Positions 1 to 64,000 of a stretch of DNA of 64,000 nucleotides are shown piece after piece. The notes below the pieces were generated by a model. The model searched no databases, was not told where the DNA came from, and saw only the letters and a program-made list of their open reading frames with translations. The translations under genes were made by a program, and so were the position numbers. Numbering within the stretch: position 1 is the stretch's first letter; every line of letters starts with the position of its first letter. Source of the DNA: a virus (lineage: Duplodnaviria > Caudoviricetes); IMG/VR virus record IMGVR_UViG_3300010163_000006, positions 1 to 64,000 of that record. The stretch is one strand, 5' to 3'.

Positions 1-35
1 TAATTCTTCAAATATATATTATTATAGTGAATAAA
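1..35 (+). promoter_or_regulatory. Putative early promoter (AATATATATTATT core), copy 1 of a duplicated expression cassette
   Basis: 35 nt identical to the reverse complement of 18152-18186; the core motif recurs upstream of many non-structural genes. Confidence 0.7.
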
Positions 36-62
36 GGAATAGCAATATGCTTCCTTTAACGA

Positions 63-114
63 AATTACCGCTGTGGCTCGATGCGGTTAACGAGCTGGAG
101 ATTATTATGAAAAA
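63..114 (+). repeat. Conserved 52-nt 5' leader/RBS, copy 1
   Basis: AATTACCGCTGTGGCTCGATGCGGTTAACGAGCTGGAGATTATTATGAAAAA is identical to the reverse complement of 18068-18119. Confidence 0.9.
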
Positions 115-481
115 TACATTTGCTAAGAAGATTGAAAAGAATGCAAAGGCTATCGTAAAGAAAACATCAAAGACGGCTAAAAGAAATCCTCTCGCAGCTG
201 TTGGAATTGGTAGTGCTATCACTGGTATTGCTGCAACAGCAATCGCAGCAACAACAATCAAATCTACTAAGCATGGATTTGCAGCAATTGCTGCAAAGAG
301 AGCTGCAAAGGCTGCTAACAACAACGAGAACATCACAACTCCCGAAGCAACTGAGACAACTGAAAATACAGAAGCAACAGCAGAGCAGACCGAAGAAGCG
401 AATAGACAACAAGAACAGCAATATCACACGGTAATGCTGGGTAATATGGCGGCTCTTCGGCAAGCAGTCATCAACCAGTAA
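107..481 (+). CDS. Hypothetical early protein with a hydrophobic Ala/Gly-rich segment and Glu/Thr-rich tail
   Basis: Start reassigned to ATG 107 after GGAG and the shared leader; segment LAAVGIGSAITGIAATAIAA. Confidence 0.65.
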   Translation: MKNTFAKKIEKNAKAIVKKTSKTAKRNPLAAVGIGSAITGIAATAIAATTIKSTKHGFAAIAAKRAAKAANNNENITTPEATETTENTEATAEQTEEANRQQEQQYHTVMLGNMAALRQAVINQ

Positions 482-489
482 ATTACATG

Positions 490-545
490 AAAAAAAAGAA
501 GAACGTAACCGGGACAAAAGTCCCGGTGAATCTTCTTTTTTGTCT
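490..545. terminator. Bidirectional intrinsic terminator
   Basis: ACCGGGAC-AAAA-GTCCCGGT stem flanked by an A-tract and a T-tract. Confidence 0.75.
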
Positions 546-597
546 TTTGTTTTTTGTATCAAAACGCCTTAGTAATCTTGTAGAAAGGATTGATATA

Positions 598-2109
598 ATG
601 AAAGTTCAAGAATTATTCGACATTGACAGATTCGTGAAAGTTAATGATCTCGGAGAAGTCAAGTCACAGCATATATACAAGACGCAATCACAATTTAATC
701 CTGAAGGTCTTTTTTCTGAAGAAATCTTTGGTCAGACTATTGAGGAAAGAAAATACCGATGTGGATATATAAAGTTACCTGTTCATGTATTCAACCCGTG
801 TGTTGCTAAGGTAATTATCTCCCGTTCTGGTGGAATCATTCGTAAGATGGCTTACGGTGAGACAAAGTGCAATCTTGTCAATGGTGTCCTCGTTGCTGAT
901 AAGAATGGAGAGTATTGTGGTTTAAAAGATCTCTATAACATATGGGAGAAGATCGATATTAGAAAGACTCTTTCAACGAGATCTCAAGATAATATCGACA
1001 TACTCACAAAATGTCCGAAAAGACTTTTATTCAATGATAAGGTCCTTGTATTGCCACCCGGATTCCGTGAGATAGGTATGAGGAATGGTAGACGGACCAA
1101 GAATGAGTTGAATACTCTCTATAGCCATATCATAGGTCTCAAGAGTGTAACATCACATACTACTGCGAATGTTTATCAAATATATGCAAAGTTCCAAGAT
1201 GCGGTAATGAACATATATACCTATATCCATGACTATGTTGGATCTAAGAACGGATTCTTCCAAAAACAGTTACTTGCAAAGACAACAACATTTACGGCAA
1301 GAAACGTTATCTCTGCACCGAGATACAATACAGACGATCCCGAAATCGGAATATTCCGATCAGGATTCCCTCTTCATACGTGTGTATCGTTGTTTAAACC
1401 TTTGGTCAAGTTTCAGATGAAACAGTTCTTTACTTTTTCCAACATCCAGGATATTCATCCTAACAAGGAAGAAGTGAATATAGAGAACATCACAAATATC
1501 TATGATAATAAGATGATAGATGATTTGTGTAATATCTATATGAAGAATCCGGGTTCAAGATTCCGTATCATCTATCTTGATCCTGAAAACACGGTTCCTT
1601 TACAAATGGAATACATGGATGTCAAGAAGAACGTAAAAGTCACCAGACCAATGACATTGACAGACGTAATTTATCTATGCTGCAAGGTGGCAATAGTTGA
1701 TGCTAACAGAACGGTTTATACTGTTCGATATCCTATCGGTGATTATCTCGGCGCTTTCTTTTCCAAAGTACATATTCTGTCAACTGTTGATACAATGAAA
1801 ATTGAGTTCCGTGGCGAGACTTTCAAATCATATCCCATTGTAAATCCTGATGCACCGCATAGTCGTGTTGCTATATCATTTGCTGATACGATGACTCCTT
1901 CTAATTCACGACTTAAAGCAATCGGAGGAGACTATGATGGTGATACCGTTAAAAGTATCGGTCTTTGGAGTGACGAAGCTAATCAACGTGCTGAAGAACT
2001 TATGTATTCTAAGATCTATAATATCAAAGCAGAATGTGATTCTGTTTACGATATTGCAATAGAATGTCTCAATGGATTATACGCTTTAACCAGGAGGAAG
2101 AATAAATAA
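598..2109 (+). CDS. Phage multisubunit RNA polymerase beta' subunit, N-terminal/catalytic part (possibly the virion RNAP)
   Basis: PEGLFSEEIFG (region A), RCGYIKLP, ARNVIS, RYP and catalytic GGDYDGD; GAAAGGA RBS before ATG 598. Confidence 0.9.
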   Translation: MKVQELFDIDRFVKVNDLGEVKSQHIYKTQSQFNPEGLFSEEIFGQTIEERKYRCGYIKLPVHVFNPCVAKVIISRSGGIIRKMAYGETKCNLVNGVLVADKNGEYCGLKDLYNIWEKIDIRKTLSTRSQDNIDILTKCPKRLLFNDKVLVLPPGFREIGMRNGRRTKNELNTLYSHIIGLKSVTSHTTANVYQIYAKFQDAVMNIYTYIHDYVGSKNGFFQKQLLAKTTTFTARNVISAPRYNTDDPEIGIFRSGFPLHTCVSLFKPLVKFQMKQFFTFSNIQDIHPNKEEVNIENITNIYDNKMIDDLCNIYMKNPGSRFRIIYLDPENTVPLQMEYMDVKKNVKVTRPMTLTDVIYLCCKVAIVDANRTVYTVRYPIGDYLGAFFSKVHILSTVDTMKIEFRGETFKSYPIVNPDAPHSRVAISFADTMTPSNSRLKAIGGDYDGDTVKSIGLWSDEANQRAEELMYSKIYNIKAECDSVYDIAIECLNGLYALTRRKNK

Positions 2110-2260
2110 CTTTTGAAGTCATTCTTTTTATTTTTTTTTTTGAATATATATACTTTGATTGACGGAGTCAATCATTATATATAATAATATAAAGAGATTG
2201 TGTTTTATCCTTAGGAATATTATAAACCGAATATTACTATATTTAGAAAGGAGATGTCCT

Positions 2261-3214
2261 ATGGACTACTTAAAAATGTTTGGTATGTATGATTCTTCGT
2301 CCGGAGAAAACCCGTACCAACGACCAAATCAATATACAGGTCCGTCGGCATATGAGCCAACATTGAATGACCCTCCTCCGATGAGAAGTTGGGAAGAAGC
2401 ATTCAATGGATTTAAATCTTCGCCAGTGTTATATAACATGGATGGATTCATATCACCCTACGCATCAAGCAACTGGGGTGGTACGAGTAATATCCTTCAA
2501 TACATTGATGATTCTGCAAAGAATCCTATGTTGGAGAATAAAATAGACCCCAATCGAATTTTTTCTTCTGAAATCAATGGCTTGAGGGCATTGGCAGCTG
2601 ATCAGCAAAGAATCACAAAACTGTTCGAGAAGCGGTTGACAGAAAGTCTCAATGAAAAAGGTAAGATGGGATTGACAGAAGAAGATATAACTGCAATGTC
2701 TGCATTGACGACAGCACGTTCTGCAATAACTGCCATATCTAAAGAGCAAGCCGCTATCAAGAAAAGCATTGCTGAACTCAAGATCAAACAGGCCCAAAAT
2801 ACAGGTACTGGCACCGGCAATGGATCTGCAAGAGGTTCTGATGGTGGATCAATGAATTCGATGGGTATTGGCCGTTCTATTCTTGATAGTATCTTCGATG
2901 CTCCTTCTGTACCGGTAACACCACCATCAACTGTAGTGAACTATAATCCAACGACAGCAGGTGAAGCTGGAAGAGTAATTGATTCTATCGTTCCTACAGT
3001 TGGATCTCATTTACAATTTGAGAGTGCTGAACCAACAACGTATGTTGTCATTGGTGAAACGGAAGATGATATTGACTTTGTTACATACTCTTCAAATGGA
3101 GAAATCATTCCTGATTTCCCGAAACCTAATGCACGAATTACTGACATCGATATTGATGCCGGAAAAGCAAAGGATGAGTTCCTTGTTGAATATCCTATAA
3201 AGAGAGGAATATAA
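2261..3214 (+). CDS. Hypothetical protein (coiled-coil centre, low-complexity flanks)
   Basis: Long ORF; GAAAGGAG RBS before ATG 2261. Confidence 0.7.
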   Translation: MDYLKMFGMYDSSSGENPYQRPNQYTGPSAYEPTLNDPPPMRSWEEAFNGFKSSPVLYNMDGFISPYASSNWGGTSNILQYIDDSAKNPMLENKIDPNRIFSSEINGLRALAADQQRITKLFEKRLTESLNEKGKMGLTEEDITAMSALTTARSAITAISKEQAAIKKSIAELKIKQAQNTGTGTGNGSARGSDGGSMNSMGIGRSILDSIFDAPSVPVTPPSTVVNYNPTTAGEAGRVIDSIVPTVGSHLQFESAEPTTYVVIGETEDDIDFVTYSSNGEIIPDFPKPNARITDIDIDAGKAKDEFLVEYPIKRGI

Positions 3215-3219
3215 ATTGT

Positions 3220-3243
3220 TTATGGGGGCATATGCCCCCATAA
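3220..3243. terminator. Perfect CATATG-centred palindrome / terminator-like hairpin
   Basis: TTATGGGGGCATATGCCCCCATAA immediately after a stop codon. Confidence 0.6.
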
Positions 3244-3354
3244 CATGTATTATATTAACTCAAAAGTAATTGCGGGTCAACTATGAATCGCGATTCTTCA
3301 TGGTTTTACACCCTCCAATTGAATAAAAATACTATAGAAAAGGAGAAGAATATT

Positions 3355-6300
3355 ATGCTTGAAACAAAATATGGTTTGAAATATTCAATGCCTCACAGCG
3401 TTGTCCATATTGTTGATAATTCAATGTATACTGGTGAACTCCCGACGGTTGTTGTGGACGACCCCTCTCTGTATGCTTCTATTGTTGTAACAGGAGCTCC
3501 GATGGGTGCTGATAATGAAATCATTCCCATTAACAGAAGCGATGTCCTCAACGTTGCATACGGCATGAGCAATCTCAGTGTCAATGACATAAAGAAGTTT
3601 GGTCAGACAGTAACATATCCTTCAGCGTTGCTCGCTCAGGATGTTCCGATCAAGTTCATGCGTGTTACTCCGGAAGATTCTACCTATGCATTCTCATGTC
3701 TTCTTATCCAGTGGAAGTGGGACGGTACAACCATGCATGTCCGCTTCAAGACTACTGAAGGAAATGGTAACAACGGCCTCCCGGCTGGAGTTGTTCATGC
3801 TAACTTCAAGAATACAAAGAGACTCAATAATGCACTTGTAGCTGCATTCAAGCAGGATTCCATCGATCTCGAGGATGGCACTGGTGTTTGGAAGCAGCGT
3901 GTTATTATGACCACCATTGCTGCCGGTAGAGGTAAGGCATATAACTATTATAATTATGCAATTAACAGTACTCAGCAGAGCAGACGTCCTGCAAATGTAC
4001 GTTACTTGTTCTCCACAATCGATACCCGTGTTGGTCAAGCTGTTGAAAGATTTTATGGTTCTCTCATAAATGAAAACAATATGTACAGACAAGATGCGGT
4101 TGAGTCAGTTAACGTTCAGGTCGGCAAACGTGTTAAAGGTTCTTCAATTCTCGTTCCTACGATAAATGAGTCTGCTGTAAATGAACTTTACAACGACTAC
4201 ATGGCTCGGGTAAAGGAAATGATGGATGCTGAAATACCTCCTGAAAGTTCTTCATCTGGTACAAGCAGCACGGAAGATCTGCTGAAGTTCGTAAAGAATG
4301 TATATGCAACTATGAACATCAATATCTTTGATATTTTCTACGGCAGATATATTTACAACGGAGATACCGATGTTAAGCTCCCGTATTTCCAGGTTGATAT
4401 GTTCGACCTCGATATTGCGCAGCTTGATACAAGCAGAAGAATCAATGTATATCTCAATTCTGGTAATACAGAAACTATTGATGACTATATTGAGACTCCT
4501 ACCGATCTTATCGATATTCTCAATACAAAGCTTTACGGCATTACGAATCCGGAGAACGCATATCATATAGGTGACGTGTTCATCACGAATACTTCAATGA
4601 TGTCACTCTCAATGATCACATCAATCAACCAGTATACTGGTGCGGTAACTTCAGTCCCGATCTCACAAATATACAGTGATGAGAAAAAGACCGATAATTC
4701 AGGTAAACAATACAGGGAGAAAACCCAGTTCAGTGGATTCATTTCTGCATCTACTCCTGAAAACACCACAGACGTATATGCTGCAGTACAGGCATTGATT
4801 GATCGTAAGAAGCTTGTTCCTCGTAAGATCAAGGAGGGTGTATATGTTAAGGATTATCTGTTGGCTGAGTTCAAGTCGGTCAAGAATCCTGCTAACAAAC
4901 TTACGACATTCGGTATAGTAAAAATCGCATATACAGAAGAGGCTATTGATGACAAGACCAATGTCGTTATTGATCAAGAGAATTCGAAGGTATATTCATC
5001 CCAGAAGGATATTTATTCGATGTTGGTATACCCTTCCAGAATAACATACTTTGCTACAAAAACAGGTACGGCTGCTGTAGACAATAATCAAGAATATCTT
5101 GATGTTCCTGGTGCTACAGTTATTACGATATCTGATAACTTGGGTATGGGTGATCCTGTTTCCGACGATGGTGATTCCGTAGTTAATGTCGTTTCATATG
5201 ATGGAACAATAGAGAATGCATACACTGTCGAAAACAATGGAAAACCCTTCGTAGTTGGTACATGTCCGACATCAATTAAGATCACACAGGATATCGTTAA
5301 CTCTGCTTATGATATTCTCATGTATAAAAATGGTACGGTAACCGGAACTGGTGACGATGCTTCTGCCATGAAGATTTCTTGGCAGGTTAATAGTGGTACA
5401 CCCATTTATTCCGAAACCACAGGCTACAACGTTGGTGATATTGTCTCCATTGATATACCCACTGGTGGTGCGGATTCAGTTACTGCTGAATTTAAGATTA
5501 CCGAAACCACCCCCGAAACCATTGCTATCGAATTCAAATCAAGCACGACATCATCTACAAAGATACCTATTGGCACATATCCTACTACCAGTACTACTGG
5601 TACTGGTCTTAAAATCAATATAGGTGTTTCGGATATTCTGGTTACAGTTGATCCTAAGAATGCTTCCCCTACATTCATTCAGCGTTACAATGTTACGGGT
5701 ACTATGGGTTCTCTGTATCGTTATGCGGCAGATCCTGTTAAGGTTCCGGCAAACTATTATTCTGATTCATATGGCATCAATCCTACATCAGAGCTCGGCG
5801 GCATCAGTGTTGATCACGGTTATGCTGGTTTCTTTGATGACGATATTTCTGATATCGAATTCAAGTGGAGATACTCGGAGCTCCTTGTTAAGGCATATCG
5901 TGGACAAATCGATCCCAGAATTCAATCACCTCTCAGATGTCCGGCTAAATACCTCTTCGACGGCGGTACTAATACCATCGTAGGTCAAACTATCCTTCCT
6001 TACATGGTATACAAGCCCATTGACATTATAAACGCTTCCACTATCTACACCGAAGATGAAAAGGAAGCTATCCTGCTGAATAACGATCTTATCAGCAATA
6101 TCACAGAATTTACTGATATTGACGTTAAGCAGGCAATGTATGACCTTATGATCTACCGTATCTATCAGGGTATTCCGGAAGAAAAGAGACCGATTGGGCC
6201 TGGTTCTGGTTTGTCACTCCATCTCGATTCTGGTGTTACTGATGCTAATACTGCATTGATGGTTAATGCATCATTCATCAAGAGATTCTCCAATCCGAAT

Positions 6301-6915
6301 GCATCTTGGGATATCGGCGGCTTTGTATCTTCGAGTGATGGCATTGCATATACTTACGTAAAGCAGATCGTTGATAACATCTTCTCACACATGAAGAGAT
6401 TCAATGTCAACAAGCCTTATGTCGGTAAGTATACAAACATCACTTCTCAGATGTATACGTCATACTTCCCGGATGTTGATGCAACAGACTGGGAGCTCCG
6501 TGAGTTGCTGTACAATTCCGGCGGTAATGCTTGGATCGTTGATGTAAATGAAAATCTCCAGAGAAAGTCACAGAGAACTCTCTACAGGGAGGGTGATACT
6601 TCGGACATTATCCAGGAGAGCAATATGAGAACTTTGTCACAGTTGACATATATTCTCCAAAACAAGATCGATACTTATCTGCTTGAATATAACGACGACG
6701 GCGTTCTTAAGACACTTAAGGACGAAGTTGATAATATGTTCTCCGGTTGGGTTGGAAGTCTCGTTACCGCACTCGATATCACATTCAAGAGAGATATCAA
6801 TCCTCTTGATGGTGGTGAAATCGTAGTATGCTACTGCAACGTTACATTCCGTGGACTCATCTTGAGAGTTCCGATTATCGTTAATATCCAGAGACGTACC
6901 GACTCTGAATCATAA
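3355..6915 (+). CDS. Contractile tail sheath protein with large inserted domains
   Basis: C-terminal sheath-like region (ESNMRTL...LLEYND...TLKDEVDNMF...VTFRGLILRVPIIVNI); precedes a tube-like gene; RBS before ATG 3355. Confidence 0.75.
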   Translation: MLETKYGLKYSMPHSVVHIVDNSMYTGELPTVVVDDPSLYASIVVTGAPMGADNEIIPINRSDVLNVAYGMSNLSVNDIKKFGQTVTYPSALLAQDVPIKFMRVTPEDSTYAFSCLLIQWKWDGTTMHVRFKTTEGNGNNGLPAGVVHANFKNTKRLNNALVAAFKQDSIDLEDGTGVWKQRVIMTTIAAGRGKAYNYYNYAINSTQQSRRPANVRYLFSTIDTRVGQAVERFYGSLINENNMYRQDAVESVNVQVGKRVKGSSILVPTINESAVNELYNDYMARVKEMMDAEIPPESSSSGTSSTEDLLKFVKNVYATMNINIFDIFYGRYIYNGDTDVKLPYFQVDMFDLDIAQLDTSRRINVYLNSGNTETIDDYIETPTDLIDILNTKLYGITNPENAYHIGDVFITNTSMMSLSMITSINQYTGAVTSVPISQIYSDEKKTDNSGKQYREKTQFSGFISASTPENTTDVYAAVQALIDRKKLVPRKIKEGVYVKDYLLAEFKSVKNPANKLTTFGIVKIAYTEEAIDDKTNVVIDQENSKVYSSQKDIYSMLVYPSRITYFATKTGTAAVDNNQEYLDVPGATVITISDNLGMGDPVSDDGDSVVNVVSYDGTIENAYTVENNGKPFVVGTCPTSIKITQDIVNSAYDILMYKNGTVTGTGDDASAMKISWQVNSGTPIYSETTGYNVGDIVSIDIPTGGADSVTAEFKITETTPETIAIEFKSSTTSSTKIPIGTYPTTSTTGTGLKINIGVSDILVTVDPKNASPTFIQRYNVTGTMGSLYRYAADPVKVPANYYSDSYGINPTSELGGISVDHGYAGFFDDDISDIEFKWRYSELLVKAYRGQIDPRIQSPLRCPAKYLFDGGTNTIVGQTILPYMVYKPIDIINASTIYTEDEKEAILLNNDLISNITEFTDIDVKQAMYDLMIYRIYQGIPEEKRPIGPGSGLSLHLDSGVTDANTALMVNASFIKRFSNPNASWDIGGFVSSSDGIAYTYVKQIVDNIFSHMKRFNVNKPYVGKYTNITSQMYTSYFPDVDATDWELRELLYNSGGNAWIVDVNENLQRKSQRTLYREGDTSDIIQESNMRTLSQLTYILQNKIDTYLLEYNDDGVLKTLKDEVDNMFSGWVGSLVTALDITFKRDINPLDGGEIVVCYCNVTFRGLILRVPIIVNIQRRTDSES

Positions 6916-6934
6916 CAGAAAGGAGAGATAAGAT

Positions 6935-8065
6935 ATGTCTATCAGTTTACAGTCTGGAATCCATCAATATCACGGTGACCTTTCGCAGTATACGGGTATG
7001 CTTGGTGGACTCACACCTGATGTCCATACTCTCAGAAGCCTTAACCCGCTTACTACTAACCGTGTTATCTGTGTCATGTATCGTGGACCTTATTTCTTGA
7101 TGCACTATTTCGGTGGCGATGAGAATAACGCATACAATCCGAAGAACGAATACGGTACATACAAGAAAATCATCGAATACTATAATACTGGTATTACATG
7201 TAATATCGGTGATGCTACTCTTGCACCTGCTACGCTTCAGGGTGGTTTTGCTGGAAGAAGTATTTCGATTCCTACAACACAGAACGCTCAGTCAGGACAG
7301 TCCCTCACCATCCAGGTTCCTGAAATGGTAGGTCGTCCTATGGCAAACTTCCATAATATGTGGGTTGACGGTATCGCTGATCCTATTACAGGTCTTACGA
7401 CATACCATGGTCTCGTTGCTGGTTCTGTAGATGAGAACAATATTCCTCAGAGAATATTCGCACCTTCTACTGGTGCCAATGTTGCATTCGCTGGATCGTC
7501 ATCCGGTGTTGCACTTGAACCTTCTCCTGCTTGGGAAGTTGCAGAATTCCTCATCATTGCACTTGATAGAAGCGGTGCAAGAGTAGAGGCTGCTGCAATG
7601 GCACTCGGAGCTACACCAGCTGGTAGGATCGGCAATGATATATTTAACTCAAACGCAACGGGACAGTCTCAGATCCAGACACTTCAGCTCACATTCAACT
7701 GTCAGTATGTTCAATCAGCATATGTAAATGATCTTGCATCAAGGTATCTCGCACAGTTCGCTGTGTTCGGTAACTCGCTCAACTTCAATCCTGGCGCTGG
7801 TGATGCATTCTTCACAGATGCTACTGCTGATAAGATCAATACGCCTATCTTCAACAATGGTAATCGTCCTGATCTTGATGCTGTTCAGTCTGGTCTTGGA
7901 AATGCTCCTGCTATGTATGCAAATGGACAGGCAGTTACTCGTGACGGTCCTGCTCCTCATGCTATCACACCGGCAGATCATTCCCAGATTCATAAGAATC
8001 CGGATTATTCTAATCCTACATCTATCGCTAATCCGTATGAATCTGCTGCAACTCCGAACTCATAA
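6935..8065 (+). CDS. Tail tube protein (probable)
   Basis: Directly after the sheath; tube-like pattern LTIQVPE...FHNMWVDGIADPITG...LQLTFNC. Confidence 0.65.
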   Translation: MSISLQSGIHQYHGDLSQYTGMLGGLTPDVHTLRSLNPLTTNRVICVMYRGPYFLMHYFGGDENNAYNPKNEYGTYKKIIEYYNTGITCNIGDATLAPATLQGGFAGRSISIPTTQNAQSGQSLTIQVPEMVGRPMANFHNMWVDGIADPITGLTTYHGLVAGSVDENNIPQRIFAPSTGANVAFAGSSSGVALEPSPAWEVAEFLIIALDRSGARVEAAAMALGATPAGRIGNDIFNSNATGQSQIQTLQLTFNCQYVQSAYVNDLASRYLAQFAVFGNSLNFNPGAGDAFFTDATADKINTPIFNNGNRPDLDAVQSGLGNAPAMYANGQAVTRDGPAPHAITPADHSQIHKNPDYSNPTSIANPYESAATPNS

Positions 8066-8090
8066 TCCGGAACAAAAAAATACATTTACA

Positions 8091-8113
8091 GAGTGGGGCA
8101 TTGAGCCCCACTC
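8091..8113. terminator. Terminator hairpin between convergent genes
   Basis: GAGTGGGGC-ATTGA-GCCCCACTC. Confidence 0.7.
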
Positions 8114-8124
8114 CTATTTGTATT

Positions 8125-8523
8125 TCATATCAAATTAAATATCTCGATTATGTCGAATCGTTCATACCGGAATTTTACCACAATATGTCTTGTTGTAAAA
8201 TCGAAGAATCCAACATATACACCGAGGAGTTTCTTGTCAGCTTTGGTAATCAATTTCTTAGATATGATTACACCGTCATCCATGATAGTAGGTTGTGTTG
8301 CCTTACCAACAATTTCTCTATTATACATAACACAATCAGCTGCAAGAGCTGCTTCAACCAACTTATCATCACATATGGTATCAAGTGTGGTAACATCATA
8401 ATCACTGTCCATCAATTCGTTAAGTAATGACTCATCAGTGAAGATATACTTGTACTTGAAGTTCTTGGGTTTGTGCGTTTCAACCAGCTCTTGTGGAGTT
8501 AGTATTTTCTTTGCAGATGCCAT
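8125..8523 (-). CDS. Hypothetical protein
   Basis: ORF with GGAGG RBS in a minus-strand operon. Confidence 0.65.
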   Translation of the reverse strand: MASAKKILTPQELVETHKPKNFKYKYIFTDESLLNELMDSDYDVTTLDTICDDKLVEAALAADCVMYNREIVGKATQPTIMDDGVIISKKLITKADKKLLGVYVGFFDFTTRHIVVKFRYERFDIIEIFNLI

Positions 8524-8537
8524 TATTTATATCCTCC

Positions 8538-9113
8538 TTAATTGTACTCGTCTAAGAGTAAACTTGTAAACGTTGATATATACCTTTCAATCGTTATCGG
8601 ATATACTTGCCCGTCAACAATTGAATCATGTAGACTTTCGTGAGTGAGATATGCACAACCATCTTCACATGGAGCACATACATGATTTAGGTATTCCAAC
8701 CGCATATCTGTGATATCTTTAATAGACTGAGTATTCGAGTTGGATTCGTCCACATCTGCATATACAAAATCAGCAATATGGGCATGTGGTATGTTATAAA
8801 TGATATCACCAATCAATCCAAATATTTCGATATCCCGTCGTAATATAGCCTCACCAAATATCAGTGTAAATGTCAAATCATTTCCCGCATCATCGACAGC
8901 CATATTAACAAAGAAATCACTCGTCATGACAGACATGATATCATTAGAATGATTTGATTTGAATTTATGGATCTTTAACAAGTCATTTGATACGTCTCGA
9001 CATTCTGTTGTGGGAATTATTTGAACCGCACATGGATCTACATCGGTGAAATTGTGTTGAACTAAGAATAATTTCAGGTCATTCTCTGTTTCTGCATACA
9101 CATCATAAACCAT
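8538..9113 (-). CDS. Hypothetical protein
   Basis: 191-aa ORF in operon; true start may lie slightly upstream. Confidence 0.65.
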   Translation of the reverse strand: MVYDVYAETENDLKLFLVQHNFTDVDPCAVQIIPTTECRDVSNDLLKIHKFKSNHSNDIMSVMTSDFFVNMAVDDAGNDLTFTLIFGEAILRRDIEIFGLIGDIIYNIPHAHIADFVYADVDESNSNTQSIKDITDMRLEYLNHVCAPCEDGCAYLTHESLHDSIVDGQVYPITIERYISTFTSLLLDEYN

Positions 9114-9176
9114 ATTATTGTTAAAACGTTTAGCTGACGTAAACGAGAACTTGAAATAATGTGTAATTATGATTCG

Positions 9177-9875
9177 TCACCAACCTTTCATTTCCTTTAG
9201 AATTACATTTGCAACGAATGAAAACAATTCCAGATTCCCCATTTTGTAATCACCTTTTCTACCAAATGGAGTATAGTAATATTCTGGTAGTTTGTCTTTG
9301 AGATAACGGTCTTGGAACTTGGCTATGAAATCCAATACCCCATAGTCATAGTTGTCCACTTTATCAAATACATTACATAGGTACTTATGAATACCAAGGG
9401 TATGCTTATTAAGCATGTCTTTGGGAATACCTTTGTATGTAATGACACCATTATCGTAGAACATTTCAATCCCGTTGAAGTTCATATATGAGCTCCATGT
9501 GTTCTCATGCTTAAATTCAATCCCATCAATGACATTTATTATTTCTTTTTTGGAATTGAATATACATGCATCTGAATGCAATGATAAAACGTTGGTTTCA
9601 TCTAAATCATTTGCTTCCAGGAATTTTCTTCTTGTTTCTAATTCACAAGATATTAGCTGTTTTGAAAACTCTTTGTTTTCTTTCTGTAGCAAACCCATCC
9701 TTACAGTACGCTGTTCTTTCGGTAACAGTTTGAGAATGTTTATCGTCTCTTTATCGAGAAGATTATACTTTTCTGATACGGATACGGACATCGCTCGCAT
9801 ATCGTATTCAACGATATTTGAATGAAACATGAACTGAATGTTGGGATTAAACCACAAAAGTTTTTCATTCATCAT
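9177..9875 (-). CDS. Small DNA polymerase family B-like palm-domain protein
   Basis: Motif A-like IVEYDMRAMS, motif C-like LSLHSDACIF, and YKGI; no exonuclease domain. Confidence 0.5.
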   Translation of the reverse strand: MMNEKLLWFNPNIQFMFHSNIVEYDMRAMSVSVSEKYNLLDKETINILKLLPKEQRTVRMGLLQKENKEFSKQLISCELETRRKFLEANDLDETNVLSLHSDACIFNSKKEIINVIDGIEFKHENTWSSYMNFNGIEMFYDNGVITYKGIPKDMLNKHTLGIHKYLCNVFDKVDNYDYGVLDFIAKFQDRYLKDKLPEYYYTPFGRKGDYKMGNLELFSFVANVILKEMKGW

Positions 9876-10006
9876 ATCATCAACCCTTTCTTTAATCGGA
9901 GTATCATTCAGTCGAATGCATATAAATGATATATGTATATAAAATAAATTTACATATATGACTTATGTGTATTCGCACATAAAATTTAGAAAAGGAGAAT
10001 AAACAA

Positions 10007-11869
10007 ATGGCTGATAATATGAACATTGACCCTTTGGAGGCACTTATATCCCAGCACAAGGCTGCTGCTGGGATCGAACAATCTCCGCCTAAGATTACAA
10101 CACCGACAAAAGAAACCCCTGATGAACTTGGAGATGGTCTCATGATTAATCCGAGCGATTCCGAGGGGAAAGAGGTAGCCGATCCGGCTTTGGAACCCAC
10201 CTTTGATTACGGCGACAATGATATCGACGAAGAGATTGCAAATGAAGACACTGCACGTCAGGAAGCTCGTGAAGTTGCAGCAAAGGAAATTGCTGAGAAG
10301 AAAGACGACAAACCCAACGTATTCATGCCGCCCGACGAACATGATATGAAATATCATGATGATGCAATCTCGTACCAGGGAGAAAAGCTTAATATCGTAT
10401 CTGGTATGGTAAACAGGGTGGTTGCTAAATACCGTATTATTTCGGGCGGAATTCCGAATGAACCTATACCTAATCTCGGTGTCATTGGTAAGATGGCTGT
10501 AATGGGAGAACTCGTTGATATGTATCACAGAGACGGTGATAAGATATCTCATGAGTTCGAAGACATGATCCTCAGGAACTGGGTAATGCCTGATGGATCT
10601 CTCGCTATTAACAACATAAACACACAGGGCATTGTTATTGATAAAACCATGATGGCTCCCGCGACAACGGCACCTAAAAATGACAAGGATGTAGATGATG
10701 GCAAAACCGAGAAAGCAGAGGCACCGACAATCAATATTACTGTTGAGAAGAATACTCCTGTAACTGTTAACGTTGACGAATCTATTGTTGCCCAAACAGC
10801 AACAACGAATGAAGTCAATATTATAGTAAAGGAAGTATCTGAAGATGAACTGCTGAAATCCCTCATCGTTGAAAACAGTGAACAGCCTGGAATAATTAAA
10901 CCATATGATCCTGGTATCAATGATGTACCGATAACACTTCCTCTTTCTGGATATCGTTGCGTCATGAGAGGAATCAACTGGGCAGACTTCATCAAGCTTA
11001 CTGCTCCGTCATCTAACAATAGTTCTGACGCTGAGATCAAGAAGTGGTCTGTTATCTATGAGCATATCAAGAATCCTTCTATCGGTGAATTCAAGGACTT
11101 CGATGACTTCCTGAAGAAGACTAAGTATCAGGATCGTGAGCTCCTTATGTGGGCTATCCTGGTTGCGACTGCGGATGACGAAGAGACACTATCTATCAAG
11201 TGTGGTAATAAGAACTGTGGAAAACAGATCAAGATCACATATAGTCCCCGCACTATCACACATATTGATCCTGAGCGTAATCCTTCCTGGTATTTTGCTG
11301 CACACAACGCCGCTGTTGGCGAAGATGCAATAAAGGTTTGGAAAACAGCAAGCTGTAAAAGAAAGAGATATAAGTTGCCTCATACTGGTATCATTGTTGA
11401 AATCAATGAACCTTCGGCTTATGAATTTATCACACAGAAGCTGCCGCTCATCAACGAGATTCATGACAGATTCTATCCCGACAGAGATATCACAGAATCC
11501 AATCTCAGTGATGCAGAAATGGCTGAATTCGATTACCTCACTGCAAATGCGTTGTTCATTTCTGCAATGTCAATCGTGGTAAATGAGAACGGAGGCAAAC
11601 CCAAGGAGTATCGATTCACCAACTGGAATCAGATTGAGGAGATCATTACTAAATCTCTTGATGCATATGACTCAGGCCTCCTTATCAAACTGATTGAGAA
11701 GGTTAGGACGAATGTATCTCCTATCTCATTCCGTGTCGAAAACATCAACTGTCCTTCATGCGGAAGACACGAAGATTACATCCCGATCACTGATATCGGA
11801 AGTACATTACTTTTCCAAGTATCTCGACGACTCAGCAATACTCAGATAAACTTGATCGAGATGGATTAG
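10007..11869 (+). CDS. Baseplate hub / tail assembly chaperone (T4 gp26/gp51-like) with long acidic N-terminal extension
   Basis: ITLPLSG and YKLPHTG repeats, CGNKNCG and C-terminal CPSCG zinc knuckles; followed by a small partner ORF. Confidence 0.5.
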   Translation: MADNMNIDPLEALISQHKAAAGIEQSPPKITTPTKETPDELGDGLMINPSDSEGKEVADPALEPTFDYGDNDIDEEIANEDTARQEAREVAAKEIAEKKDDKPNVFMPPDEHDMKYHDDAISYQGEKLNIVSGMVNRVVAKYRIISGGIPNEPIPNLGVIGKMAVMGELVDMYHRDGDKISHEFEDMILRNWVMPDGSLAINNINTQGIVIDKTMMAPATTAPKNDKDVDDGKTEKAEAPTINITVEKNTPVTVNVDESIVAQTATTNEVNIIVKEVSEDELLKSLIVENSEQPGIIKPYDPGINDVPITLPLSGYRCVMRGINWADFIKLTAPSSNNSSDAEIKKWSVIYEHIKNPSIGEFKDFDDFLKKTKYQDRELLMWAILVATADDEETLSIKCGNKNCGKQIKITYSPRTITHIDPERNPSWYFAAHNAAVGEDAIKVWKTASCKRKRYKLPHTGIIVEINEPSAYEFITQKLPLINEIHDRFYPDRDITESNLSDAEMAEFDYLTANALFISAMSIVVNENGGKPKEYRFTNWNQIEEIITKSLDAYDSGLLIKLIEKVRTNVSPISFRVENINCPSCGRHEDYIPITDIGSTLLFQVSRRLSNTQINLIEMD

Positions 11870-11889
11870 AAATCATCCAGACCGGTTTA

Positions 11890-12126
11890 TTGTTAGGGAA
11901 AATAATTCCCATGAATATGCTCGTGCAAATGCCGCTTCACTTTGTGCGACGTCTTCGAGAAATAAGAATGAAACAGGTCGAGGAAGCGAATAAACAACAA
12001 GAGCAGCAGATGCAACAAATGAATGCAAAGACTAACGGTACAAACCGTATACCAATGCCAGTTGGTACTAATGCTGCTATGTTTGGCGGGGCGTCGTTGG
12101 ATGATATCATAGATGAACTTACCTAA
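11890..12126 (+). CDS. Small tail/baseplate chaperone partner; possibly the -1 frameshift extension of the upstream gene
   Basis: MP-x-helix pattern (QMPLHFVRRLREIRMKQVEE); no clear RBS; frame open from 11794. Confidence 0.5.
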   Translation: MLGKIIPMNMLVQMPLHFVRRLREIRMKQVEEANKQQEQQMQQMNAKTNGTNRIPMPVGTNAAMFGGASLDDIIDELT

Positions 12127-12159
12127 ATACATATTCTAATTGTAAAGAGGTGAGTTATA

Positions 12160-12294
12160 ATGGAAGAGACGTCTATTACTTTTACCCAATTAGACAACTA
12201 TATCTGTTGGGTTATTCAAACCAATGGATTGGCTTATGTCATAGAGAATTATAGGGCATTGAGAGAACATTTCTACTATATGAGAGCGACATGA
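12160..12294 (+). CDS. Small hypothetical protein (44 aa), not in the ORF track
   Basis: GAGGTGA RBS, ATG 12160, MEETSITFTQLDNYICW...YMRAT then TGA. Confidence 0.5.
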   Translation: MEETSITFTQLDNYICWVIQTNGLAYVIENYRALREHFYYMRAT

Positions 12295-12321
12295 GCCAGT
12301 CCTATTTTAGGAGGCTTACGA

Positions 12322-13137
12322 ATGATAAAGATTCCTCGTGACAAACTCAGCGAGTTCAGGAAAATCTTCAATAAACATAAAGCAAATATTTCCGCGTGTA
12401 ACATTCTCTTTCATACAATGAGAATGTTAAATGGAAAACATGAACTCATCGACAGAAAAACTTACGAAGATAATTTTCTCAACGCGTTGAGTGATATTGA
12501 ATTGATAACACCACCGATGGATGCATTCGTCCCCACAGCTGGGGAAAACGGGAAGATGTTCGTCATAAACCAACTATCTGCAGAATATATGGAGATTTCA
12601 AAGCGTATGCCTATTTCGTTGATTGAACATGCATTTGGACCAACAAATGCATTGGTGGTTCTTTTAAAGGCCCATCCCTCTGAAATCGAAAAGGTTCATG
12701 ATGATCTGTTTCTGTATTTCTGCTTGTTCAAATATCTTGACCAGATAGACATTGCTCGTTTAGATAATTTCTCGAACTATAATCCTATCACGGAATATAT
12801 TATAAACAATATCTCATTAAAGGATTGGAAATCATACATGGTTTCTAAACGGACAAATGAAGAGAAATACGCAAAGAAATGTGAAGATCTGTTGTTTAAT
12901 CCAGATATTGCAGCAACACACAAATTTTACCTGAATCCTAAAGATGATGAAATACCAAAGATTGATGTTGTAAATCTTATGATGAGACTTGTTTCAAACA
13001 CAGTCGTCAAAGATGACATAATCATAGTACTTGGTGTTTATATGATCATCACCGCTGCTATGATAGATTTTAATAATGAGAAGGTATCTGATTCTCCATG
13101 TATCAGATATGTTAAAGATGTTTTATCGCAACTTTAA
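12322..13137 (+). CDS. Hypothetical protein
   Basis: AGGAGG RBS; 271-aa ORF. Confidence 0.7.
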   Translation: MIKIPRDKLSEFRKIFNKHKANISACNILFHTMRMLNGKHELIDRKTYEDNFLNALSDIELITPPMDAFVPTAGENGKMFVINQLSAEYMEISKRMPISLIEHAFGPTNALVVLLKAHPSEIEKVHDDLFLYFCLFKYLDQIDIARLDNFSNYNPITEYIINNISLKDWKSYMVSKRTNEEKYAKKCEDLLFNPDIAATHKFYLNPKDDEIPKIDVVNLMMRLVSNTVVKDDIIIVLGVYMIITAAMIDFNNEKVSDSPCIRYVKDVLSQL

Positions 13138-13200
13138 ACATATATGATTTCTTCGAAAGGAGGATCTATTGTCAAAAATCTAAAATAGGAGATTGATACG

Positions 13201-15450
13201 ATGGAACAGAAAGAAACAAAAAACAAAATGCGCCGTCGCGGTACAATGAACAGTGCATCGGAGATTGAGAAACGATGTCAAGAAGTCACCCCGATGTCAC
13301 TGTTTGGTGCATCCGCTTTGGCGTTCCCAGACAAAATATCAACTGTTCGTGGTGTCATGGCAACACGTCATACATCACAAAGAGTTGTACTGACTAATCC
13401 TGAATTTCCAAGAGTCTATACCGGTGCAGAAAATGAATTCGGCGACAGATCATCTTGGAATATCAAGGCAAAAGATGACTATCAGCTCGTACGCACATTC
13501 AGAAAGTTCAAGGATTCAACAATATCCCCTGTTGCGTATATATTCAAGAACTTACGTACCGGCAAGTATAGTTGCGAGGTTGTGAAACCTGCTCATCACC
13601 TGGTTGAGAAATATGGATTCCGGATGAATAATGCAATCAATGGTAAGTATAATGACGGTGATATTCTGCCTAAGGGTACCACGATTGCACAATCATCATC
13701 ATATGTAAATGACAACTACTGTGGTGGAAGGAACATTCGATTCGTTTATACCGTACTACCTCAGCTGACAGAAGATGCGCTTGTTATATCTGATTGGGCT
13801 GCTAAACAGCTTGAATACGATATGGTGGACATAGTTACTGTCAACATCAAACAGAGTTCCTTCCTATTGAATAAGTATGGTGATGCAACACTGTACAAAC
13901 CTTTCCCGAACATCGGAGAGGAGATTCAGAATAATATTCTGTGTTCTATCCGTGAGAACTCATATCTTTCATCAACATCAGAAGTATTGATACCTCATAT
14001 CAATGATACCAACTACTGTTCGAATGGAATAGTCGTTGATATGGATATCTTCTCGAATGTTGATGTTGAGAATGATCAGTATAATTATTATCTCGGACAG
14101 ATACGTGATTGGTATTCAGACATCTATGCGTTTATATCAACAATCGTTGATGATCCTTACCAGGATGACACGTCACTGTTGGATATCTATCACCAAGCGG
14201 AGAAGTATCTTAATTCATCAAGATGGGCAACAAAGGAAGATATCGTTGATACGGTCATCAAGTTTACGGTTCTCCAACATAAGGGAATTCATGTTGGACA
14301 AAAGCTTGTTGGTCGTTATGGTAACAAATCCGTTGTTGCTCAAATCATTCCACGACATCTTATGCCAAGAACAACTGATGGTAGACCGATAGATATGTTG
14401 GCAAATGGATTGGCTATTCCTAACAGAATCATTTCGTTTGCCACATATGAATCTTCGATGACATTCATGATGGAACGCATGTGGTTCCATATTCTTGGCA
14501 TGCACAAGAAAAACGAAAACCGAGATACCATAATGAATTTGGCCGTTGAATTCGTTGGAACATTCACTCCTGAACAGGGTGAAGAGTTGAGAAGGGTATA
14601 TAATATGGATCCTGATAAGACCTATAACGATCTCATCAATAACGGATTCTATATCCAGATCCAACCGTTGAATGAAAAATGTGTTCGTGATTCTCTCATC
14701 GAGTGCTATGAGAAGTGGCCTGAGATTATGGAGTATTATGAGATCGAAACAAAGCTTCGTCATCGTTGGGTTAAATTGGACGACAAATACCCTGTAGGCT
14801 ATCAGTACACATGGGTTCTCAAACAGGAACCTTCAAAGGCTATGTCAACCGTTGCAACTGGTAGGACCACCTTGTATGATAGACCTGTTAAGACTCGTCG
14901 TTACAACAAGAATCTCATACCTTATTCGGACAACCCAATCAAGTATGGTGAATATGATACCTATAACTTCCTTGCTGGAATGGGTGTCAAAGCGTTTGCT
15001 AAGATTTCGACGTACTTCAGAGGATCTCAGTATGAAGACAACTCTGTGCTCATGAGTCATCTTAATGGTATCCCGATTGATCCGGAGAAATACAACCAAT
15101 TCCCACAACTTGATAACCTGAAGAACATAATGAAGCTTATGGGTGCTCAACTTTCAGAAGACATTTATTGGTATGATACTATCGGAAACGTTGATGAAAT
15201 CCAAGATGTCAAAATCGGAAATGTGGATGTCTCCATTTCTATACCGGAGCTCCGCTATATGCTGATCATGCATTCGTACTATTTACAGTACACAGCATAT
15301 ATCAATGGAACATTTGACATGGAGGAGTTCTTTGATAAGATGAGCAAAACCAATGTCTTCCAAGGTTTGGATAAAGAGTATGTCCATTATCTCTTCGGAC
15401 GGTTCTCAGAACTTCTTCCTGTGTTACAACAGCGAAAGCAATATCACTAA
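13201..15450 (+). CDS. Phage multisubunit RNA polymerase beta subunit, C-terminal part (likely non-virion RNAP)
   Basis: RGVMATRHTSQ, TEDALVIS, GQKLVGRYGNKSVV, NGLAIPNRI and IKYGEYD match beta conserved regions; early-type motif at 13136-13149. Confidence 0.9.
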   Translation: MEQKETKNKMRRRGTMNSASEIEKRCQEVTPMSLFGASALAFPDKISTVRGVMATRHTSQRVVLTNPEFPRVYTGAENEFGDRSSWNIKAKDDYQLVRTFRKFKDSTISPVAYIFKNLRTGKYSCEVVKPAHHLVEKYGFRMNNAINGKYNDGDILPKGTTIAQSSSYVNDNYCGGRNIRFVYTVLPQLTEDALVISDWAAKQLEYDMVDIVTVNIKQSSFLLNKYGDATLYKPFPNIGEEIQNNILCSIRENSYLSSTSEVLIPHINDTNYCSNGIVVDMDIFSNVDVENDQYNYYLGQIRDWYSDIYAFISTIVDDPYQDDTSLLDIYHQAEKYLNSSRWATKEDIVDTVIKFTVLQHKGIHVGQKLVGRYGNKSVVAQIIPRHLMPRTTDGRPIDMLANGLAIPNRIISFATYESSMTFMMERMWFHILGMHKKNENRDTIMNLAVEFVGTFTPEQGEELRRVYNMDPDKTYNDLINNGFYIQIQPLNEKCVRDSLIECYEKWPEIMEYYEIETKLRHRWVKLDDKYPVGYQYTWVLKQEPSKAMSTVATGRTTLYDRPVKTRRYNKNLIPYSDNPIKYGEYDTYNFLAGMGVKAFAKISTYFRGSQYEDNSVLMSHLNGIPIDPEKYNQFPQLDNLKNIMKLMGAQLSEDIYWYDTIGNVDEIQDVKIGNVDVSISIPELRYMLIMHSYYLQYTAYINGTFDMEEFFDKMSKTNVFQGLDKEYVHYLFGRFSELLPVLQQRKQYH

Positions 15451-15467
15451 TGTGAATACAATAAATA

Positions 15468-15493
15468 ATCATGGGGACATATGTCCCCATGAT
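15468..15493 (+). terminator. Terminator, perfect CATATG-centred palindrome
   Basis: ATCATGGGGACATATGTCCCCATGAT followed by a T-tract. Confidence 0.75.
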
Positions 15494-15563
15494 ATTATTT
15501 TTTTTTCATTCCCATTACAACAAGAACCGCCTCATAATCCCATAAACAAGGAGGTTTTCAGAA

Positions 15564-17717
15564 ATGTCTAACATCGTCAGAATAGATGATGAGAACGGCA
15601 ATCCAAGGTTCTATGATTTTGCGACGAAGAATAGTTCTTTTCTCTTGACAGCAAAAGAGTTAAAAGAACTTGGGATAAAGAATTGGTATTTCATGTTGGA
15701 AGTAAAATTCCCAAATCTTGGTGTTCAAGATATTGATCCTTATGATCCGAATATATCACCGGAAAACATTGGAAGAATCCATGTTGAATGTAAAAACAAT
15801 CCGTGGTTCTTCTTCAGAGAAGTAACACGTATTCCTATACGTGGTGCTGGTACAGTCCAATTGGAATTACAACGTGCTGCATGTGCTGCCATATGGTGTT
15901 TCATACATAGTATCGATTTTGAATTGGTTCAACCAAGACAGACTCATAAGACTACTGTACTGACGGCCATAATGTCATATATGGTATTATATGAATATAG
16001 AAACGTCGATATCCCGTATATGCACAAAACCGAAAGAAGATGTACGGATAACGTTGGTCTATTGAGAGACTATATCATGGCATTACCAAAGTACATGAAT
16101 CCATGGGCTGATGCAAAACATCCTCCCGGATTGCAGTCATTGAAATATGAGGGTCATAATGTAAGTATTGCAGTTGTAAGTGCAGCTAAATCAGAAACAG
16201 TTGCTACCGACAAATCTCGTGGATTCTCATTGTTCACATGGTTTGTTGATGAGGCAGAGTTCATCCCATTCATGAAAGCTGTGATTGATGGTGCTAACCC
16301 GACAATTGTTCAAGCACGTTTAACTGCAAAAAAAAATGGTATTCGTGCATGCATGATGTATGCATCGACTCCTGGAGACTTGGAGACAGATGCCGGTAAG
16401 GAATTTCAAAAAATTATTGATAATCTCACTGTGTTCAAAGAGTCATTGTATGATAAAACAGACGCAGAATTAGCAGCAATGAAAACTGTTTCTAAAGATG
16501 ACCCAAATCAAGTACCTCTTACAATGGTTTATATAGAATTCAACCATATCCAGCTCAGGAAAGATGGAGACTGGTTGCGTGCTCAGTATTTTGAAGCAGT
16601 TGCTAAGAGTACTCTTGGTGAGTATCGTCGAGGCGTTTTGTTACAAAGATTCCGTGGTGGTGAAGGAGCATTCTTCCGTCAAGAAGATATCGACTTCATT
16701 CAACAACACATACGTGAACCCGACTATGATATTCGTCTATTAAACAAATACCATATGTACGTTTACAAACACAATATCCGAGTGCCTGATTTGACTTCTA
16801 ATACACCATACTTCGATATGGACGTTCCATATCTGATTGCTATTGACTGTGCTACAGGTAAAGATGGTGATAATACTGCAATATGTGTTGTTCATCCATA
16901 TACATTAGAAGTGGTTGCTGAATTCCTTTCTCCTTTAATAGGAATACTTGATTTGATGAGAGTTGTTACTGTACTCGCCCAGATGTTACCACGTGCATTA
17001 TTCTGTATTGAATCAAATATGACTGGTGTTGACATAATCGATTTTGTTCAAGAATCTCAATTGGAGAATAGATTCTATCATGATTCTCGTGCTACTGAAT
17101 TAACCAAGAATATTACAGAGCAAAGAGCAGACGAATTCCAGATGAGACAACGTGCTCGTGCGAAGAGATATTTTGGAACTTATCTTGGACCAGAAACAAG
17201 AAAACAAATGTTCAATCTTCTTCGTAACATGTTAAAAGATTATCGTCATCTTATATATACTAAATATCTTGTAAAAGATATTTGTAATCTCGTTGAAGGA
17301 AAGAATGGTAAAATAGCTGCAGCTTCAGGTGAACATGATGACCTTGTTATTGCATACTTACATGCATTATATGTATTAAATTATGGATATGAACTGGGTC
17401 GTTTTGGTATTGATAAAACGAAATGTACATATTCAAAAGCTGCTGACATATTAAAACAGTATGAGGAGGCAGTTGGTGCTTCTACCGTTGACAATAGTAT
17501 TATTGCGTATGAGAATCCGGGGTCATACGAAGCTCAACTATTTAATGACCTCACGCGTCAAATACAAAAAGAATATGATGCTGTTGGTGGGTATGATGAA
17601 TATGGATATAGGTATAATCAATATAATCAATATGGAAATATGGATCAATCAACGGTTGTTCAATCTTCTGTGGATGATTTAGCATTCTTCCGTGACGTAA
17701 ATAACTTCGGAGTATAA
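15564..17717 (+). CDS. terL: Terminase large subunit
   Basis: Walker A-like PRQTHKTT, Walker B FVDEAEF, ASTP coupling motif, nuclease motifs AIDCATG and HDDLVIA. Confidence 0.88.
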   Translation: MSNIVRIDDENGNPRFYDFATKNSSFLLTAKELKELGIKNWYFMLEVKFPNLGVQDIDPYDPNISPENIGRIHVECKNNPWFFFREVTRIPIRGAGTVQLELQRAACAAIWCFIHSIDFELVQPRQTHKTTVLTAIMSYMVLYEYRNVDIPYMHKTERRCTDNVGLLRDYIMALPKYMNPWADAKHPPGLQSLKYEGHNVSIAVVSAAKSETVATDKSRGFSLFTWFVDEAEFIPFMKAVIDGANPTIVQARLTAKKNGIRACMMYASTPGDLETDAGKEFQKIIDNLTVFKESLYDKTDAELAAMKTVSKDDPNQVPLTMVYIEFNHIQLRKDGDWLRAQYFEAVAKSTLGEYRRGVLLQRFRGGEGAFFRQEDIDFIQQHIREPDYDIRLLNKYHMYVYKHNIRVPDLTSNTPYFDMDVPYLIAIDCATGKDGDNTAICVVHPYTLEVVAEFLSPLIGILDLMRVVTVLAQMLPRALFCIESNMTGVDIIDFVQESQLENRFYHDSRATELTKNITEQRADEFQMRQRARAKRYFGTYLGPETRKQMFNLLRNMLKDYRHLIYTKYLVKDICNLVEGKNGKIAAASGEHDDLVIAYLHALYVLNYGYELGRFGIDKTKCTYSKAADILKQYEEAVGASTVDNSIIAYENPGSYEAQLFNDLTRQIQKEYDAVGGYDEYGYRYNQYNQYGNMDQSTVVQSSVDDLAFFRDVNNFGV

Positions 17718-17723
17718 AAAAAA

Positions 17724-17748
17724 ATAGCCGGGCATTGCGCCCGGCTAT
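17724..17748. terminator. Terminator hairpin between convergent genes
   Basis: ATAGCCGGGC-ATTGC-GCCCGGCTAT preceded by an A-tract. Confidence 0.75.
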
Positions 17749-17772
17749 CATCTTCGCATAAGTATTCTCCTT

Positions 17773-18075
17773 TCACTGAGCTTCGTTGCATTTAGCAATT
17801 TCATTGGCTATAGCTGCCAACAAATTGTCTGTGTGGTCATATTCGTTTCGGGACTCTTCGATCTTCTTGATGATGTCTTCCGGCTCGTCAAGTACATAAA
17901 CGCAGGACATACCACTACCCAGGACAACCTTTGTTCTGCCAACTGCTTCCTGAACGAAAGCGGATATGGAATTGATATTAACAAAAACATCAGTTGTTGA
18001 TGTATCGATTCTTTTATCCGGATCATAATTGCGGGTGTCATCCTGGCGAGTCTTAAGTGTGATAAAGTTTTTCAT
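17773..18075 (-). CDS. Small hypothetical early protein (FlbD-like pattern VFVNINSIS...V.E.PEDIIKKI)
   Basis: Expressed from the duplicated leader cassette; the family resemblance is by eye only. Confidence 0.6.
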   Translation of the reverse strand: MKNFITLKTRQDDTRNYDPDKRIDTSTTDVFVNINSISAFVQEAVGRTKVVLGSGMSCVYVLDEPEDIIKKIEESRNEYDHTDNLLAAIANEIAKCNEAQ

Positions 18076-18119
18076 AATAATCTCCAGCTCGTTAACCGCA
18101 TCGAGCCACAGCGGTAATT
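18068..18119 (-). repeat. Conserved 52-nt 5' leader/RBS, copy 2
   Basis: Exact reverse complement of 63-114. Confidence 0.9.
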
Positions 18120-18151
18120 GTTTTGAATAATCTGAAAGTGTTATCTTTCTT

Positions 18152-18186
18152 TTTATTCACTATAATAATATATATTTGAAGAATTA
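18152..18186 (-). promoter_or_regulatory. Putative early promoter, copy 2
   Basis: Exact reverse complement of 1-35. Confidence 0.7.
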
Positions 18187-18240
18187 AAATAATAGGAATT
18201 GTAGCATAAATAATAAGGTAGCATAGAAAAATGGACAGTG

Positions 18241-18264
18241 GAACCGGGGCATATGCCCCGGTTC
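18241..18264. terminator. Perfect CATATG-centred palindrome / terminator for the helicase operon
   Basis: GAACCGGGGCATATGCCCCGGTTC. Confidence 0.65.
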
Positions 18265-18301
18265 ATGTCATATATTTAGGAGGAAATAAAATGAGAAGAT
18301 G

Positions 18302-20830
18302 TCAACATTTTATGTCGGGTAGTTGTTTTATTTCATCATGTGCACCCGGATAATACGGGATTAACATATGACGTTTTCTACCCCAAGATTCGAACATCCT
18401 TGCTTGTTTAACATGGTCGGTTATATCGAAATACCATGTTTCTTTACCTCTATCACGAAGACGTCCAAATATTTGTTCTCCAATTATAGGAGAAGAATAT
18501 TGATCAAAGTTTATAACGGCTGCAAGATTGGATACATCAACACCAGTACCCATTGACAATGATGTTGAAAGTATAAAGTCACTTTCCATTGCTTGTTTTC
18601 TAACGGGTAATGGCATGGAACCATCTACACCCGCGAATGAGTATTGCCTAAAGAAAGGATCTCGATCCATTAATTCCATCAGTTTCTCTATTATAGAGAT
18701 CAATGGAACTAACAGCAGTATCTTTCCATCGTAAGTAATTGTCTTTCTTGCAACCTTCATCATGTATATAAGATTGTTAAGAAATGGTATACCATCTTTA
18801 TATGCCATCAGCATACGATAATAAGTCGCCTTTATAAGACCCTTACTACCATAACGGAAATGTTCCATACATAATTTTGTTGATGGATAATAGTAGATAT
18901 CTTGGTATAACACATTTACGTATTTGTGTTGATATTCTTCATATTCAGGATTACCAATGAATCGTTGTGCATCTGATAATGCCCGATTCAATATAGTATC
19001 TTCCTGAGCATCAGATCTACCCAGTGTTGCTGAGAGATACCAATTGTGACGAATATTACATATTGCATCAAATTTAAGATTCCCCTTAAGATGAAGATGT
19101 GCTTCATCAACAACCTTGATACCAAAGGCCGATCTACCAACAACATCCATCAGTTTTTCCCAATCTTCTCTCAAAGCATTTTCAATAGAAGATATTGTGA
19201 CAACACATACCTTTTTACTTGGTGCATCAAATATGTTAGTTGCTATATCTGACGTGGAAATGCCCACATTTTCAAATTCTTCACACCATTGTTTCTTCAA
19301 TAGTGTTGTTGGTGCAACAATCAGAGGTTTCAAACATAACTTTGAAATTGCATATGTTGCAATGAAGGTATTGTGGGTAACAATGAAATCTTCTGTAAGA
19401 TACAAATGTTCCGGGTTATCAACCATGATACATCTGCACTTCTCATAGTGTGAAAAACTGATATCCTTTATAAGAAGATCATTATATATGTTTTCTTTAC
19501 ACATAACAGCTGACTCTACAGCCATTGCAAATTTGTGTCCTACTGAGAAGAAGTTCTTCTTATCCTCATTAGGAACCTTGAGTGATAGGTTTCCACAGAA
19601 TCCTTCCACATATTTATCTTCCCTTATATCAGTAACAATCTTACCGGTGCTATATCCGAGGGAATACATTATCCACTTAAACTGTTTGAGCAGTTTTAAT
19701 GAACAAGATGAATATCTCATATTGTAGCGACCGCCGCTATATGATATAGATCCATTGGTATCCATCAGCCCACGTATAAGTGACATTCGGATCTCAGAAT
19801 CATTTACCATGTATATTTCGGGTATTGATTTGTCTCTGGAATAACATCCTACCATCTCAGGAATATCCTTAAAGAAATCTTTTGTCTTTACAGGTTCTCC
19901 AGATTTATGATAGAATCTATAGTCGTAGTTGGATTGTGATTTTTTGAAATCGAAGTTACATATCTCAGCAATTCTTCTTGGAACATCATCAGTTCCTGAG
20001 GAGATTACAAGGGTACTTTCTGTACAGCATCCGTTGCCTATAAAACATCCAAGAACCCATGGATCAATCGGGACATCTTGATGCGGATATTTTACCGGTT
20101 GACACATCGGAATATGATATTTGTAATCATATGGATCATTCCGTCCATTACGAACTTTCCATGGAGATATCCTCTTGAAGTCCTTCATCATATCCTTTGT
20201 CTCAACTGTTTTCCATATTCCATTTTTATGTGATTTAACAGTCCAAAGATGTTCTTCTCCACACATCGCAGTTCGACCATCCTGAAATGTTATCTTGAAA
20301 ACTGGTTTTTCTCCTTGCTCAAATATCTGTAATATCCTTGTCGATCTACCCAATCTATCGAATACATAATCTCCTACCTTGAGATCTCCCATTAAGGTGT
20401 ATCCTTCTGGTGTTGGAGTCGGAATACGTCGTGAGTAGGGTTCCTCTTTGCCTGTGCCGGGTTTGAGTTCAATAGTCAACTTGTAACCTTTTTTGTTTGG
20501 ATCAGTCATCATTTTGATGCAGTCCTCTTGAAGTTTGGATCGAGGTTGACGATTCATCGTAAGAGTCACATTAGTCGGAGTCATTGGTTGGATTACCGAT
20601 GGTCGAGGTAATGATTGGATAACAGGATCATTTATATTTAAAAATCCAGATGATATATAAACGACATCATGTTCTTTACCGAATATAGGTTTCTTAGAAG
20701 TATCATTACCGCTGTAGATGAAGAATTCTCTTACAGGATTTACTAATGAGAAATATCTTAATATTCTCCTTTTGACTTCATCTGTGGGATTATGAATGAT
20801 GACACCTGTTGTGGTTCTTTCAAGTTTCAT
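18302..20830 (-). CDS. Superfamily 2 DExH helicase (UvsW-like), intein-containing; about 483 aa after splicing
   Basis: PGTGK|T Walker A split by the intein, VVDEAH, LSAT, TGVD, QIFGRLR. Confidence 0.88.
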   Translation of the reverse strand: MKLERTTTGVIIHNPTDEVKRRILRYFSLVNPVREFFIYSGNDTSKKPIFGKEHDVVYISSGFLNINDPVIQSLPRPSVIQPMTPTNVTLTMNRQPRSKLQEDCIKMMTDPNKKGYKLTIELKPGTGKEEPYSRRIPTPTPEGYTLMGDLKVGDYVFDRLGRSTRILQIFEQGEKPVFKITFQDGRTAMCGEEHLWTVKSHKNGIWKTVETKDMMKDFKRISPWKVRNGRNDPYDYKYHIPMCQPVKYPHQDVPIDPWVLGCFIGNGCCTESTLVISSGTDDVPRRIAEICNFDFKKSQSNYDYRFYHKSGEPVKTKDFFKDIPEMVGCYSRDKSIPEIYMVNDSEIRMSLIRGLMDTNGSISYSGGRYNMRYSSCSLKLLKQFKWIMYSLGYSTGKIVTDIREDKYVEGFCGNLSLKVPNEDKKNFFSVGHKFAMAVESAVMCKENIYNDLLIKDISFSHYEKCRCIMVDNPEHLYLTEDFIVTHNTFIATYAISKLCLKPLIVAPTTLLKKQWCEEFENVGISTSDIATNIFDAPSKKVCVVTISSIENALREDWEKLMDVVGRSAFGIKVVDEAHLHLKGNLKFDAICNIRHNWYLSATLGRSDAQEDTILNRALSDAQRFIGNPEYEEYQHKYVNVLYQDIYYYPSTKLCMEHFRYGSKGLIKATYYRMLMAYKDGIPFLNNLIYMMKVARKTITYDGKILLLVPLISIIEKLMELMDRDPFFRQYSFAGVDGSMPLPVRKQAMESDFILSTSLSMGTGVDVSNLAAVINFDQYSSPIIGEQIFGRLRDRGKETWYFDITDHVKQARMFESWGRKRHMLIPYYPGAHDEIKQLPDIKC
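19370..20446 (-). mobile_element. Class 3 intein (359 aa) with degenerate LAGLIDADG endonuclease
   Basis: Starts EEPYSRRIPTP..G...MGDLKVGDYVF; block B EHLW; block F CRCIMV; ends IVTHN|T. Confidence 0.88.
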
Positions 20831-20831
20831 A

Positions 20832-23210
20832 TCATATCATCCCTTCTTCATCCTGTAATCCTGAATCGATTATATTTTCACCCTTTCCGGTTTCCTCGAG
20901 CTTAGCTTCATTTGCTTTTGATCTTGCCTCGGATGCAAGCTCTTCAAAACGTTCTATATCGAGTTGGGGTATGAATTCATGCAACAATAATTTCTTAAAC
21001 TGACGAACCACTTCAGATTGTTGGTCACTATCTCCTTCAGTTAATTCCGAATTTTTTAGGAATATAGGTACAGTTACTTCGACAATGGCATTGAAGTTTC
21101 CTATCATTTCATTGGTAACATTCAATGTTTTCGCCGTTGGCATTCTCAAAACATATCGCAGTTCCTTAATGAGTTCAGGATCTATATCAGTCTCCCAACG
21201 GAGTATCCTTCTATAGAGCTTTGTTATATCAAAATTGAGATCAATTTTAAATGAAGAAATCATTGTATTAAATCGAGTATTCGCCAGTTCAGTTTCTTTG
21301 GCGAATTCGATTTGAGATTCTCCGCCGGATTGTACCATCAACGATGGAACAGATGCTGCATTTATCGACTCATTCTTTAATTGCTCAAGCAATTCGTTAT
21401 TGATAGGCATTTCACTTGCGGGTATCGTTTCAAATGTTATAGGTGCCCGGTCACCAGAGCCCATAGGCATTATGAGTTCAGAATATCCATTCACCTTTGA
21501 CATAGACGATCTGTAATTGAAAATATCACTACAAGTGATTCTTCTTGCCGCAAACTTTCGCATTGTTTCATTAACAAGCTTCTTGTAATCCTTATCAAGA
21601 CCACTCATTCTTACATTATAAACGCGAATTGCTGAATTGTTTATCTGGAAAAGAATCGTATAGAGTTTGAGGAACATATACATTCTTGCAGTAACAAGAC
21701 CAGGTTCCAACATAGAATGACCCTTGCCATTACCATCTTTATTGATAGAACACTGGATGACATTTTCTGCAGGAATAAACACAAATCTCATCATAGCTTC
21801 ATTGAATTTATGAGATTGCAATATAGATACAATCTGCTGGTGCAATGCCAGGTTATCTCTCATAAATTTAAGGTTAAAGTTGTTGATGATTTTTGATGCA
21901 AGCTTTTCACAGAAGATTCTGTCAGGAGAAAAAGTGTCGAAACCAACAGCAGGTGCTCTCATAGTATAACCAGTGATACCGCTGTTTCTACGCTGACCAA
22001 CTTCTTCAGGACGTGTCATATCGGAGATATAATAATAACCGATGATATGTCTATCTACACGAACAGGAATGAGTTTCGTGGCAGGAAGGATTTTAAGATA
22101 TATTCCTCTGATAGTGTTGAAAGTTGAATCTTCAAAGTCTCCTTCACCATCTTCCATGTATATACCCTGTTGCATTACCTTATCGAATAATGTATTGACT
22201 TCTTGTACATATCCTTTTTTTTCATGATACTTGGTATTATATACGGCTTTCAAGTCATGTGCAGATTCTTCAATTACAGGTAGTGCAACGTCATCTTCAA
22301 TGTATCTGATATTCTGAGTAACATATTCAAGATATCCATCTATCTGTTTATCGCGTTCATTCTTGGCCTTGACATTTTCCGTGCCGTTGTCTCGAAATAC
22401 CTTGGTTCTGTATTGGGGATTGATTTCGATGATCTCTGCCTCAGTAAATATACCATGGTTTTTGTTTTTATTATTATCAGCTGCTGATTCATTGATTATT
22501 GTATCCTTCAGTGATACTTCAACAGCGGCTTCTCCGAAACCGTATCCGTTAAGTACGGATGATGTTTCAATCATCTCATAACTCGTATTACCTGTGTTTC
22601 CACGATTTCCGCCTATGTTTGACAGACGGTACTTATACAGATCTCTGAATACCTTTGCATATGGGATTGCATATATGTAACCCTCTCCATATTCGAGTGT
22701 ATTGAACACCATGTGGTTTTTGATAATCTGATGAAGTTCAAGACTCTCTTCAACTTCTTCAATCTTTGACATTACATTGACCTGTTCAAGTTCGGATAAT
22801 TTTGATCGATTGAATCGGATATCTCTTGAGATGGTTCCATCGACCACATCGGATTCACATATTGCATCTCTTGTTATCTGTAATGCAGTGAACCATTCAG
22901 GCAGTTGTGAAATTATCAAATCCAGATCTTGTCGGAGTGCAATATCCGCGATTGTATTTATCGGTAAAAATGCCGCGTCCTTTAACTCGGTAGGAAAATC
23001 ATTTAACTCTACTTGGCCATCCTTCGTACCGGGCATTTTCAATGTAGCCATCTTTTCAATGAAGCTCATGTCGGTACTGAGGTTATATTCATGAAGGATT
23101 TCTGTTATAGTTTCCTTTATATCATCACTTTTAACTTGGATAATATCTTCACCAGTAACATCCTTCATTAGTGACTTTATCAGCTCATCAGTCTCAGTAT
23201 TTGTCGGCAT
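20832..23210 (-). CDS. Portal protein (probable)
   Basis: T4 gp20-like segments (TLEYGEGYIY; GHSMLEPG...ILFQINNSAIRVYNV; SVPSLM; RFNTMISSFK); AAAGGAG RBS before ATG 23210. Confidence 0.7.
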   Translation of the reverse strand: MPTNTETDELIKSLMKDVTGEDIIQVKSDDIKETITEILHEYNLSTDMSFIEKMATLKMPGTKDGQVELNDFPTELKDAAFLPINTIADIALRQDLDLIISQLPEWFTALQITRDAICESDVVDGTISRDIRFNRSKLSELEQVNVMSKIEEVEESLELHQIIKNHMVFNTLEYGEGYIYAIPYAKVFRDLYKYRLSNIGGNRGNTGNTSYEMIETSSVLNGYGFGEAAVEVSLKDTIINESAADNNKNKNHGIFTEAEIIEINPQYRTKVFRDNGTENVKAKNERDKQIDGYLEYVTQNIRYIEDDVALPVIEESAHDLKAVYNTKYHEKKGYVQEVNTLFDKVMQQGIYMEDGEGDFEDSTFNTIRGIYLKILPATKLIPVRVDRHIIGYYYISDMTRPEEVGQRRNSGITGYTMRAPAVGFDTFSPDRIFCEKLASKIINNFNLKFMRDNLALHQQIVSILQSHKFNEAMMRFVFIPAENVIQCSINKDGNGKGHSMLEPGLVTARMYMFLKLYTILFQINNSAIRVYNVRMSGLDKDYKKLVNETMRKFAARRITCSDIFNYRSSMSKVNGYSELIMPMGSGDRAPITFETIPASEMPINNELLEQLKNESINAASVPSLMVQSGGESQIEFAKETELANTRFNTMISSFKIDLNFDITKLYRRILRWETDIDPELIKELRYVLRMPTAKTLNVTNEMIGNFNAIVEVTVPIFLKNSELTEGDSDQQSEVVRQFKKLLLHEFIPQLDIERFEELASEARSKANEAKLEETGKGENIIDSGLQDEEGMI

Positions 23211-23235
23211 CTTATCAACTCCTTTCAATTTTGAT

Positions 23236-25056
23236 TTATTCATAAGCAACAAGATTAATTGTATCTTGATCTATTTTGGTATTGGTGATTCCTGCGTTTA
23301 CATGACCATCAAGGGTTAGATCACCTATATTCATGAATCTCAAATTAGGTACAACTATTATGTTTGATTTGTCTAATGGATCAGGTTGTGATCTGGCCAT
23401 TACAATATATGGTGAACCAGTAAACATACCAGAAGCCCCAATATATCTTTTCATAACAGGATCATCGTATGAATTCCTTAGTAAAAAAGGTAAAGAATTA
23501 GTGATTTTGTCACTCTTAACCTTACCGATATCATTAGTCAATCCAGCATCATGATTGAACTCAACAAGAACATTGTTTCTGTTCTCAAGTCTATAATGGT
23601 ATTTAAATGTGATAGAGCACGTCATATCGGTAATTGCTGAATTGTTTTCATTGTTCAATGTTGGTGTTACTTGAGTTGGGTATATACCATAATACTTACA
23701 CCAGTAGAGTATCTTTGTTCCTGTCTCATTAGTGACGATATCGTACAATGAGGCACAGTACTCAAGAGCTCTGTCATATGGATGGAATCTCGTATAGTCA
23801 TATCCATTTAAATGCTTCTCCTGAACGAAGCCATTCTCTTTCTTGTAACCATTGTAAGGCGGAAAGAAGATACCTTTCTTACGTTTATACATATATAACA
23901 TCCATAACCGAGCTGTTTCATATACGTCAAGATTCCGTGTATCCCTGAACGTAAGATCTAATGTTGATCCTTGGCGGGTCTCCAGATGCATTGCGGGTAT
24001 AACAGTATATCCCTCGATACTCTTGGCAACATTTTCATTTATGGACATTGATGTTGCAGCAACGGACATTCCTTGAACTCGGTTAGACAACAGGAAATTC
24101 CAATTCGATTCAACAGCATTATCGAGAAATGAACCTGTTACATACCATGGAGATAATAGTTTTAATATATGAGGCATTCTTGTATAAGCCGAATTAAAGT
24201 CTTCATCGTTCATGGCTTGATTAGATAATACTGCATTTAATGTACTCCCAGATTCATCGCCCTCATGTGCCATAATATAGCATTCAGGTCTTGTTATGAA
24301 TATATGTCTAAATCCTTTTCGCCATTCAAGATCAGCTATAGGTAATTTTGTCCGGTTATAGCTTTTGAATATTGCCTCGTTTGCGACATATGGGTTATCC
24401 TCGTCACCAAGCCTTGTAAAGGGATGAATGGGTGATATAGGAGGTTTTAGGTAGGTACCAAGTTCCTTATCCTTATGGGTCTTTTCAATGTATGTTGACA
24501 ATCCTCCATTATCCGACATTTCCTTTTTATCAGAATCATTGGTAGGGTTAATATTGGTAGTTGCTCCGGAGAATACAGTAACATCCGAAAATTTACCACG
24601 TACTCCCAAGTATCCGTTTCTGACGACTTCTTCATCTGGATTTACGAATTCGGTATTATTCTCTCCACCGAGTCCTTGAGGAACATCTCTGATGAAATGG
24701 CTACCGGGTGATTGTACAAAGAAATCTGCTGTTGATATATTCTTCTGATCCTCTTCCATTTTGATGGGTTTTAGTTCATGATCAGCCGGGACAATTCCAC
24801 GAGGTCCTTGTTGTTTATAAAAAGGACCTCTGTGCGGGAATTCATCACCATAAGATGAAATTTTTCTATTAAATGCATTGGTCTTGCTATAGCCTGTTAT
24901 AGGTTCTCCTTGACTATTAGCAAGAGCTATTAGTTTTTCGGTTTTACCAACGACGAATTGATTGTCTGCCGTTTCCCGTGTCGAAGGAGTATTAGACTGC
25001 TGCTGAAGCTCTGGATTTCCAGCTGTCATTGGTTGATCTTTGTATTGTTCTGGCAT
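23236..25056 (-). CDS. Virion structural protein with tail-tube-like domain (tube initiator/baseplate)
   Basis: HIFITRPE, LDLTFRDT, YWCKYYGIYPTQV...CSITFKY tube-fold pattern. Confidence 0.5.
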   Translation of the reverse strand: MPEQYKDQPMTAGNPELQQQSNTPSTRETADNQFVVGKTEKLIALANSQGEPITGYSKTNAFNRKISSYGDEFPHRGPFYKQQGPRGIVPADHELKPIKMEEDQKNISTADFFVQSPGSHFIRDVPQGLGGENNTEFVNPDEEVVRNGYLGVRGKFSDVTVFSGATTNINPTNDSDKKEMSDNGGLSTYIEKTHKDKELGTYLKPPISPIHPFTRLGDEDNPYVANEAIFKSYNRTKLPIADLEWRKGFRHIFITRPECYIMAHEGDESGSTLNAVLSNQAMNDEDFNSAYTRMPHILKLLSPWYVTGSFLDNAVESNWNFLLSNRVQGMSVAATSMSINENVAKSIEGYTVIPAMHLETRQGSTLDLTFRDTRNLDVYETARLWMLYMYKRKKGIFFPPYNGYKKENGFVQEKHLNGYDYTRFHPYDRALEYCASLYDIVTNETGTKILYWCKYYGIYPTQVTPTLNNENNSAITDMTCSITFKYHYRLENRNNVLVEFNHDAGLTNDIGKVKSDKITNSLPFLLRNSYDDPVMKRYIGASGMFTGSPYIVMARSQPDPLDKSNIIVVPNLRFMNIGDLTLDGHVNAGITNTKIDQDTINLVAYE

Positions 25057-26014
25057 CCGAGTCTCCTCCTTCGTTCGTAATATTAGCCAAAATCAGTTCA
25101 GCCTTTTTACAAGGTGCTGAAACCAGATTATTCAGGCTTACCGGTGTTAACGCAGTTTTGTATGTTGCTGAAGAAACGAGAAGAAACAGACATGGAATAT
25201 ATTCCAAAGCAAACATAATGTTGGAACCACATGAAGTTATGAAGTATCTTAAGTATGTTTCCTCCAATGATGCGTATCTTACAGGATTGATCTTTGTGAT
25301 CATCCTTATTAATCCCATAAGAGATTTATCATCATTTGCGACAACCTCTGACACTATCTGTTTTGCGATATTGGGATCTATCTTATCCTTCATGAGTCGT
25401 TTGATAGGAATCGATGTTTCTGTTATCTCATTTCCTCTGACCACGTTGTAGAAATGGGCAATAGTATACAACATTGCCTTGTTAAGATTCTCTCCTTTTA
25501 CGTACAGACGCTGTTCGATAGGTGCGCATACCATCATAGTATAGAGGTTACACAAAGTTAACATCATCTCGCTGTTCATAACGAACTTTGTAGAATTGTT
25601 GTTAAACTGAAGAGAGACATATGCCGCTTCCATCACAGCCATCAATTTTGTATATTCAGACGAAGCATTTATCTTGTTCATAAACTTATCGGCGAATATA
25701 TAAGCGGTATACTTACCTTCTTTTCCGATGACGATATACGGAAGGGTTTCAGGGATCTTTGACGTTGCCTTGTTGTATATTATTACGATCTTTCCGCTTA
25801 AGAAAGCATCAACAGCTCTTTTTGCAACCACGGTTCCATTCAATCTTATCAAGGCAACTACCTCTTTGAGATCTTCAGGATTTACCGTTGTTTCTTTTGA
25901 GTTCTTTATTTCGGAAATTACATTGCTACCGATTTTAGATGTCTGGTTAAACCGCTGATACAGATCGGTTTCAGATAATTTAGGAAGAGTTGCTTCCTGG
26001 AAGAATTCTAACAT
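24992..26014 (-). CDS. Hypothetical protein (probably virion-associated)
   Basis: 340-aa ORF heading the portal operon. Confidence 0.6.
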   Translation of the reverse strand: MLEFFQEATLPKLSETDLYQRFNQTSKIGSNVISEIKNSKETTVNPEDLKEVVALIRLNGTVVAKRAVDAFLSGKIVIIYNKATSKIPETLPYIVIGKEGKYTAYIFADKFMNKINASSEYTKLMAVMEAAYVSLQFNNNSTKFVMNSEMMLTLCNLYTMMVCAPIEQRLYVKGENLNKAMLYTIAHFYNVVRGNEITETSIPIKRLMKDKIDPNIAKQIVSEVVANDDKSLMGLIRMITKINPVRYASLEETYLRYFITSCGSNIMFALEYIPCLFLLVSSATYKTALTPVSLNNLVSAPCKKAELILANITNEGGDSDARTIQRSTNDSWKSRASAAV

Positions 26015-26108
26015 TATAGCTCACTAACCTTTCTTCTCAATTTCTATTGGGATGGTTGGTAATATATTACCAACAATTATCAAGCCGTTGATTCGGGAGG
26101 TGAAACAA

Positions 26109-27410
26109 ATGGCAGATAATAATGATAAATATTCAGTATTATACAGGATCAATGTATCAATAAAAACAACCGGTGAGAACGGGATTGTTCAAAGTATACC
26201 CGGTTCCGATATTGTATCAATTGCAATAATCCATAACTATGATAATGCAACGTTTCCAATTATTCGTTTAAGGTTGTATTCGGACTTATCCGTGATGGAA
26301 CGTTTAACACAATATCCTGATCAGATATATGTGACGATCACATTGAATGGAAATATGTATGTAATGAATGATAAGAATAAGAAATCTCCAACACCGGTAG
26401 GTCCTGCGACCAATATATCATTTTCATTAAAAGGATACATCGAGAACAAGAATACACCAACATCTGTAATGGATCAATACAATCACGGTATCAAAAAAGA
26501 TTCGGCTTTAAATGTAAATAGAAAGGTTCCTATCGAGATATATTGTTATGACGGGGATTTGATTCACTACATGAGAAAGAAAGCCCCATCTGTGTTCAAA
26601 GGAATGTCATTAACATCAATAATTCAAACATTATTTAGAAATCAAGGAACAGTAAATCTTGATATTGATCCTATACAGAACCAAGAGAAATATGATCAAG
26701 TACTAATACCCAATATGAATATAAATGAAACATTGGCATATCTTGATACAATGTATGGTTTATATCCCAAGGGTGCTCAAGCATATGGAGATACAGATAA
26801 GATGTACATATCTAATTCGGATGTTGATAATGGCGTAAACCCATACCCAATATATGTAGAAAGTTATAAGAGTTCTTCAGATATGGGAGGTATGCGCAAA
26901 TCAGGTAATCAATACCAGATGAATACAAAAGCAGAAAATGTTTCTGTTATATCTGAAACCGATATAGAAAAAATTATCAACTCAGAAAACATTGTATCTA
27001 TCAATGTGAGTACAATGGATATCGATACATCGACAATGGTTAAATTATTCCCCGATGTTAGAAAAGAAAAAATAGCACGAATAAGATCTGTCGGTATCAA
27101 TAAATACATTAAAATGTTACGAGACAAAATCGAAGTTCCTGATATGCTTCATAAATCCATGAGCAAGTATGTGGCTGATACATACAACGCAAGAATATCA
27201 GAACGTATAACAAAGGTTGATGTCTCTGGTGTTGGATTTGACATAGGCAAGTTAAAGATCAATTCTCGATACAATCTGATCTTTGATTCTCCTATCCGTG
27301 GTATGAGTATTAACCAGGCATATCGTGCCACTACAGTAAATCATGTCATTACCAACCTTGATTCTGATTTGTTTATTGCACAAACCACGATGAAGCTTTG
27401 TAGTAATTAA
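26109..27410 (+). CDS. Baseplate hub-like structural protein (tentative)
   Basis: GGGAGGTG RBS; C-terminal hub-like pattern AYRATTVNHVI...FIAQTTMKL. Confidence 0.4.
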   Translation: MADNNDKYSVLYRINVSIKTTGENGIVQSIPGSDIVSIAIIHNYDNATFPIIRLRLYSDLSVMERLTQYPDQIYVTITLNGNMYVMNDKNKKSPTPVGPATNISFSLKGYIENKNTPTSVMDQYNHGIKKDSALNVNRKVPIEIYCYDGDLIHYMRKKAPSVFKGMSLTSIIQTLFRNQGTVNLDIDPIQNQEKYDQVLIPNMNINETLAYLDTMYGLYPKGAQAYGDTDKMYISNSDVDNGVNPYPIYVESYKSSSDMGGMRKSGNQYQMNTKAENVSVISETDIEKIINSENIVSINVSTMDIDTSTMVKLFPDVRKEKIARIRSVGINKYIKMLRDKIEVPDMLHKSMSKYVADTYNARISERITKVDVSGVGFDIGKLKINSRYNLIFDSPIRGMSINQAYRATTVNHVITNLDSDLFIAQTTMKLCSN

Positions 27411-27414
27411 AAAA

Positions 27415-27443
27415 AAAACGGAGGGCGTTATGCCCTCCGTTTT
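27415..27443. terminator. Bidirectional terminator
   Basis: AAAACGGAGGGC-GTTAT-GCCCTCCGTTTT between convergent genes. Confidence 0.8.
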
Positions 27444-27447
27444 ATGA

Positions 27448-28332
27448 TTAAAATATGATGCCATCATACTCCGGACCCAAGTACATGAATTCGGATAGTA
27501 CGTTAAGTGGTGTATGTGGTTTATGAGCTTGTCTGATTTCTGTCTGATAGAGAAGAGTGATCATGTTGACGATGTCGGCATAAAAGTCTTTTGCATTTTT
27601 GTAGTCCATTATAAGGGGGATACTCTCACCATAACAAGCTTCATTGAACATGGGCTGTACTGTAATGGTAAAGTTGTTACTACCATTGATCGGGGTTGCA
27701 AACACTCTAAATTCATTCGTTCGTATCGTAGCATAACCGTTGGTTGCGGGTATAGTCATCATTTCGGTTTTAACGATTATCGGACATCTGAGAATATAAG
27801 GATATCCAAAGATTGTTACCCTATTTTCATTATTAGGTTTTACCAGAGTCGGTCGTTGAAGAAGGACCGTTCCGCATAAATCTTTGAAGGTTTCATCATA
27901 GCTCTCATCATCTATAACAAAAACAGTATGATTAGGTTCTATGCATCCATCATCAAAATCAACGTATTTAGAACCGGTCAAAGTATGGAGTTCCTCTTCG
28001 ATAATCGTTAGAAATCCACATATGGTGTTTTGATCAAGAGCGTTATCAAAATAGAACAGTATGACTGAACAGCCAAAAGGGTTCACATATCTGTTGGTGA
28101 CTATTTCTAAGAAACTTCTGATAGTTTCTCTATAATCTCTGTTATCAAGCATAATGCTAACTACAGAGCTGCAGTCTATTATTGACTTATACTTGGTATA
28201 TACATCACCAAGGTAACCCTTGTATTCATTAACCATATCTGCAAGGTCCGAATATGTTTTATCACCTTCGACGATACGTTTCTTATGTTCCTCATCGATT
28301 CTTTCTACCGTGCAAGCTAACATATTTTTCAT
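27448..28332 (-). CDS. Hypothetical protein
   Basis: GGAGG RBS before MKNML. Confidence 0.65.
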   Translation of the reverse strand: MKNMLACTVERIDEEHKKRIVEGDKTYSDLADMVNEYKGYLGDVYTKYKSIIDCSSVVSIMLDNRDYRETIRSFLEIVTNRYVNPFGCSVILFYFDNALDQNTICGFLTIIEEELHTLTGSKYVDFDDGCIEPNHTVFVIDDESYDETFKDLCGTVLLQRPTLVKPNNENRVTIFGYPYILRCPIIVKTEMMTIPATNGYATIRTNEFRVFATPINGSNNFTITVQPMFNEACYGESIPLIMDYKNAKDFYADIVNMITLLYQTEIRQAHKPHTPLNVLSEFMYLGPEYDGIIF

Positions 28333-28427
28333 TTCATTTCCTCCGTTTAAAAATGATAAATATATTGACGGGGCGTCATGCCCCGTCATTAAATATCATA
28401 TGTGGTTACGCGTAAACACACATTTCA

Positions 28428-28955
28428 TCATGTGTTGTACTGAGTAATTCCTCTGTACTGTGAAGGAATGTTGAACTCTGAACCGAGTGATGCAGCATTC
28501 TCAGCAGCCTTGTTGTCTCTCTTGATATACTCATTGAGTTCCTTCATCAGCTGTGCAGCCGCAGGAAGAGTTGCCTTGAGAGATATGAGCGTATCAATGG
28601 GTTCTGCTTTAAGGCCGTTCAACATACCGAAGAGCAGAAGCTGATTGATAACCTCGATCGCATCAGTAATCTTCTTAACCGCAGTCTCATCAAACTGAGC
28701 ATTGATTTTTCTTCCACAAGCTCGACAAACGTAATCGCCGTGTGCATCTTTGTGTACAGCAAGGCGGAAGTTACCTTTGTCGTAGATGATATGGACACAA
28801 CGCTTCTTGATTTCCTTAACCTGTTCCGGTTCATTTCTTGAAGAGCCGATGATAGGATCAGTAGTCTGTGCGATATCAATTTTTGTCATCTCATAAATGA
28901 TTGGTTTAATAACCGCATCCACTGAAGGGTGGATTCTGAGAGTATCCTGTGCCAT
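28428..28955 (-). CDS. Hypothetical protein with zinc-ribbon motif
   Basis: CVH...YVCRACG; AGGAGG RBS. Confidence 0.65.
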   Translation of the reverse strand: MAQDTLRIHPSVDAVIKPIIYEMTKIDIAQTTDPIIGSSRNEPEQVKEIKKRCVHIIYDKGNFRLAVHKDAHGDYVCRACGRKINAQFDETAVKKITDAIEVINQLLLFGMLNGLKAEPIDTLISLKATLPAAAQLMKELNEYIKRDNKAAENAASLGSEFNIPSQYRGITQYNT

Positions 28956-28970
28956 TTGTATTTCCTCCTA

Positions 28971-29894
28971 TTACTTATTGATCATCTGTTTTGCAACAGT
29001 GAGCAGATTTGAGTACTGGGTTCCACATTCCTTAGGATTGATGAACTTAGTTGATACATCGATACCTGATGCGAAGCCGTATGTTGCAACGAGGAACTGG
29101 AACATAGCCTGTGTGTTGAGATCATTGAGTCTCTTGTAGATCCATCTCTTGAGAGAATCTACGAACGCCGTCTGGTTCTTTGAAAGAGTTGCAGGAATCT
29201 CTGTTTTCTCCATCAACAGTGCTGACTTAATGATCATCGAAGGATTATCATAGATATCGAGAATATCCGCAGTGATAGGAAGATCACTTGCGATGAGATC
29301 CTTGATGGTGTCATTATTGTTCATAGCCAGACATGCTGCAATCGCAATAACCTGTGTGTTGTTGAGATCACAACATTTCAGAGAGACGATTCTTGTGATG
29401 TTTCCAAGGAGACATTCAATAGCATAGAAGATATGCTTGATCGGCTCCAGAGGATCACCGGCAGGAGTAGTTGTCTCAGCAGTCTTTTCACCCTTCTTGG
29501 GTTTCTCGGGTTCCTTGACATTCTGATCAACCCATCTGTTTGCAATCTTGGTAAGATATGCGCCGGTGATTGCATTCTCTTCAGTATTATTCTCTCTTGA
29601 GAGATACTGCATGAGCAGGTCGATGAATACGGGATCCATAGCATGCTTTTCGAGAGACATATTGAGACCCTGAGCCATTGTGTCGGTCTCCATATCAGCC
29701 TGGAGAAGATAACCCGCAATTCTGGGAACTCTTCTGACGATATCAGAATACAGACGATCTCTTGCCTGCTGGGTGACGATCAGTTTTTCCTGGGGCGACT
29801 GATACATCGGTACGTTAAGGTTTTTCAGATATGACTCGACGGACTCGAGTACAATGATATCTGAATCTGTGATTCTGTTTGGAATCATTTTCAA
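28971..29894 (-). CDS. Hypothetical helical protein
   Basis: 307-aa ORF with AGGAGG RBS and an early-type motif at 29943-29957. Confidence 0.7.
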   Translation of the reverse strand: MKMIPNRITDSDIIVLESVESYLKNLNVPMYQSPQEKLIVTQQARDRLYSDIVRRVPRIAGYLLQADMETDTMAQGLNMSLEKHAMDPVFIDLLMQYLSRENNTEENAITGAYLTKIANRWVDQNVKEPEKPKKGEKTAETTTPAGDPLEPIKHIFYAIECLLGNITRIVSLKCCDLNNTQVIAIAACLAMNNNDTIKDLIASDLPITADILDIYDNPSMIIKSALLMEKTEIPATLSKNQTAFVDSLKRWIYKRLNDLNTQAMFQFLVATYGFASGIDVSTKFINPKECGTQYSNLLTVAKQMINK

Positions 29895-29981
29895 ATCCTC
29901 CTATTTGTTTATTTGATATTTCTCTGTTGAGCATATCGCATAAATTATGTGTATATGCAAACAGAGAATTTTATCACGTTA

Positions 29982-31070
29982 TTATTTCCATTTGACCTGG
30001 TTTAAGATGGCTTTGTTATCGCCATTATCTGTTGGAACAGAGAACGTGTTTTTCTTCTTCCTCATGAAGTTCGGTCTTGTTGATTTCTTCATGCCGTCTC
30101 CCAAACCGCTTGCCTCTTTGTACTCATTATCGATTTCTTTTATTTGAGGTCTGGGAAGACCTGCAACAATGATTGATGCGACAGACACACCATCATTGTC
30201 ATCGTTAACGATGTTGCGGTATTCATCATACACATTGTCAAGACGGTTGTTAATCTCCTCAAAGACATTTCCGAAATCAGTATTCGCGAACATTGATGTC
30301 AGAGAATAACCGGTAAGAATAGTGCCCTGTTTAGCTTCATCAGGAGTCCATGCAGGCTGGAAACCAGAGAACACTTTTCTTGTTATCTCTTTTCTCAATG
30401 CTGGAATGGAATTTGCTTCAGCAGATACAGCAAGGAATCTACCAGGAGTATTGAGAATAACATCCAAGTCCGACTCATCAATGGAATCGAGATCGGTTTT
30501 ACCATACTTCTTACCAAAGATGATTTCAATGAGGTTAACTACTTCCTGGTTGACAGGGCCATAATCAGCATCACCTCTACGGTTTTCAAACATTGAATAC
30601 GTCTTGATTCCGAGCTCACCAAGTTCCATCAACAGATCATTTGTGTTGAGATGGAATGCCGTAGGGTCATTCTTGTTCGGGCATATAATGATGGGAATAA
30701 CCTGTACTCCTTTATCCAAAAGGGATTTACATACAGGGATTGCAGAACCAGAACCAGTTCCACCTGCAGCTGATGTTATAACAAGAATGGGAGATTTGGA
30801 ATTCACTGCATCAGAATACATTTCTTCAAATGCACCCTGGGACTCATGAAATTCGAACATATCTTTTCCACGTTCTCTGTTACGACCAGAACCAGTCTTT
30901 TCATCGGCAATGATAGGAATTACCTTTATTCTGTCCATTATAGACAGATCGATAGTTGATGTGACACTGTCGATGGCATACATTTTAATCCCATCGAGAA
31001 GTGGTGATTCAGCGGCGGCCTTGATGATGTTTGTACCACACCCACCGAGGCTAATTATGAGATTATTCAT
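29982..31070 (-). CDS. Tubulin/FtsZ-family GTPase (PhuZ/TubZ-like)
   Basis: LGGCGTNI, GSGRNRERG, tubulin signature AAGGTGSG, FEN, T7 loop SIDESD. Confidence 0.9.
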   Translation of the reverse strand: MNNLIISLGGCGTNIIKAAAESPLLDGIKMYAIDSVTSTIDLSIMDRIKVIPIIADEKTGSGRNRERGKDMFEFHESQGAFEEMYSDAVNSKSPILVITSAAGGTGSGSAIPVCKSLLDKGVQVIPIIICPNKNDPTAFHLNTNDLLMELGELGIKTYSMFENRRGDADYGPVNQEVVNLIEIIFGKKYGKTDLDSIDESDLDVILNTPGRFLAVSAEANSIPALRKEITRKVFSGFQPAWTPDEAKQGTILTGYSLTSMFANTDFGNVFEEINNRLDNVYDEYRNIVNDDNDGVSVASIIVAGLPRPQIKEIDNEYKEASGLGDGMKKSTRPNFMRKKKNTFSVPTDNGDNKAILNQVKWK

Positions 31071-31199
31071 TTTTATCGACCTCCATTTTAAATATATCAT
31101 AAAGAGCACCAATGTCATATCGTACAGGCGTACACAGATTTCCGAATCTTTAATTGATTTTTTTGATATAACACTGGTGCATCTTAATGAACTATGTGA

Positions 31200-31874
31200 T
31201 TATTTCTTGGAATCATTCTTGAGCCACTGCTTTACGTACGCGAGTGGTGTAACGAGAACCTTGTCACCCTCGACCACGTCGAACTCAAATATGTTATACA
31301 TATTGATCGTCTGTTTGAGTTCACGTGCAAGAGTTATTCCTGCAGCATGAGTTGCTCCGATAATCGGATAGATTGCGGCCGGGACCATGAGATTAACACC
31401 GTATTCCTTCAGAACGATTTCAAACGCCTTGTTTTCAACACCAGTAAGTGCTTCAAGAGCATATACCGATCTCCAGGCATTATAGTTTGAAAGCAGTGTA
31501 TCGGTATACGATGCACCGATTGTTGCAGATTTTTCATGTTGCTGGAACAAAGGAGTCTTAACATGATACATCTGGGGAACGATGTTCGTACTCTTGTCTG
31601 ACTCCGAATAATCCGTAACATATTCGAGCTGAATACCGCATACATCAACCTTACATTCATCGGTTCTTTCACTACCGAGCTTCTTAAGAATTTCAGTCCA
31701 ACCAACCGTGAACACAATCGGGATATGTGAGTGATCAGGGATGTTGATACCAAACTCCGCCTTCATAAGTCCTGCAGCTATTTCGGGGAGTTTCTTCGAG
31801 AGAATTGTATCACCTTTATAGGTCTCCATAAAGTTGTTTCTTCTCTCCTGGAATGTGGCATTTGTGTTTTCCAT
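31200..31874 (-). CDS. Hypothetical protein
   Basis: 224-aa ORF with GAAAGGA RBS, upstream of the tubulin gene. Confidence 0.7.
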   Translation of the reverse strand: MENTNATFQERRNNFMETYKGDTILSKKLPEIAAGLMKAEFGINIPDHSHIPIVFTVGWTEILKKLGSERTDECKVDVCGIQLEYVTDYSESDKSTNIVPQMYHVKTPLFQQHEKSATIGASYTDTLLSNYNAWRSVYALEALTGVENKAFEIVLKEYGVNLMVPAAIYPIIGATHAAGITLARELKQTINMYNIFEFDVVEGDKVLVTPLAYVKQWLKNDSKK

Positions 31875-31931
31875 TAAAATCTTCCTTTCTTAATTTGATT
31901 ACTGTACCACGACGTAGTACCGTATCACCAG

Positions 31932-31973
31932 AATTATATATGTCTTAAAATGCAATTTTAAATATACATTATT
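31932..31973. promoter_or_regulatory. Divergent pair of putative early promoters
   Basis: Minus strand AAGACATATATAATT (same 15-mer at 45246-45260); plus strand AAATATACATTATT. Confidence 0.6.
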
Positions 31974-32022
31974 CCCATGATACACAATAAAGATATAAGT
32001 CTATAAAAGGAGAAAAATAGAA

Positions 32023-34581
32023 ATGAGAATCATTTATATTAAACTTAAAAATTTCATTGGTGTCCACGCCGCAATGGGATTAAGAGAACTCGAATTATCG
32101 TTCGATCAAATCAACAAACCCATTATTCAGATCTATGGTAAGAATCGTTGTGGTAAGACTGTTCTTATCCAGCAACTGCATCCTTTCAGCAGTATCAATT
32201 TGAACGGTGATGAACGATCTGATCTTTCATTGATATTACCAAAAGAAGAGGGAATCAAAAACATTGTGTATGAGGTTGATGGTGAGGTATACAATATCAC
32301 TCACACATACAGTCCTACCAGAACAGGTCATACAATATCATCATCAATTCTTCATAATGGTGAGGAGTTGAATCCAAGTGGAGGTGTAACAGCGTTCAAC
32401 TCCATTATCGAACGCATACTCGGTATCAATAAGTATGTATTCCAGTTCATTATAAATGGAACACAACTTACATCATTTGCCAATATGTCAACGACCCAAA
32501 GAAAGAATCTTTTAAACAAAGCATTGGGTATTGACATATATGACAAGATACACAAGCTTGCGACTGATGATTATCGTTACACTAACAAACTCATCACATC
32601 TCTCAACAATACCAAGGAATACATTTTATCAACATATGGCTCATATGAAACGTTATGTGCAATGTTAAATCAAAAACAGAATGAAGCCGATATGTTGGCA
32701 AAACAGATTCTTGATACCAAATCCAACATGGATAAATTGTCAGGAGAGATATCTGTCATCAACAGCCAATCTCCACAGCAGGAATTACTTACAATCAATC
32801 ACCGTCTCACCGCATACAAGAACGTCATAGATGAAATGGGGACATATGATCCGAATATGTATGATAAACTCATACAGGAACAAATAGATCTCAATTCATC
32901 ATTGAGTTCATTAAAGAATCAAAGGACGATGATTCGTAAAGACATCGATCTTCTTTATGAAAAGAAAAACGATATCGAGAATACGATGATGGCAAGTAAA
33001 CGGGCAGCTGATGATTACAACAATATGCTCAATATGAGAGATGAGTTAAAACAAAAGATATCTGATATTTGTATCGAAATGCATGTAAGCGGTTCTTCAT
33101 CATATTACCGCAGTATGATCCAACCGGCACAAGCAATCAATGATACATGTACAGAAATCGTATCTTGTTTGAATGAGAATCATCTCAAAATGTTTACGGA
33201 AATGATTTCAAACGGAATCGATGTTAATGCGTTCCTTATTCAGGAAGGAAGTATTTTACTTGATTCAGAAAAAGAAATAAGTGCAGTATCACGTGTTAGA
33301 AGAATGATTGAAGGTGTTGAAGGTGAATGGACTGATAAGAAGTGTGATTTCCCAAATTGTTTGTACCGTAATACACACAAGATGTTGGAAACATATTTCA
33401 AATCATATCAAGGAGCAACATCATCACAATTTACCCAGTATGATCTTGAACAAATAGAACATGCCAACAAGAATGTTCAAACAATAAAACGTCTTCTTGG
33501 AATTGAAGTTCCTGTTGAATTGAAAGAGGTGTTTAATCTCAATACCATTATGATGAACATTCAAAAACGTCAGATCGGTATTGATGTTTCATATATTAAA
33601 TACCTGATGGAGGAAGCAGCAAAGGGTGAACAGAGAACACAATTCATTTCTCAACTTAGTGATGTTGAAAGAACTATCACTAATATGAAAGGTTTAATGT
33701 TACCTACTGACAATATGGATGACACAATCAGGGGTATTGAAGAAAAGATATCTGATCTTCGTAATAAAGATACGGATATAGATGGCCAGATTAGATCTTG
33801 TGAAGGATTACTTGATACAAATGACAGACAGAGATTACTGCTCTCTCAGGTAAAACATCTGAACATTGATGACCTGAATAGACGACATGGTCAACTCACT
33901 CTGTTAATCCAGAAACTCCATGATTCTGAGCAAACTTACAATCAGCTTTATACCACATACAATGAGATGATTATGCGATCAAACGTTCTTAACAATGAAC
34001 TCAAGAACTTATCTGATGCATATAATCAATATGTAAACACTGTTGCAGAGATTGACAAGCATGATACCATCAATGGTAGATACAAGATCATTGCCGAAGC
34101 GACAAGCAGTACCAAAGGAAAACCTGTTATTGCGATACGTGATACAGTAGAGAATGCTTTATCAATGACAAATAGATTACTTGACATCATGTATGACGGT
34201 GAGATAGAAATGTTGGATCCAGTGATTGATGAGAACAACTTCATTCTACCTTTCAGATGTGGTTCTCACATGTCATCAGACATCAGATATGGTTCACAAT
34301 CAGAAAGCACGTTATTGTCGCTTGCATTAGAAATGGCTTTGTCGTCTTTATTAACAAAATACAATGTGTTTTTGATAGATGAATGTGATGGATACCTCGA
34401 CTCGGAATTATCCGAATCATATATAACACTCCTCAAAAGTGTATTATCGGTCATTGGAAGTAGTCAGTGTTTCGTTATATCTCATCATGTTGGAATAGAT
34501 AATGAGCATTTAGATATCCATCAATTAAATTTAGAAAACGAGGTGATTAAACAATGTCAACAGAACAATGGAAAGATTTAA
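32023..34581 (+). CDS. sbcC: SbcC/Rad50-like SMC ATPase
   Basis: Walker A GKNRCGKT, coiled coils with CDFPNC hook, signature GSQSE, Walker B/D-loop LIDECDGYLD, ISHH. Confidence 0.9.
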   Translation: MRIIYIKLKNFIGVHAAMGLRELELSFDQINKPIIQIYGKNRCGKTVLIQQLHPFSSINLNGDERSDLSLILPKEEGIKNIVYEVDGEVYNITHTYSPTRTGHTISSSILHNGEELNPSGGVTAFNSIIERILGINKYVFQFIINGTQLTSFANMSTTQRKNLLNKALGIDIYDKIHKLATDDYRYTNKLITSLNNTKEYILSTYGSYETLCAMLNQKQNEADMLAKQILDTKSNMDKLSGEISVINSQSPQQELLTINHRLTAYKNVIDEMGTYDPNMYDKLIQEQIDLNSSLSSLKNQRTMIRKDIDLLYEKKNDIENTMMASKRAADDYNNMLNMRDELKQKISDICIEMHVSGSSSYYRSMIQPAQAINDTCTEIVSCLNENHLKMFTEMISNGIDVNAFLIQEGSILLDSEKEISAVSRVRRMIEGVEGEWTDKKCDFPNCLYRNTHKMLETYFKSYQGATSSQFTQYDLEQIEHANKNVQTIKRLLGIEVPVELKEVFNLNTIMMNIQKRQIGIDVSYIKYLMEEAAKGEQRTQFISQLSDVERTITNMKGLMLPTDNMDDTIRGIEEKISDLRNKDTDIDGQIRSCEGLLDTNDRQRLLLSQVKHLNIDDLNRRHGQLTLLIQKLHDSEQTYNQLYTTYNEMIMRSNVLNNELKNLSDAYNQYVNTVAEIDKHDTINGRYKIIAEATSSTKGKPVIAIRDTVENALSMTNRLLDIMYDGEIEMLDPVIDENNFILPFRCGSHMSSDIRYGSQSESTLLSLALEMALSSLLTKYNVFLIDECDGYLDSELSESYITLLKSVLSVIGSSQCFVISHHVGIDNEHLDIHQLNLENEVIKQCQQNNGKI

Positions 34582-35432
34582 ATCATTATCAGATCCAAAA
34601 AGGTTACAAAATATCGTCATACGGCAGAATTCGGTTTATGGATGGTGATCCATATGAACCAACATACCCATCATCAAACGGATATGTTTATTCATTATTT
34701 GGATTAAAAAGAAATGGAAATGATATGCCAAGATCACAATTATTTCCGATTGATGATTTGGTAGCGATAATGTTTCCTCCAGTTCCAGAAGAATTAAAAG
34801 ATAAACCATTAAATGTTAATCATATTGACGGTGATACACGTAATAATCATTTGACAAATTTGGAATGGATTGAAAGTGTTGAAGAATGGAAAGAAATAAC
34901 ATACCCGGGTGTAACCCCGGGTATGTATGAAATATCCAATTTGGGTAGAGTACGGAACAAGATGTACAAAGTTATTTTGAAACAATTCCCAAAGACCGGA
35001 GGATATATGAATGTGTCTCTTGGAAGTTATGGTGACAGAGGAAGGGTATCAGTTCACCGATTGGTCGCCCATGAATTTATCAAATGGATATCATTTACAT
35101 CAAAAGATGTTGTAAATCATATAAACGGAATTAAGACAGATAATAGGCCAAAAAATATCGAATTAATTTCCCAGAAGAATAACGTATGTCATGCATCAAA
35201 AACCGGGTTGTTTCCATCACACAAAGGCTCTAAAAATAATCGTGCTATTATAAATGAATCTATAGTAAAAATCATCTGCAATCTATTGGTGAAGTATAAT
35301 GGAGCAAGTTATGAAGTTCAGAAGGAATTGGAATCAAAAGGATTGCTGATAAATTTTGGAATTATTTCATGTATTAGAAATAAGGTAACATGGACAGAAA
35401 TATCTGACCATTATTTTTCGAAAGTTTCTTAG
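34554..35432 (+). CDS. Free-standing homing endonuclease with tandem NUMOD4-HNH modules
   Basis: YKISSYGRI / YEISNLGRV; VNHIDGDTRNNHLTNLEW and VNHINGIKTDNRPKNIEL. Confidence 0.88.
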   Translation: MSTEQWKDLNHYQIQKGYKISSYGRIRFMDGDPYEPTYPSSNGYVYSLFGLKRNGNDMPRSQLFPIDDLVAIMFPPVPEELKDKPLNVNHIDGDTRNNHLTNLEWIESVEEWKEITYPGVTPGMYEISNLGRVRNKMYKVILKQFPKTGGYMNVSLGSYGDRGRVSVHRLVAHEFIKWISFTSKDVVNHINGIKTDNRPKNIELISQKNNVCHASKTGLFPSHKGSKNNRAIINESIVKIICNLLVKYNGASYEVQKELESKGLLINFGIISCIRNKVTWTEISDHYFSKVS

Positions 35433-35437
35433 ATGTT

Positions 35438-35935
35438 ATGGTATCAGTGGGTGAGTCAATGGCAAATTGTTACAAATCAGAAGAACTTGAGGTTATTAAA
35501 AGAACTGAGGAAATTCTTCGTTCACATGGAGAAGTGGAAACTGCTGATGCACTAAAGAAGATCAGATACACCGCGACGGAAATCAGTGGATCAATGACAT
35601 CATCACCAAGAACAACCACCAGTACCAACAGAAGCACATTGGAACTGAAGATCGATGTCGAGAAGGCATTGAGCAAGTATTTCAAGAAGGACTGTGGTTT
35701 GTATAAGATTACAAATGATATTTGGGCAAAGGTTTTATACGACACAAACGGCGTGAGCATCATTATGCATCATAACGAGTTCACACTCGGACGTATCAAC
35801 ATGGATGATAAAACCCAGACGAGAATACGTATCGACGGGAATGGACATATTGTTCGTGCAGAAGTACTTGGCACCTATGCATACAGGCCTGAGTTCCAGA
35901 ATGCAATCGACAAGGTTCTGTCTATTCTCAGATGA
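35438..35935 (+). CDS. Hypothetical protein
   Basis: ORF after the HNH gene; start possibly 35459. Confidence 0.6.
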   Translation: MVSVGESMANCYKSEELEVIKRTEEILRSHGEVETADALKKIRYTATEISGSMTSSPRTTTSTNRSTLELKIDVEKALSKYFKKDCGLYKITNDIWAKVLYDTNGVSIIMHHNEFTLGRINMDDKTQTRIRIDGNGHIVRAEVLGTYAYRPEFQNAIDKVLSILR

Positions 35936-35947
35936 AACAAGTATAAG

Positions 35948-35971
35948 CAACCGGGACATATGTCCCGGTTG
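35948..35971. terminator. Terminator, perfect CATATG-centred palindrome
   Basis: CAACCGGGACATATGTCCCGGTTG plus T-tract, between convergent genes. Confidence 0.78.
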
Positions 35972-35985
35972 TATTTTTTTTTCTT

Positions 35986-38949
35986 TCATCGAACATTTCC
36001 GTAGTAGTTAGAAGGAATCATATCGACATTATCAACGTTGATAATTATTTTGTATGAATCTCCCGTGCTGACGATATTTGCAATTACTTCAGTATCATCA
36101 CTGATACTGAACGGTGTTTTGGTTATTCTTTTTCCATCGTCATACCAAATATCATATCCTGTATTGATGATATTTTTGTATGCTGCCTTGAGTCGGAATA
36201 ATGCTTCGTCATATAACATACCAACATTATCATCCTGCATGTTATAATATACATCAGCACATGATACATCATACATTGTCATTGAATCGTTTGGTGCGAT
36301 TTGCATTACACCATGATCAATTTCATCAAACAGTTTCATCATTTCAGAGTTTCCACCATTATCAAATATTCCACCAAATATGAATGTAAACTCTTCTTTG
36401 GTGAATTCAACCATGTATGATTTGAAATATGATATCACTTCTTTAAGGATCCTGAAATACTCTTCAGAACCAAGGGCCTTACACTCCAATGCTGCAAGCG
36501 ATGTATTGGCATATGTTTCCAATGCTTTAATAATAGATCTTAGCATGAGTATAATATTATCATTACCATCAGCTTTCTGTTGAAGCATGTATTCATATAA
36601 TGTGGGATTTGATATCATCAACAAATTCTCAAATGTTGTAGGACCATATACTGAACTGCCGAGATCGATATTCACTTTGTCGATTATAATCCTCTTGTAA
36701 TTTTCTTTCACCTTTGGAGATAACGTTGATCGTTGTACATCTATGTCTTTTGTGTATGACATCATTTTGGCATCGAACAAACCAACAAATGTTCGGTTTC
36801 TGAAAACCGTTTCACCGTTAATCTCATAAGTGTAAGCATTGTTATTCAATATATCATGTAGATAGATATCATATTCTTTTTTGTTGTATGTTATTGTGAA
36901 ATCTGGTTCAACCAATTTTCCAGTATTGTCAATATAACCCGGTGATTTAAAGAAAGACTTCAGATGCTCCAGCTCAATTGATGAAATACCGTATTTTTCA
37001 CATAATAACTTATCCGTGTCGATCGATGATTCTTCGTACCAATCACGAACCGGATCAACCAAGAACAATGCATTGAAAGTGTCTGTTACTTGTCGGAACT
37101 GCCGGATGGTTCGGCATGATCTAAGCTTCTCTTCAAGATATTTGTAGATCAGTTTTATATCCGTCATTAACATTTCGCCCGGGTTTGTATTATGCATATC
37201 GAGCACTTTGTTCAACATATCCATGAATCGAGTAGGTTCGAGATATTCATATTCGTACATTGCCATGTATGCATTAATATCCGTGTTTCTTATATTGAAA
37301 TTGAAAGATGCTATCTTAAAAGGCCACCCCTCTTTCAATGGATTAGGTTCAAATCCTGTCATGCCATTGAATAACATATCCAAACACATATACTTTCCTT
37401 CAGATGGTATGTACATATTACCTGACAATGGGTTTCCTTTAAAATCCAACATCTGCCAATGCATCATTATTATCAATGATAACACAGCATCATATACTGA
37501 CATTGTTGAGCTGCCATTGATGTTCCTGTTTATATTCAACAATGTCGTTGATGTTTCTTGCCTTCTGTCAAGTAATCCTCTTAAGAAGATGACACATTGC
37601 CACCATATGTCAGACATCGACATGTGGGTTGACAATTGAATATACTTTGAATTCGACAACGTGAAATTCATATCTTCTAACATTGTATCTATCTCGGTAC
37701 AATTCCACCAGCGTGGATCTCCTGATGTTATTTCTTTCAAACTATATTCTTTTTTATTCTCACGGAATTTAAAATATGATGTGTTATCATCAGCAGTACC
37801 CATTCTCCTGAATACTATATTCTGAACAGGTTTCCCATCTCTGTATACTGGGATACCATCTTGGAATACTTGTTGCTTTACCATGACGAGAGTGTATATG
37901 TCAGTGTCCTGATAACCTATAAGGTCCTTGACTCTGTATACAACGTTTGTTCCCTTATCCATTAACAGTAAACGAAATTTCTTCAGGAACTCTATCATTG
38001 GTGCGCCTTCCATTATAACAGAGGGTAATCCATATAATGTGAACAGATTATTTGCAGTGACATTATTCATGTATATGAGTTTATTTGACTTTCGTTGGAA
38101 TTCATTCATTGATGCACCAATAGACATATAGATCGTCAAGAATCTTATAAGTGAATTGTAATTGGGGTATATACTTGAAAAATCTCCCCTTAATGTTTGA
38201 TACACATAGTTTCTTGTTGATTTATAGATGTTACTGAATGCATGAACGATATTCGGTTCAACAGAGACATTTCCGAAGACGTTATGGTACGTGGATAACT
38301 TAGAATCATTTATCATCATGATATCTCCATCCCTGGCTTTTCTCGATACGTTTATCGGTATAGAATTACCACCAATGTATCTCAGATAAATTGCGTTGGG
38401 ATGTGCCTTCACCATTGGTTCATAGAACTCCGAATTCATAAACAGTTCCTGATATTTTGAAGGAAGTTCATGTATCGGTTCTGATCTTTGTATTACTGCA
38501 TCGGCACTATAACGTTCATAGAATTCATTGGGAATCATTAATATTTCATCAGCAGGTGTTTTATCATCACCCCTAAATGGTTTTCCTGTCAAATTGACAT
38601 AGTATTTGTTTGGTTCCTTGTACATTGAAATGAACTTTTCCCGAGCTCTTGTCAACAAGGTGTCTTTTATATTTACAGGGATCATCACCGGATTCTTCAT
38701 TAATAAAAAAATACGATCTTCATCATATCCTGCCTTTGCTAAAATATCATAAACTTCATACTCTTCATATTTATATGACTCGAAAATGTCGGTCTTTGTA
38801 ACAGCCCTTACATATGCTTCCCCGTTACGTTTAGAATCAAGTGTTTCGTACTTATCCGCTTCCTCCTGATTCTTGAACTCGGAGTTCTTTATTATGAGCT
38901 GTAATTTAAGTAAATATTCAGCCATAGGATTCGCTATCTGAGCACCCAC
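35986..38949 (-). CDS. Large virion structural protein (baseplate-type, tentative)
   Basis: 987 aa, GTG start with AAAGGAG RBS; wedge-like motifs EPNKYY, KGT, YFKSY. Confidence 0.5.
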   Translation of the reverse strand: MGAQIANPMAEYLLKLQLIIKNSEFKNQEEADKYETLDSKRNGEAYVRAVTKTDIFESYKYEEYEVYDILAKAGYDEDRIFLLMKNPVMIPVNIKDTLLTRAREKFISMYKEPNKYYVNLTGKPFRGDDKTPADEILMIPNEFYERYSADAVIQRSEPIHELPSKYQELFMNSEFYEPMVKAHPNAIYLRYIGGNSIPINVSRKARDGDIMMINDSKLSTYHNVFGNVSVEPNIVHAFSNIYKSTRNYVYQTLRGDFSSIYPNYNSLIRFLTIYMSIGASMNEFQRKSNKLIYMNNVTANNLFTLYGLPSVIMEGAPMIEFLKKFRLLLMDKGTNVVYRVKDLIGYQDTDIYTLVMVKQQVFQDGIPVYRDGKPVQNIVFRRMGTADDNTSYFKFRENKKEYSLKEITSGDPRWWNCTEIDTMLEDMNFTLSNSKYIQLSTHMSMSDIWWQCVIFLRGLLDRRQETSTTLLNINRNINGSSTMSVYDAVLSLIIMMHWQMLDFKGNPLSGNMYIPSEGKYMCLDMLFNGMTGFEPNPLKEGWPFKIASFNFNIRNTDINAYMAMYEYEYLEPTRFMDMLNKVLDMHNTNPGEMLMTDIKLIYKYLEEKLRSCRTIRQFRQVTDTFNALFLVDPVRDWYEESSIDTDKLLCEKYGISSIELEHLKSFFKSPGYIDNTGKLVEPDFTITYNKKEYDIYLHDILNNNAYTYEINGETVFRNRTFVGLFDAKMMSYTKDIDVQRSTLSPKVKENYKRIIIDKVNIDLGSSVYGPTTFENLLMISNPTLYEYMLQQKADGNDNIILMLRSIIKALETYANTSLAALECKALGSEEYFRILKEVISYFKSYMVEFTKEEFTFIFGGIFDNGGNSEMMKLFDEIDHGVMQIAPNDSMTMYDVSCADVYYNMQDDNVGMLYDEALFRLKAAYKNIINTGYDIWYDDGKRITKTPFSISDDTEVIANIVSTGDSYKIIINVDNVDMIPSNYYGNVR

Positions 38950-39006
38950 TTATATCACTCCTTTAGATAAAAAAAAATAACCGAGCGGAATTGCTCGGTT
39001 ATTAAT

Positions 39007-39930
39007 TCAGAATAAACCAGAATCAGCACCATCATCATCTTCCATGAAGTCAATATACTCTTGGTTCGCTCTACCAATGATATCCTCCCAATTGTTTATT
39101 AACAGATTTGAAGTTCCATTTATACTTCTAACCGGATTGATCGTTTCGGTACAACGACCAATAATGATTTCTCTGATGTGGTCCAATGAATAGTTACCCG
39201 GAGGTAACGGATCATCTGGAAACAACAGATGATAGAGTAACATGGTGGTATCAAAATCATACGCAAGTAAATGTGTTCTCAGATTGGAGATGGAACTGTA
39301 ATATTCCGAACTCGTTAGTGCCTGTGTAAAGTTTAACAGAAGATCAGCATTTCTTATTTCTTTAATGATTTGCTTTCCTCTCTCTTTGTTCCCTGTGTAC
39401 GTGCTGTATCCCCGACAGTCTTGTCTATACATGGGATCAATGAATAATATGTCAACACCAAAATTCATCGAAAGATATTGACATATTATATGCCCAAATT
39501 TAAGCAGTCGGGGAAAATCCTCAAACATCAGTATCTGGATACCGTTTCCCTGAAGAGGATCTTTAAATAGGAAATTGTAAACAGCAGTAAATGTTTCCGG
39601 ATTGTTTAGATGATGAACATAACTGTCCTCTCCAGAAACGTAACCACGTTCATCACTACCCATAACATATTCAACATCATGGGGTGTCGGGTCAATGCAT
39701 GTGCTGTACTTAACATTATGAACTGTGGCAAACTGTTTGACATCAACTTTTCCAGATGTAACGATTTCACCATATTCGTTGTATCCCATGTTCTCATTGA
39801 CATATGCCATGGCTTTGTTTGTTCTCTTATCACCAACATAATAGTTGGCTTTCAACAAAGTATCAGCATTCATCAACTGTGTCAAGACATTCAGGAAACA
39901 TCTTTTACTTGTTACGATCATTACGATCAC
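39007..39930 (-). CDS. Hypothetical protein
   Basis: 307-aa ORF with GAAAGGAG RBS, flanked by hairpins near 38980 and 39975. Confidence 0.65.
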   Translation of the reverse strand: MIVMIVTSKRCFLNVLTQLMNADTLLKANYYVGDKRTNKAMAYVNENMGYNEYGEIVTSGKVDVKQFATVHNVKYSTCIDPTPHDVEYVMGSDERGYVSGEDSYVHHLNNPETFTAVYNFLFKDPLQGNGIQILMFEDFPRLLKFGHIICQYLSMNFGVDILFIDPMYRQDCRGYSTYTGNKERGKQIIKEIRNADLLLNFTQALTSSEYYSSISNLRTHLLAYDFDTTMLLYHLLFPDDPLPPGNYSLDHIREIIIGRCTETINPVRSINGTSNLLINNWEDIIGRANQEYIDFMEDDDGADSGLF

Positions 39931-39999
39931 TCCTTTCGAATATATAAAATATATACGAGATTTTTATTTTTTATGCCCGGGATTTCCCGGGCATATGTT

Positions 40000-40542
40000 T
40001 TATTCTTCATCTACAGCTGTTTGTGTTTCCAGATAGATTGCTCCAAAAAAATTCCATATAGCCGCAATATGATGAGGTTCATCCGTTTCTCCTGAAATCC
40101 ATTGACATAAGTGTCTCAATCCGGAATCGCGGAAACTCTGTGCGGGAATTCCCTTCTTCCAATTATCGGCACCATATTTATCGGCTCCTTTTTCGTAATG
40201 CACAGCAAGTTCACGAAGCATCTTGGTAAAGCCGATCAAAAAATCGGATTGATGTATGATGATCTCGGTTTTATCCATTATGCTGTCTTTTGTGTATTTC
40301 TCATTAACGATAGATATTATGGATGTAATATAATCTCCTTTGTATGCAGAAGCTAATGCCACACTCTTGTAGTCATTGACATGTAAATCGTTCGTCCATA
40401 CATACTTAAAGATCTCAGCAATAACCTCATATGGTATGAGATCGAAACGACCCTTTCCAGTTTTCGTGTAGCGTATGCCACCACCTTCGAACTGATGGAA
40501 TTCCCCATCCATCTTAATTTCATAATCTTTTGTATCTTCCAT
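40000..40542 (-). CDS. DUF5664 / dATP-dGTP diphosphohydrolase-like domain protein
   Basis: GKGRFDLIP...GADKYGADNWKKGIP...SGLRHL...HIAAIWN. Confidence 0.75.
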   Translation of the reverse strand: MEDTKDYEIKMDGEFHQFEGGGIRYTKTGKGRFDLIPYEVIAEIFKYVWTNDLHVNDYKSVALASAYKGDYITSIISIVNEKYTKDSIMDKTEIIIHQSDFLIGFTKMLRELAVHYEKGADKYGADNWKKGIPAQSFRDSGLRHLCQWISGETDEPHHIAAIWNFFGAIYLETQTAVDEE

Positions 40543-40613
40543 ATTAATTAATCCTTTCAATATAAAAAAAAATAACGGGGATATTATTCATATCCCCGTA
40601 TATGTGTTAATTG

Positions 40614-41630
40614 TTACTTCTCTTCATCCTTCTTACTTGTCGTTGGAACAGACTCCTGATTGGGCTTAATGCTTTCTGCTGAATTACCAGTACCGCGTTC
40701 CTTCAAACCAAAGTCAATCGGTTTTCCTTCAAAACAACAAGAATGAGCAGAGGCGTATCCAAGAAATCCAAGCATTTTATCAGATGTAAACATCTTGGAT
40801 ATCGCGGAGATGATATCAGCAGGATGTTTGAGATCACTCAAACAAACGGTTATCGCTGTCGATTCTCCGTTATTGTTTGACACAACAACATTCGAATTGA
40901 TATAATCATCGTTTCCGTTCATTGCATAATGGAAGATCGAAGCCATCATATTGACATCATCGGTGTCGCCCGTAAAGTTGATTTCGAGTATAGGACCATT
41001 ATAAGGTTTCCCAGAATTGTCTTCGCTCTGTTCCTTATTCTCTTCAGACTCATCTACTTCGTACAGTCTTCCCGTCTTTGGATCTTTCTTCAGCATCTTA
41101 CCTTGTGGAGCATGATGAGTGAGTACAGCGCCTTCGGGCAGTTCATAGATTTCCCTATATTTCTGGGTATTGTTAGCTGGACCCGCTGTGGCCCCGCCGG
41201 TTTCAGTAGAACTGAGAGGTTTTACACTTACGCCGAAAGGGTTTTTTGATGGTGAAGCCGCTGAAAAGGGCCCTTCCCAATCGTTGATGTAGTCAAATAC
41301 CCCCGCATCAAACAACTTTACCAATGTGTCAATGTACAGCTTAACAAAATCTTTCGTGCTCTTGTAAGTGCATTCCGTCAGGGCCACGTATTCCTTAGCA
41401 GTACAATTCTCCAGAATAGCCTTCATACGCAAACCTGGATGCAGACAAAGCGGTAGGGATCCCGCAGGTACTCCGATATCACCACTCAGATTAGTACGTA
41501 TTGCTATAGGATGTATTCTTTCATCTCTTAAGAACCCGGATCTTTTTCCGGACTCAATCAGTGATGCATTTTCATCCATGAGCTCTTTGAACTGTGCAAA
41601 GATGTTATCCTTCATTTTTGTTTCCTCCAT
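40614..41630 (-). CDS. Hypothetical early protein
   Basis: 338-aa ORF with its own promoter motif and 5' hairpin upstream. Confidence 0.65.
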   Translation of the reverse strand: MEETKMKDNIFAQFKELMDENASLIESGKRSGFLRDERIHPIAIRTNLSGDIGVPAGSLPLCLHPGLRMKAILENCTAKEYVALTECTYKSTKDFVKLYIDTLVKLFDAGVFDYINDWEGPFSAASPSKNPFGVSVKPLSSTETGGATAGPANNTQKYREIYELPEGAVLTHHAPQGKMLKKDPKTGRLYEVDESEENKEQSEDNSGKPYNGPILEINFTGDTDDVNMMASIFHYAMNGNDDYINSNVVVSNNNGESTAITVCLSDLKHPADIISAISKMFTSDKMLGFLGYASAHSCCFEGKPIDFGLKERGTGNSAESIKPNQESVPTTSKKDEEK

Positions 41631-41746
41631 TTAAAGTCCGAAGACTGTAATATTTGAATAAAGATATTTGCTCTCTTTATTCAAATAAATAATATGTATA
41701 CCGATAATAAAAATAATAGGACCGGGATTATCCCGGTCCTTTATAA

Positions 41747-42259
41747 TTATTTATTGTCTGTAGAACCGTCATCAACAACTTCGACTTCTAACTCTTCTGA
41801 AGCTTCGTTGATAGTGTCTTCTGCCTGAGCAGCTTCACAGGTGGATTCGGATAACTCTTCCTCAATAAGCTGTTCATAAAGAGCCCGGGTGTTGATTGTC
41901 GAAATCTCCGTAAACCAGTCAACGATCTGTTTCTTAGTACCAACATCGAATGTCTTGTTATAGACCTCGTTATAGTCTTCATCACGTGCTCCTACGGTAC
42001 AGCGGGCAACCAAATGATCATCCTGTATTGTCTTTACCAGTATAACAACCTTAGTATCGTTGAAGTCGGGCTGAACCGTACAGTCAATTGTGTTGGTTGT
42101 GACACGATAGATCTTTGTTTCCGGATTTACATTCACAGATATGTCCGGACCGAATGTACGGGGAGCAAGAGCCAATACATAGTCTGTCAGAGCATATACG
42201 ATTTTAACACCTTCGATTGATTCCTCCATCAATTTAGCGGTAATTTCATTCATTGTCAT
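41747..42259 (-). CDS. Hypothetical acidic protein
   Basis: Last gene of the kinase operon; terminator hairpin at about 41718-41740. Confidence 0.65.
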   Translation of the reverse strand: MTMNEITAKLMEESIEGVKIVYALTDYVLALAPRTFGPDISVNVNPETKIYRVTTNTIDCTVQPDFNDTKVVILVKTIQDDHLVARCTVGARDEDYNEVYNKTFDVGTKKQIVDWFTEISTINTRALYEQLIEEELSESTCEAAQAEDTINEASEELEVEVVDDGSTDNK

Positions 42260-42929
42260 CTATCTCCTTTTCGACATAATCCTCGGCAGGGATATCTGCA
42301 TCAACATCATTATCGTATTCATCTGCATCATCGTCATCATGACAATATTCCTCATCTTCACGATAATATCTTTCATCGTCACATTCCATTTCCTGGTCAT
42401 CAGCAAGTGATTCATCGTACTCATCCGCGAATTGTTCAATCATTTCGCGATCTTCATCCGACATTGCATTGTCCGCGAGAATGATGAATTTAGAAATAGA
42501 ATATTCATCCATATCTATACAGAATATGAAGAACCAGAACATCGGATTGAGACAATCCGGATAATCATACTCGGTGACCTTGACCGCCATCTCGTATACT
42601 TCTCTGGGAATGTTCCATACAAATGATTTCTGGAGCACTTCTGCCAGAGGTATCTCCTTGAAATACTTGTCTCTGAACTCTAATAACCATGTCAAGACAT
42701 CAGCAATCTCATTATCTTTTAAAGATGTTGCATCATATCCCTGTGGAGGTTCATTATTTTTATTCGAAATGTCATTGATCATTTCCATGATCTTTTTAAC
42801 GTTGTCACTAAGTTCAACGTATTTGTCATCGGTCTTTGTTTCAACCGATTGAATGTTAGGTTCAGGAACTACCACCGGTTGTTGTATAACCGGTGGATCT
42901 GAAACCTTTAACATATCCCAATATTTCAT
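42246..42929 (-). CDS. Hypothetical protein with highly acidic C-terminal tail
   Basis: AAAGGAGG RBS; D/E-rich last ~70 aa. Confidence 0.65.
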   Translation of the reverse strand: MKYWDMLKVSDPPVIQQPVVVPEPNIQSVETKTDDKYVELSDNVKKIMEMINDISNKNNEPPQGYDATSLKDNEIADVLTWLLEFRDKYFKEIPLAEVLQKSFVWNIPREVYEMAVKVTEYDYPDCLNPMFWFFIFCIDMDEYSISKFIILADNAMSDEDREMIEQFADEYDESLADDQEMECDDERYYREDEEYCHDDDDADEYDNDVDADIPAEDYVEKEIDDNE

Positions 42930-42943
42930 TGTCGTATCCTCCT

Positions 42944-43801
42944 TTAATACCAATTCGACGTTTGATAACCTCCTAAATGATCCGATACATTCATTGCCGC
43001 ATCATATAAGTCAGGTGCATCAGGATTGGTATCATACTTAATATACTTGGGATCAACAGGATGTTCTTCGAACTCATCCTTCATGATTATGCCAGTAGCA
43101 TTATTGAATAATCTCATTCTTTCATTGTTAGATATTCTGGCTCTTAATTCTCTATCCTCGTATTCCTTTTTACATTTAGAACACCGATATCTCGAGAAAT
43201 CTCCCCCTACAAACTCCATTGCTTGGTTGCCACATATACATTTGAAGATGTCTATAGACACCGGGAACACATATGCGTAATCAATACATACAGGTCGACC
43301 TCCGGGAGCCAAACCCCAGTTTGCAAAGTTCTTACCAGTAATGCCAACATCTCCCAACAGAAATCTTTTACCCCAATCAGAGAGTATATTACTAATAGCC
43401 GATCTATGATTGTACATCTCTTGGGCGGATGTAAAAGCAGGACAGTAGGAGGCCACCAATAAGTGACCTCCTTTGCTTATTTCATGCGCATATGCAACAT
43501 TCGGCATCAGCGATTCACATACTGCATATTCCTGCATATTATCCGCTATGCCCTCTCGATCTAACGCGATTTTGAGGGCATAGCCGTCGTACTTTACAAT
43601 GAATCGGTTAGTACCTGTACCTATATCAAGCCATTCGATTTTATAATCATCAAGTAATTTGATGACCCTCTCTTTTCGAGAAGTTGCTCTCATGCCTTTC
43701 TGAAGAGGTATCTCTCCAACTTCATCTTTGAAATCCGGGGGGAGACTATTTAAACGAGACCTGAACGTTCGAATGTACTCCGACGTTACTGTTTCCGCCA
43801 T
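42944..43801 (-). CDS. Protein-kinase-like (Ser/Thr kinase fold) enzyme with C-terminal zinc ribbon
   Basis: Gly loop IGTGTNR, ALK lysine, helix-C NMQE, catalytic GDVG...NFANWG, IDYA (DFG equivalent), CICG...CSKC. Confidence 0.75.
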   Translation of the reverse strand: MAETVTSEYIRTFRSRLNSLPPDFKDEVGEIPLQKGMRATSRKERVIKLLDDYKIEWLDIGTGTNRFIVKYDGYALKIALDREGIADNMQEYAVCESLMPNVAYAHEISKGGHLLVASYCPAFTSAQEMYNHRSAISNILSDWGKRFLLGDVGITGKNFANWGLAPGGRPVCIDYAYVFPVSIDIFKCICGNQAMEFVGGDFSRYRCSKCKKEYEDRELRARISNNERMRLFNNATGIIMKDEFEEHPVDPKYIKYDTNPDAPDLYDAAMNVSDHLGGYQTSNWY

Positions 43802-43827
43802 TTAAATTCACACCCTTTACTGTTATA

Positions 43828-44532
43828 TCAGCGCTGATAAGACCAGTTTTCCATTGCCTTGTCCTTCCAGTTCATGGGAGCTGTCGGGAAAGGCTGAATC
43901 TGATACTGATTCATACAGAACTGGTTTGGACCGTAACAGTTCTGCTGCTGTTGCTGCTGTTCTCTCCAGTTGATAGTCGGCATCGGATAAGGTCTGTTCT
44001 GAGTATAGTAGTTGTCCCAGCTGTTACGTTTGTCGAATCCGAATGAATTATTATTGTACAACGCCAGGGTATTTGTATCAGGACCATAATAATAGTTTCC
44101 ATATGGATTCTGATCAAAGTACATCGGCGGCTGCTGAGGAGCAGGTGTTGTGGGATTGAAACCATTCATCGCCGGTGCCTGGGGTTTTGCCCAAGGGTTG
44201 TTCTGATTGGGCATCTGATTCGGAATGTTTCTTCTACTCTCAATTGCCGCATTAAGACCTCCGGGCTGTGCCATCGGTGAAGGCGGATAAGAAGAGAATG
44301 GTTGTACAGCCTGCTCAGGAACGGTAGATTGTGTCTGACCAAACTGAGCGAAGGGATTCGGAGCAGCCGGGTTTACAGGATTCATCATATTTCTTCTGGA
44401 GCCATCATTATAGCATCCTGAAGGATTGCCGGAGAATCCACCCCAGAAATACATGTCATTCCTTGGTGTGTTCTGATAGGTGTGCTGGAGGAAACCAGCA
44501 CCCTGATCTGTTGGGTAATCGGGATTATACAT
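43828..44532 (-). CDS. Prion-like N/Q/P/Y-rich disordered protein with SRRN motifs
   Basis: AAGGAGG RBS; polar low-complexity composition; GSRRNM and ESRRNIPNQ. Confidence 0.7.
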   Translation of the reverse strand: MYNPDYPTDQGAGFLQHTYQNTPRNDMYFWGGFSGNPSGCYNDGSRRNMMNPVNPAAPNPFAQFGQTQSTVPEQAVQPFSSYPPSPMAQPGGLNAAIESRRNIPNQMPNQNNPWAKPQAPAMNGFNPTTPAPQQPPMYFDQNPYGNYYYGPDTNTLALYNNNSFGFDKRNSWDNYYTQNRPYPMPTINWREQQQQQQNCYGPNQFCMNQYQIQPFPTAPMNWKDKAMENWSYQR

Positions 44533-44553
44533 TTTAAATTCCTCCTTAAGATT

Positions 44554-45186
44554 TTAATGATACATCGATGATATCAGCTGTGAAATTACAGTGAGATCCT
44601 CGAATACCGACTCGGGTGTTGTGGACCTGGAAAGATCCCATTTTGTTCTCAGACACATAAAGTCATCATTAATACGCTGAATGTGACCGATGCTACAGAG
44701 AACATTGTTCGTGGGTACGAGATTTGTCATATAACGCGGTGGGATATATAATCCAGCGAAGCATGTTTCAACTTCTGTTACATGACATTTTCCAGAAACG
44801 TTAATGTCGAATATACCGTCCCTAACAATTCCGAAGTACTGCTCCATTGTTGCAAGAACATCGAAGAGGTTGTTAAGAGCGATAGTCACTTGTGACCGAG
44901 GAACGGGGAGAGTTATAACCCAAAAACCATCAGGCTTATCCATCTTTGTCTCTCTGATGAGACAACCCTTTCCTCTGAGAAATCCGAGGTTCGCATCGAT
45001 ATAACGAATACGATCCGAGGGATTTGTGCTGTAAGCCTGTGTGTCTGTACACAATACCTTGAAACCGATAAACGGCTCTTTCTGGATTGCATACGGAACA
45101 TAGGTCTGCATCACAATAGACGAGTAATCGACCGGTTCCTCCGGGCTGAGAACTCTGGATTGATACTGGGAAACCAGCATGTTCAT
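44554..45186 (-). CDS. Hypothetical protein, possibly a degenerate COOH-NH2 (amido)ligase fold
   Basis: First gene after the early promoter at 45246-45260; motif order IGFKV / DGFWVITLP / GIFDINVS / MCLR. Confidence 0.55.
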   Translation of the reverse strand: MNMLVSQYQSRVLSPEEPVDYSSIVMQTYVPYAIQKEPFIGFKVLCTDTQAYSTNPSDRIRYIDANLGFLRGKGCLIRETKMDKPDGFWVITLPVPRSQVTIALNNLFDVLATMEQYFGIVRDGIFDINVSGKCHVTEVETCFAGLYIPPRYMTNLVPTNNVLCSIGHIQRINDDFMCLRTKWDLSRSTTPESVFEDLTVISQLISSMYH

Positions 45187-45291
45187 GTGTAAATCCTCCT
45201 TTATGATAATATGGAGAAGATACTCTGTTGTATCTTCTCCATCGAAATTATATATGTCTTCAAAATAATTTATATTGAAGCCACATGTAGT

Positions 45292-45545
45292 CTATACTGC
45301 GGCAGTATAATTTATTCTCTGCTGTCCAAAGAAGATTGGTATTGATATACTTACATTTTCCATGATGTCGTCCTTCAATGCAAATGACTGTGGTGATAAG
45401 AATGGATGTCTAATAGCTGTTATTGAACTATCTGTGCTTTGATCAAGGTCTCTCTGTTTTGCTGCTTTAATCATTAATGATTTTACTTCACCATTATTCT
45501 CAATATTTATCAAAGCAATAAAATCGGCAACTTCCTGAATTTCCC
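45292..45545 (-). CDS. DnaB-like replicative helicase, exon 2
   Basis: Splicing T|GG gives GSAWEIQEVADFIALI (DnaB motif H4), followed by KQR. Confidence 0.85.
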
Positions 45546-46695
45546 CATTGTCTTCACATGGGTCGTTACTCCATGCAGTTCTCTTATGAACTTCTCTGTC
45601 ATTACAACAGAAGATGAGACTATATCACGATCTCATTATGAGACCCCTTTCATTTCGCTTTAATCGGGAATTACTGGATTATTACTCCACACCCGAACCA
45701 CTTGGCGCTACTCTACTCCTTTCGGACTTATGTCCTTATTCCAATCAATATGATTGAGTTAGTTTCGATAGTCGTTGAACCTTATAATTTTAATCCATGT
45801 TTCTTGAATATCTTATGAGATACTCCTGTTCTGGCATTACCATCTCGAATGTTTCGGATTATATTCTTATCAATAACAATGCCTTCTGATACAAGATCGT
45901 CATATACACCATCTATATCACAATCGTCCAATATGAGATACTCACATATCAAACTTACGTGCTCATCAGAAATTCTATCTATTTCTGATATAGATTCGCG
46001 TGTAAAATATTCGTCAGAAATCCAGCTCCAAATTTTCTTGTATTTTATGTCATGGATCCTACCAATATTTGTTTTAACACCAAATATTGGTATTGTGTGA
46101 AAAGTCTTAATACAATTACCGCAATAATATACTAACAACATGCATATTGTCCTAACACTCTCTTCATCAAGATTTGTATTTCCATTTCTCGATCCTCTCA
46201 TTATGGGTATTAGTCCATTAGCAAAACCGCGTCTAACATTTTCTGTTCTGGTAACCCATTCAAGATTAGATGGTTTGTTATTATTTTTATTCCCATCGAT
46301 GTGATCAACTTCGTTTTTCACATTCGTTCTTCCATTCACAAAATGAACAGCAACGACACGATGAGTTTTGATAGATCGGCTTTTGCCGTCCGAACATCTA
46401 AAGAGAGTCATGAGATAACCTTTCTCCGAAGGACATTGGGTCATAATATGACCTGTCAATTTATTTCGGATTCTCCCCATGTTAGACACTTGATACATGT
46501 CGGGTTTTATATTACGATATTCGACATCTTTCCATATTTCCTCCATAATAATCACCACCTTTGTGTTTATTATATCGGATTAAAATTATCTTGGCTGCTG
46601 ATCTCCTGCTACGTCATCCCGACGTTACTTTACGGAGTCCCAGACAATTAAAAAGGTTTGCTTAGTAACTCACGCTACTAAGGCGCCGGTAATTA
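45546..46695 (-). mobile_element. Group I intron (1150 nt) in the DnaB-like helicase, with HNH ORF
   Basis: Exon ends in U, intron ends in G; P1 GCGU/GCGC; P TTGTCTGGGA, Q ATCAGCAGCCAAG, R GTTCAACGACTA, S GATATAGTCT. Confidence 0.9.
45782..46546 (-). CDS. Intron-encoded NUMOD4-HNH homing endonuclease
   Basis: EIWKDV, YQVSNMGRI, THRVVA, VDHIDGNKNNNKPSNLEWVT; lies between the Q and R elements. Confidence 0.9.
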   Translation of the reverse strand: MEEIWKDVEYRNIKPDMYQVSNMGRIRNKLTGHIMTQCPSEKGYLMTLFRCSDGKSRSIKTHRVVAVHFVNGRTNVKNEVDHIDGNKNNNKPSNLEWVTRTENVRRGFANGLIPIMRGSRNGNTNLDEESVRTICMLLVYYCGNCIKTFHTIPIFGVKTNIGRIHDIKYKKIWSWISDEYFTRESISEIDRISDEHVSLICEYLILDDCDIDGVYDDLVSEGIVIDKNIIRNIRDGNARTGVSHKIFKKHGLKL

Positions 46696-47938
46696 ACGCA
46701 CTACCAATTTGGCCCCGAGACAATGCTTGATCGGTTTTGTTAAACCCACCATTTTTGACGATATCATCTACCTGTTTTGCAGCTTCTCTATTGAGCTGAT
46801 GACCTGTTATGATCGGAATATTAAACTCTGCCGCAACATTCTTCAATTCATTCATGATTGCATGAAGCTCTGTTTTCTCAGACGCGGTTGCAGCAGCATC
46901 TGTACGACCTGGTCTGATACGTTTAATATAGTCCAAGAACACCGCAACGACTTGATTCTCATCATTATTATATGATCGGATTATCGCTTCAAGATCCTTT
47001 GTGGACTTTTCACGATATCCGTAATAAAGAATAACAGAACGCATTCCTTTGGAGGCAAGTTCATTATTCATCATCTCACAGATTTCATCAACAGAAAACA
47101 TTGACATATCTGCAGTGGGGAATAGTATACTCCATAGACGACGTATTGTTTGAACCATTGTATTCTCCATTGAGATATACATGGAAATCGGCGTCTTTCC
47201 ATTTGTGGTATTTTTAATGTGTTCATTATATTTAAGGGTGTCAACATGTCCCTTGAGTAAGATACCAGATTTATAGTTACCCGGAAGACCTGCATAGACA
47301 TATAAACATCCAGACAGATATCCGGGAGAAAGAAGGTTGTTAAGTGCTCGGATTCCTGTTATAATACATTTATCAGGAGCTCGAGCATCTTTTGCATCAG
47401 CCACGACAATTTTCATTCCTTCTGGGTCAGAAGAATCGAACGAATGGGATACTGTAGTTATATTGGCTGACTCATATGCTTTTACTATTTCTTTAGAAAC
47501 AGTATATATCCGTTCAAGATGATCATGAAGATCCTCGGGTTCATCATCTGAATTGATGATGTCTATTGTCTTTATGAATCCATCAGTAGCTTTTAGCACA
47601 CCTGCAAACTTTACATAGTCTGACAATACTTGACAGAGCTTTGTACACTCTGATTGAGTTGTTATTGTTGGATTATGCATCAAGAACGTAATATTCTCAA
47701 TGATTTCTTGTTCTTCTCCTTCATCACGCATAACTTCCAATATGAGATTGATATTGTTAATATTCTTCTCAATAAAACTTATGACCCTATGTGCAACGAG
47801 ACAATATACTGATTTAGATGGATATACTGACAGTACCCGTGAAAATAGTACAATCATTTGAGACGTTCTTAAATTGTTTTTTGGGTTACAAAGAATGGAA
47901 GCAATATCTTTATAAATTGCATTTCGCAAAGTCTTCAT
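46696..47938 (-). CDS. DnaB-like replicative helicase, exon 1 (spliced product about 498 aa)
   Basis: Walker A variant AGLPGNYKS, YISMEN, VFLDYI, ITGHQLNR. Confidence 0.88.
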
Positions 47939-48038
47939 GAAACCGTCGTCCTTTCAATGATTTCTAAGTAGTATTATGCTGTTGTCGGACGATTTTGATT
48001 TAAAGCCGGGGATTATCCCCGGCTTAATTATCAATATA

Positions 48039-49796
48039 TTATTGCCTCGTATAATGACCTTCATCATTTACAGCAGGAAGGATGTGTGCATCGAATACGA
48101 GAGCACGGCTCGTGAGAAGGTATTTAACAATTGACAACGATGCCGCAACTACCTCGAGATCATATTGTGCCGATGTAGGTAACTTCTGGCCAGGAAGGGA
48201 TGCATTACAAATGATATCGAATGACGTAAATTTACCATTTGAATAGTGGTCAGATCTTTGTTTGTCACGCGAATAGTTGCATTTATCACCGTATTTGGAT
48301 TGCCAAATATCATCGAACAATCCTTCGATTGAAAGTTCGATTGCGTTGATAACTGCATCAAGATCACCATGTGTCTCGTTGGCAAATGATCGCATCTGTC
48401 TCATTCTCGTATATGCATATTTGAGGAGATTCGGAACGATACCACTGGTAATCGCAGAATTAACGATTGAAATACAGTCATCGATCTTGTCAGTGATGAG
48501 CTTTGCCTCAAGTGTTGATCCACACTTAACTGTCAACATAGTGTCCTTTGTTTCCATCTTAAGTGCTTTTATTCTGTCATTGTATTCTTTTTCCTTAAGA
48601 TACGAATGTGTTGTATCTGCATCGAGTTCCGCTTTAAGGGTATTGATATATTGATCAACATATTCATCTCCTACCTCATAAAATGCAAGACAGTTTCCTT
48701 TGAACACGCTGACAATAACCATCGGAAGTTCAGCATGGTCAACAACCCCAGCATGGATATCAAATGCCTTGGTGCCGAGAAGATGTGCAAGGTCCTGGAT
48801 TTCGTGCTGAACATATGTTCCTTGCACTTCTGCAAGATAGATGTTGTTGACGCCATCACTCTTACCACACTTCTTTGCCATCTGGAGTTGTTTCAGATGA
48901 AGCACCCATTCGTTGGATAAAAAGCCTCGAGTAAATGTCCTTGCAAGGATGATCGTAGGATAACCGTCATAATCCTGGGTGAAGTTTATCCAGTCAGTAC
49001 TTCCGAATGCATGGTCATATATAGCACAACGTATCTGTGCCGGATTAGCGAGTTTGTTTGCTTCTTCAACACCGATGTTGACTCTCACGCGGTAATCCCC
49101 AGGCATGTACTCGAATGAATATGTTGCATTTGAATCTGCATCAAGAGATACATCCTCATTAGTAATTACATTACGAACACTGAGAACTTCTCCTGTATTG
49201 GGATCTACCTCCGGTTGAAGTGCTTCAACGATAACCGATGTGAGTTCATAATCGTAATTCGATGAGAGTGAGATGATTTGCTGCAGAGCGTATCTCGTAA
49301 GCGGTTCGATGTCTTTCAGCTCTCTACCTTTAGCAAGGAGATCTTTGTCCTGCAGCTTCTTCTCGATAAACAAGAGAATGTCAAGGATGTTTCTCTTATC
49401 GTCAGGAGTCTTGATAATATCGTTGAGATTGTTGAAGATCTTGTCTGCCAACAGAATACATGATGTTGTACCATCACCGACATTACGATTTACTCTATCG
49501 ATGATCTTCTGGATTGCCAGATAAACCATCCGCTTATAAGCATGATTGAATCCCATAGATTGGAATACGTTATAACCATCCTTAGTCGTCGTTGTCTCAG
49601 ACTGTTCAGATATGATAACTGACGAACCATACGGACCGTATGTCGAACGTAACACATCCGAGATCGTTTTGAACGTGTCACTGACAAGCCGTTTAAACGC
49701 CTCTTCAGGAATTACGTTAATATTGTTTTCATGGGAGTATTGAGTGTAATCGAAGACTCTCGAATACCCAGCAAGCTCCATTTCTTCATTAGTCAT
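48039..49796 (-). CDS. Phage GroEL-like chaperonin
   Basis: TYGPYG, TTKDG, VGDGTTS, KIDD motifs. Confidence 0.9.
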   Translation of the reverse strand: MTNEEMELAGYSRVFDYTQYSHENNINVIPEEAFKRLVSDTFKTISDVLRSTYGPYGSSVIISEQSETTTTKDGYNVFQSMGFNHAYKRMVYLAIQKIIDRVNRNVGDGTTSCILLADKIFNNLNDIIKTPDDKRNILDILLFIEKKLQDKDLLAKGRELKDIEPLTRYALQQIISLSSNYDYELTSVIVEALQPEVDPNTGEVLSVRNVITNEDVSLDADSNATYSFEYMPGDYRVRVNIGVEEANKLANPAQIRCAIYDHAFGSTDWINFTQDYDGYPTIILARTFTRGFLSNEWVLHLKQLQMAKKCGKSDGVNNIYLAEVQGTYVQHEIQDLAHLLGTKAFDIHAGVVDHAELPMVIVSVFKGNCLAFYEVGDEYVDQYINTLKAELDADTTHSYLKEKEYNDRIKALKMETKDTMLTVKCGSTLEAKLITDKIDDCISIVNSAITSGIVPNLLKYAYTRMRQMRSFANETHGDLDAVINAIELSIEGLFDDIWQSKYGDKCNYSRDKQRSDHYSNGKFTSFDIICNASLPGQKLPTSAQYDLEVVAASLSIVKYLLTSRALVFDAHILPAVNDEGHYTRQ

Positions 49797-50440
49797 TTTT
49801 TCAATTTCTCCTTTTCCGCTAATATATTAAAGCCCTCTGTTTGTAATTTGTATCTGATAACCATATCTGTTGGGGAATTGGGTACTTTGATATGTCCTTT
49901 GTAATCGGCATATATATCGACACCCATCGTTACTCTAACCACATCATATGCAATTGTAGATTGAAGGTTATACAATGCCGTCAGAGCTTCGTTGAGTTGA
50001 TACATGATAAATTCTTCAACAATTTCATGTGTCTTATTATATATTTCTTCCGATGACATTTCCGACAATTCTTCATGAGAAAATCTTTCAAACAATTTTG
50101 CTTTTGCCGCAGAAACATACATTTCTTCAAGTTGGTTCTGATTGCGCATCGCATCATGAAAGTGAAAGATTTTCTTTGAAAGAGTATCGAGGGCTTGTGC
50201 AACTGTGGTTATATTTGAAGGCATCGAGTATTTGTTATTTGTATAAATATCAAATAGAGAACGCAGTCTTTTAATTATTGATTTTGCATCAATAAAATCT
50301 TTATCAGACATCTCAGTCCCTGAAGTCAACAGTTGACCGAGATTATCACAATTCCTATCGATTTCATTAACCACGTTCTCGAATATTGATATGTCCTGTA
50401 ATTCCTTCTTTTTTACTAATCTGAGTCTATAACCGAACAT
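49793..50440 (-). CDS. Hypothetical helical protein
   Basis: Overlaps both neighbours (translational coupling). Confidence 0.65.
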   Translation of the reverse strand: MFGYRLRLVKKKELQDISIFENVVNEIDRNCDNLGQLLTSGTEMSDKDFIDAKSIIKRLRSLFDIYTNNKYSMPSNITTVAQALDTLSKKIFHFHDAMRNQNQLEEMYVSAAKAKLFERFSHEELSEMSSEEIYNKTHEIVEEFIMYQLNEALTALYNLQSTIAYDVVRVTMGVDIYADYKGHIKVPNSPTDMVIRYKLQTEGFNILAEKEKLKK

Positions 50441-51543
50441 AATGATGGTCCCTTTATATTATTAACAAGCGTGATGTTGTTAGAATTTTTGATAATGGAG
50501 TACTTATCTCCTGCAGTAAGTGGTTTATCCAATATCAGGATGAGTTTGTTGAACCGATGATATTTTACTGAATAAGGTGTTATTATATTAGCAGGTTCAA
50601 CGCGTATAGTACCTCGTTTTGTTAACGAATATGGTATGTCATTATCATATTCAACATCGACCCCGCAAACTGTCTTAGAATTATATATCCTAAGTTGCAT
50701 CAGTGGATTAGATGATGGATTAGTTATAACAAGAAGTGAACGGCTTGTAAGGGCATGCCTTCTGTCATCATTAATTGCTCCAACAGAAACCATTCCTTCA
50801 GCAATAGAACCAGGACTGATCAAAACCTTCTGATTTTTCCGGAAAGGTGCATCCTTCTGCTTTTTAATGACATCCTCGTACAAGACCCAATCATTAGTAA
50901 CATACTGGTTGTCATCGATTTTACCAACAGATCTTCGGTTTATCTTACTTATTTCGGTAATCGTTCCACGAACCTTACGATCTACTGCTCTTGATTGGAA
51001 CCCATATACAGATCGAGCTAATGCAATCATCGGTGAAACTTTCTCAAGATGATCAACCAACACCGGCATATCTACGAATGATGACAGATATGCTCTTTCC
51101 AGTGGATCTACCACATGTATGATTTTTCCACTGAATTGGTGAGATAAGTGCTCATTAAAACCTGAAGGTATGAGATGTGAATTGAAAATCACAATCACAT
51201 CATACTGAGCAAGTAGTTTTGTATTTACCCTGTACATACTTTCAGGTTCAGGATTACAAATTCGCGGGCTCCATGGATCAATCGGTTTAAACCCGTCAAC
51301 AATCTCTTCTATCATTATATCGGCATAAAACAGAACATTGTTAAGAGGTTCTTTCATCAATCCGATATAATCCTGACAACCATTGAGAACCAGTATCTTG
51401 GAGAATGGAGTTGTTTTAATAGCGGAATCGAGGGTATACTTTTCGATTTGTGTACCTGCTATACCACCAACAATTGTTTCGTGACTGCTACTATCAAAGA
51501 ACTGATCCAGATAGTCAATCATTTCATTTATTTCGTATATCAT
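50416..51543 (-). CDS. Degenerate (probably inactive) Dda/RecD-like SF1 helicase
   Basis: Motif order kept but catalytic residues lost: GGIAGTQIE, VIVIFNSHLI, IIHVVDPLE, ANIITPYSVKYHRF. Confidence 0.55.
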   Translation of the reverse strand: MIYEINEMIDYLDQFFDSSSHETIVGGIAGTQIEKYTLDSAIKTTPFSKILVLNGCQDYIGLMKEPLNNVLFYADIMIEEIVDGFKPIDPWSPRICNPEPESMYRVNTKLLAQYDVIVIFNSHLIPSGFNEHLSHQFSGKIIHVVDPLERAYLSSFVDMPVLVDHLEKVSPMIALARSVYGFQSRAVDRKVRGTITEISKINRRSVGKIDDNQYVTNDWVLYEDVIKKQKDAPFRKNQKVLISPGSIAEGMVSVGAINDDRRHALTSRSLLVITNPSSNPLMQLRIYNSKTVCGVDVEYDNDIPYSLTKRGTIRVEPANIITPYSVKYHRFNKLILILDKPLTAGDKYSIIKNSNNITLVNNIKGPSLCSVIDSD

Positions 51544-51609
51544 AAAATCCTCCATAAGATATAATACATGAGGGGAACGAATCCCCCTCATGTACCATTA
51601 TTAGATTGA

Positions 51610-52254
51610 TCAGCTGTTGAATACAGCATTCAATGAAATACCCGAAGAACCTGATACAGCATGTCTTTTGCTCGTTACAACGACTTCCCATCTGATTGTA
51701 TCAGAGGTTGTGCCGTAAACAGCAACGACTGCCATCTCGCCGTCAACCTTGTTTGATGAAGGATCTGCGAGCATGTCTTTGATGATCATCTCAGGTCTGA
51801 GATATACACCGTAGAGATTGGCAGCCGGACAGTACTTGAGATCCTGATTCATGATAATATCATTGAGACGCTCTCCATACAGGCCGAGCTGATAAAGTCT
51901 CTCAAGAGATTCTGTATTACTGAGGACATCCTTGGTTGACTCGGGATACATAAAGGGCTTCAATACATCCATAACATCGCCATTGAATTCGATGTCTGCC
52001 GCATTGGCCTCGAGTACGCGATCGAAGTAACCCTTAGGTCCACTCTTAACAACAATGTCCTCAGGATAGATTGCTGCTCTCATACGAACGTAGCAGATCT
52101 CCGGAAAAGGACCTGTCCAACGTGTGAAGTCATATGCAGCCAGGTCAAAGCCGAGCTGATCACGAAGATATCTGACAATGTCTGAACCAGAGATGACGAA
52201 TCTCTCAACAGGTACCTGCTTGATACCCGCCTTGTTTGAAACTGAATTTGCCAT
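51610..52254 (-). CDS. Hypothetical protein
   Basis: AGGAGG RBS; 214 aa. Confidence 0.7.
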   Translation of the reverse strand: MANSVSNKAGIKQVPVERFVISGSDIVRYLRDQLGFDLAAYDFTRWTGPFPEICYVRMRAAIYPEDIVVKSGPKGYFDRVLEANAADIEFNGDVMDVLKPFMYPESTKDVLSNTESLERLYQLGLYGERLNDIIMNQDLKYCPAANLYGVYLRPEMIIKDMLADPSSNKVDGEMAVVAVYGTTSDTIRWEVVVTSKRHAVSGSSGISLNAVFNS

Positions 52255-52272
52255 TGAAAATTCCTCCTATAA

Positions 52273-52620
52273 TTAATTTTGTATACAAATGTAAGCCGAC
52301 AGTACTTTTATTATTGACTGCTGACTTGCGTCCAATCTGTTTGGATATTCTGAGAAAATACCCATCGACAATTCGTAGATAATTCCATCAGGAATTTCTC
52401 CATCAACGAGATTGTTTTTCAGGATATCTTCATAATCCTCTTCTTCAAATGTCATTTCAACGAATGGCACATTGATAGAGTCGAATATCTTTCTCTTTGG
52501 TTTCATGATTTGAATCATTGCGTCAGTTGACTGCTTGTATCTGTCAGGGACCTCACTGAGTGCAACAGATTCAAATCCAACGTCTGTTGTCTTACTCTTA
52601 CAGAATTCGAGGAAGTTCAT
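52273..52620 (-). CDS. Hypothetical protein
   Basis: Starts immediately after the upstream stop (TAAATG). Confidence 0.65.
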   Translation of the reverse strand: MNFLEFCKSKTTDVGFESVALSEVPDRYKQSTDAMIQIMKPKRKIFDSINVPFVEMTFEEEDYEDILKNNLVDGEIPDGIIYELSMGIFSEYPNRLDASQQSIIKVLSAYICIQN

Positions 52621-53028
52621 TTATCCCCACGCTCCTCCTTGCGGTCTATTTGGCATTGAGGGCATTACACCCATGCCAGTCGCGGTACCATAACCAGGGT
52701 TGGTGAATCCTTCATAACCACCATAGTTGTTCATTCTGTTGTTCATGAAGAAACCGGATCCGTGACTGTTATAACCACCATACGTCGAATACGGATTCTG
52801 TGTTTGATATGGTCCAGAGTCTCCGTAACCGTAACCGTATGTCACCGGTTGTGCATAACCGCCACCCATCTGGGGTTGGTTGGGAACATTCCTTCTCGAA
52901 TCTCCCATGAACTGTCTTACATCGTTGATACCGGCTGTCACCGCACCAATGGTATTCTGGGCTGCATTAAGAGCAGCGTTCGCACCACTGAACAGCATGT
53001 CCATATCAAGTTTCTGATTGTCTGCCAT
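52621..53028 (-). CDS. G/Y/N/P-rich prion-like protein with N-terminal amphipathic helix and SRRN motif
   Basis: AAAGGAGG RBS; DSRRNVPNQ followed by GY-rich low complexity. Confidence 0.7.
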   Translation of the reverse strand: MADNQKLDMDMLFSGANAALNAAQNTIGAVTAGINDVRQFMGDSRRNVPNQPQMGGGYAQPVTYGYGYGDSGPYQTQNPYSTYGGYNSHGSGFFMNNRMNNYGGYEGFTNPGYGTATGMGVMPSMPNRPQGGAWG

Positions 53029-53145
53029 TTTAATTCCTCCTTTATCGTTTCCATGAAATGTATCGAACAATGATTCCTTATCTAAGGATCGCTCGATATA
53101 TTTCTACAATATGAGTACATATCGGTTCCCTCCTATCTATTTTTA

Positions 53146-53973
53146 TTACGTCGACACTGCCGTCGGTAATGGGCCGAATAACGGTCTTCCATCATTTGTA
53201 TAAAACATCGCAACAACACCATTATTGTCAGATTGTTGCTGTGGTGTTTGTCTAAGAATGGGATTATTCCAATTGAACATTGGAGTCCACTTCCTCGGCG
53301 GCGGTGGATATTGTTGTCTAACATTTTTCACACCACTCGCCATTTCTCCAAGCGTCCTATCAGCCCATTGTAACTCCTTTCCTGGATATGAATTTGGTCT
53401 GATGGGATTTGAATACATTTGTTGCTGTCGAACATTATTAATTGATGAATTTGTGTAATATGATCTCCAATAAGATCCATTACTATTATTCATGTTAGGA
53501 ACATTCATAATCGGTGCCATTGTGGGTATCATCGATGGATACTGCTGAACAGGAATATTGTTCAATGGAACCTGATACTGAATCTGGGGTATCGTCATGA
53601 ATCTTCTGGATGTGTTCTGTTCATATGCATTCATATTCGGTACCGGTGTGTCATAACCCATGTTCATTGTAGGGTATGCAAAATTAGGTGTCCAGAATCT
53701 TCTGCTCTCAGGAACAATGTGCTGCTGCACTGGGGGCATAGGTGCTACTGGATACTGGGGTGTCTGTGGTTGTACCGGAACATATACCGGTGTATTGTTA
53801 CAGTTGTTATTCACTGGCTGATTGTAATAAGGAAGGTTATTGTTGGCATTCGCAAATATCGGGTTGATCAGACCTGATTGATTTGCTTCTTTAGCTTTCA
53901 AAACCGCACTTATAACTTTGATTGCCGATAAACCAACAACAGTAGCAATTCTAATAACGCCAAAAACGTTCAT
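53146..53973 (-). CDS. N/Q/P-rich prion-like protein with hydrophobic N-terminus and SRRF motifs
   Basis: AAGGAGG RBS; MNVFGVIRIATVVGLSAIKVISAV; ESRRFW and TSRRFM. Confidence 0.7.
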   Translation of the reverse strand: MNVFGVIRIATVVGLSAIKVISAVLKAKEANQSGLINPIFANANNNLPYYNQPVNNNCNNTPVYVPVQPQTPQYPVAPMPPVQQHIVPESRRFWTPNFAYPTMNMGYDTPVPNMNAYEQNTSRRFMTIPQIQYQVPLNNIPVQQYPSMIPTMAPIMNVPNMNNSNGSYWRSYYTNSSINNVRQQQMYSNPIRPNSYPGKELQWADRTLGEMASGVKNVRQQYPPPPRKWTPMFNWNNPILRQTPQQQSDNNGVVAMFYTNDGRPLFGPLPTAVST

Positions 53974-54143
53974 AAAATTCCTCCTTAATACTATCATTGT
54001 TTACGACAGTTTGTGATGCGCGCATATCACAAATTGTTATTCGTATTTTATGGATATTCGTATGGTCTTTAAATTGGTATATCATACCTCCTTTACGTCA
54101 TAATTATATACGTATCTAAATTTATAATTATAGCTTCATCTCC

Positions 54144-54581
54144 TTACTCTTCGTCTGGTGGTAATTCATCAACGAACAGACGCGTTATTGTTGTTTCCGG
54201 ATTGGGTGTTTCTGTTAACTCCAACAAAGAATTCCCATGTTTGTCAATGGTGAGTGTGACATTTATATTTTCTCCTGATTCAAGAATGAAATCTATCAAT
54301 TCATCCGTACTTTTGTTGAAATGTATATCACACATTTTATCGAAGAACGTTGGTTCATCATAGATAAACGATTGGGCAATGTCCTCGGCTGCTTCATATG
54401 ACAATGCAAAGATATATGCGTTGTCCAAAGAAACATTCTTATTGGTTATCATCAACGCATCATCATCTTTGGGTATGGGTTCCTGGAGAAGTGACATCGC
54501 TGTTAGATATTCTTCGGAAAATAGCTCCACTTCTCTCAGAGCTGAACATCCTTTGGTTGCAACATATAATTTGTATTCCAT
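54144..54581 (-). CDS. Hypothetical acidic protein
   Basis: AAGGAGG RBS. Confidence 0.6.
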   Translation of the reverse strand: MEYKLYVATKGCSALREVELFSEEYLTAMSLLQEPIPKDDDALMITNKNVSLDNAYIFALSYEAAEDIAQSFIYDEPTFFDKMCDIHFNKSTDELIDFILESGENINVTLTIDKHGNSLLELTETPNPETTITRLFVDELPPDEE

Positions 54582-54683
54582 TAACATTCCTCCTTAATTT
54601 TAGGCATTGATATGCCCATCTTTCACTGTAAAAATATATTCATATAAAATAAAAAATATTGGAGGGCCACATGGCCCTCCCGT

Positions 54684-55484
54684 TTATTTCATAAGCGTTT
54701 TATACGATGTCTGTATCATTGAAGTCAGAGCTGGAAAATCTTCGGAATTATAACCGAGATAAAGCTGGGCAAACGTCCCTAATGAATCATGTTTGAAGAC
54801 ATTCAATACAGATATTCTTTTCCATTCATCTTTCATTTCATCAAGGAATTTCCATAACCAGCTTCTGTTATATGTGGAAACAACACACTGCATCTGGATA
54901 CCATCTTCATAATCAATCTTTTCTTCGTATATGTCTTGAAATGATCCGGTGTAACATTCAAGGTCAACAGTAATTCCATCATAACCTGTTTTTCTAAAGA
55001 TTTCTGTTCTTGAGAAATCATACGTTGTTTCGGTTTCGAAAGGATTAAATCCCATTCCTTTTCTGAATGAAGCTAAATTAAATCCACCATCATTCTTTTC
55101 TTCAATTAAGAAGATTTCAAGACTCTCCTTTATTTCATCAAGTCCTTGATATAATTCATGGACTCTCGATTTGTACATCGGTGGTGTTACGGTTCGAATG
55201 TAGTTGATTGCTTCAACCAATGATATCCTGATTAACACACATTTGTTACCAAGGTATTTTGACGATTGATGATATGTGCTACGACGCAGATATATGTGCT
55301 CCCACAGCAATCTATACAAGAAGTCCTGTGGATGATCTTTTGGATCATTCATATCAATCGTGATATCAACGAAGAATTTGTTTAGAAGAATATCGTTTGG
55401 AATATCTCTTTTCAGTAATCGTAAAATCATCTCTTTGTTGTATTCATCTATTGACGGAGCTATCTCAATGCTTTTGACTTTCAT
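54684..55484 (-). CDS. Hypothetical protein
   Basis: GGAGG RBS; terminator hairpin at about 54661-54680. Confidence 0.65.
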   Translation of the reverse strand: MKVKSIEIAPSIDEYNKEMILRLLKRDIPNDILLNKFFVDITIDMNDPKDHPQDFLYRLLWEHIYLRRSTYHQSSKYLGNKCVLIRISLVEAINYIRTVTPPMYKSRVHELYQGLDEIKESLEIFLIEEKNDGGFNLASFRKGMGFNPFETETTYDFSRTEIFRKTGYDGITVDLECYTGSFQDIYEEKIDYEDGIQMQCVVSTYNRSWLWKFLDEMKDEWKRISVLNVFKHDSLGTFAQLYLGYNSEDFPALTSMIQTSYKTLMK

Positions 55485-55556
55485 TATTATAAGACCTCCA
55501 TTTAATTAGTTTGAATATTAGTTCACTAAAGTTATTATATAGAAAGGATTGATATT

Positions 55557-57281
55557 ATGGGTACACAATATTTGCTTCCCGGTGTAGGAGCTCAAATGGA
55601 ATCTGGAGATTCAGCTTCTCCCGATCAGGCAGCTCCTTTACTTAGATATTATTCACCAAGATTATTCGGTGCACCTCCTCAATTAACGAATCAATGCGAT
55701 ATGAGAATAATGAGTTCTGATGGAACCAATCCCGGGCCCGTTGGCGACTTCTATCTGTCAAAGATTCTTCAAGATGCAAACATTGCAAATTTTGTTGTTG
55801 GTCGTGCCCGTTTCATAGGCGGTATGAGTTCATGGGCAAACATCATCAGAGAGTGTTATTATTATGGAAAAGCATTATCCAAATACAACATCTTCGGTAC
55901 AGAGGATGAATTAATAAACACTGATAGTATCCGTGACACTCTTACCCGTGAAGCATCAGTCGATGCATACAAAACAGCATATGGGACTCGAGATACAGAA
56001 TCAATGACTTTGACAAAAGACGTCGATAGCGATACTTCTATATTGGAGATTTCGGGCATCATACAAAATGAAAGTTTGTTAAGTTCATTTGGAAACCTTG
56101 GTAAAGCGGGTGCTGGTTTTGTTGCAGCTCTTAAAACATCATTATCTGTACAGCAGCCCTTTTACACTTTTGAAGCAGATTGGTCTACATATATAAACAA
56201 TGTTAAAATGATGATCAATACTGCTGTCATCATGTTAGGATTACAACATGCATGTGTAAGAATCGGTGATGATTATTTACCTATCGGCATGTATTATAAA
56301 GAATCAGCGGAAAAAGATGTTTGGGCAAACTATCGTTTTATAACACCAACATCCGGTCTTGGTGATGTAACTGAAATCGCTACGGAAAATGGTGATACTT
56401 CACAATACGTATCATTCATGATAGATCCAACTGCTGTATCAGAAAGTATAAGTAACAGCTTTGGTCAATCACAAATATACTCGTCGGTAATTAATGCAGG
56501 AGGATCAACAGGTGCTGAAATTGCATTTATAACAAACTCAACCGGTGGTTCCTCATCTGATATGACGATTAACTTAACAAAGAAATCCAAAGAAGCAGCC
56601 GAAGAAGTTTTGAAAAATCTTTCTTCAGGCAATGGTAGATTTACTGCTGCTATCGCATCATCAATGGCTCGTTCATTTGTTGGTGATCATACAATATACC
56701 CAGAAGTTTTCCAAAGTCACTCTGCCACAACATCGATGGCTGTAACTGTTCATTTGACATCTGCTGGGGGAGATGCTTATTCTTATTTAACAGATATTTT
56801 GGTTCCTTTATTCTTTATCTTTGGAATGGCTTTACCAATGCTATCAAACAATAATGCTTCTGCATATTCATATCCTCCGGTAATCCAATGTAATATTCCC
56901 GGATTATGGGGCACTCGTTTAGGCGCAATAGAATCATTGTCTATTTCGAAAAATCCGAGCGGAAAGGATGTGTCAATTAATGGATATCCATTACAGGTCG
57001 ATGTCACCATGAACATTAAAGATTTACAACATGTTCTACTGACATCTCCTATGGATAAACCGGCAGTATTCTTAAACAACCATACAATGTTTGACTATAT
57101 TGCTCAGATATCTGGTGTTGATAAATACAGAGTAAACGGAAGCATGAGAACCATTGCAAGATTGGCATTAACTGCATCTGCTTGTTCACCAGATAACATG
57201 TTACACAACATGGGCGATGCATTACTTAGCGACTGGCATTCATTTGTCAACAACAAAGTTTTCAAGTGGGATCGTCAATGA
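55557..57281 (+). CDS. Virion structural protein (baseplate/tube-like C-terminal domain, tentative)
   Basis: IYPEVF...MALP...YSYPP...GAIESLSISK...GYPLQVDVTMNIKDL pattern. Confidence 0.5.
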   Translation: MGTQYLLPGVGAQMESGDSASPDQAAPLLRYYSPRLFGAPPQLTNQCDMRIMSSDGTNPGPVGDFYLSKILQDANIANFVVGRARFIGGMSSWANIIRECYYYGKALSKYNIFGTEDELINTDSIRDTLTREASVDAYKTAYGTRDTESMTLTKDVDSDTSILEISGIIQNESLLSSFGNLGKAGAGFVAALKTSLSVQQPFYTFEADWSTYINNVKMMINTAVIMLGLQHACVRIGDDYLPIGMYYKESAEKDVWANYRFITPTSGLGDVTEIATENGDTSQYVSFMIDPTAVSESISNSFGQSQIYSSVINAGGSTGAEIAFITNSTGGSSSDMTINLTKKSKEAAEEVLKNLSSGNGRFTAAIASSMARSFVGDHTIYPEVFQSHSATTSMAVTVHLTSAGGDAYSYLTDILVPLFFIFGMALPMLSNNNASAYSYPPVIQCNIPGLWGTRLGAIESLSISKNPSGKDVSINGYPLQVDVTMNIKDLQHVLLTSPMDKPAVFLNNHTMFDYIAQISGVDKYRVNGSMRTIARLALTASACSPDNMLHNMGDALLSDWHSFVNNKVFKWDRQ

Positions 57282-57323
57282 CAAAAAATATATCGGTGGG
57301 GCAATCCCCACCGATATTATCAA

Positions 57324-57872
57324 TCATTCTATCTTACCAAAGAATCTGAGCATGTTGATGCTATACACTATTGGGTCAAATCTTTTCAACATTTCACACA
57401 ACGGTATTGCATCTTCCAATGGTATTGTAACTGAACCCTGTTTCGTATTGATTTTTATCCCTGGGAAACATGCATCTGTTTCATCGTGCCACACTGATGG
57501 ATATGCCGTCATTCCAACGGTTGACAATGCTTTCTCAGTTTGGAATCGTTCGAGAACCCTCGAGTCGATCTCGAATTCTATCTTGTTTACATTTGGAAAT
57601 ATTGTAAACAAGTTTTCCGAAACTAAGGTGATTGCTTTATCCAACAATGTGACGAATGAGTAGTATCTGTTACCCGGAATGAATATCCTTGGTTTATCAA
57701 ATCCCTCAGATATCGATATACCAAACGAAGGATTTATCGAATAACCACCATTTCTTTTTTCCTTGATGGTCTGATACGTTCCTTCTGATTCGAACATGTA
57801 CAGATATAATACCAGCATATTAGGATTGACAGATTCTTTAGATCCCCTGTAAAGCTGTGTATCAACTGTCAT
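57324..57872 (-). CDS. Hypothetical protein co-transcribed with RNAP beta-N
   Basis: Overlaps the exon 2 stop; 182 aa. Confidence 0.65.
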   Translation of the reverse strand: MTVDTQLYRGSKESVNPNMLVLYLYMFESEGTYQTIKEKRNGGYSINPSFGISISEGFDKPRIFIPGNRYYSFVTLLDKAITLVSENLFTIFPNVNKIEFEIDSRVLERFQTEKALSTVGMTAYPSVWHDETDACFPGIKINTKQGSVTIPLEDAIPLCEMLKRFDPIVYSINMLRFFGKIE

Positions 57873-58221
57873 CCTCGGTATTACCTCCTAATTCAGGAAT
57901 GGTATATTCAAAGTTAACATAAGCTGCAGCAACCAGTCTATCCAAGATTCTGTTATAGTCAACAATGTTGTCACAATCAAATGTTATCGCAGATTCAGGA
58001 AACTCTTGGCAGATGAAGTTAAACAAGTCATACTTGATATTGGGATATTTGTTGACATCAGCATCCGATAACATGTGTGGATCTGCCCATGGAGAAATCA
58101 TACCACTCTGCCCAACGTCCTTGGTCGATTCTAACAGATCGACATTACCGATCATTGACGGATGCAACTGTTTATGACCGAAATTGATCTTGTGTTTATC
58201 AACACGGCCAAGTGAGTTTGG
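57862..58221 (-). CDS. RNAP beta subunit N-terminal part, exon 2
   Basis: PNSLG...QLHPSMIGNVDLLESTKDVGQSG corresponds to beta region D (GPGGL...[21 protein letters not shown]). Confidence 0.88.
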   Translation of the reverse strand, partial: PNSLGRVDKHKINFGHKQLHPSMIGNVDLLESTKDVGQSGMISPWADPHMLSDADVNKYPNIKYDLFNFICQEFPESAITFDCDNIVDYNRILDRLVAAAYVNFEYTIPELGGNTEDDS

Positions 58222-58607
58222 CTCTTGTGTTCACATGGCTCGCAAATTCCATGCAGTTCTCTTATGAACTTCTTCAGGCTTTCCCTGAATGGACTGACTA
58301 TATCTTGACATGCTTATCATCTCGACAATCATGTACTTTTCGTTTCCACCATCATAAGCTTATGGCGTACTCCCTTCCGGGATAGTCGATGAGACCGTGG
58401 CTATAAATTCATTACAGTCACTTGCCTGCGGATCAAGAATTTATCTTTAACCTTTTTACCATACCGATAGACATTACTCTTCGCCATCATAATGTCACCA
58501 TCATGATTTGGTAGTTAAAGCTTTATCCAACGCCCAAATGAGTCGCCCGTCGTTTATCCAGCACGACGTTTTCCCGCATATATGAAAAGTTAGGCCGCTG
58601 TAAGTTG
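58222..58607 (-). mobile_element. Group I intron (386 nt, no ORF) in RNAP beta-N
   Basis: Exon ends GGU, intron ends G; P1 AGGU/GCCU; P ATGCGGGAA, Q GATCCGCAGGCAAG, R TCATCGACTA, S AAGATATAGTC; splicing restores RKG|PNSLG in frame. Confidence 0.92.
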
Positions 58608-59894
58608 ACCTTTCCTTGTGAAGCGTAGCTGTTGATAATAGTCCAGATCATTCGCAAAATCGGTAACATGAACAGTTCCAAGCTTATACATGTTCCTCAG
58701 TATGAGATCAGGGTGGAATTTGAGAAGAGGTTGAAGTTCTTTCATTTTGATGAGAATTCCGAACTTAAACATTCTTTTCAGTTTATCGGAAACATCCGCA
58801 GTCACGATTGTTGAAATTACCTCATTCAAACGAAGTCTCTTATTCTCATATGAATAGATATTAACATCCGTGAACTCCGTCTGGAGACAGTATCTCAACA
58901 ATGATACCATATTCCGTTTGTCGATTTCGGGTATTGGGAGTACCTGAGCAGAGATTGTGTCAAGCATTCTTGCAACATGCATTTCATGACATGCACCACG
59001 ATGTTCGATTATATTGTCATAATACGACAACTGATATACCCACCATCTTGGATTCGTGAGATCATCGAGTGTTGGTGGTTGATGTTTTCTGATGAGATGC
59101 ATCGCCATTACAAGGATAGATCTGACATAATCAAACTTTTCCAAACCCTTCTTATATCCCTTGATGTAGATATCCTTATCAGGTATTGGTTGGAAGTAAT
59201 CATATTCATCTTTGTCGTCCGAGATATGATCGCAAAATATGAGCAATGGAAAAACCCCAAGGTAACACAACGGCGCCGGTATGTGCATGAAGCACGAAAG
59301 TATCGGTTCCATGGTTGTGAAGATTTTGACCATACCTATTTTTGATGAGTACAGTTTTCCATCGATTGATGTCTCTGAAGCTTCCTCATACTTAATAACT
59401 ATCGGAAGCAAAGACTTCAACGTGATGCTATCTTTACCCGATGGATATAAGAGCTTATCGACAAGCTGATACTCCGAGTATAACACATTCTCAATCAGAT
59501 ACCTTCCATGATCGTCTTCGATCGGAACGTAGATCTTATTGTGAATCACATCTGTTTCAAGATTTTTGTTCTTGTCACGTGCCCCACAATAAATGTCGAA
59601 CTCGAGAATTCCAAGTCTCGAGTTACCTATAACCTTTGTGGATACCTTGTCACCTGTTTCGCGACGACGGTGTTGGATTTCCGCAGCCGCAGGATACGGA
59701 TTCCATTTCCAATTACCGACATGAATGAATGGCATCGTCGAATAATCATCGATCGGATTCATTCCCAAAACATTGATGATTTCAATATCTTGGATTGCTT
59801 TCTGGACGTATTTCCATAATGGTTGGTCAACGCCCAAATCCACTTGAATGTTACTCAGTGGATTGTGTGCCTGTCTGATGAAATAATCAATCAT
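58608..59894 (-). CDS. RNAP beta subunit N-terminal part, exon 1 (spliced product about 548 aa; likely non-virion RNAP)
   Basis: IYVPIEDDHGRYLIEN...YQL, ENKRLRLNE, FTRKG; early-type motif at 59953-59967. Confidence 0.85.
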
Positions 59895-59999
59895 TGCATT
59901 TCCTCCTGTTCTTTTAATCAGAGTATAGGACAGTTATCCTTTTACTCGCAAAAATAATGTGTATGTCAATTTAAAAATAATAATCATGAGGTGATATAA

Positions 60000-62900
60000 T
60001 TGAATGATAAAACACCTATGGAGTTTTCTCCATTTGTTGGTCCCGACTCTCTCAGGGAAACAACAAGGCTATTGAAAAACCTCTATGATCTCCACACAAA
60101 ACGTTATTGTGGATATGAAGATATAAACGGTTCCCAGTATGTGGGAACCGTTGAAAACTTCGGTTCAGAACAACTGATCGAATCTCGAAAGATTCTTATG
60201 GATAAACCATCTTTGAAAAATATATTTATCGAGAACACCTTCGATTTTTATTTCGATATACAGTATTCTGGTTCTGTTAATACGTACGATCAACAGAACA
60301 TGTTGTCGGCTGTATTGAAAAAGGATGTTTTATTATCCAATGAAACATATCGTATCAGATTCGATAATGTCGAGATATCAAATGTTCCAAGGTCTAAAAG
60401 TTCAAGTGATCCTAATGTCATAAAGGACTACTTCCTCCACACAGAAACGTCGCCCCATTTGGTTATTGAATCAACTGATGGATCGATAGAAGAAAAAGAA
60501 CTCAGGCTTTCTGATAAGGACGGTATTAACGGAGATTACTATTTCCACATCGATCATGAGACGATTGACATGTTTGATGAATCTGAATTGGATGATATAA
60601 TAAACACAAAAACATTCATAACGAAACCTATTACGGATAATATGTACGGAAGAGAATTGGTATGGATTTGTGTTAATGTATTCAAACTGTTACCGAACAT
60701 CGGCTTTGTCAATAATGAATTGAATGGAGTTAAGTTATTTACACTCGGTATGAATGGTCACGATAATATCCTCATGTACCCCCTGATCAACCATAACTGG
60801 GAATCGTTAGATAATCATTACCTTATTAAAGTCATACCAATTGACAGTGATGCTTTTATCGAAACGGGATCCGAGATTAACTTCAATACCAAAGTTGGTG
60901 AGATCCAGATTCTCCACTTTGGAGATAATAAAAATGTTGATCCTCGATGTGAACCCGATTCAATTATAAAAATAACATACGATCAAAAATATTCAAAAAT
61001 CACATTATTCAATTTTGATCAAACTAAAAATCCTGGGTTCTCAACAAATATCCCCTATCGCGGAAAATGGTATTTTAGAAAACCAGTTCAAGGTGATTAT
61101 GATTACGACGGGAAAACATATCACAACAGATGTTATGCATATACTTCACTGAGCAGTTTCTCTATTAATACATCCGATAATCCGATTCTTATTGCTGCTA
61201 TGTCCGTAAAATTCGATGATGCTTTTTTACATGAATACGAAGGTTTGAATGAGAACGCTTGTTCTGGTATTCATATCGATGTAACATCAGATCATTCAGA
61301 TAATGGTGTCTCTAAAAAGAATGGTGTTATCTATTCAATGGGAGAATTCGACGGTTTACCGAAATATTTCAAATACATGATAGACGATACTATCCACAGA
61401 GCTCATGTGGAAGCATATGCAATAAGAGACAAAATTAATGATGTTAACCAGTTACCAAATGAGAAACAAACTGCTGGTATCATTATAGATTCTGCCATTC
61501 CCCAAAATGAAGTTCAAAAAGTAACAGAGAACATGGTTCCGGTAATCTGTTTCGATATGAACAATTTTACTGGTATACATTACAAATACTATCCAGAGAA
61601 AGATGAGGGATTATCGAAATCCAATTACCTTTCAGAAATCTGTTATATTGATGACAATCATATGGGTAACTCAAACATCGTCGAACAAAGCATGTATCCG
61701 AAATTCGTTTATCATGGCAACCGTCATTTCTCACTTGGACTTATGGGTTTTGACCCAGAACTTGAAGTAGGTCGAGTTTATATTATCTCTAATGATAAAG
61801 CTGTTTATGAGAACAATGAAACCACAGACACAACTAAAGCCCCAATAACATTTGCAAGAATATGTGATATACCCACCGACTTTTCTCAATTGGTTAATAA
61901 TAGAGAAACATCACCTACATTGGTAATTGATCCAGAATACGTACGTATGATTGCATCATTTGATACCGATGATAAAGATGCCATGTATAATAGATCATTC
62001 CAGGATAAACTCATTCGGTTTAATGGAATGATAGTATTACATTCTAACAATGGAATGGATGTTGCAATGGTCAACGAAATGAATGAACAATATCCTCAGT
62101 ATATCAGGTTGAATGAAATGATTGATATATCTGATACGGATCATGTTAAATTCGAATTACATTCGAGCGGCGAAGGATATGAACTTGGTGATGAGTTCCT
62201 TTTCTACATCGGTGGTTTATGCATCAAGGGCGTTGTTAATTCCATTGATACTGGGACCGTAAATGGTATAGTATATAAAAATTATGATAATGAAGGTAAT
62301 GTCATCAATACAGAATATCCCATCCTGCAGCATACATTAATTGCAAGGTCTAACTTTGAAAATCGTGTCACCACATATGAAACAAAGACTGTTTCCGGTA
62401 ATGGATTTGGATTAACTGTAATGATTACCATTTCTCCGTCAATATGGGACAATACTGGAATGACAACCAATGGACATCTTGAGGATTGTTTTTATTTTGC
62501 CAAGGATGTCTATGATAACATATGGGCATACACTTATGATGAAACTGCGTCAGAGTTTAATCCTACTGCTCAAATCACCGGATGTGAAATGTTTCCCAAT
62601 GTATATGATCCATCTAACACGCTTGAAGAACGAACGCTTTTAAATACTTTCATGTATAATATGTTAACTCCTATAGACACCGATGTTAGTTCCACACCAG
62701 ACATATCATGCATATTGAGTAATATCCGTAAAGATGAAGAAGATATTATGAGCGATTATGATTTCTCATATAAATTAAATTTAGGAAACTTCAATAACCA
62801 AGATAGCTTGTTCATACTTGATACCGGGTATGAAACTTCCAATTTTCATAATATCATAAGAATTGAATATGGTGGACGTCCTAATGCATCCCATAATCAG

Positions 62901-63764
62901 ATGAAACATCCCGCATATAGTGACTTATCATATTATTCTTATTATAACAAAACGAACAGACTTCTTCATGCATTTGATGATACGCAACCTATGTTATTTA
63001 TATTCGATCCAACATCACCGATCGCCTATTATAATGAAGAGGTAATATGTAAGGATATGGTAGATATTGGAATATATGAACCGCTGTTAATATCTGCTAT
63101 GATGCCAACACTCACTGATATTGTTGATGCATCAGGAACACTCAAGAGAAATATATACATCTCAGATGAGTTCAATACTTCTGACCATGACAAGATGATC
63201 GAAGAGTTAAACGTTTACACACGAGATGGTCTTATCAATTACCTGAAAGAGAACTTCAATGATGCATATCCCTTGCGCTTCGAAAATACAGATTATGCAT
63301 TCTCCAAGGAAATGTTAATCAATTATATAATGAAGAATACATTACGTTGGGGAAGAGCTGCAGGATATACGGATGGTCCTGAATCATTATATCGTCTACC
63401 TGAGATACGTTTATTCAGGAAAAAAGGTGAACAGGTTCAGGATAAGGCAGGACGTCCTATAGGGGATCAGCCCAAGGGTATGTTCAAGTGTATATCAAAT
63501 GAAAAATTTGATAAGAATGTTAATGTTGATAAAGCTTCGCATGAAGCAAGTCCATTATTCATATTCAGATTAGACGTTGATGAAGAGAATATTTCTCTTG
63601 AAGGATTCAGGTTGTATGATGAGATGAATAAAGATATATCTGAAATGTCATTGTTAATAGTTAATGACAAGAAATATGTTTTTCATAATAACAAAGGAGA
63701 AGGAACATTCGGTTGGATATGTTTGAATAAGACTGATAACGAAACGGAGGAGAATAAGGAATGA
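60000..63764 (+). CDS. Large acidic protein, probably virion/tail structural
   Basis: GAGGTG RBS, TTG start; contains a GEGYELGD...GNGFGLTV module like the one in the sheath insertion. Confidence 0.5.
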   Translation: MNDKTPMEFSPFVGPDSLRETTRLLKNLYDLHTKRYCGYEDINGSQYVGTVENFGSEQLIESRKILMDKPSLKNIFIENTFDFYFDIQYSGSVNTYDQQNMLSAVLKKDVLLSNETYRIRFDNVEISNVPRSKSSSDPNVIKDYFLHTETSPHLVIESTDGSIEEKELRLSDKDGINGDYYFHIDHETIDMFDESELDDIINTKTFITKPITDNMYGRELVWICVNVFKLLPNIGFVNNELNGVKLFTLGMNGHDNILMYPLINHNWESLDNHYLIKVIPIDSDAFIETGSEINFNTKVGEIQILHFGDNKNVDPRCEPDSIIKITYDQKYSKITLFNFDQTKNPGFSTNIPYRGKWYFRKPVQGDYDYDGKTYHNRCYAYTSLSSFSINTSDNPILIAAMSVKFDDAFLHEYEGLNENACSGIHIDVTSDHSDNGVSKKNGVIYSMGEFDGLPKYFKYMIDDTIHRAHVEAYAIRDKINDVNQLPNEKQTAGIIIDSAIPQNEVQKVTENMVPVICFDMNNFTGIHYKYYPEKDEGLSKSNYLSEICYIDDNHMGNSNIVEQSMYPKFVYHGNRHFSLGLMGFDPELEVGRVYIISNDKAVYENNETTDTTKAPITFARICDIPTDFSQLVNNRETSPTLVIDPEYVRMIASFDTDDKDAMYNRSFQDKLIRFNGMIVLHSNNGMDVAMVNEMNEQYPQYIRLNEMIDISDTDHVKFELHSSGEGYELGDEFLFYIGGLCIKGVVNSIDTGTVNGIVYKNYDNEGNVINTEYPILQHTLIARSNFENRVTTYETKTVSGNGFGLTVMITISPSIWDNTGMTTNGHLEDCFYFAKDVYDNIWAYTYDETASEFNPTAQITGCEMFPNVYDPSNTLEERTLLNTFMYNMLTPIDTDVSSTPDISCILSNIRKDEEDIMSDYDFSYKLNLGNFNNQDSLFILDTGYETSNFHNIIRIEYGGRPNASHNQMKHPAYSDLSYYSYYNKTNRLLHAFDDTQPMLFIFDPTSPIAYYNEEVICKDMVDIGIYEPLLISAMMPTLTDIVDASGTLKRNIYISDEFNTSDHDKMIEELNVYTRDGLINYLKENFNDAYPLRFENTDYAFSKEMLINYIMKNTLRWGRAAGYTDGPESLYRLPEIRLFRKKGEQVQDKAGRPIGDQPKGMFKCISNEKFDKNVNVDKASHEASPLFIFRLDVDEENISLEGFRLYDEMNKDISEMSLLIVNDKKYVFHNNKGEGTFGWICLNKTDNETEENKE

Positions 63765-64000
63765 TTCCAAAGAAATTATTCTGGATGTTGGGATATAACA
63801 ATTTATCCGTCATTCTTGAACAGGAACGTCGGCATTGGTTAATGAAAACTGATGCCAATAAGCAAGTACAAAACACATTGACGGGTGATATTTTCCAAGG
63901 ACAGATTGAGAATATCGGTTCGGATGTAATACTTGAATCCAAGAAGCTTCCATATAAATACGACTTTGTATCTGAAATTGTTTTTAAATTGTCCAGTGCA
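63761..64000 (+). CDS. Hypothetical protein, 5' part (runs off the window)
   Basis: ATG overlaps the upstream TGA (ATGA); open to the window end (MIPKKLFWMLG...). Confidence 0.55.
   Translation, partial: MIPKKLFWMLGYNNLSVILEQERRHWLMKTDANKQVQNTLTGDIFQGQIENIGSDVILESKKLPYKYDFVSEIVFKLSSA

Follow-up and report, generated by a model that had tools for sequence, protein, structure and literature searches.

Three low-complexity proteins of a giant phage, here called A, B and C, recur in conserved gene order across about 24 related loci and carry a short motif with a conserved Arg-Arg pair. The explanation that we favour, tentatively and a little short of calling it probable, is that they constitute a closed, clade-specific set of disordered proteins which would be read by one common partner, or by each other, through a single shared docking module and would build a multivalent assembly at the membrane.

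A gene block carrying three low-complexity proteins

The trio was studied in the window, the whole stretch of 64,000 nucleotides analysed, and in its source record (G000; 155.7 kb, 148 called proteins, a proteome of 48,120 aa). The relatives sampled were the related loci on contigs of metagenomic jumbo phages up to 295 kb long, whose chaperonins are 37-63% identical to that of the window; in one of them, L020, only A was assignable and C was not resolved. The carriers of the trio are an uncultivated clade of giant phages of gut and rumen, known from metagenomes, and the relatives found in assembled genomes (one Clostridia bin and one Bacteroidales bin) are ambiguous as to host. The features of the block are as follows.

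41718..41740, minus strand: terminator-like hairpin ending the block (consensus scan)
41747..42953, minus strand: two strongly acidic proteins closing the block, 235 aa (net charge -47) and 170 aa (net charge -21)
42944..43801, minus strand: protein-kinase-like domain fused to a C-terminal CxC...CxxC zinc ribbon (fold and alignment)
43828..44532, minus strand: A, a soluble 234-aa protein of low complexity, with short conserved motifs and 88 homologues
44230..44238, minus strand: SRR motif 2 of A, GLNAAIESRRNIPN, the module common to A and B
44392..44400, minus strand: SRR motif 1 of A, NDGSRRNMM, holding R46/R47
44554..45186, minus strand: 210-aa protein directly upstream of A, highly conserved (homologue comparison)
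45292..47938, minus strand: divergent DnaB-like ATPase, interrupted by an insert with an HNH/NUMOD4 gene
48039..52254, minus strand: conserved run between B and the DnaB-like gene, with proteins of 214 aa and 215 aa on either side of a 391-aa SF1-helicase-like protein, then a Cpn60-like chaperonin
52273..52620, minus strand: conserved 115-aa protein whose ATG abuts the stop codon of B
52621..53028, minus strand: B, 135 aa, low-complexity (sequence and homologue comparison)
52891..52899, minus strand: SRR motif of B, GDSRRNVPN (sequence)
53146..53973, minus strand: C, 275 aa, N-terminal anchor followed by an N/P/Q/Y-rich low-complexity region (sequence and homologues)
53602..53610, minus strand: SRR motif 2 of C, NTSRRFM (sequence)
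53698..53706, minus strand: SRR motif 1 of C, PESRRFW (sequence)
53899..53967, minus strand: hydrophobic N-terminal segment of C, VFGVIRIATVVGLSAIKVISAVL (hydropathy)
54661..54680, minus strand: terminator-like hairpin upstream of the block (consensus scan)

The three low-complexity ORFs described by the first-pass annotation are all present, including the start codons of B and C. Strong Shine-Dalgarno sites lie upstream of A, B and C; in B and C the ATG is preceded by AAGGAGG at normal spacing, and the homologues start at the same codon. The NQPYG content reaches 0.53, 0.51 and 0.45 for A, B and C respectively, with about 10% charged residues, and the three proteins rank highest by this measure among the 148 called proteins of G000, confirming that they are dominated by N, Q, P, Y and G as the annotation had proposed. 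They are likewise the three most low-complexity proteins of G004, a complete 294.5-kb relative used for the exclusivity comparison. No Pfam or PHROG family was found for any of the three.

The two hairpins listed above are the only minus-strand terminator-like hairpins returned by the consensus scan, our only evidence for terminators, and they enclose a single 13-kb block, which does not support the two operons initially suggested. The stated position of A directly upstream of a kinase-fold gene and two acidic proteins was borne out, as was the GroEL-like chaperonin. The dead helicase placed in the same gene run fared less well. Relatives encode an uninterrupted 498-aa form of the DnaB-like protein, and this gene is split by the HNH-containing insert, not dead. 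The label, taken as an inactivated SF1B (Dda/RecD-like) helicase, finds weak support for the 391-aa gene (50416-51591), in which a GG..G loop is invariant and the Lys is missing, as in a degenerate P-loop. This protein had no Pfam, PHROG or PDB sequence match, and its ten nearest ESM Atlas structures are all SF1 helicases, but at TM 0.39-0.42 and with a pLDDT of 0.41 for its own model. The Shine-Dalgarno sequence of the 115-aa gene lies inside the last codons of B; translational coupling of the two genes is likely because the ATG directly abuts the B stop.

A shared module that changes in concert

All five SRR sites quoted in the first-pass annotation were verified. The trio thus holds five of the 14 SRR tripeptides of the G000 proteome within 666 aa, where about 0.13 would be expected at the rate of the remaining proteome (Poisson P ~2e-7). 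In the window genome the module takes the form G[LI]N-x3-5-[DE]-S-R-R-N-x-P or SRR[FYW], and when G000 and G004 were each scored for their own motif, its only carriers were the trio proteins. A profile-profile comparison of A and B returned a 16-column module as their sole similarity. The Ser and Arg codons vary among the copies (TCC, AGT, TCG, AGC), so the motif is kept by selection on the protein and not by recent gene conversion.

Of the 88 proteins in the A family, all unnamed and outside Pfam, 76 contain two SRR, with the consensus [DE]SRRN. Its conserved motifs are NPDYP..GFLQHTYQ, DSRRN..NPVNPF.QFGQ, VQPFSSYPP, GLN...ESRRN, NPWA, FDK.N.W.N.YTQ.R and NW..IA..NW. R46 and R47 are invariant in an alignment of 69 homologues. 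The ESM Atlas model of A (pLDDT 0.43, pTM 0.12) is of low confidence, which is consistent with disorder, and a shallow alignment can also give a low pLDDT. In B, an Ala/Gly/Asn-rich helix-like N-terminal segment precedes the module GINxxxxM[GD]DSRRNVPN, after which come YGYGYG, a tail rich in Gly, Tyr and Asn, and a terminal GGAWG; several homologues have no arginine other than the RR pair.

The motif is kept in homologues, whereas its loss would have spoken against the original proposal, and where it changes it does so across the set. In loci L016, L017 and L023, A carries D[AV]RR[AP]D and B carries [EQ]PRR[AQ]D, and in L017 and L023 C is also altered, to [AV]PRRPD; the subclade can be summarised as having [A/P]RR[A/P]D in A, B and C. 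In L018, A and B are devoid of RR and all three proteins have PT[LP]E[EM]FNxMSxG instead. The chaperonin tree shows two separate events, the sister of L018 (L014) retaining SRR, and such independent concerted changes number only two. There are also exceptions: B of L008 reads SRG, and L022 has SRR in B but pairs one SRR with one ARR in A. Judged from these sequences, the selected core of the motif is Arg-Arg and not Ser. Since the module changes together in the trio and is absent from the other proteins of the genome, we infer one common partner, or mutual reading among A, B and C. Co-occurrence and the shared conserved motif likewise support the earlier view that the three proteins are a functional set.

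The module was also compared with Tat signal peptides (S/T-R-R-x-F-L-K at the N-terminus, then a hydrophobic region) and rejected as one: the motifs are internal (residues 44-130) and are followed by polar low-complexity sequence with no hydrophobic region.

A predicted membrane anchor in protein C

Homologues of C range from 176 to 572 aa, and almost all loci extending far enough upstream have one in the corresponding place. SRRF occurs twice in the protein, and its C-terminal piece, VVAMFYTxDGxPLFGP, is conserved. Its N-terminus contains a single helix-like hydrophobic segment in 22/22 homologues (mean Kyte-Doolittle 1.2-2.7 over 19 aa), with K/R residues mostly on the C-terminal side; by the positive-inside rule alone, this suggests that the low-complexity tail is cytoplasmic. 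The hydrophobic or amphipathic N-termini attributed to B and C thus resolve into a membrane-helix-like segment, conserved, in C and an amphipathic N-terminus in B, and of the membrane-tethered compartment first proposed, what stands is one member with a conserved predicted anchor. An S/T-RR site was found in about 11 of 19 C homologues, and C is therefore a looser member of the shared-motif set than A and B.

The adjacent kinase-like gene

The gene directly downstream of A in 23/23 clade loci encodes a genuine kinase-like fold, as first annotated. Its AF2 model (pLDDT 87.4) retrieved only protein kinases as top Foldseek matches in the PDB (E ~1e-4, probability 1.0). VIA Z scores of 7.9-9.3 were obtained to CDKL1, DAPK1, PRPK/Bud32 and Rio2 over residues 14-215, with an rmsd of 2.8 A over 125 residues for CDKL1 (Z 9.3) and 3.5 A over 153 residues for PRPK (Z 9.0). 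An alignment of 53 diverse homologues shows no variation at G61/G63, K77, D151, N158/N161 or D174, and conservation of E91 is at least 90%; the same residues are unchanged across 23 clade loci, except for N158T in L013. Their roles (Gly-rich loop, beta3 Lys, alphaC Glu, catalytic Asp/Asn and metal Asp) were assigned by motif order and fold match. These catalytic residues are intact, and the product is probably an active enzyme. The protein matched phrog_4301, a family of unknown function; Pfam gave nothing at E up to 0.01, and PDB sequences matched only the zinc ribbon; a 53-sequence profile showed no similarity to T7 gp0.7 (hhalign, probability 0.5%). It resembles Rio2, Bud32/PRPK and viral protein kinases in fold and in the equivalents of the catalytic residues, and differs from them by a lengthened catalytic loop and the C-terminal zinc ribbon. 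In other jumbo phages, many members of its family form the N-terminal domain of proteins of 500-1,200 aa whose tails are acidic.

Discussion

The possibility that the trio consists of ORFs arisen by chance or of low-complexity sequence in decay, SRR being a composition artefact, might be entertained because spurious calls are common among low-complexity ORFs and the families evolve fast. It is already contradicted by the conservation data, and we give it virtually no credence: about 24 loci have the ORFs in matching positions, each ORF has a strong ribosome-binding site, SRR is enriched far beyond its background rate, and the RR pair is invariant although mean column identity in the A alignment is 28%. 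We also regard as quite unlikely the phospho-regulated condensate or viral factory of the first-pass annotation, in which the kinase would phosphorylate the SRR serine or dock on SRR and so switch assembly. The gene adjacency, the confident fold with its invariant K/E/D/N/D set, the FUS-like composition (Tyr/Gly/Asn/Gln-rich, with YGYGYG motifs) and a precedent for phase separation of a phage protein, SPO1 Gp27 (PMC13401047), all speak for it. However, the catalytic positions of the kinase are unchanged both in L016, L017 and L023, where Ala, Pro or Val has taken the place of the motif Ser, and in L018, whose A and B have lost the motif; since the kinase stays intact where the Ser is lost, SRR is unlikely to be an obligatory phospho-site. 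The kinase family is also much broader than the trio, with 1,145 clusters and members in many other jumbo phages, and at none of 41 distant kinase loci does a low-complexity ORF lie within 6 kb, so kinase and trio are not co-distributed outside the clade and the specific link between them is not upheld. Because the clade is fully syntenic, the adjacency of kinase and A is not independent evidence; it is the only tie between them, and the link is weak.

Two further readings place the target of the trio in the host or its site in the particle or envelope. The RR module could imitate a host short linear motif, so that the soluble and membrane proteins sequester or redirect a host protein, an unlikely reading though far from a negligible one; it is no likelier that this protein is a chaperone, a protease adaptor or a division or secretion component and that the motif swaps track host switches. 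Such mimicry would fit the confinement of the motif to the trio and its abrupt shifts between subclades while flanking phage proteins stay conserved, no neighbouring phage protein being unusually divergent in the motif-swapped genomes; the bins of the relatives, pointing ambiguously to Clostridia and Bacteroidales, and the failure of the Tat consensus weigh against it. We rate as highly unlikely that these are virion-internal, ejected or envelope-spanning proteins of entry, lysis or superinfection exclusion with low-complexity regions as flexible spacers. A virion structural protein gene (phrog_20401) does adjoin the block on the opposite strand, in another jumbo phage fused forms of the kinase family have a prohead protease gene nearby, and C is membrane-anchored and highly variable in length. 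Yet the block shares its orientation with chaperonin, helicase, kinase and nucleotide-metabolism genes and not with morphogenesis genes, the K/R distribution would place the C tail in the cytoplasm, A and B have no signal peptide on direct reading of their sequences, and the surroundings of SRR do not consistently fit prohead-protease consensus sites.

Prion-like domains have been catalogued computationally in phage proteins (Tetz and Tetz 2017, PMC5694896). The trio resembles FUS/Sup35-type domains in its bias to N, Q, G, Y and P, its few charges, its [G/S]Y[G/S]-type aromatic spacing and perhaps, to judge from the model of A, its low order. Classical yeast prion domains have a higher N+Q content than the trio, where it is 18-25% over the whole proteins and, per 60-aa window, peaks at 0.37 in A, 0.22 in B and 0.32 in C; proline is abundant, the proteins are low-complexity nearly throughout and not as a tail on a folded protein, and they have the conserved Arg-Arg docking module. 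ZipA/FtsN-type bitopic proteins combine an N-terminal membrane anchor, a P/Q-rich linker and a short C-terminal binding element. C has a comparable order of N-terminal helix, long variable P/Q/N-rich spacer and short conserved C-terminal piece, a likeness of architecture only and a lead, and differs in having internal RR motifs common to two soluble proteins. Gp27 and the chimallivirus RNA-binding protein ChmC (PMC11077065) have been shown to phase-separate; they are likewise phage-encoded, with higher-order assemblies during infection shown or proposed, which for the trio is a proposal from sequence; they have defined domains acting on transcription or RNA and no sequence relation to the trio, whereas the trio comprises three putatively disordered proteins, one membrane-anchored, in a clade without detected chimallin.

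The tubulin gene reported elsewhere in the window (29982-31118) was borne out by matches to Tubulin / Tubulin_2 and phrog_4733 PhuZ, and an Rpb2_6 match lies at 13201-15450 (multisubunit RNA polymerase), so that PhuZ-type tubulin and split multisubunit RNA polymerases, features in common with the phage nucleus-building Chimalliviridae, are both present. A five-phage chimallin profile, with phiKZ (E 1e-277) and RAY (E 1e-261) as controls that are both themselves profile rows, detected no ChmA homologue in G000 or in five relatives 96-100% complete, a sequence-only search that a very divergent shell protein could escape; this extends to near-complete and complete relatives the earlier observation that no chimallin gene was seen.

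Our preferred explanation, the closed trio with one docking module, would then work as follows. A, B and C would be intrinsically disordered, aromatic, N/Q/P/G-rich proteins specific to one tubulin-encoding jumbo-phage clade, each bearing one or two copies of the module. Via its N-terminal helix, C would tether the set to the membrane on the cytoplasmic side, B with its amphipathic N-terminus and soluble A would contribute extra valences, and the trio would gather its partner into a higher-order membrane assembly, liquid-like or not. The common partner, the cytoplasmic orientation of C and the scaffold role are what we infer; condensate formation is plausible. It is unlikely, on present evidence, that the trio moreover scaffolds a chimallin-independent, membrane-anchored compartment for replication or assembly in tubulin-encoding jumbo phages. 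There, C would nucleate the compartment at the membrane's inner face, A and B would supply multivalent Arg-Arg and aromatic stickers, and the genome-specific docking module would select the entering clients. If true, such a compartment would represent a second, independently evolved route to compartmentalised infection in giant phages.

Three low-complexity proteins share a conserved Arg-Arg module

Three genes, present where the first-pass annotation had placed them, encode the low-complexity proteins A, B and C, together termed the trio.

Trio genes, from the ORF listing
43828-44532, minus strand: A, 234 aa
52621-53028, minus strand: B, 135 aa
53146-53973, minus strand: C, 275 aa

AAGGAGG precedes each chosen ATG at the usual distance, and the starts coincide with those of homologues, so these starts, which are those first proposed, are preferable to the longer TTG/ATG alternatives. 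The N+Q+P+Y+G fraction of the three proteins is 0.45-0.53, with about 10% charged residues, and they rank first, second and third in this composition among the 148 called proteins of the record (G000). With 666 of the 48,120 residues of the proteome, they hold 5 of its 14 SRR tripeptides, against an expectation of about 0.13 from the rate in the remaining proteome (Poisson P ~2e-7); the low complexity and shared SRR noticed at first reading are real and not a product of chance. Pfam and PHROGs searches with A, B, C and most of their neighbours returned nothing, an ESM Atlas feature search with A gave no usable match, and a search for fused, longer versions of A was negative. Single-protein pattern scans of IMG/VR with A or with the neighbouring kinase-like protein found no relatives, and alignments were needed as queries.

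The A family comprises 88 members in a collection of 5.8 billion proteins, all located on phage-like contigs and none (0/88) carrying a Pfam family or a name. Exactly two SRR occur in 76 of them, at the same two places and with the consensus [DE]-S-R-R-N, so that the motif is kept among homologues; in an alignment of 69 sequences with a mean column identity of 28%, conservation is complete at R46 and R47 and >=90% at S45, S99, R100 and R101. B homologues carry a single copy each; several of these proteins have no arginine besides the RR pair. C homologues range very widely in length, from 176 to 572 aa, and S/T-RR sites are found in only about 11 of 19. On these alignments, the core of the motif is Arg-Arg. 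Profile-profile comparison of A and B detected as sole similarity a 16-column module, G[LI]N..[ED]SRRN.P, which indicates a module in common and not overall descent. The trio takes the top three places for low complexity in both G000 and the related complete 294.5-kb genome G004, and no other protein of either genome carries that genome's motif. The complete 250.5-kb relative G005 has the swapped motif.

A second shared motif, YGYGY[AGS][DE], is present in B and many C proteins and repeated in some. The 572-aa C homologue of one related locus (L009:4979-6697) contains at least three near-identical repeats of ~SPYGYGYGYADNANYQNSY, suggesting a recent internal expansion of the YGYGY module. At the end of B (52618-52650), a 115-aa gene begins with its ATG immediately after the TAA stop codon, and the codons of the conserved C-terminal QGGAWG of B contain the Shine-Dalgarno sequence of that gene (AAGGAGGAG); because of this overlap, conservation of the B C-terminus may in part reflect a nucleotide-level constraint.

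The module changes in concert

Both sites of A have the form D[AV]RR[AP]D in three related metagenomic loci (L016, L017 and L023), whose B proteins show [EQ]PRR[AQ]D; in two of them, L017 and L023, the C sequence is [AV]PRRPD. The serine is lost in the trio proteins of this type and the residues following RR are altered alike. In another locus, L018 (IMGVR_UViG_3300031867_000001; 14077-14751, 6588-7061, 5324-6448), A and B are devoid of the RR motif and PT[LP]E[EM]FNxMSxG is common to A, B and C. The chaperonin tree places these changes as two separate events: the first maps to the stem of the L016/L017/L023 group, and L014, the well-supported sister of L018, retains SRR. Exceptions are the B protein of L008, with SRG, and the A protein of L022, with one SRR and one ARR. 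Copies of the motif within one genome use differing Ser codons (TCC, AGT, TCG, AGC) and differing Arg codons, which rules out recent gene conversion as the source of the shared motif and points to selection on the peptide. A neighbouring protein diverging unusually in the motif-swapped genomes was looked for and none stood out.

Two other identities of the motif were rejected. The RR sites are internal and not followed by a hydrophobic region, unlike Tat signal peptides, and the residues preceding SRR (IE, VE, DG, PE, NT, AD) fit no single prohead-protease cleavage consensus.

All C homologues possess a hydrophobic N-terminal segment with a mean hydropathy of 1.2-2.7 over 19 residues. Lysines and arginines lie mostly C-terminal of this segment, which by the positive-inside rule suggests that the low-complexity tail of C is cytoplasmic.

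A kinase-plus-zinc-ribbon family adjoins A

The gene at 42944-43801 (minus strand; kinase-like, by fold match and conserved residues) had no match in Pfam and a weak one to phrog_4301, a family of unknown function. An AlphaFold2 model built from a 5-sequence alignment was not usable (pLDDT 49.5), and a 53-sequence alignment raised pLDDT to 87.4. Top Foldseek matches of the latter in the PDB were all protein kinases, with VIA-align Z scores of 9.3-7.9 to CDKL1, DAPK1, PRPK/Bud32 and Rio2 (rmsd 2.8 A over 125 residues for CDKL1 and 3.5 A over 153 for PRPK/Bud32); the nearest BFVD entries were uncharacterised gut Myoviridae proteins of the kinase family, and viral protein kinases came next. Little or no variation is seen in the Gly-rich loop, K77, D151, N158/N161, D174 and the four zinc-ribbon cysteines, and conservation of E91 is >=90%. 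The protein-kinase fold assigned at first reading is thus genuine, and the conserved residues and the model together indicate an enzyme that is probably active. Its kinase domain is not related at profile level to T7 gp0.7. PDB sequence profile searches with the kinase and with the 210-aa, 391-aa and 214-aa proteins of the block gave nothing meaningful, neither the kinase nor a fused 993-aa homologue matched cultured phages by tblastn, and the kinase profile found nothing in phiKZ.

An exhaustive profile search delimited the kinase family to 1,145 clusters. In many members, on other jumbo-phage contigs, the domain forms the N-terminal part of a 500-1,200-aa protein whose long tail is acidic and disordered, and in one of the loci about 4 kb separate the kinase-plus-zinc-ribbon gene (L025:4532-7513) from a downstream Peptidase_S80/S77 phiKZ-type prohead protease gene. 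In the window, the two proteins following the kinase, described as acidic from the outset, have computed net charges of -47 and -21 and may be the split equivalent of the fused tails; phmmer detected no similarity between them.

Co-conservation of the kinase with the low-complexity genes had been suggested as a check. It holds within the clade, where an A-like gene is directly upstream of the kinase in 15 of 15 IMG/VR loci, and not beyond it: among 41 kinase loci that are more distant (28-39% identity), none has a low-complexity ORF within 6 kb, so the kinase is much older and more widespread than the trio. Phmmer searches with the window's neighbouring proteins gave no matches in the distant loci. 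Since the whole block is syntenic in the clade, adjacency of kinase and trio there adds little. Complex prediction with the kinase, the 210-aa protein and A, run with controls, scored 0.01 with the partner's own fold uncertain, a value that weighs neither for nor against an interaction.

Other genes of the block and the phage clade

A consensus scan detected minus-strand terminator-like hairpins only at 54680-54661 and 41740-41718. They enclose a single 13-kb block with all three trio genes, and the division into two early operons initially proposed is not established. The block opens with a 147-aa acidic protein (54144-54587, net charge -22), for which no homologue was detectable in any of 20 related loci. 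The DnaB-like ATPase gene is laid out as follows.

DnaB-like gene region of the minus-strand block
45292-47938: DnaB-like ATPase with insert
45782-46558: HNH_3/NUMOD4 gene in the insert
45292-45513: 73-aa ORF beyond the insert

The gene is uninterrupted in L004 and L005 (498 aa, no HNH gene) and carries an insert in L002 and L006. By this comparison it is interrupted, not inactivated, and the insert resembles a mobile intron or homing element that is polymorphic within the clade. For the 391-aa protein, a degenerate helicase is a lead: it has an invariant GG..G loop lacking the lysine, and the ten ESM Atlas structures nearest to its model (pLDDT 0.41) are all SF1 helicases at TM 0.39-0.42. An ESM Atlas feature search with this protein gave no usable match.

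Outside the block, an 842-aa ResIII/Helicase_C protein (18302-20830) shows a weak LAGLIDADG_3 match at residues 348-396, which may represent an intein or the insertion of a homing endonuclease domain. A protein with a dATP/dGTP diphosphohydrolase N-terminal domain (40000-40560) is conserved just downstream of the block, its relatives varying in length (156-376 aa) and fusion state; by analogy with AR9/PBS1-like phages it may be tied to modified-nucleotide metabolism.

The Cpn60-like gene has more than 300 metagenomic homologues (47-62% identity) on contigs of up to 285 kb, and the contigs fetched through them display strict clade-wide synteny.

Conserved gene order in the clade
1-4: C-like, B-like, ~115-aa gene, ~214-aa gene
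5-8: ~360-aa gene, ~220-aa gene, Cpn60, divergent DnaB
9-12: ~210-aa gene, A-like, kinase-like, acidic proteins

The G000 record, an IMG/VR virus record whose first 64 kb make up the window, is 155,671 bp long with direct terminal repeats and an estimated CheckV completeness of 58%, its 96-100% complete relatives span 250-295 kb, and it may represent part of a genome or a reduced one. Megablast of the block region against GenBank phages gave no match. Among the other genes of the window are one for a PhuZ-like tubulin (Pfam Tubulin / Tubulin_2; phrog_4733) and one for a split piece of RNA polymerase beta. A 574-aa protein adjoining the block matches phrog_20401 (virion structural protein) and, by tblastn, proteins of phiKZ-like phages of Erwinia, Ralstonia and Vibrio as well as Fusobacterium phages. 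A profile of five chimallins recovered phiKZ (E 1e-277) and RAY (E 1e-261), positive controls that are themselves rows of the profile, and detected nothing in G000 or in five relatives (96-100% complete, 250-295 kb), extending an absence first noted in the window. At the sequence level, these are tubulin-encoding jumbo phages without detectable chimallin. Two related contigs were binned, one in a Clostridia and one in a Bacteroidales bin; the strong Shine-Dalgarno sites would agree with a Firmicutes-type host.

A candidate membrane-tethered scaffold

Taken together, conservation, exclusivity and concerted change are most simply read as a docking module recognised by one partner common to the trio, or by the trio proteins among themselves. 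We tentatively favour, at somewhat less than an even chance, a role for A, B and C as multivalent, partly membrane-anchored disordered adaptors: their Arg-Arg module would bind one common partner, and the trio, part of it anchored, would gather and concentrate this partner at the membrane. The sequences show the conservation, the exclusivity, the concerted change and the anchor; the partner, the orientation and the material state of such an assembly are what we infer here.

We judge mimicry of a host motif by the module unlikely. The original proposal of a condensate or viral factory switched by the kinase, with SRR as its site, appears more doubtful. The kinase catalytic residues are kept in every genome (the one exception being N158T in L013), also where the motif serine or the motif itself is gone, and low-complexity ORFs are missing from the 41 distant kinase loci. 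Evidence thus leans against SRR as the kinase site, and a phospho-acceptor may lie elsewhere in the trio proteins. Virion or envelope roles for the trio are slightly less likely again, and to the idea that A, B and C are not genes at all we give practically no credence.

One main route by which eukaryotic viruses rewire cells is through short linear motifs in disordered proteins; to our knowledge, such motifs are hardly documented for phages. Virus-encoded disordered scaffold or adaptor proteins are already known as a kind. A computational catalogue of prion-like domains in phage proteins exists (PMC5694896), and phase-separating SPO1 Gp27 (PMC13401047) and ChmC (PMC11077065) are recent phage precedents. 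Our literature searches retrieved no account of a conserved trio of almost entirely low-complexity, probably disordered proteins, one of them with a membrane anchor, that have a co-varying docking module in common, in jumbo phages of a clade with no detected chimallin.

The analysis also defines a large, previously unannotated kinase-plus-zinc-ribbon family in jumbo phages. The probably disordered trio is retained throughout a clade of giant phages from gut and rumen, with a shared module that has changed in step at least twice, and this co-variation offers a direct, testable experimental handle on a putative interaction hub. Since these phages encode tubulin and no chimallin was detected in them, a membrane-tethered multivalent scaffold is a candidate way of organising their infection.
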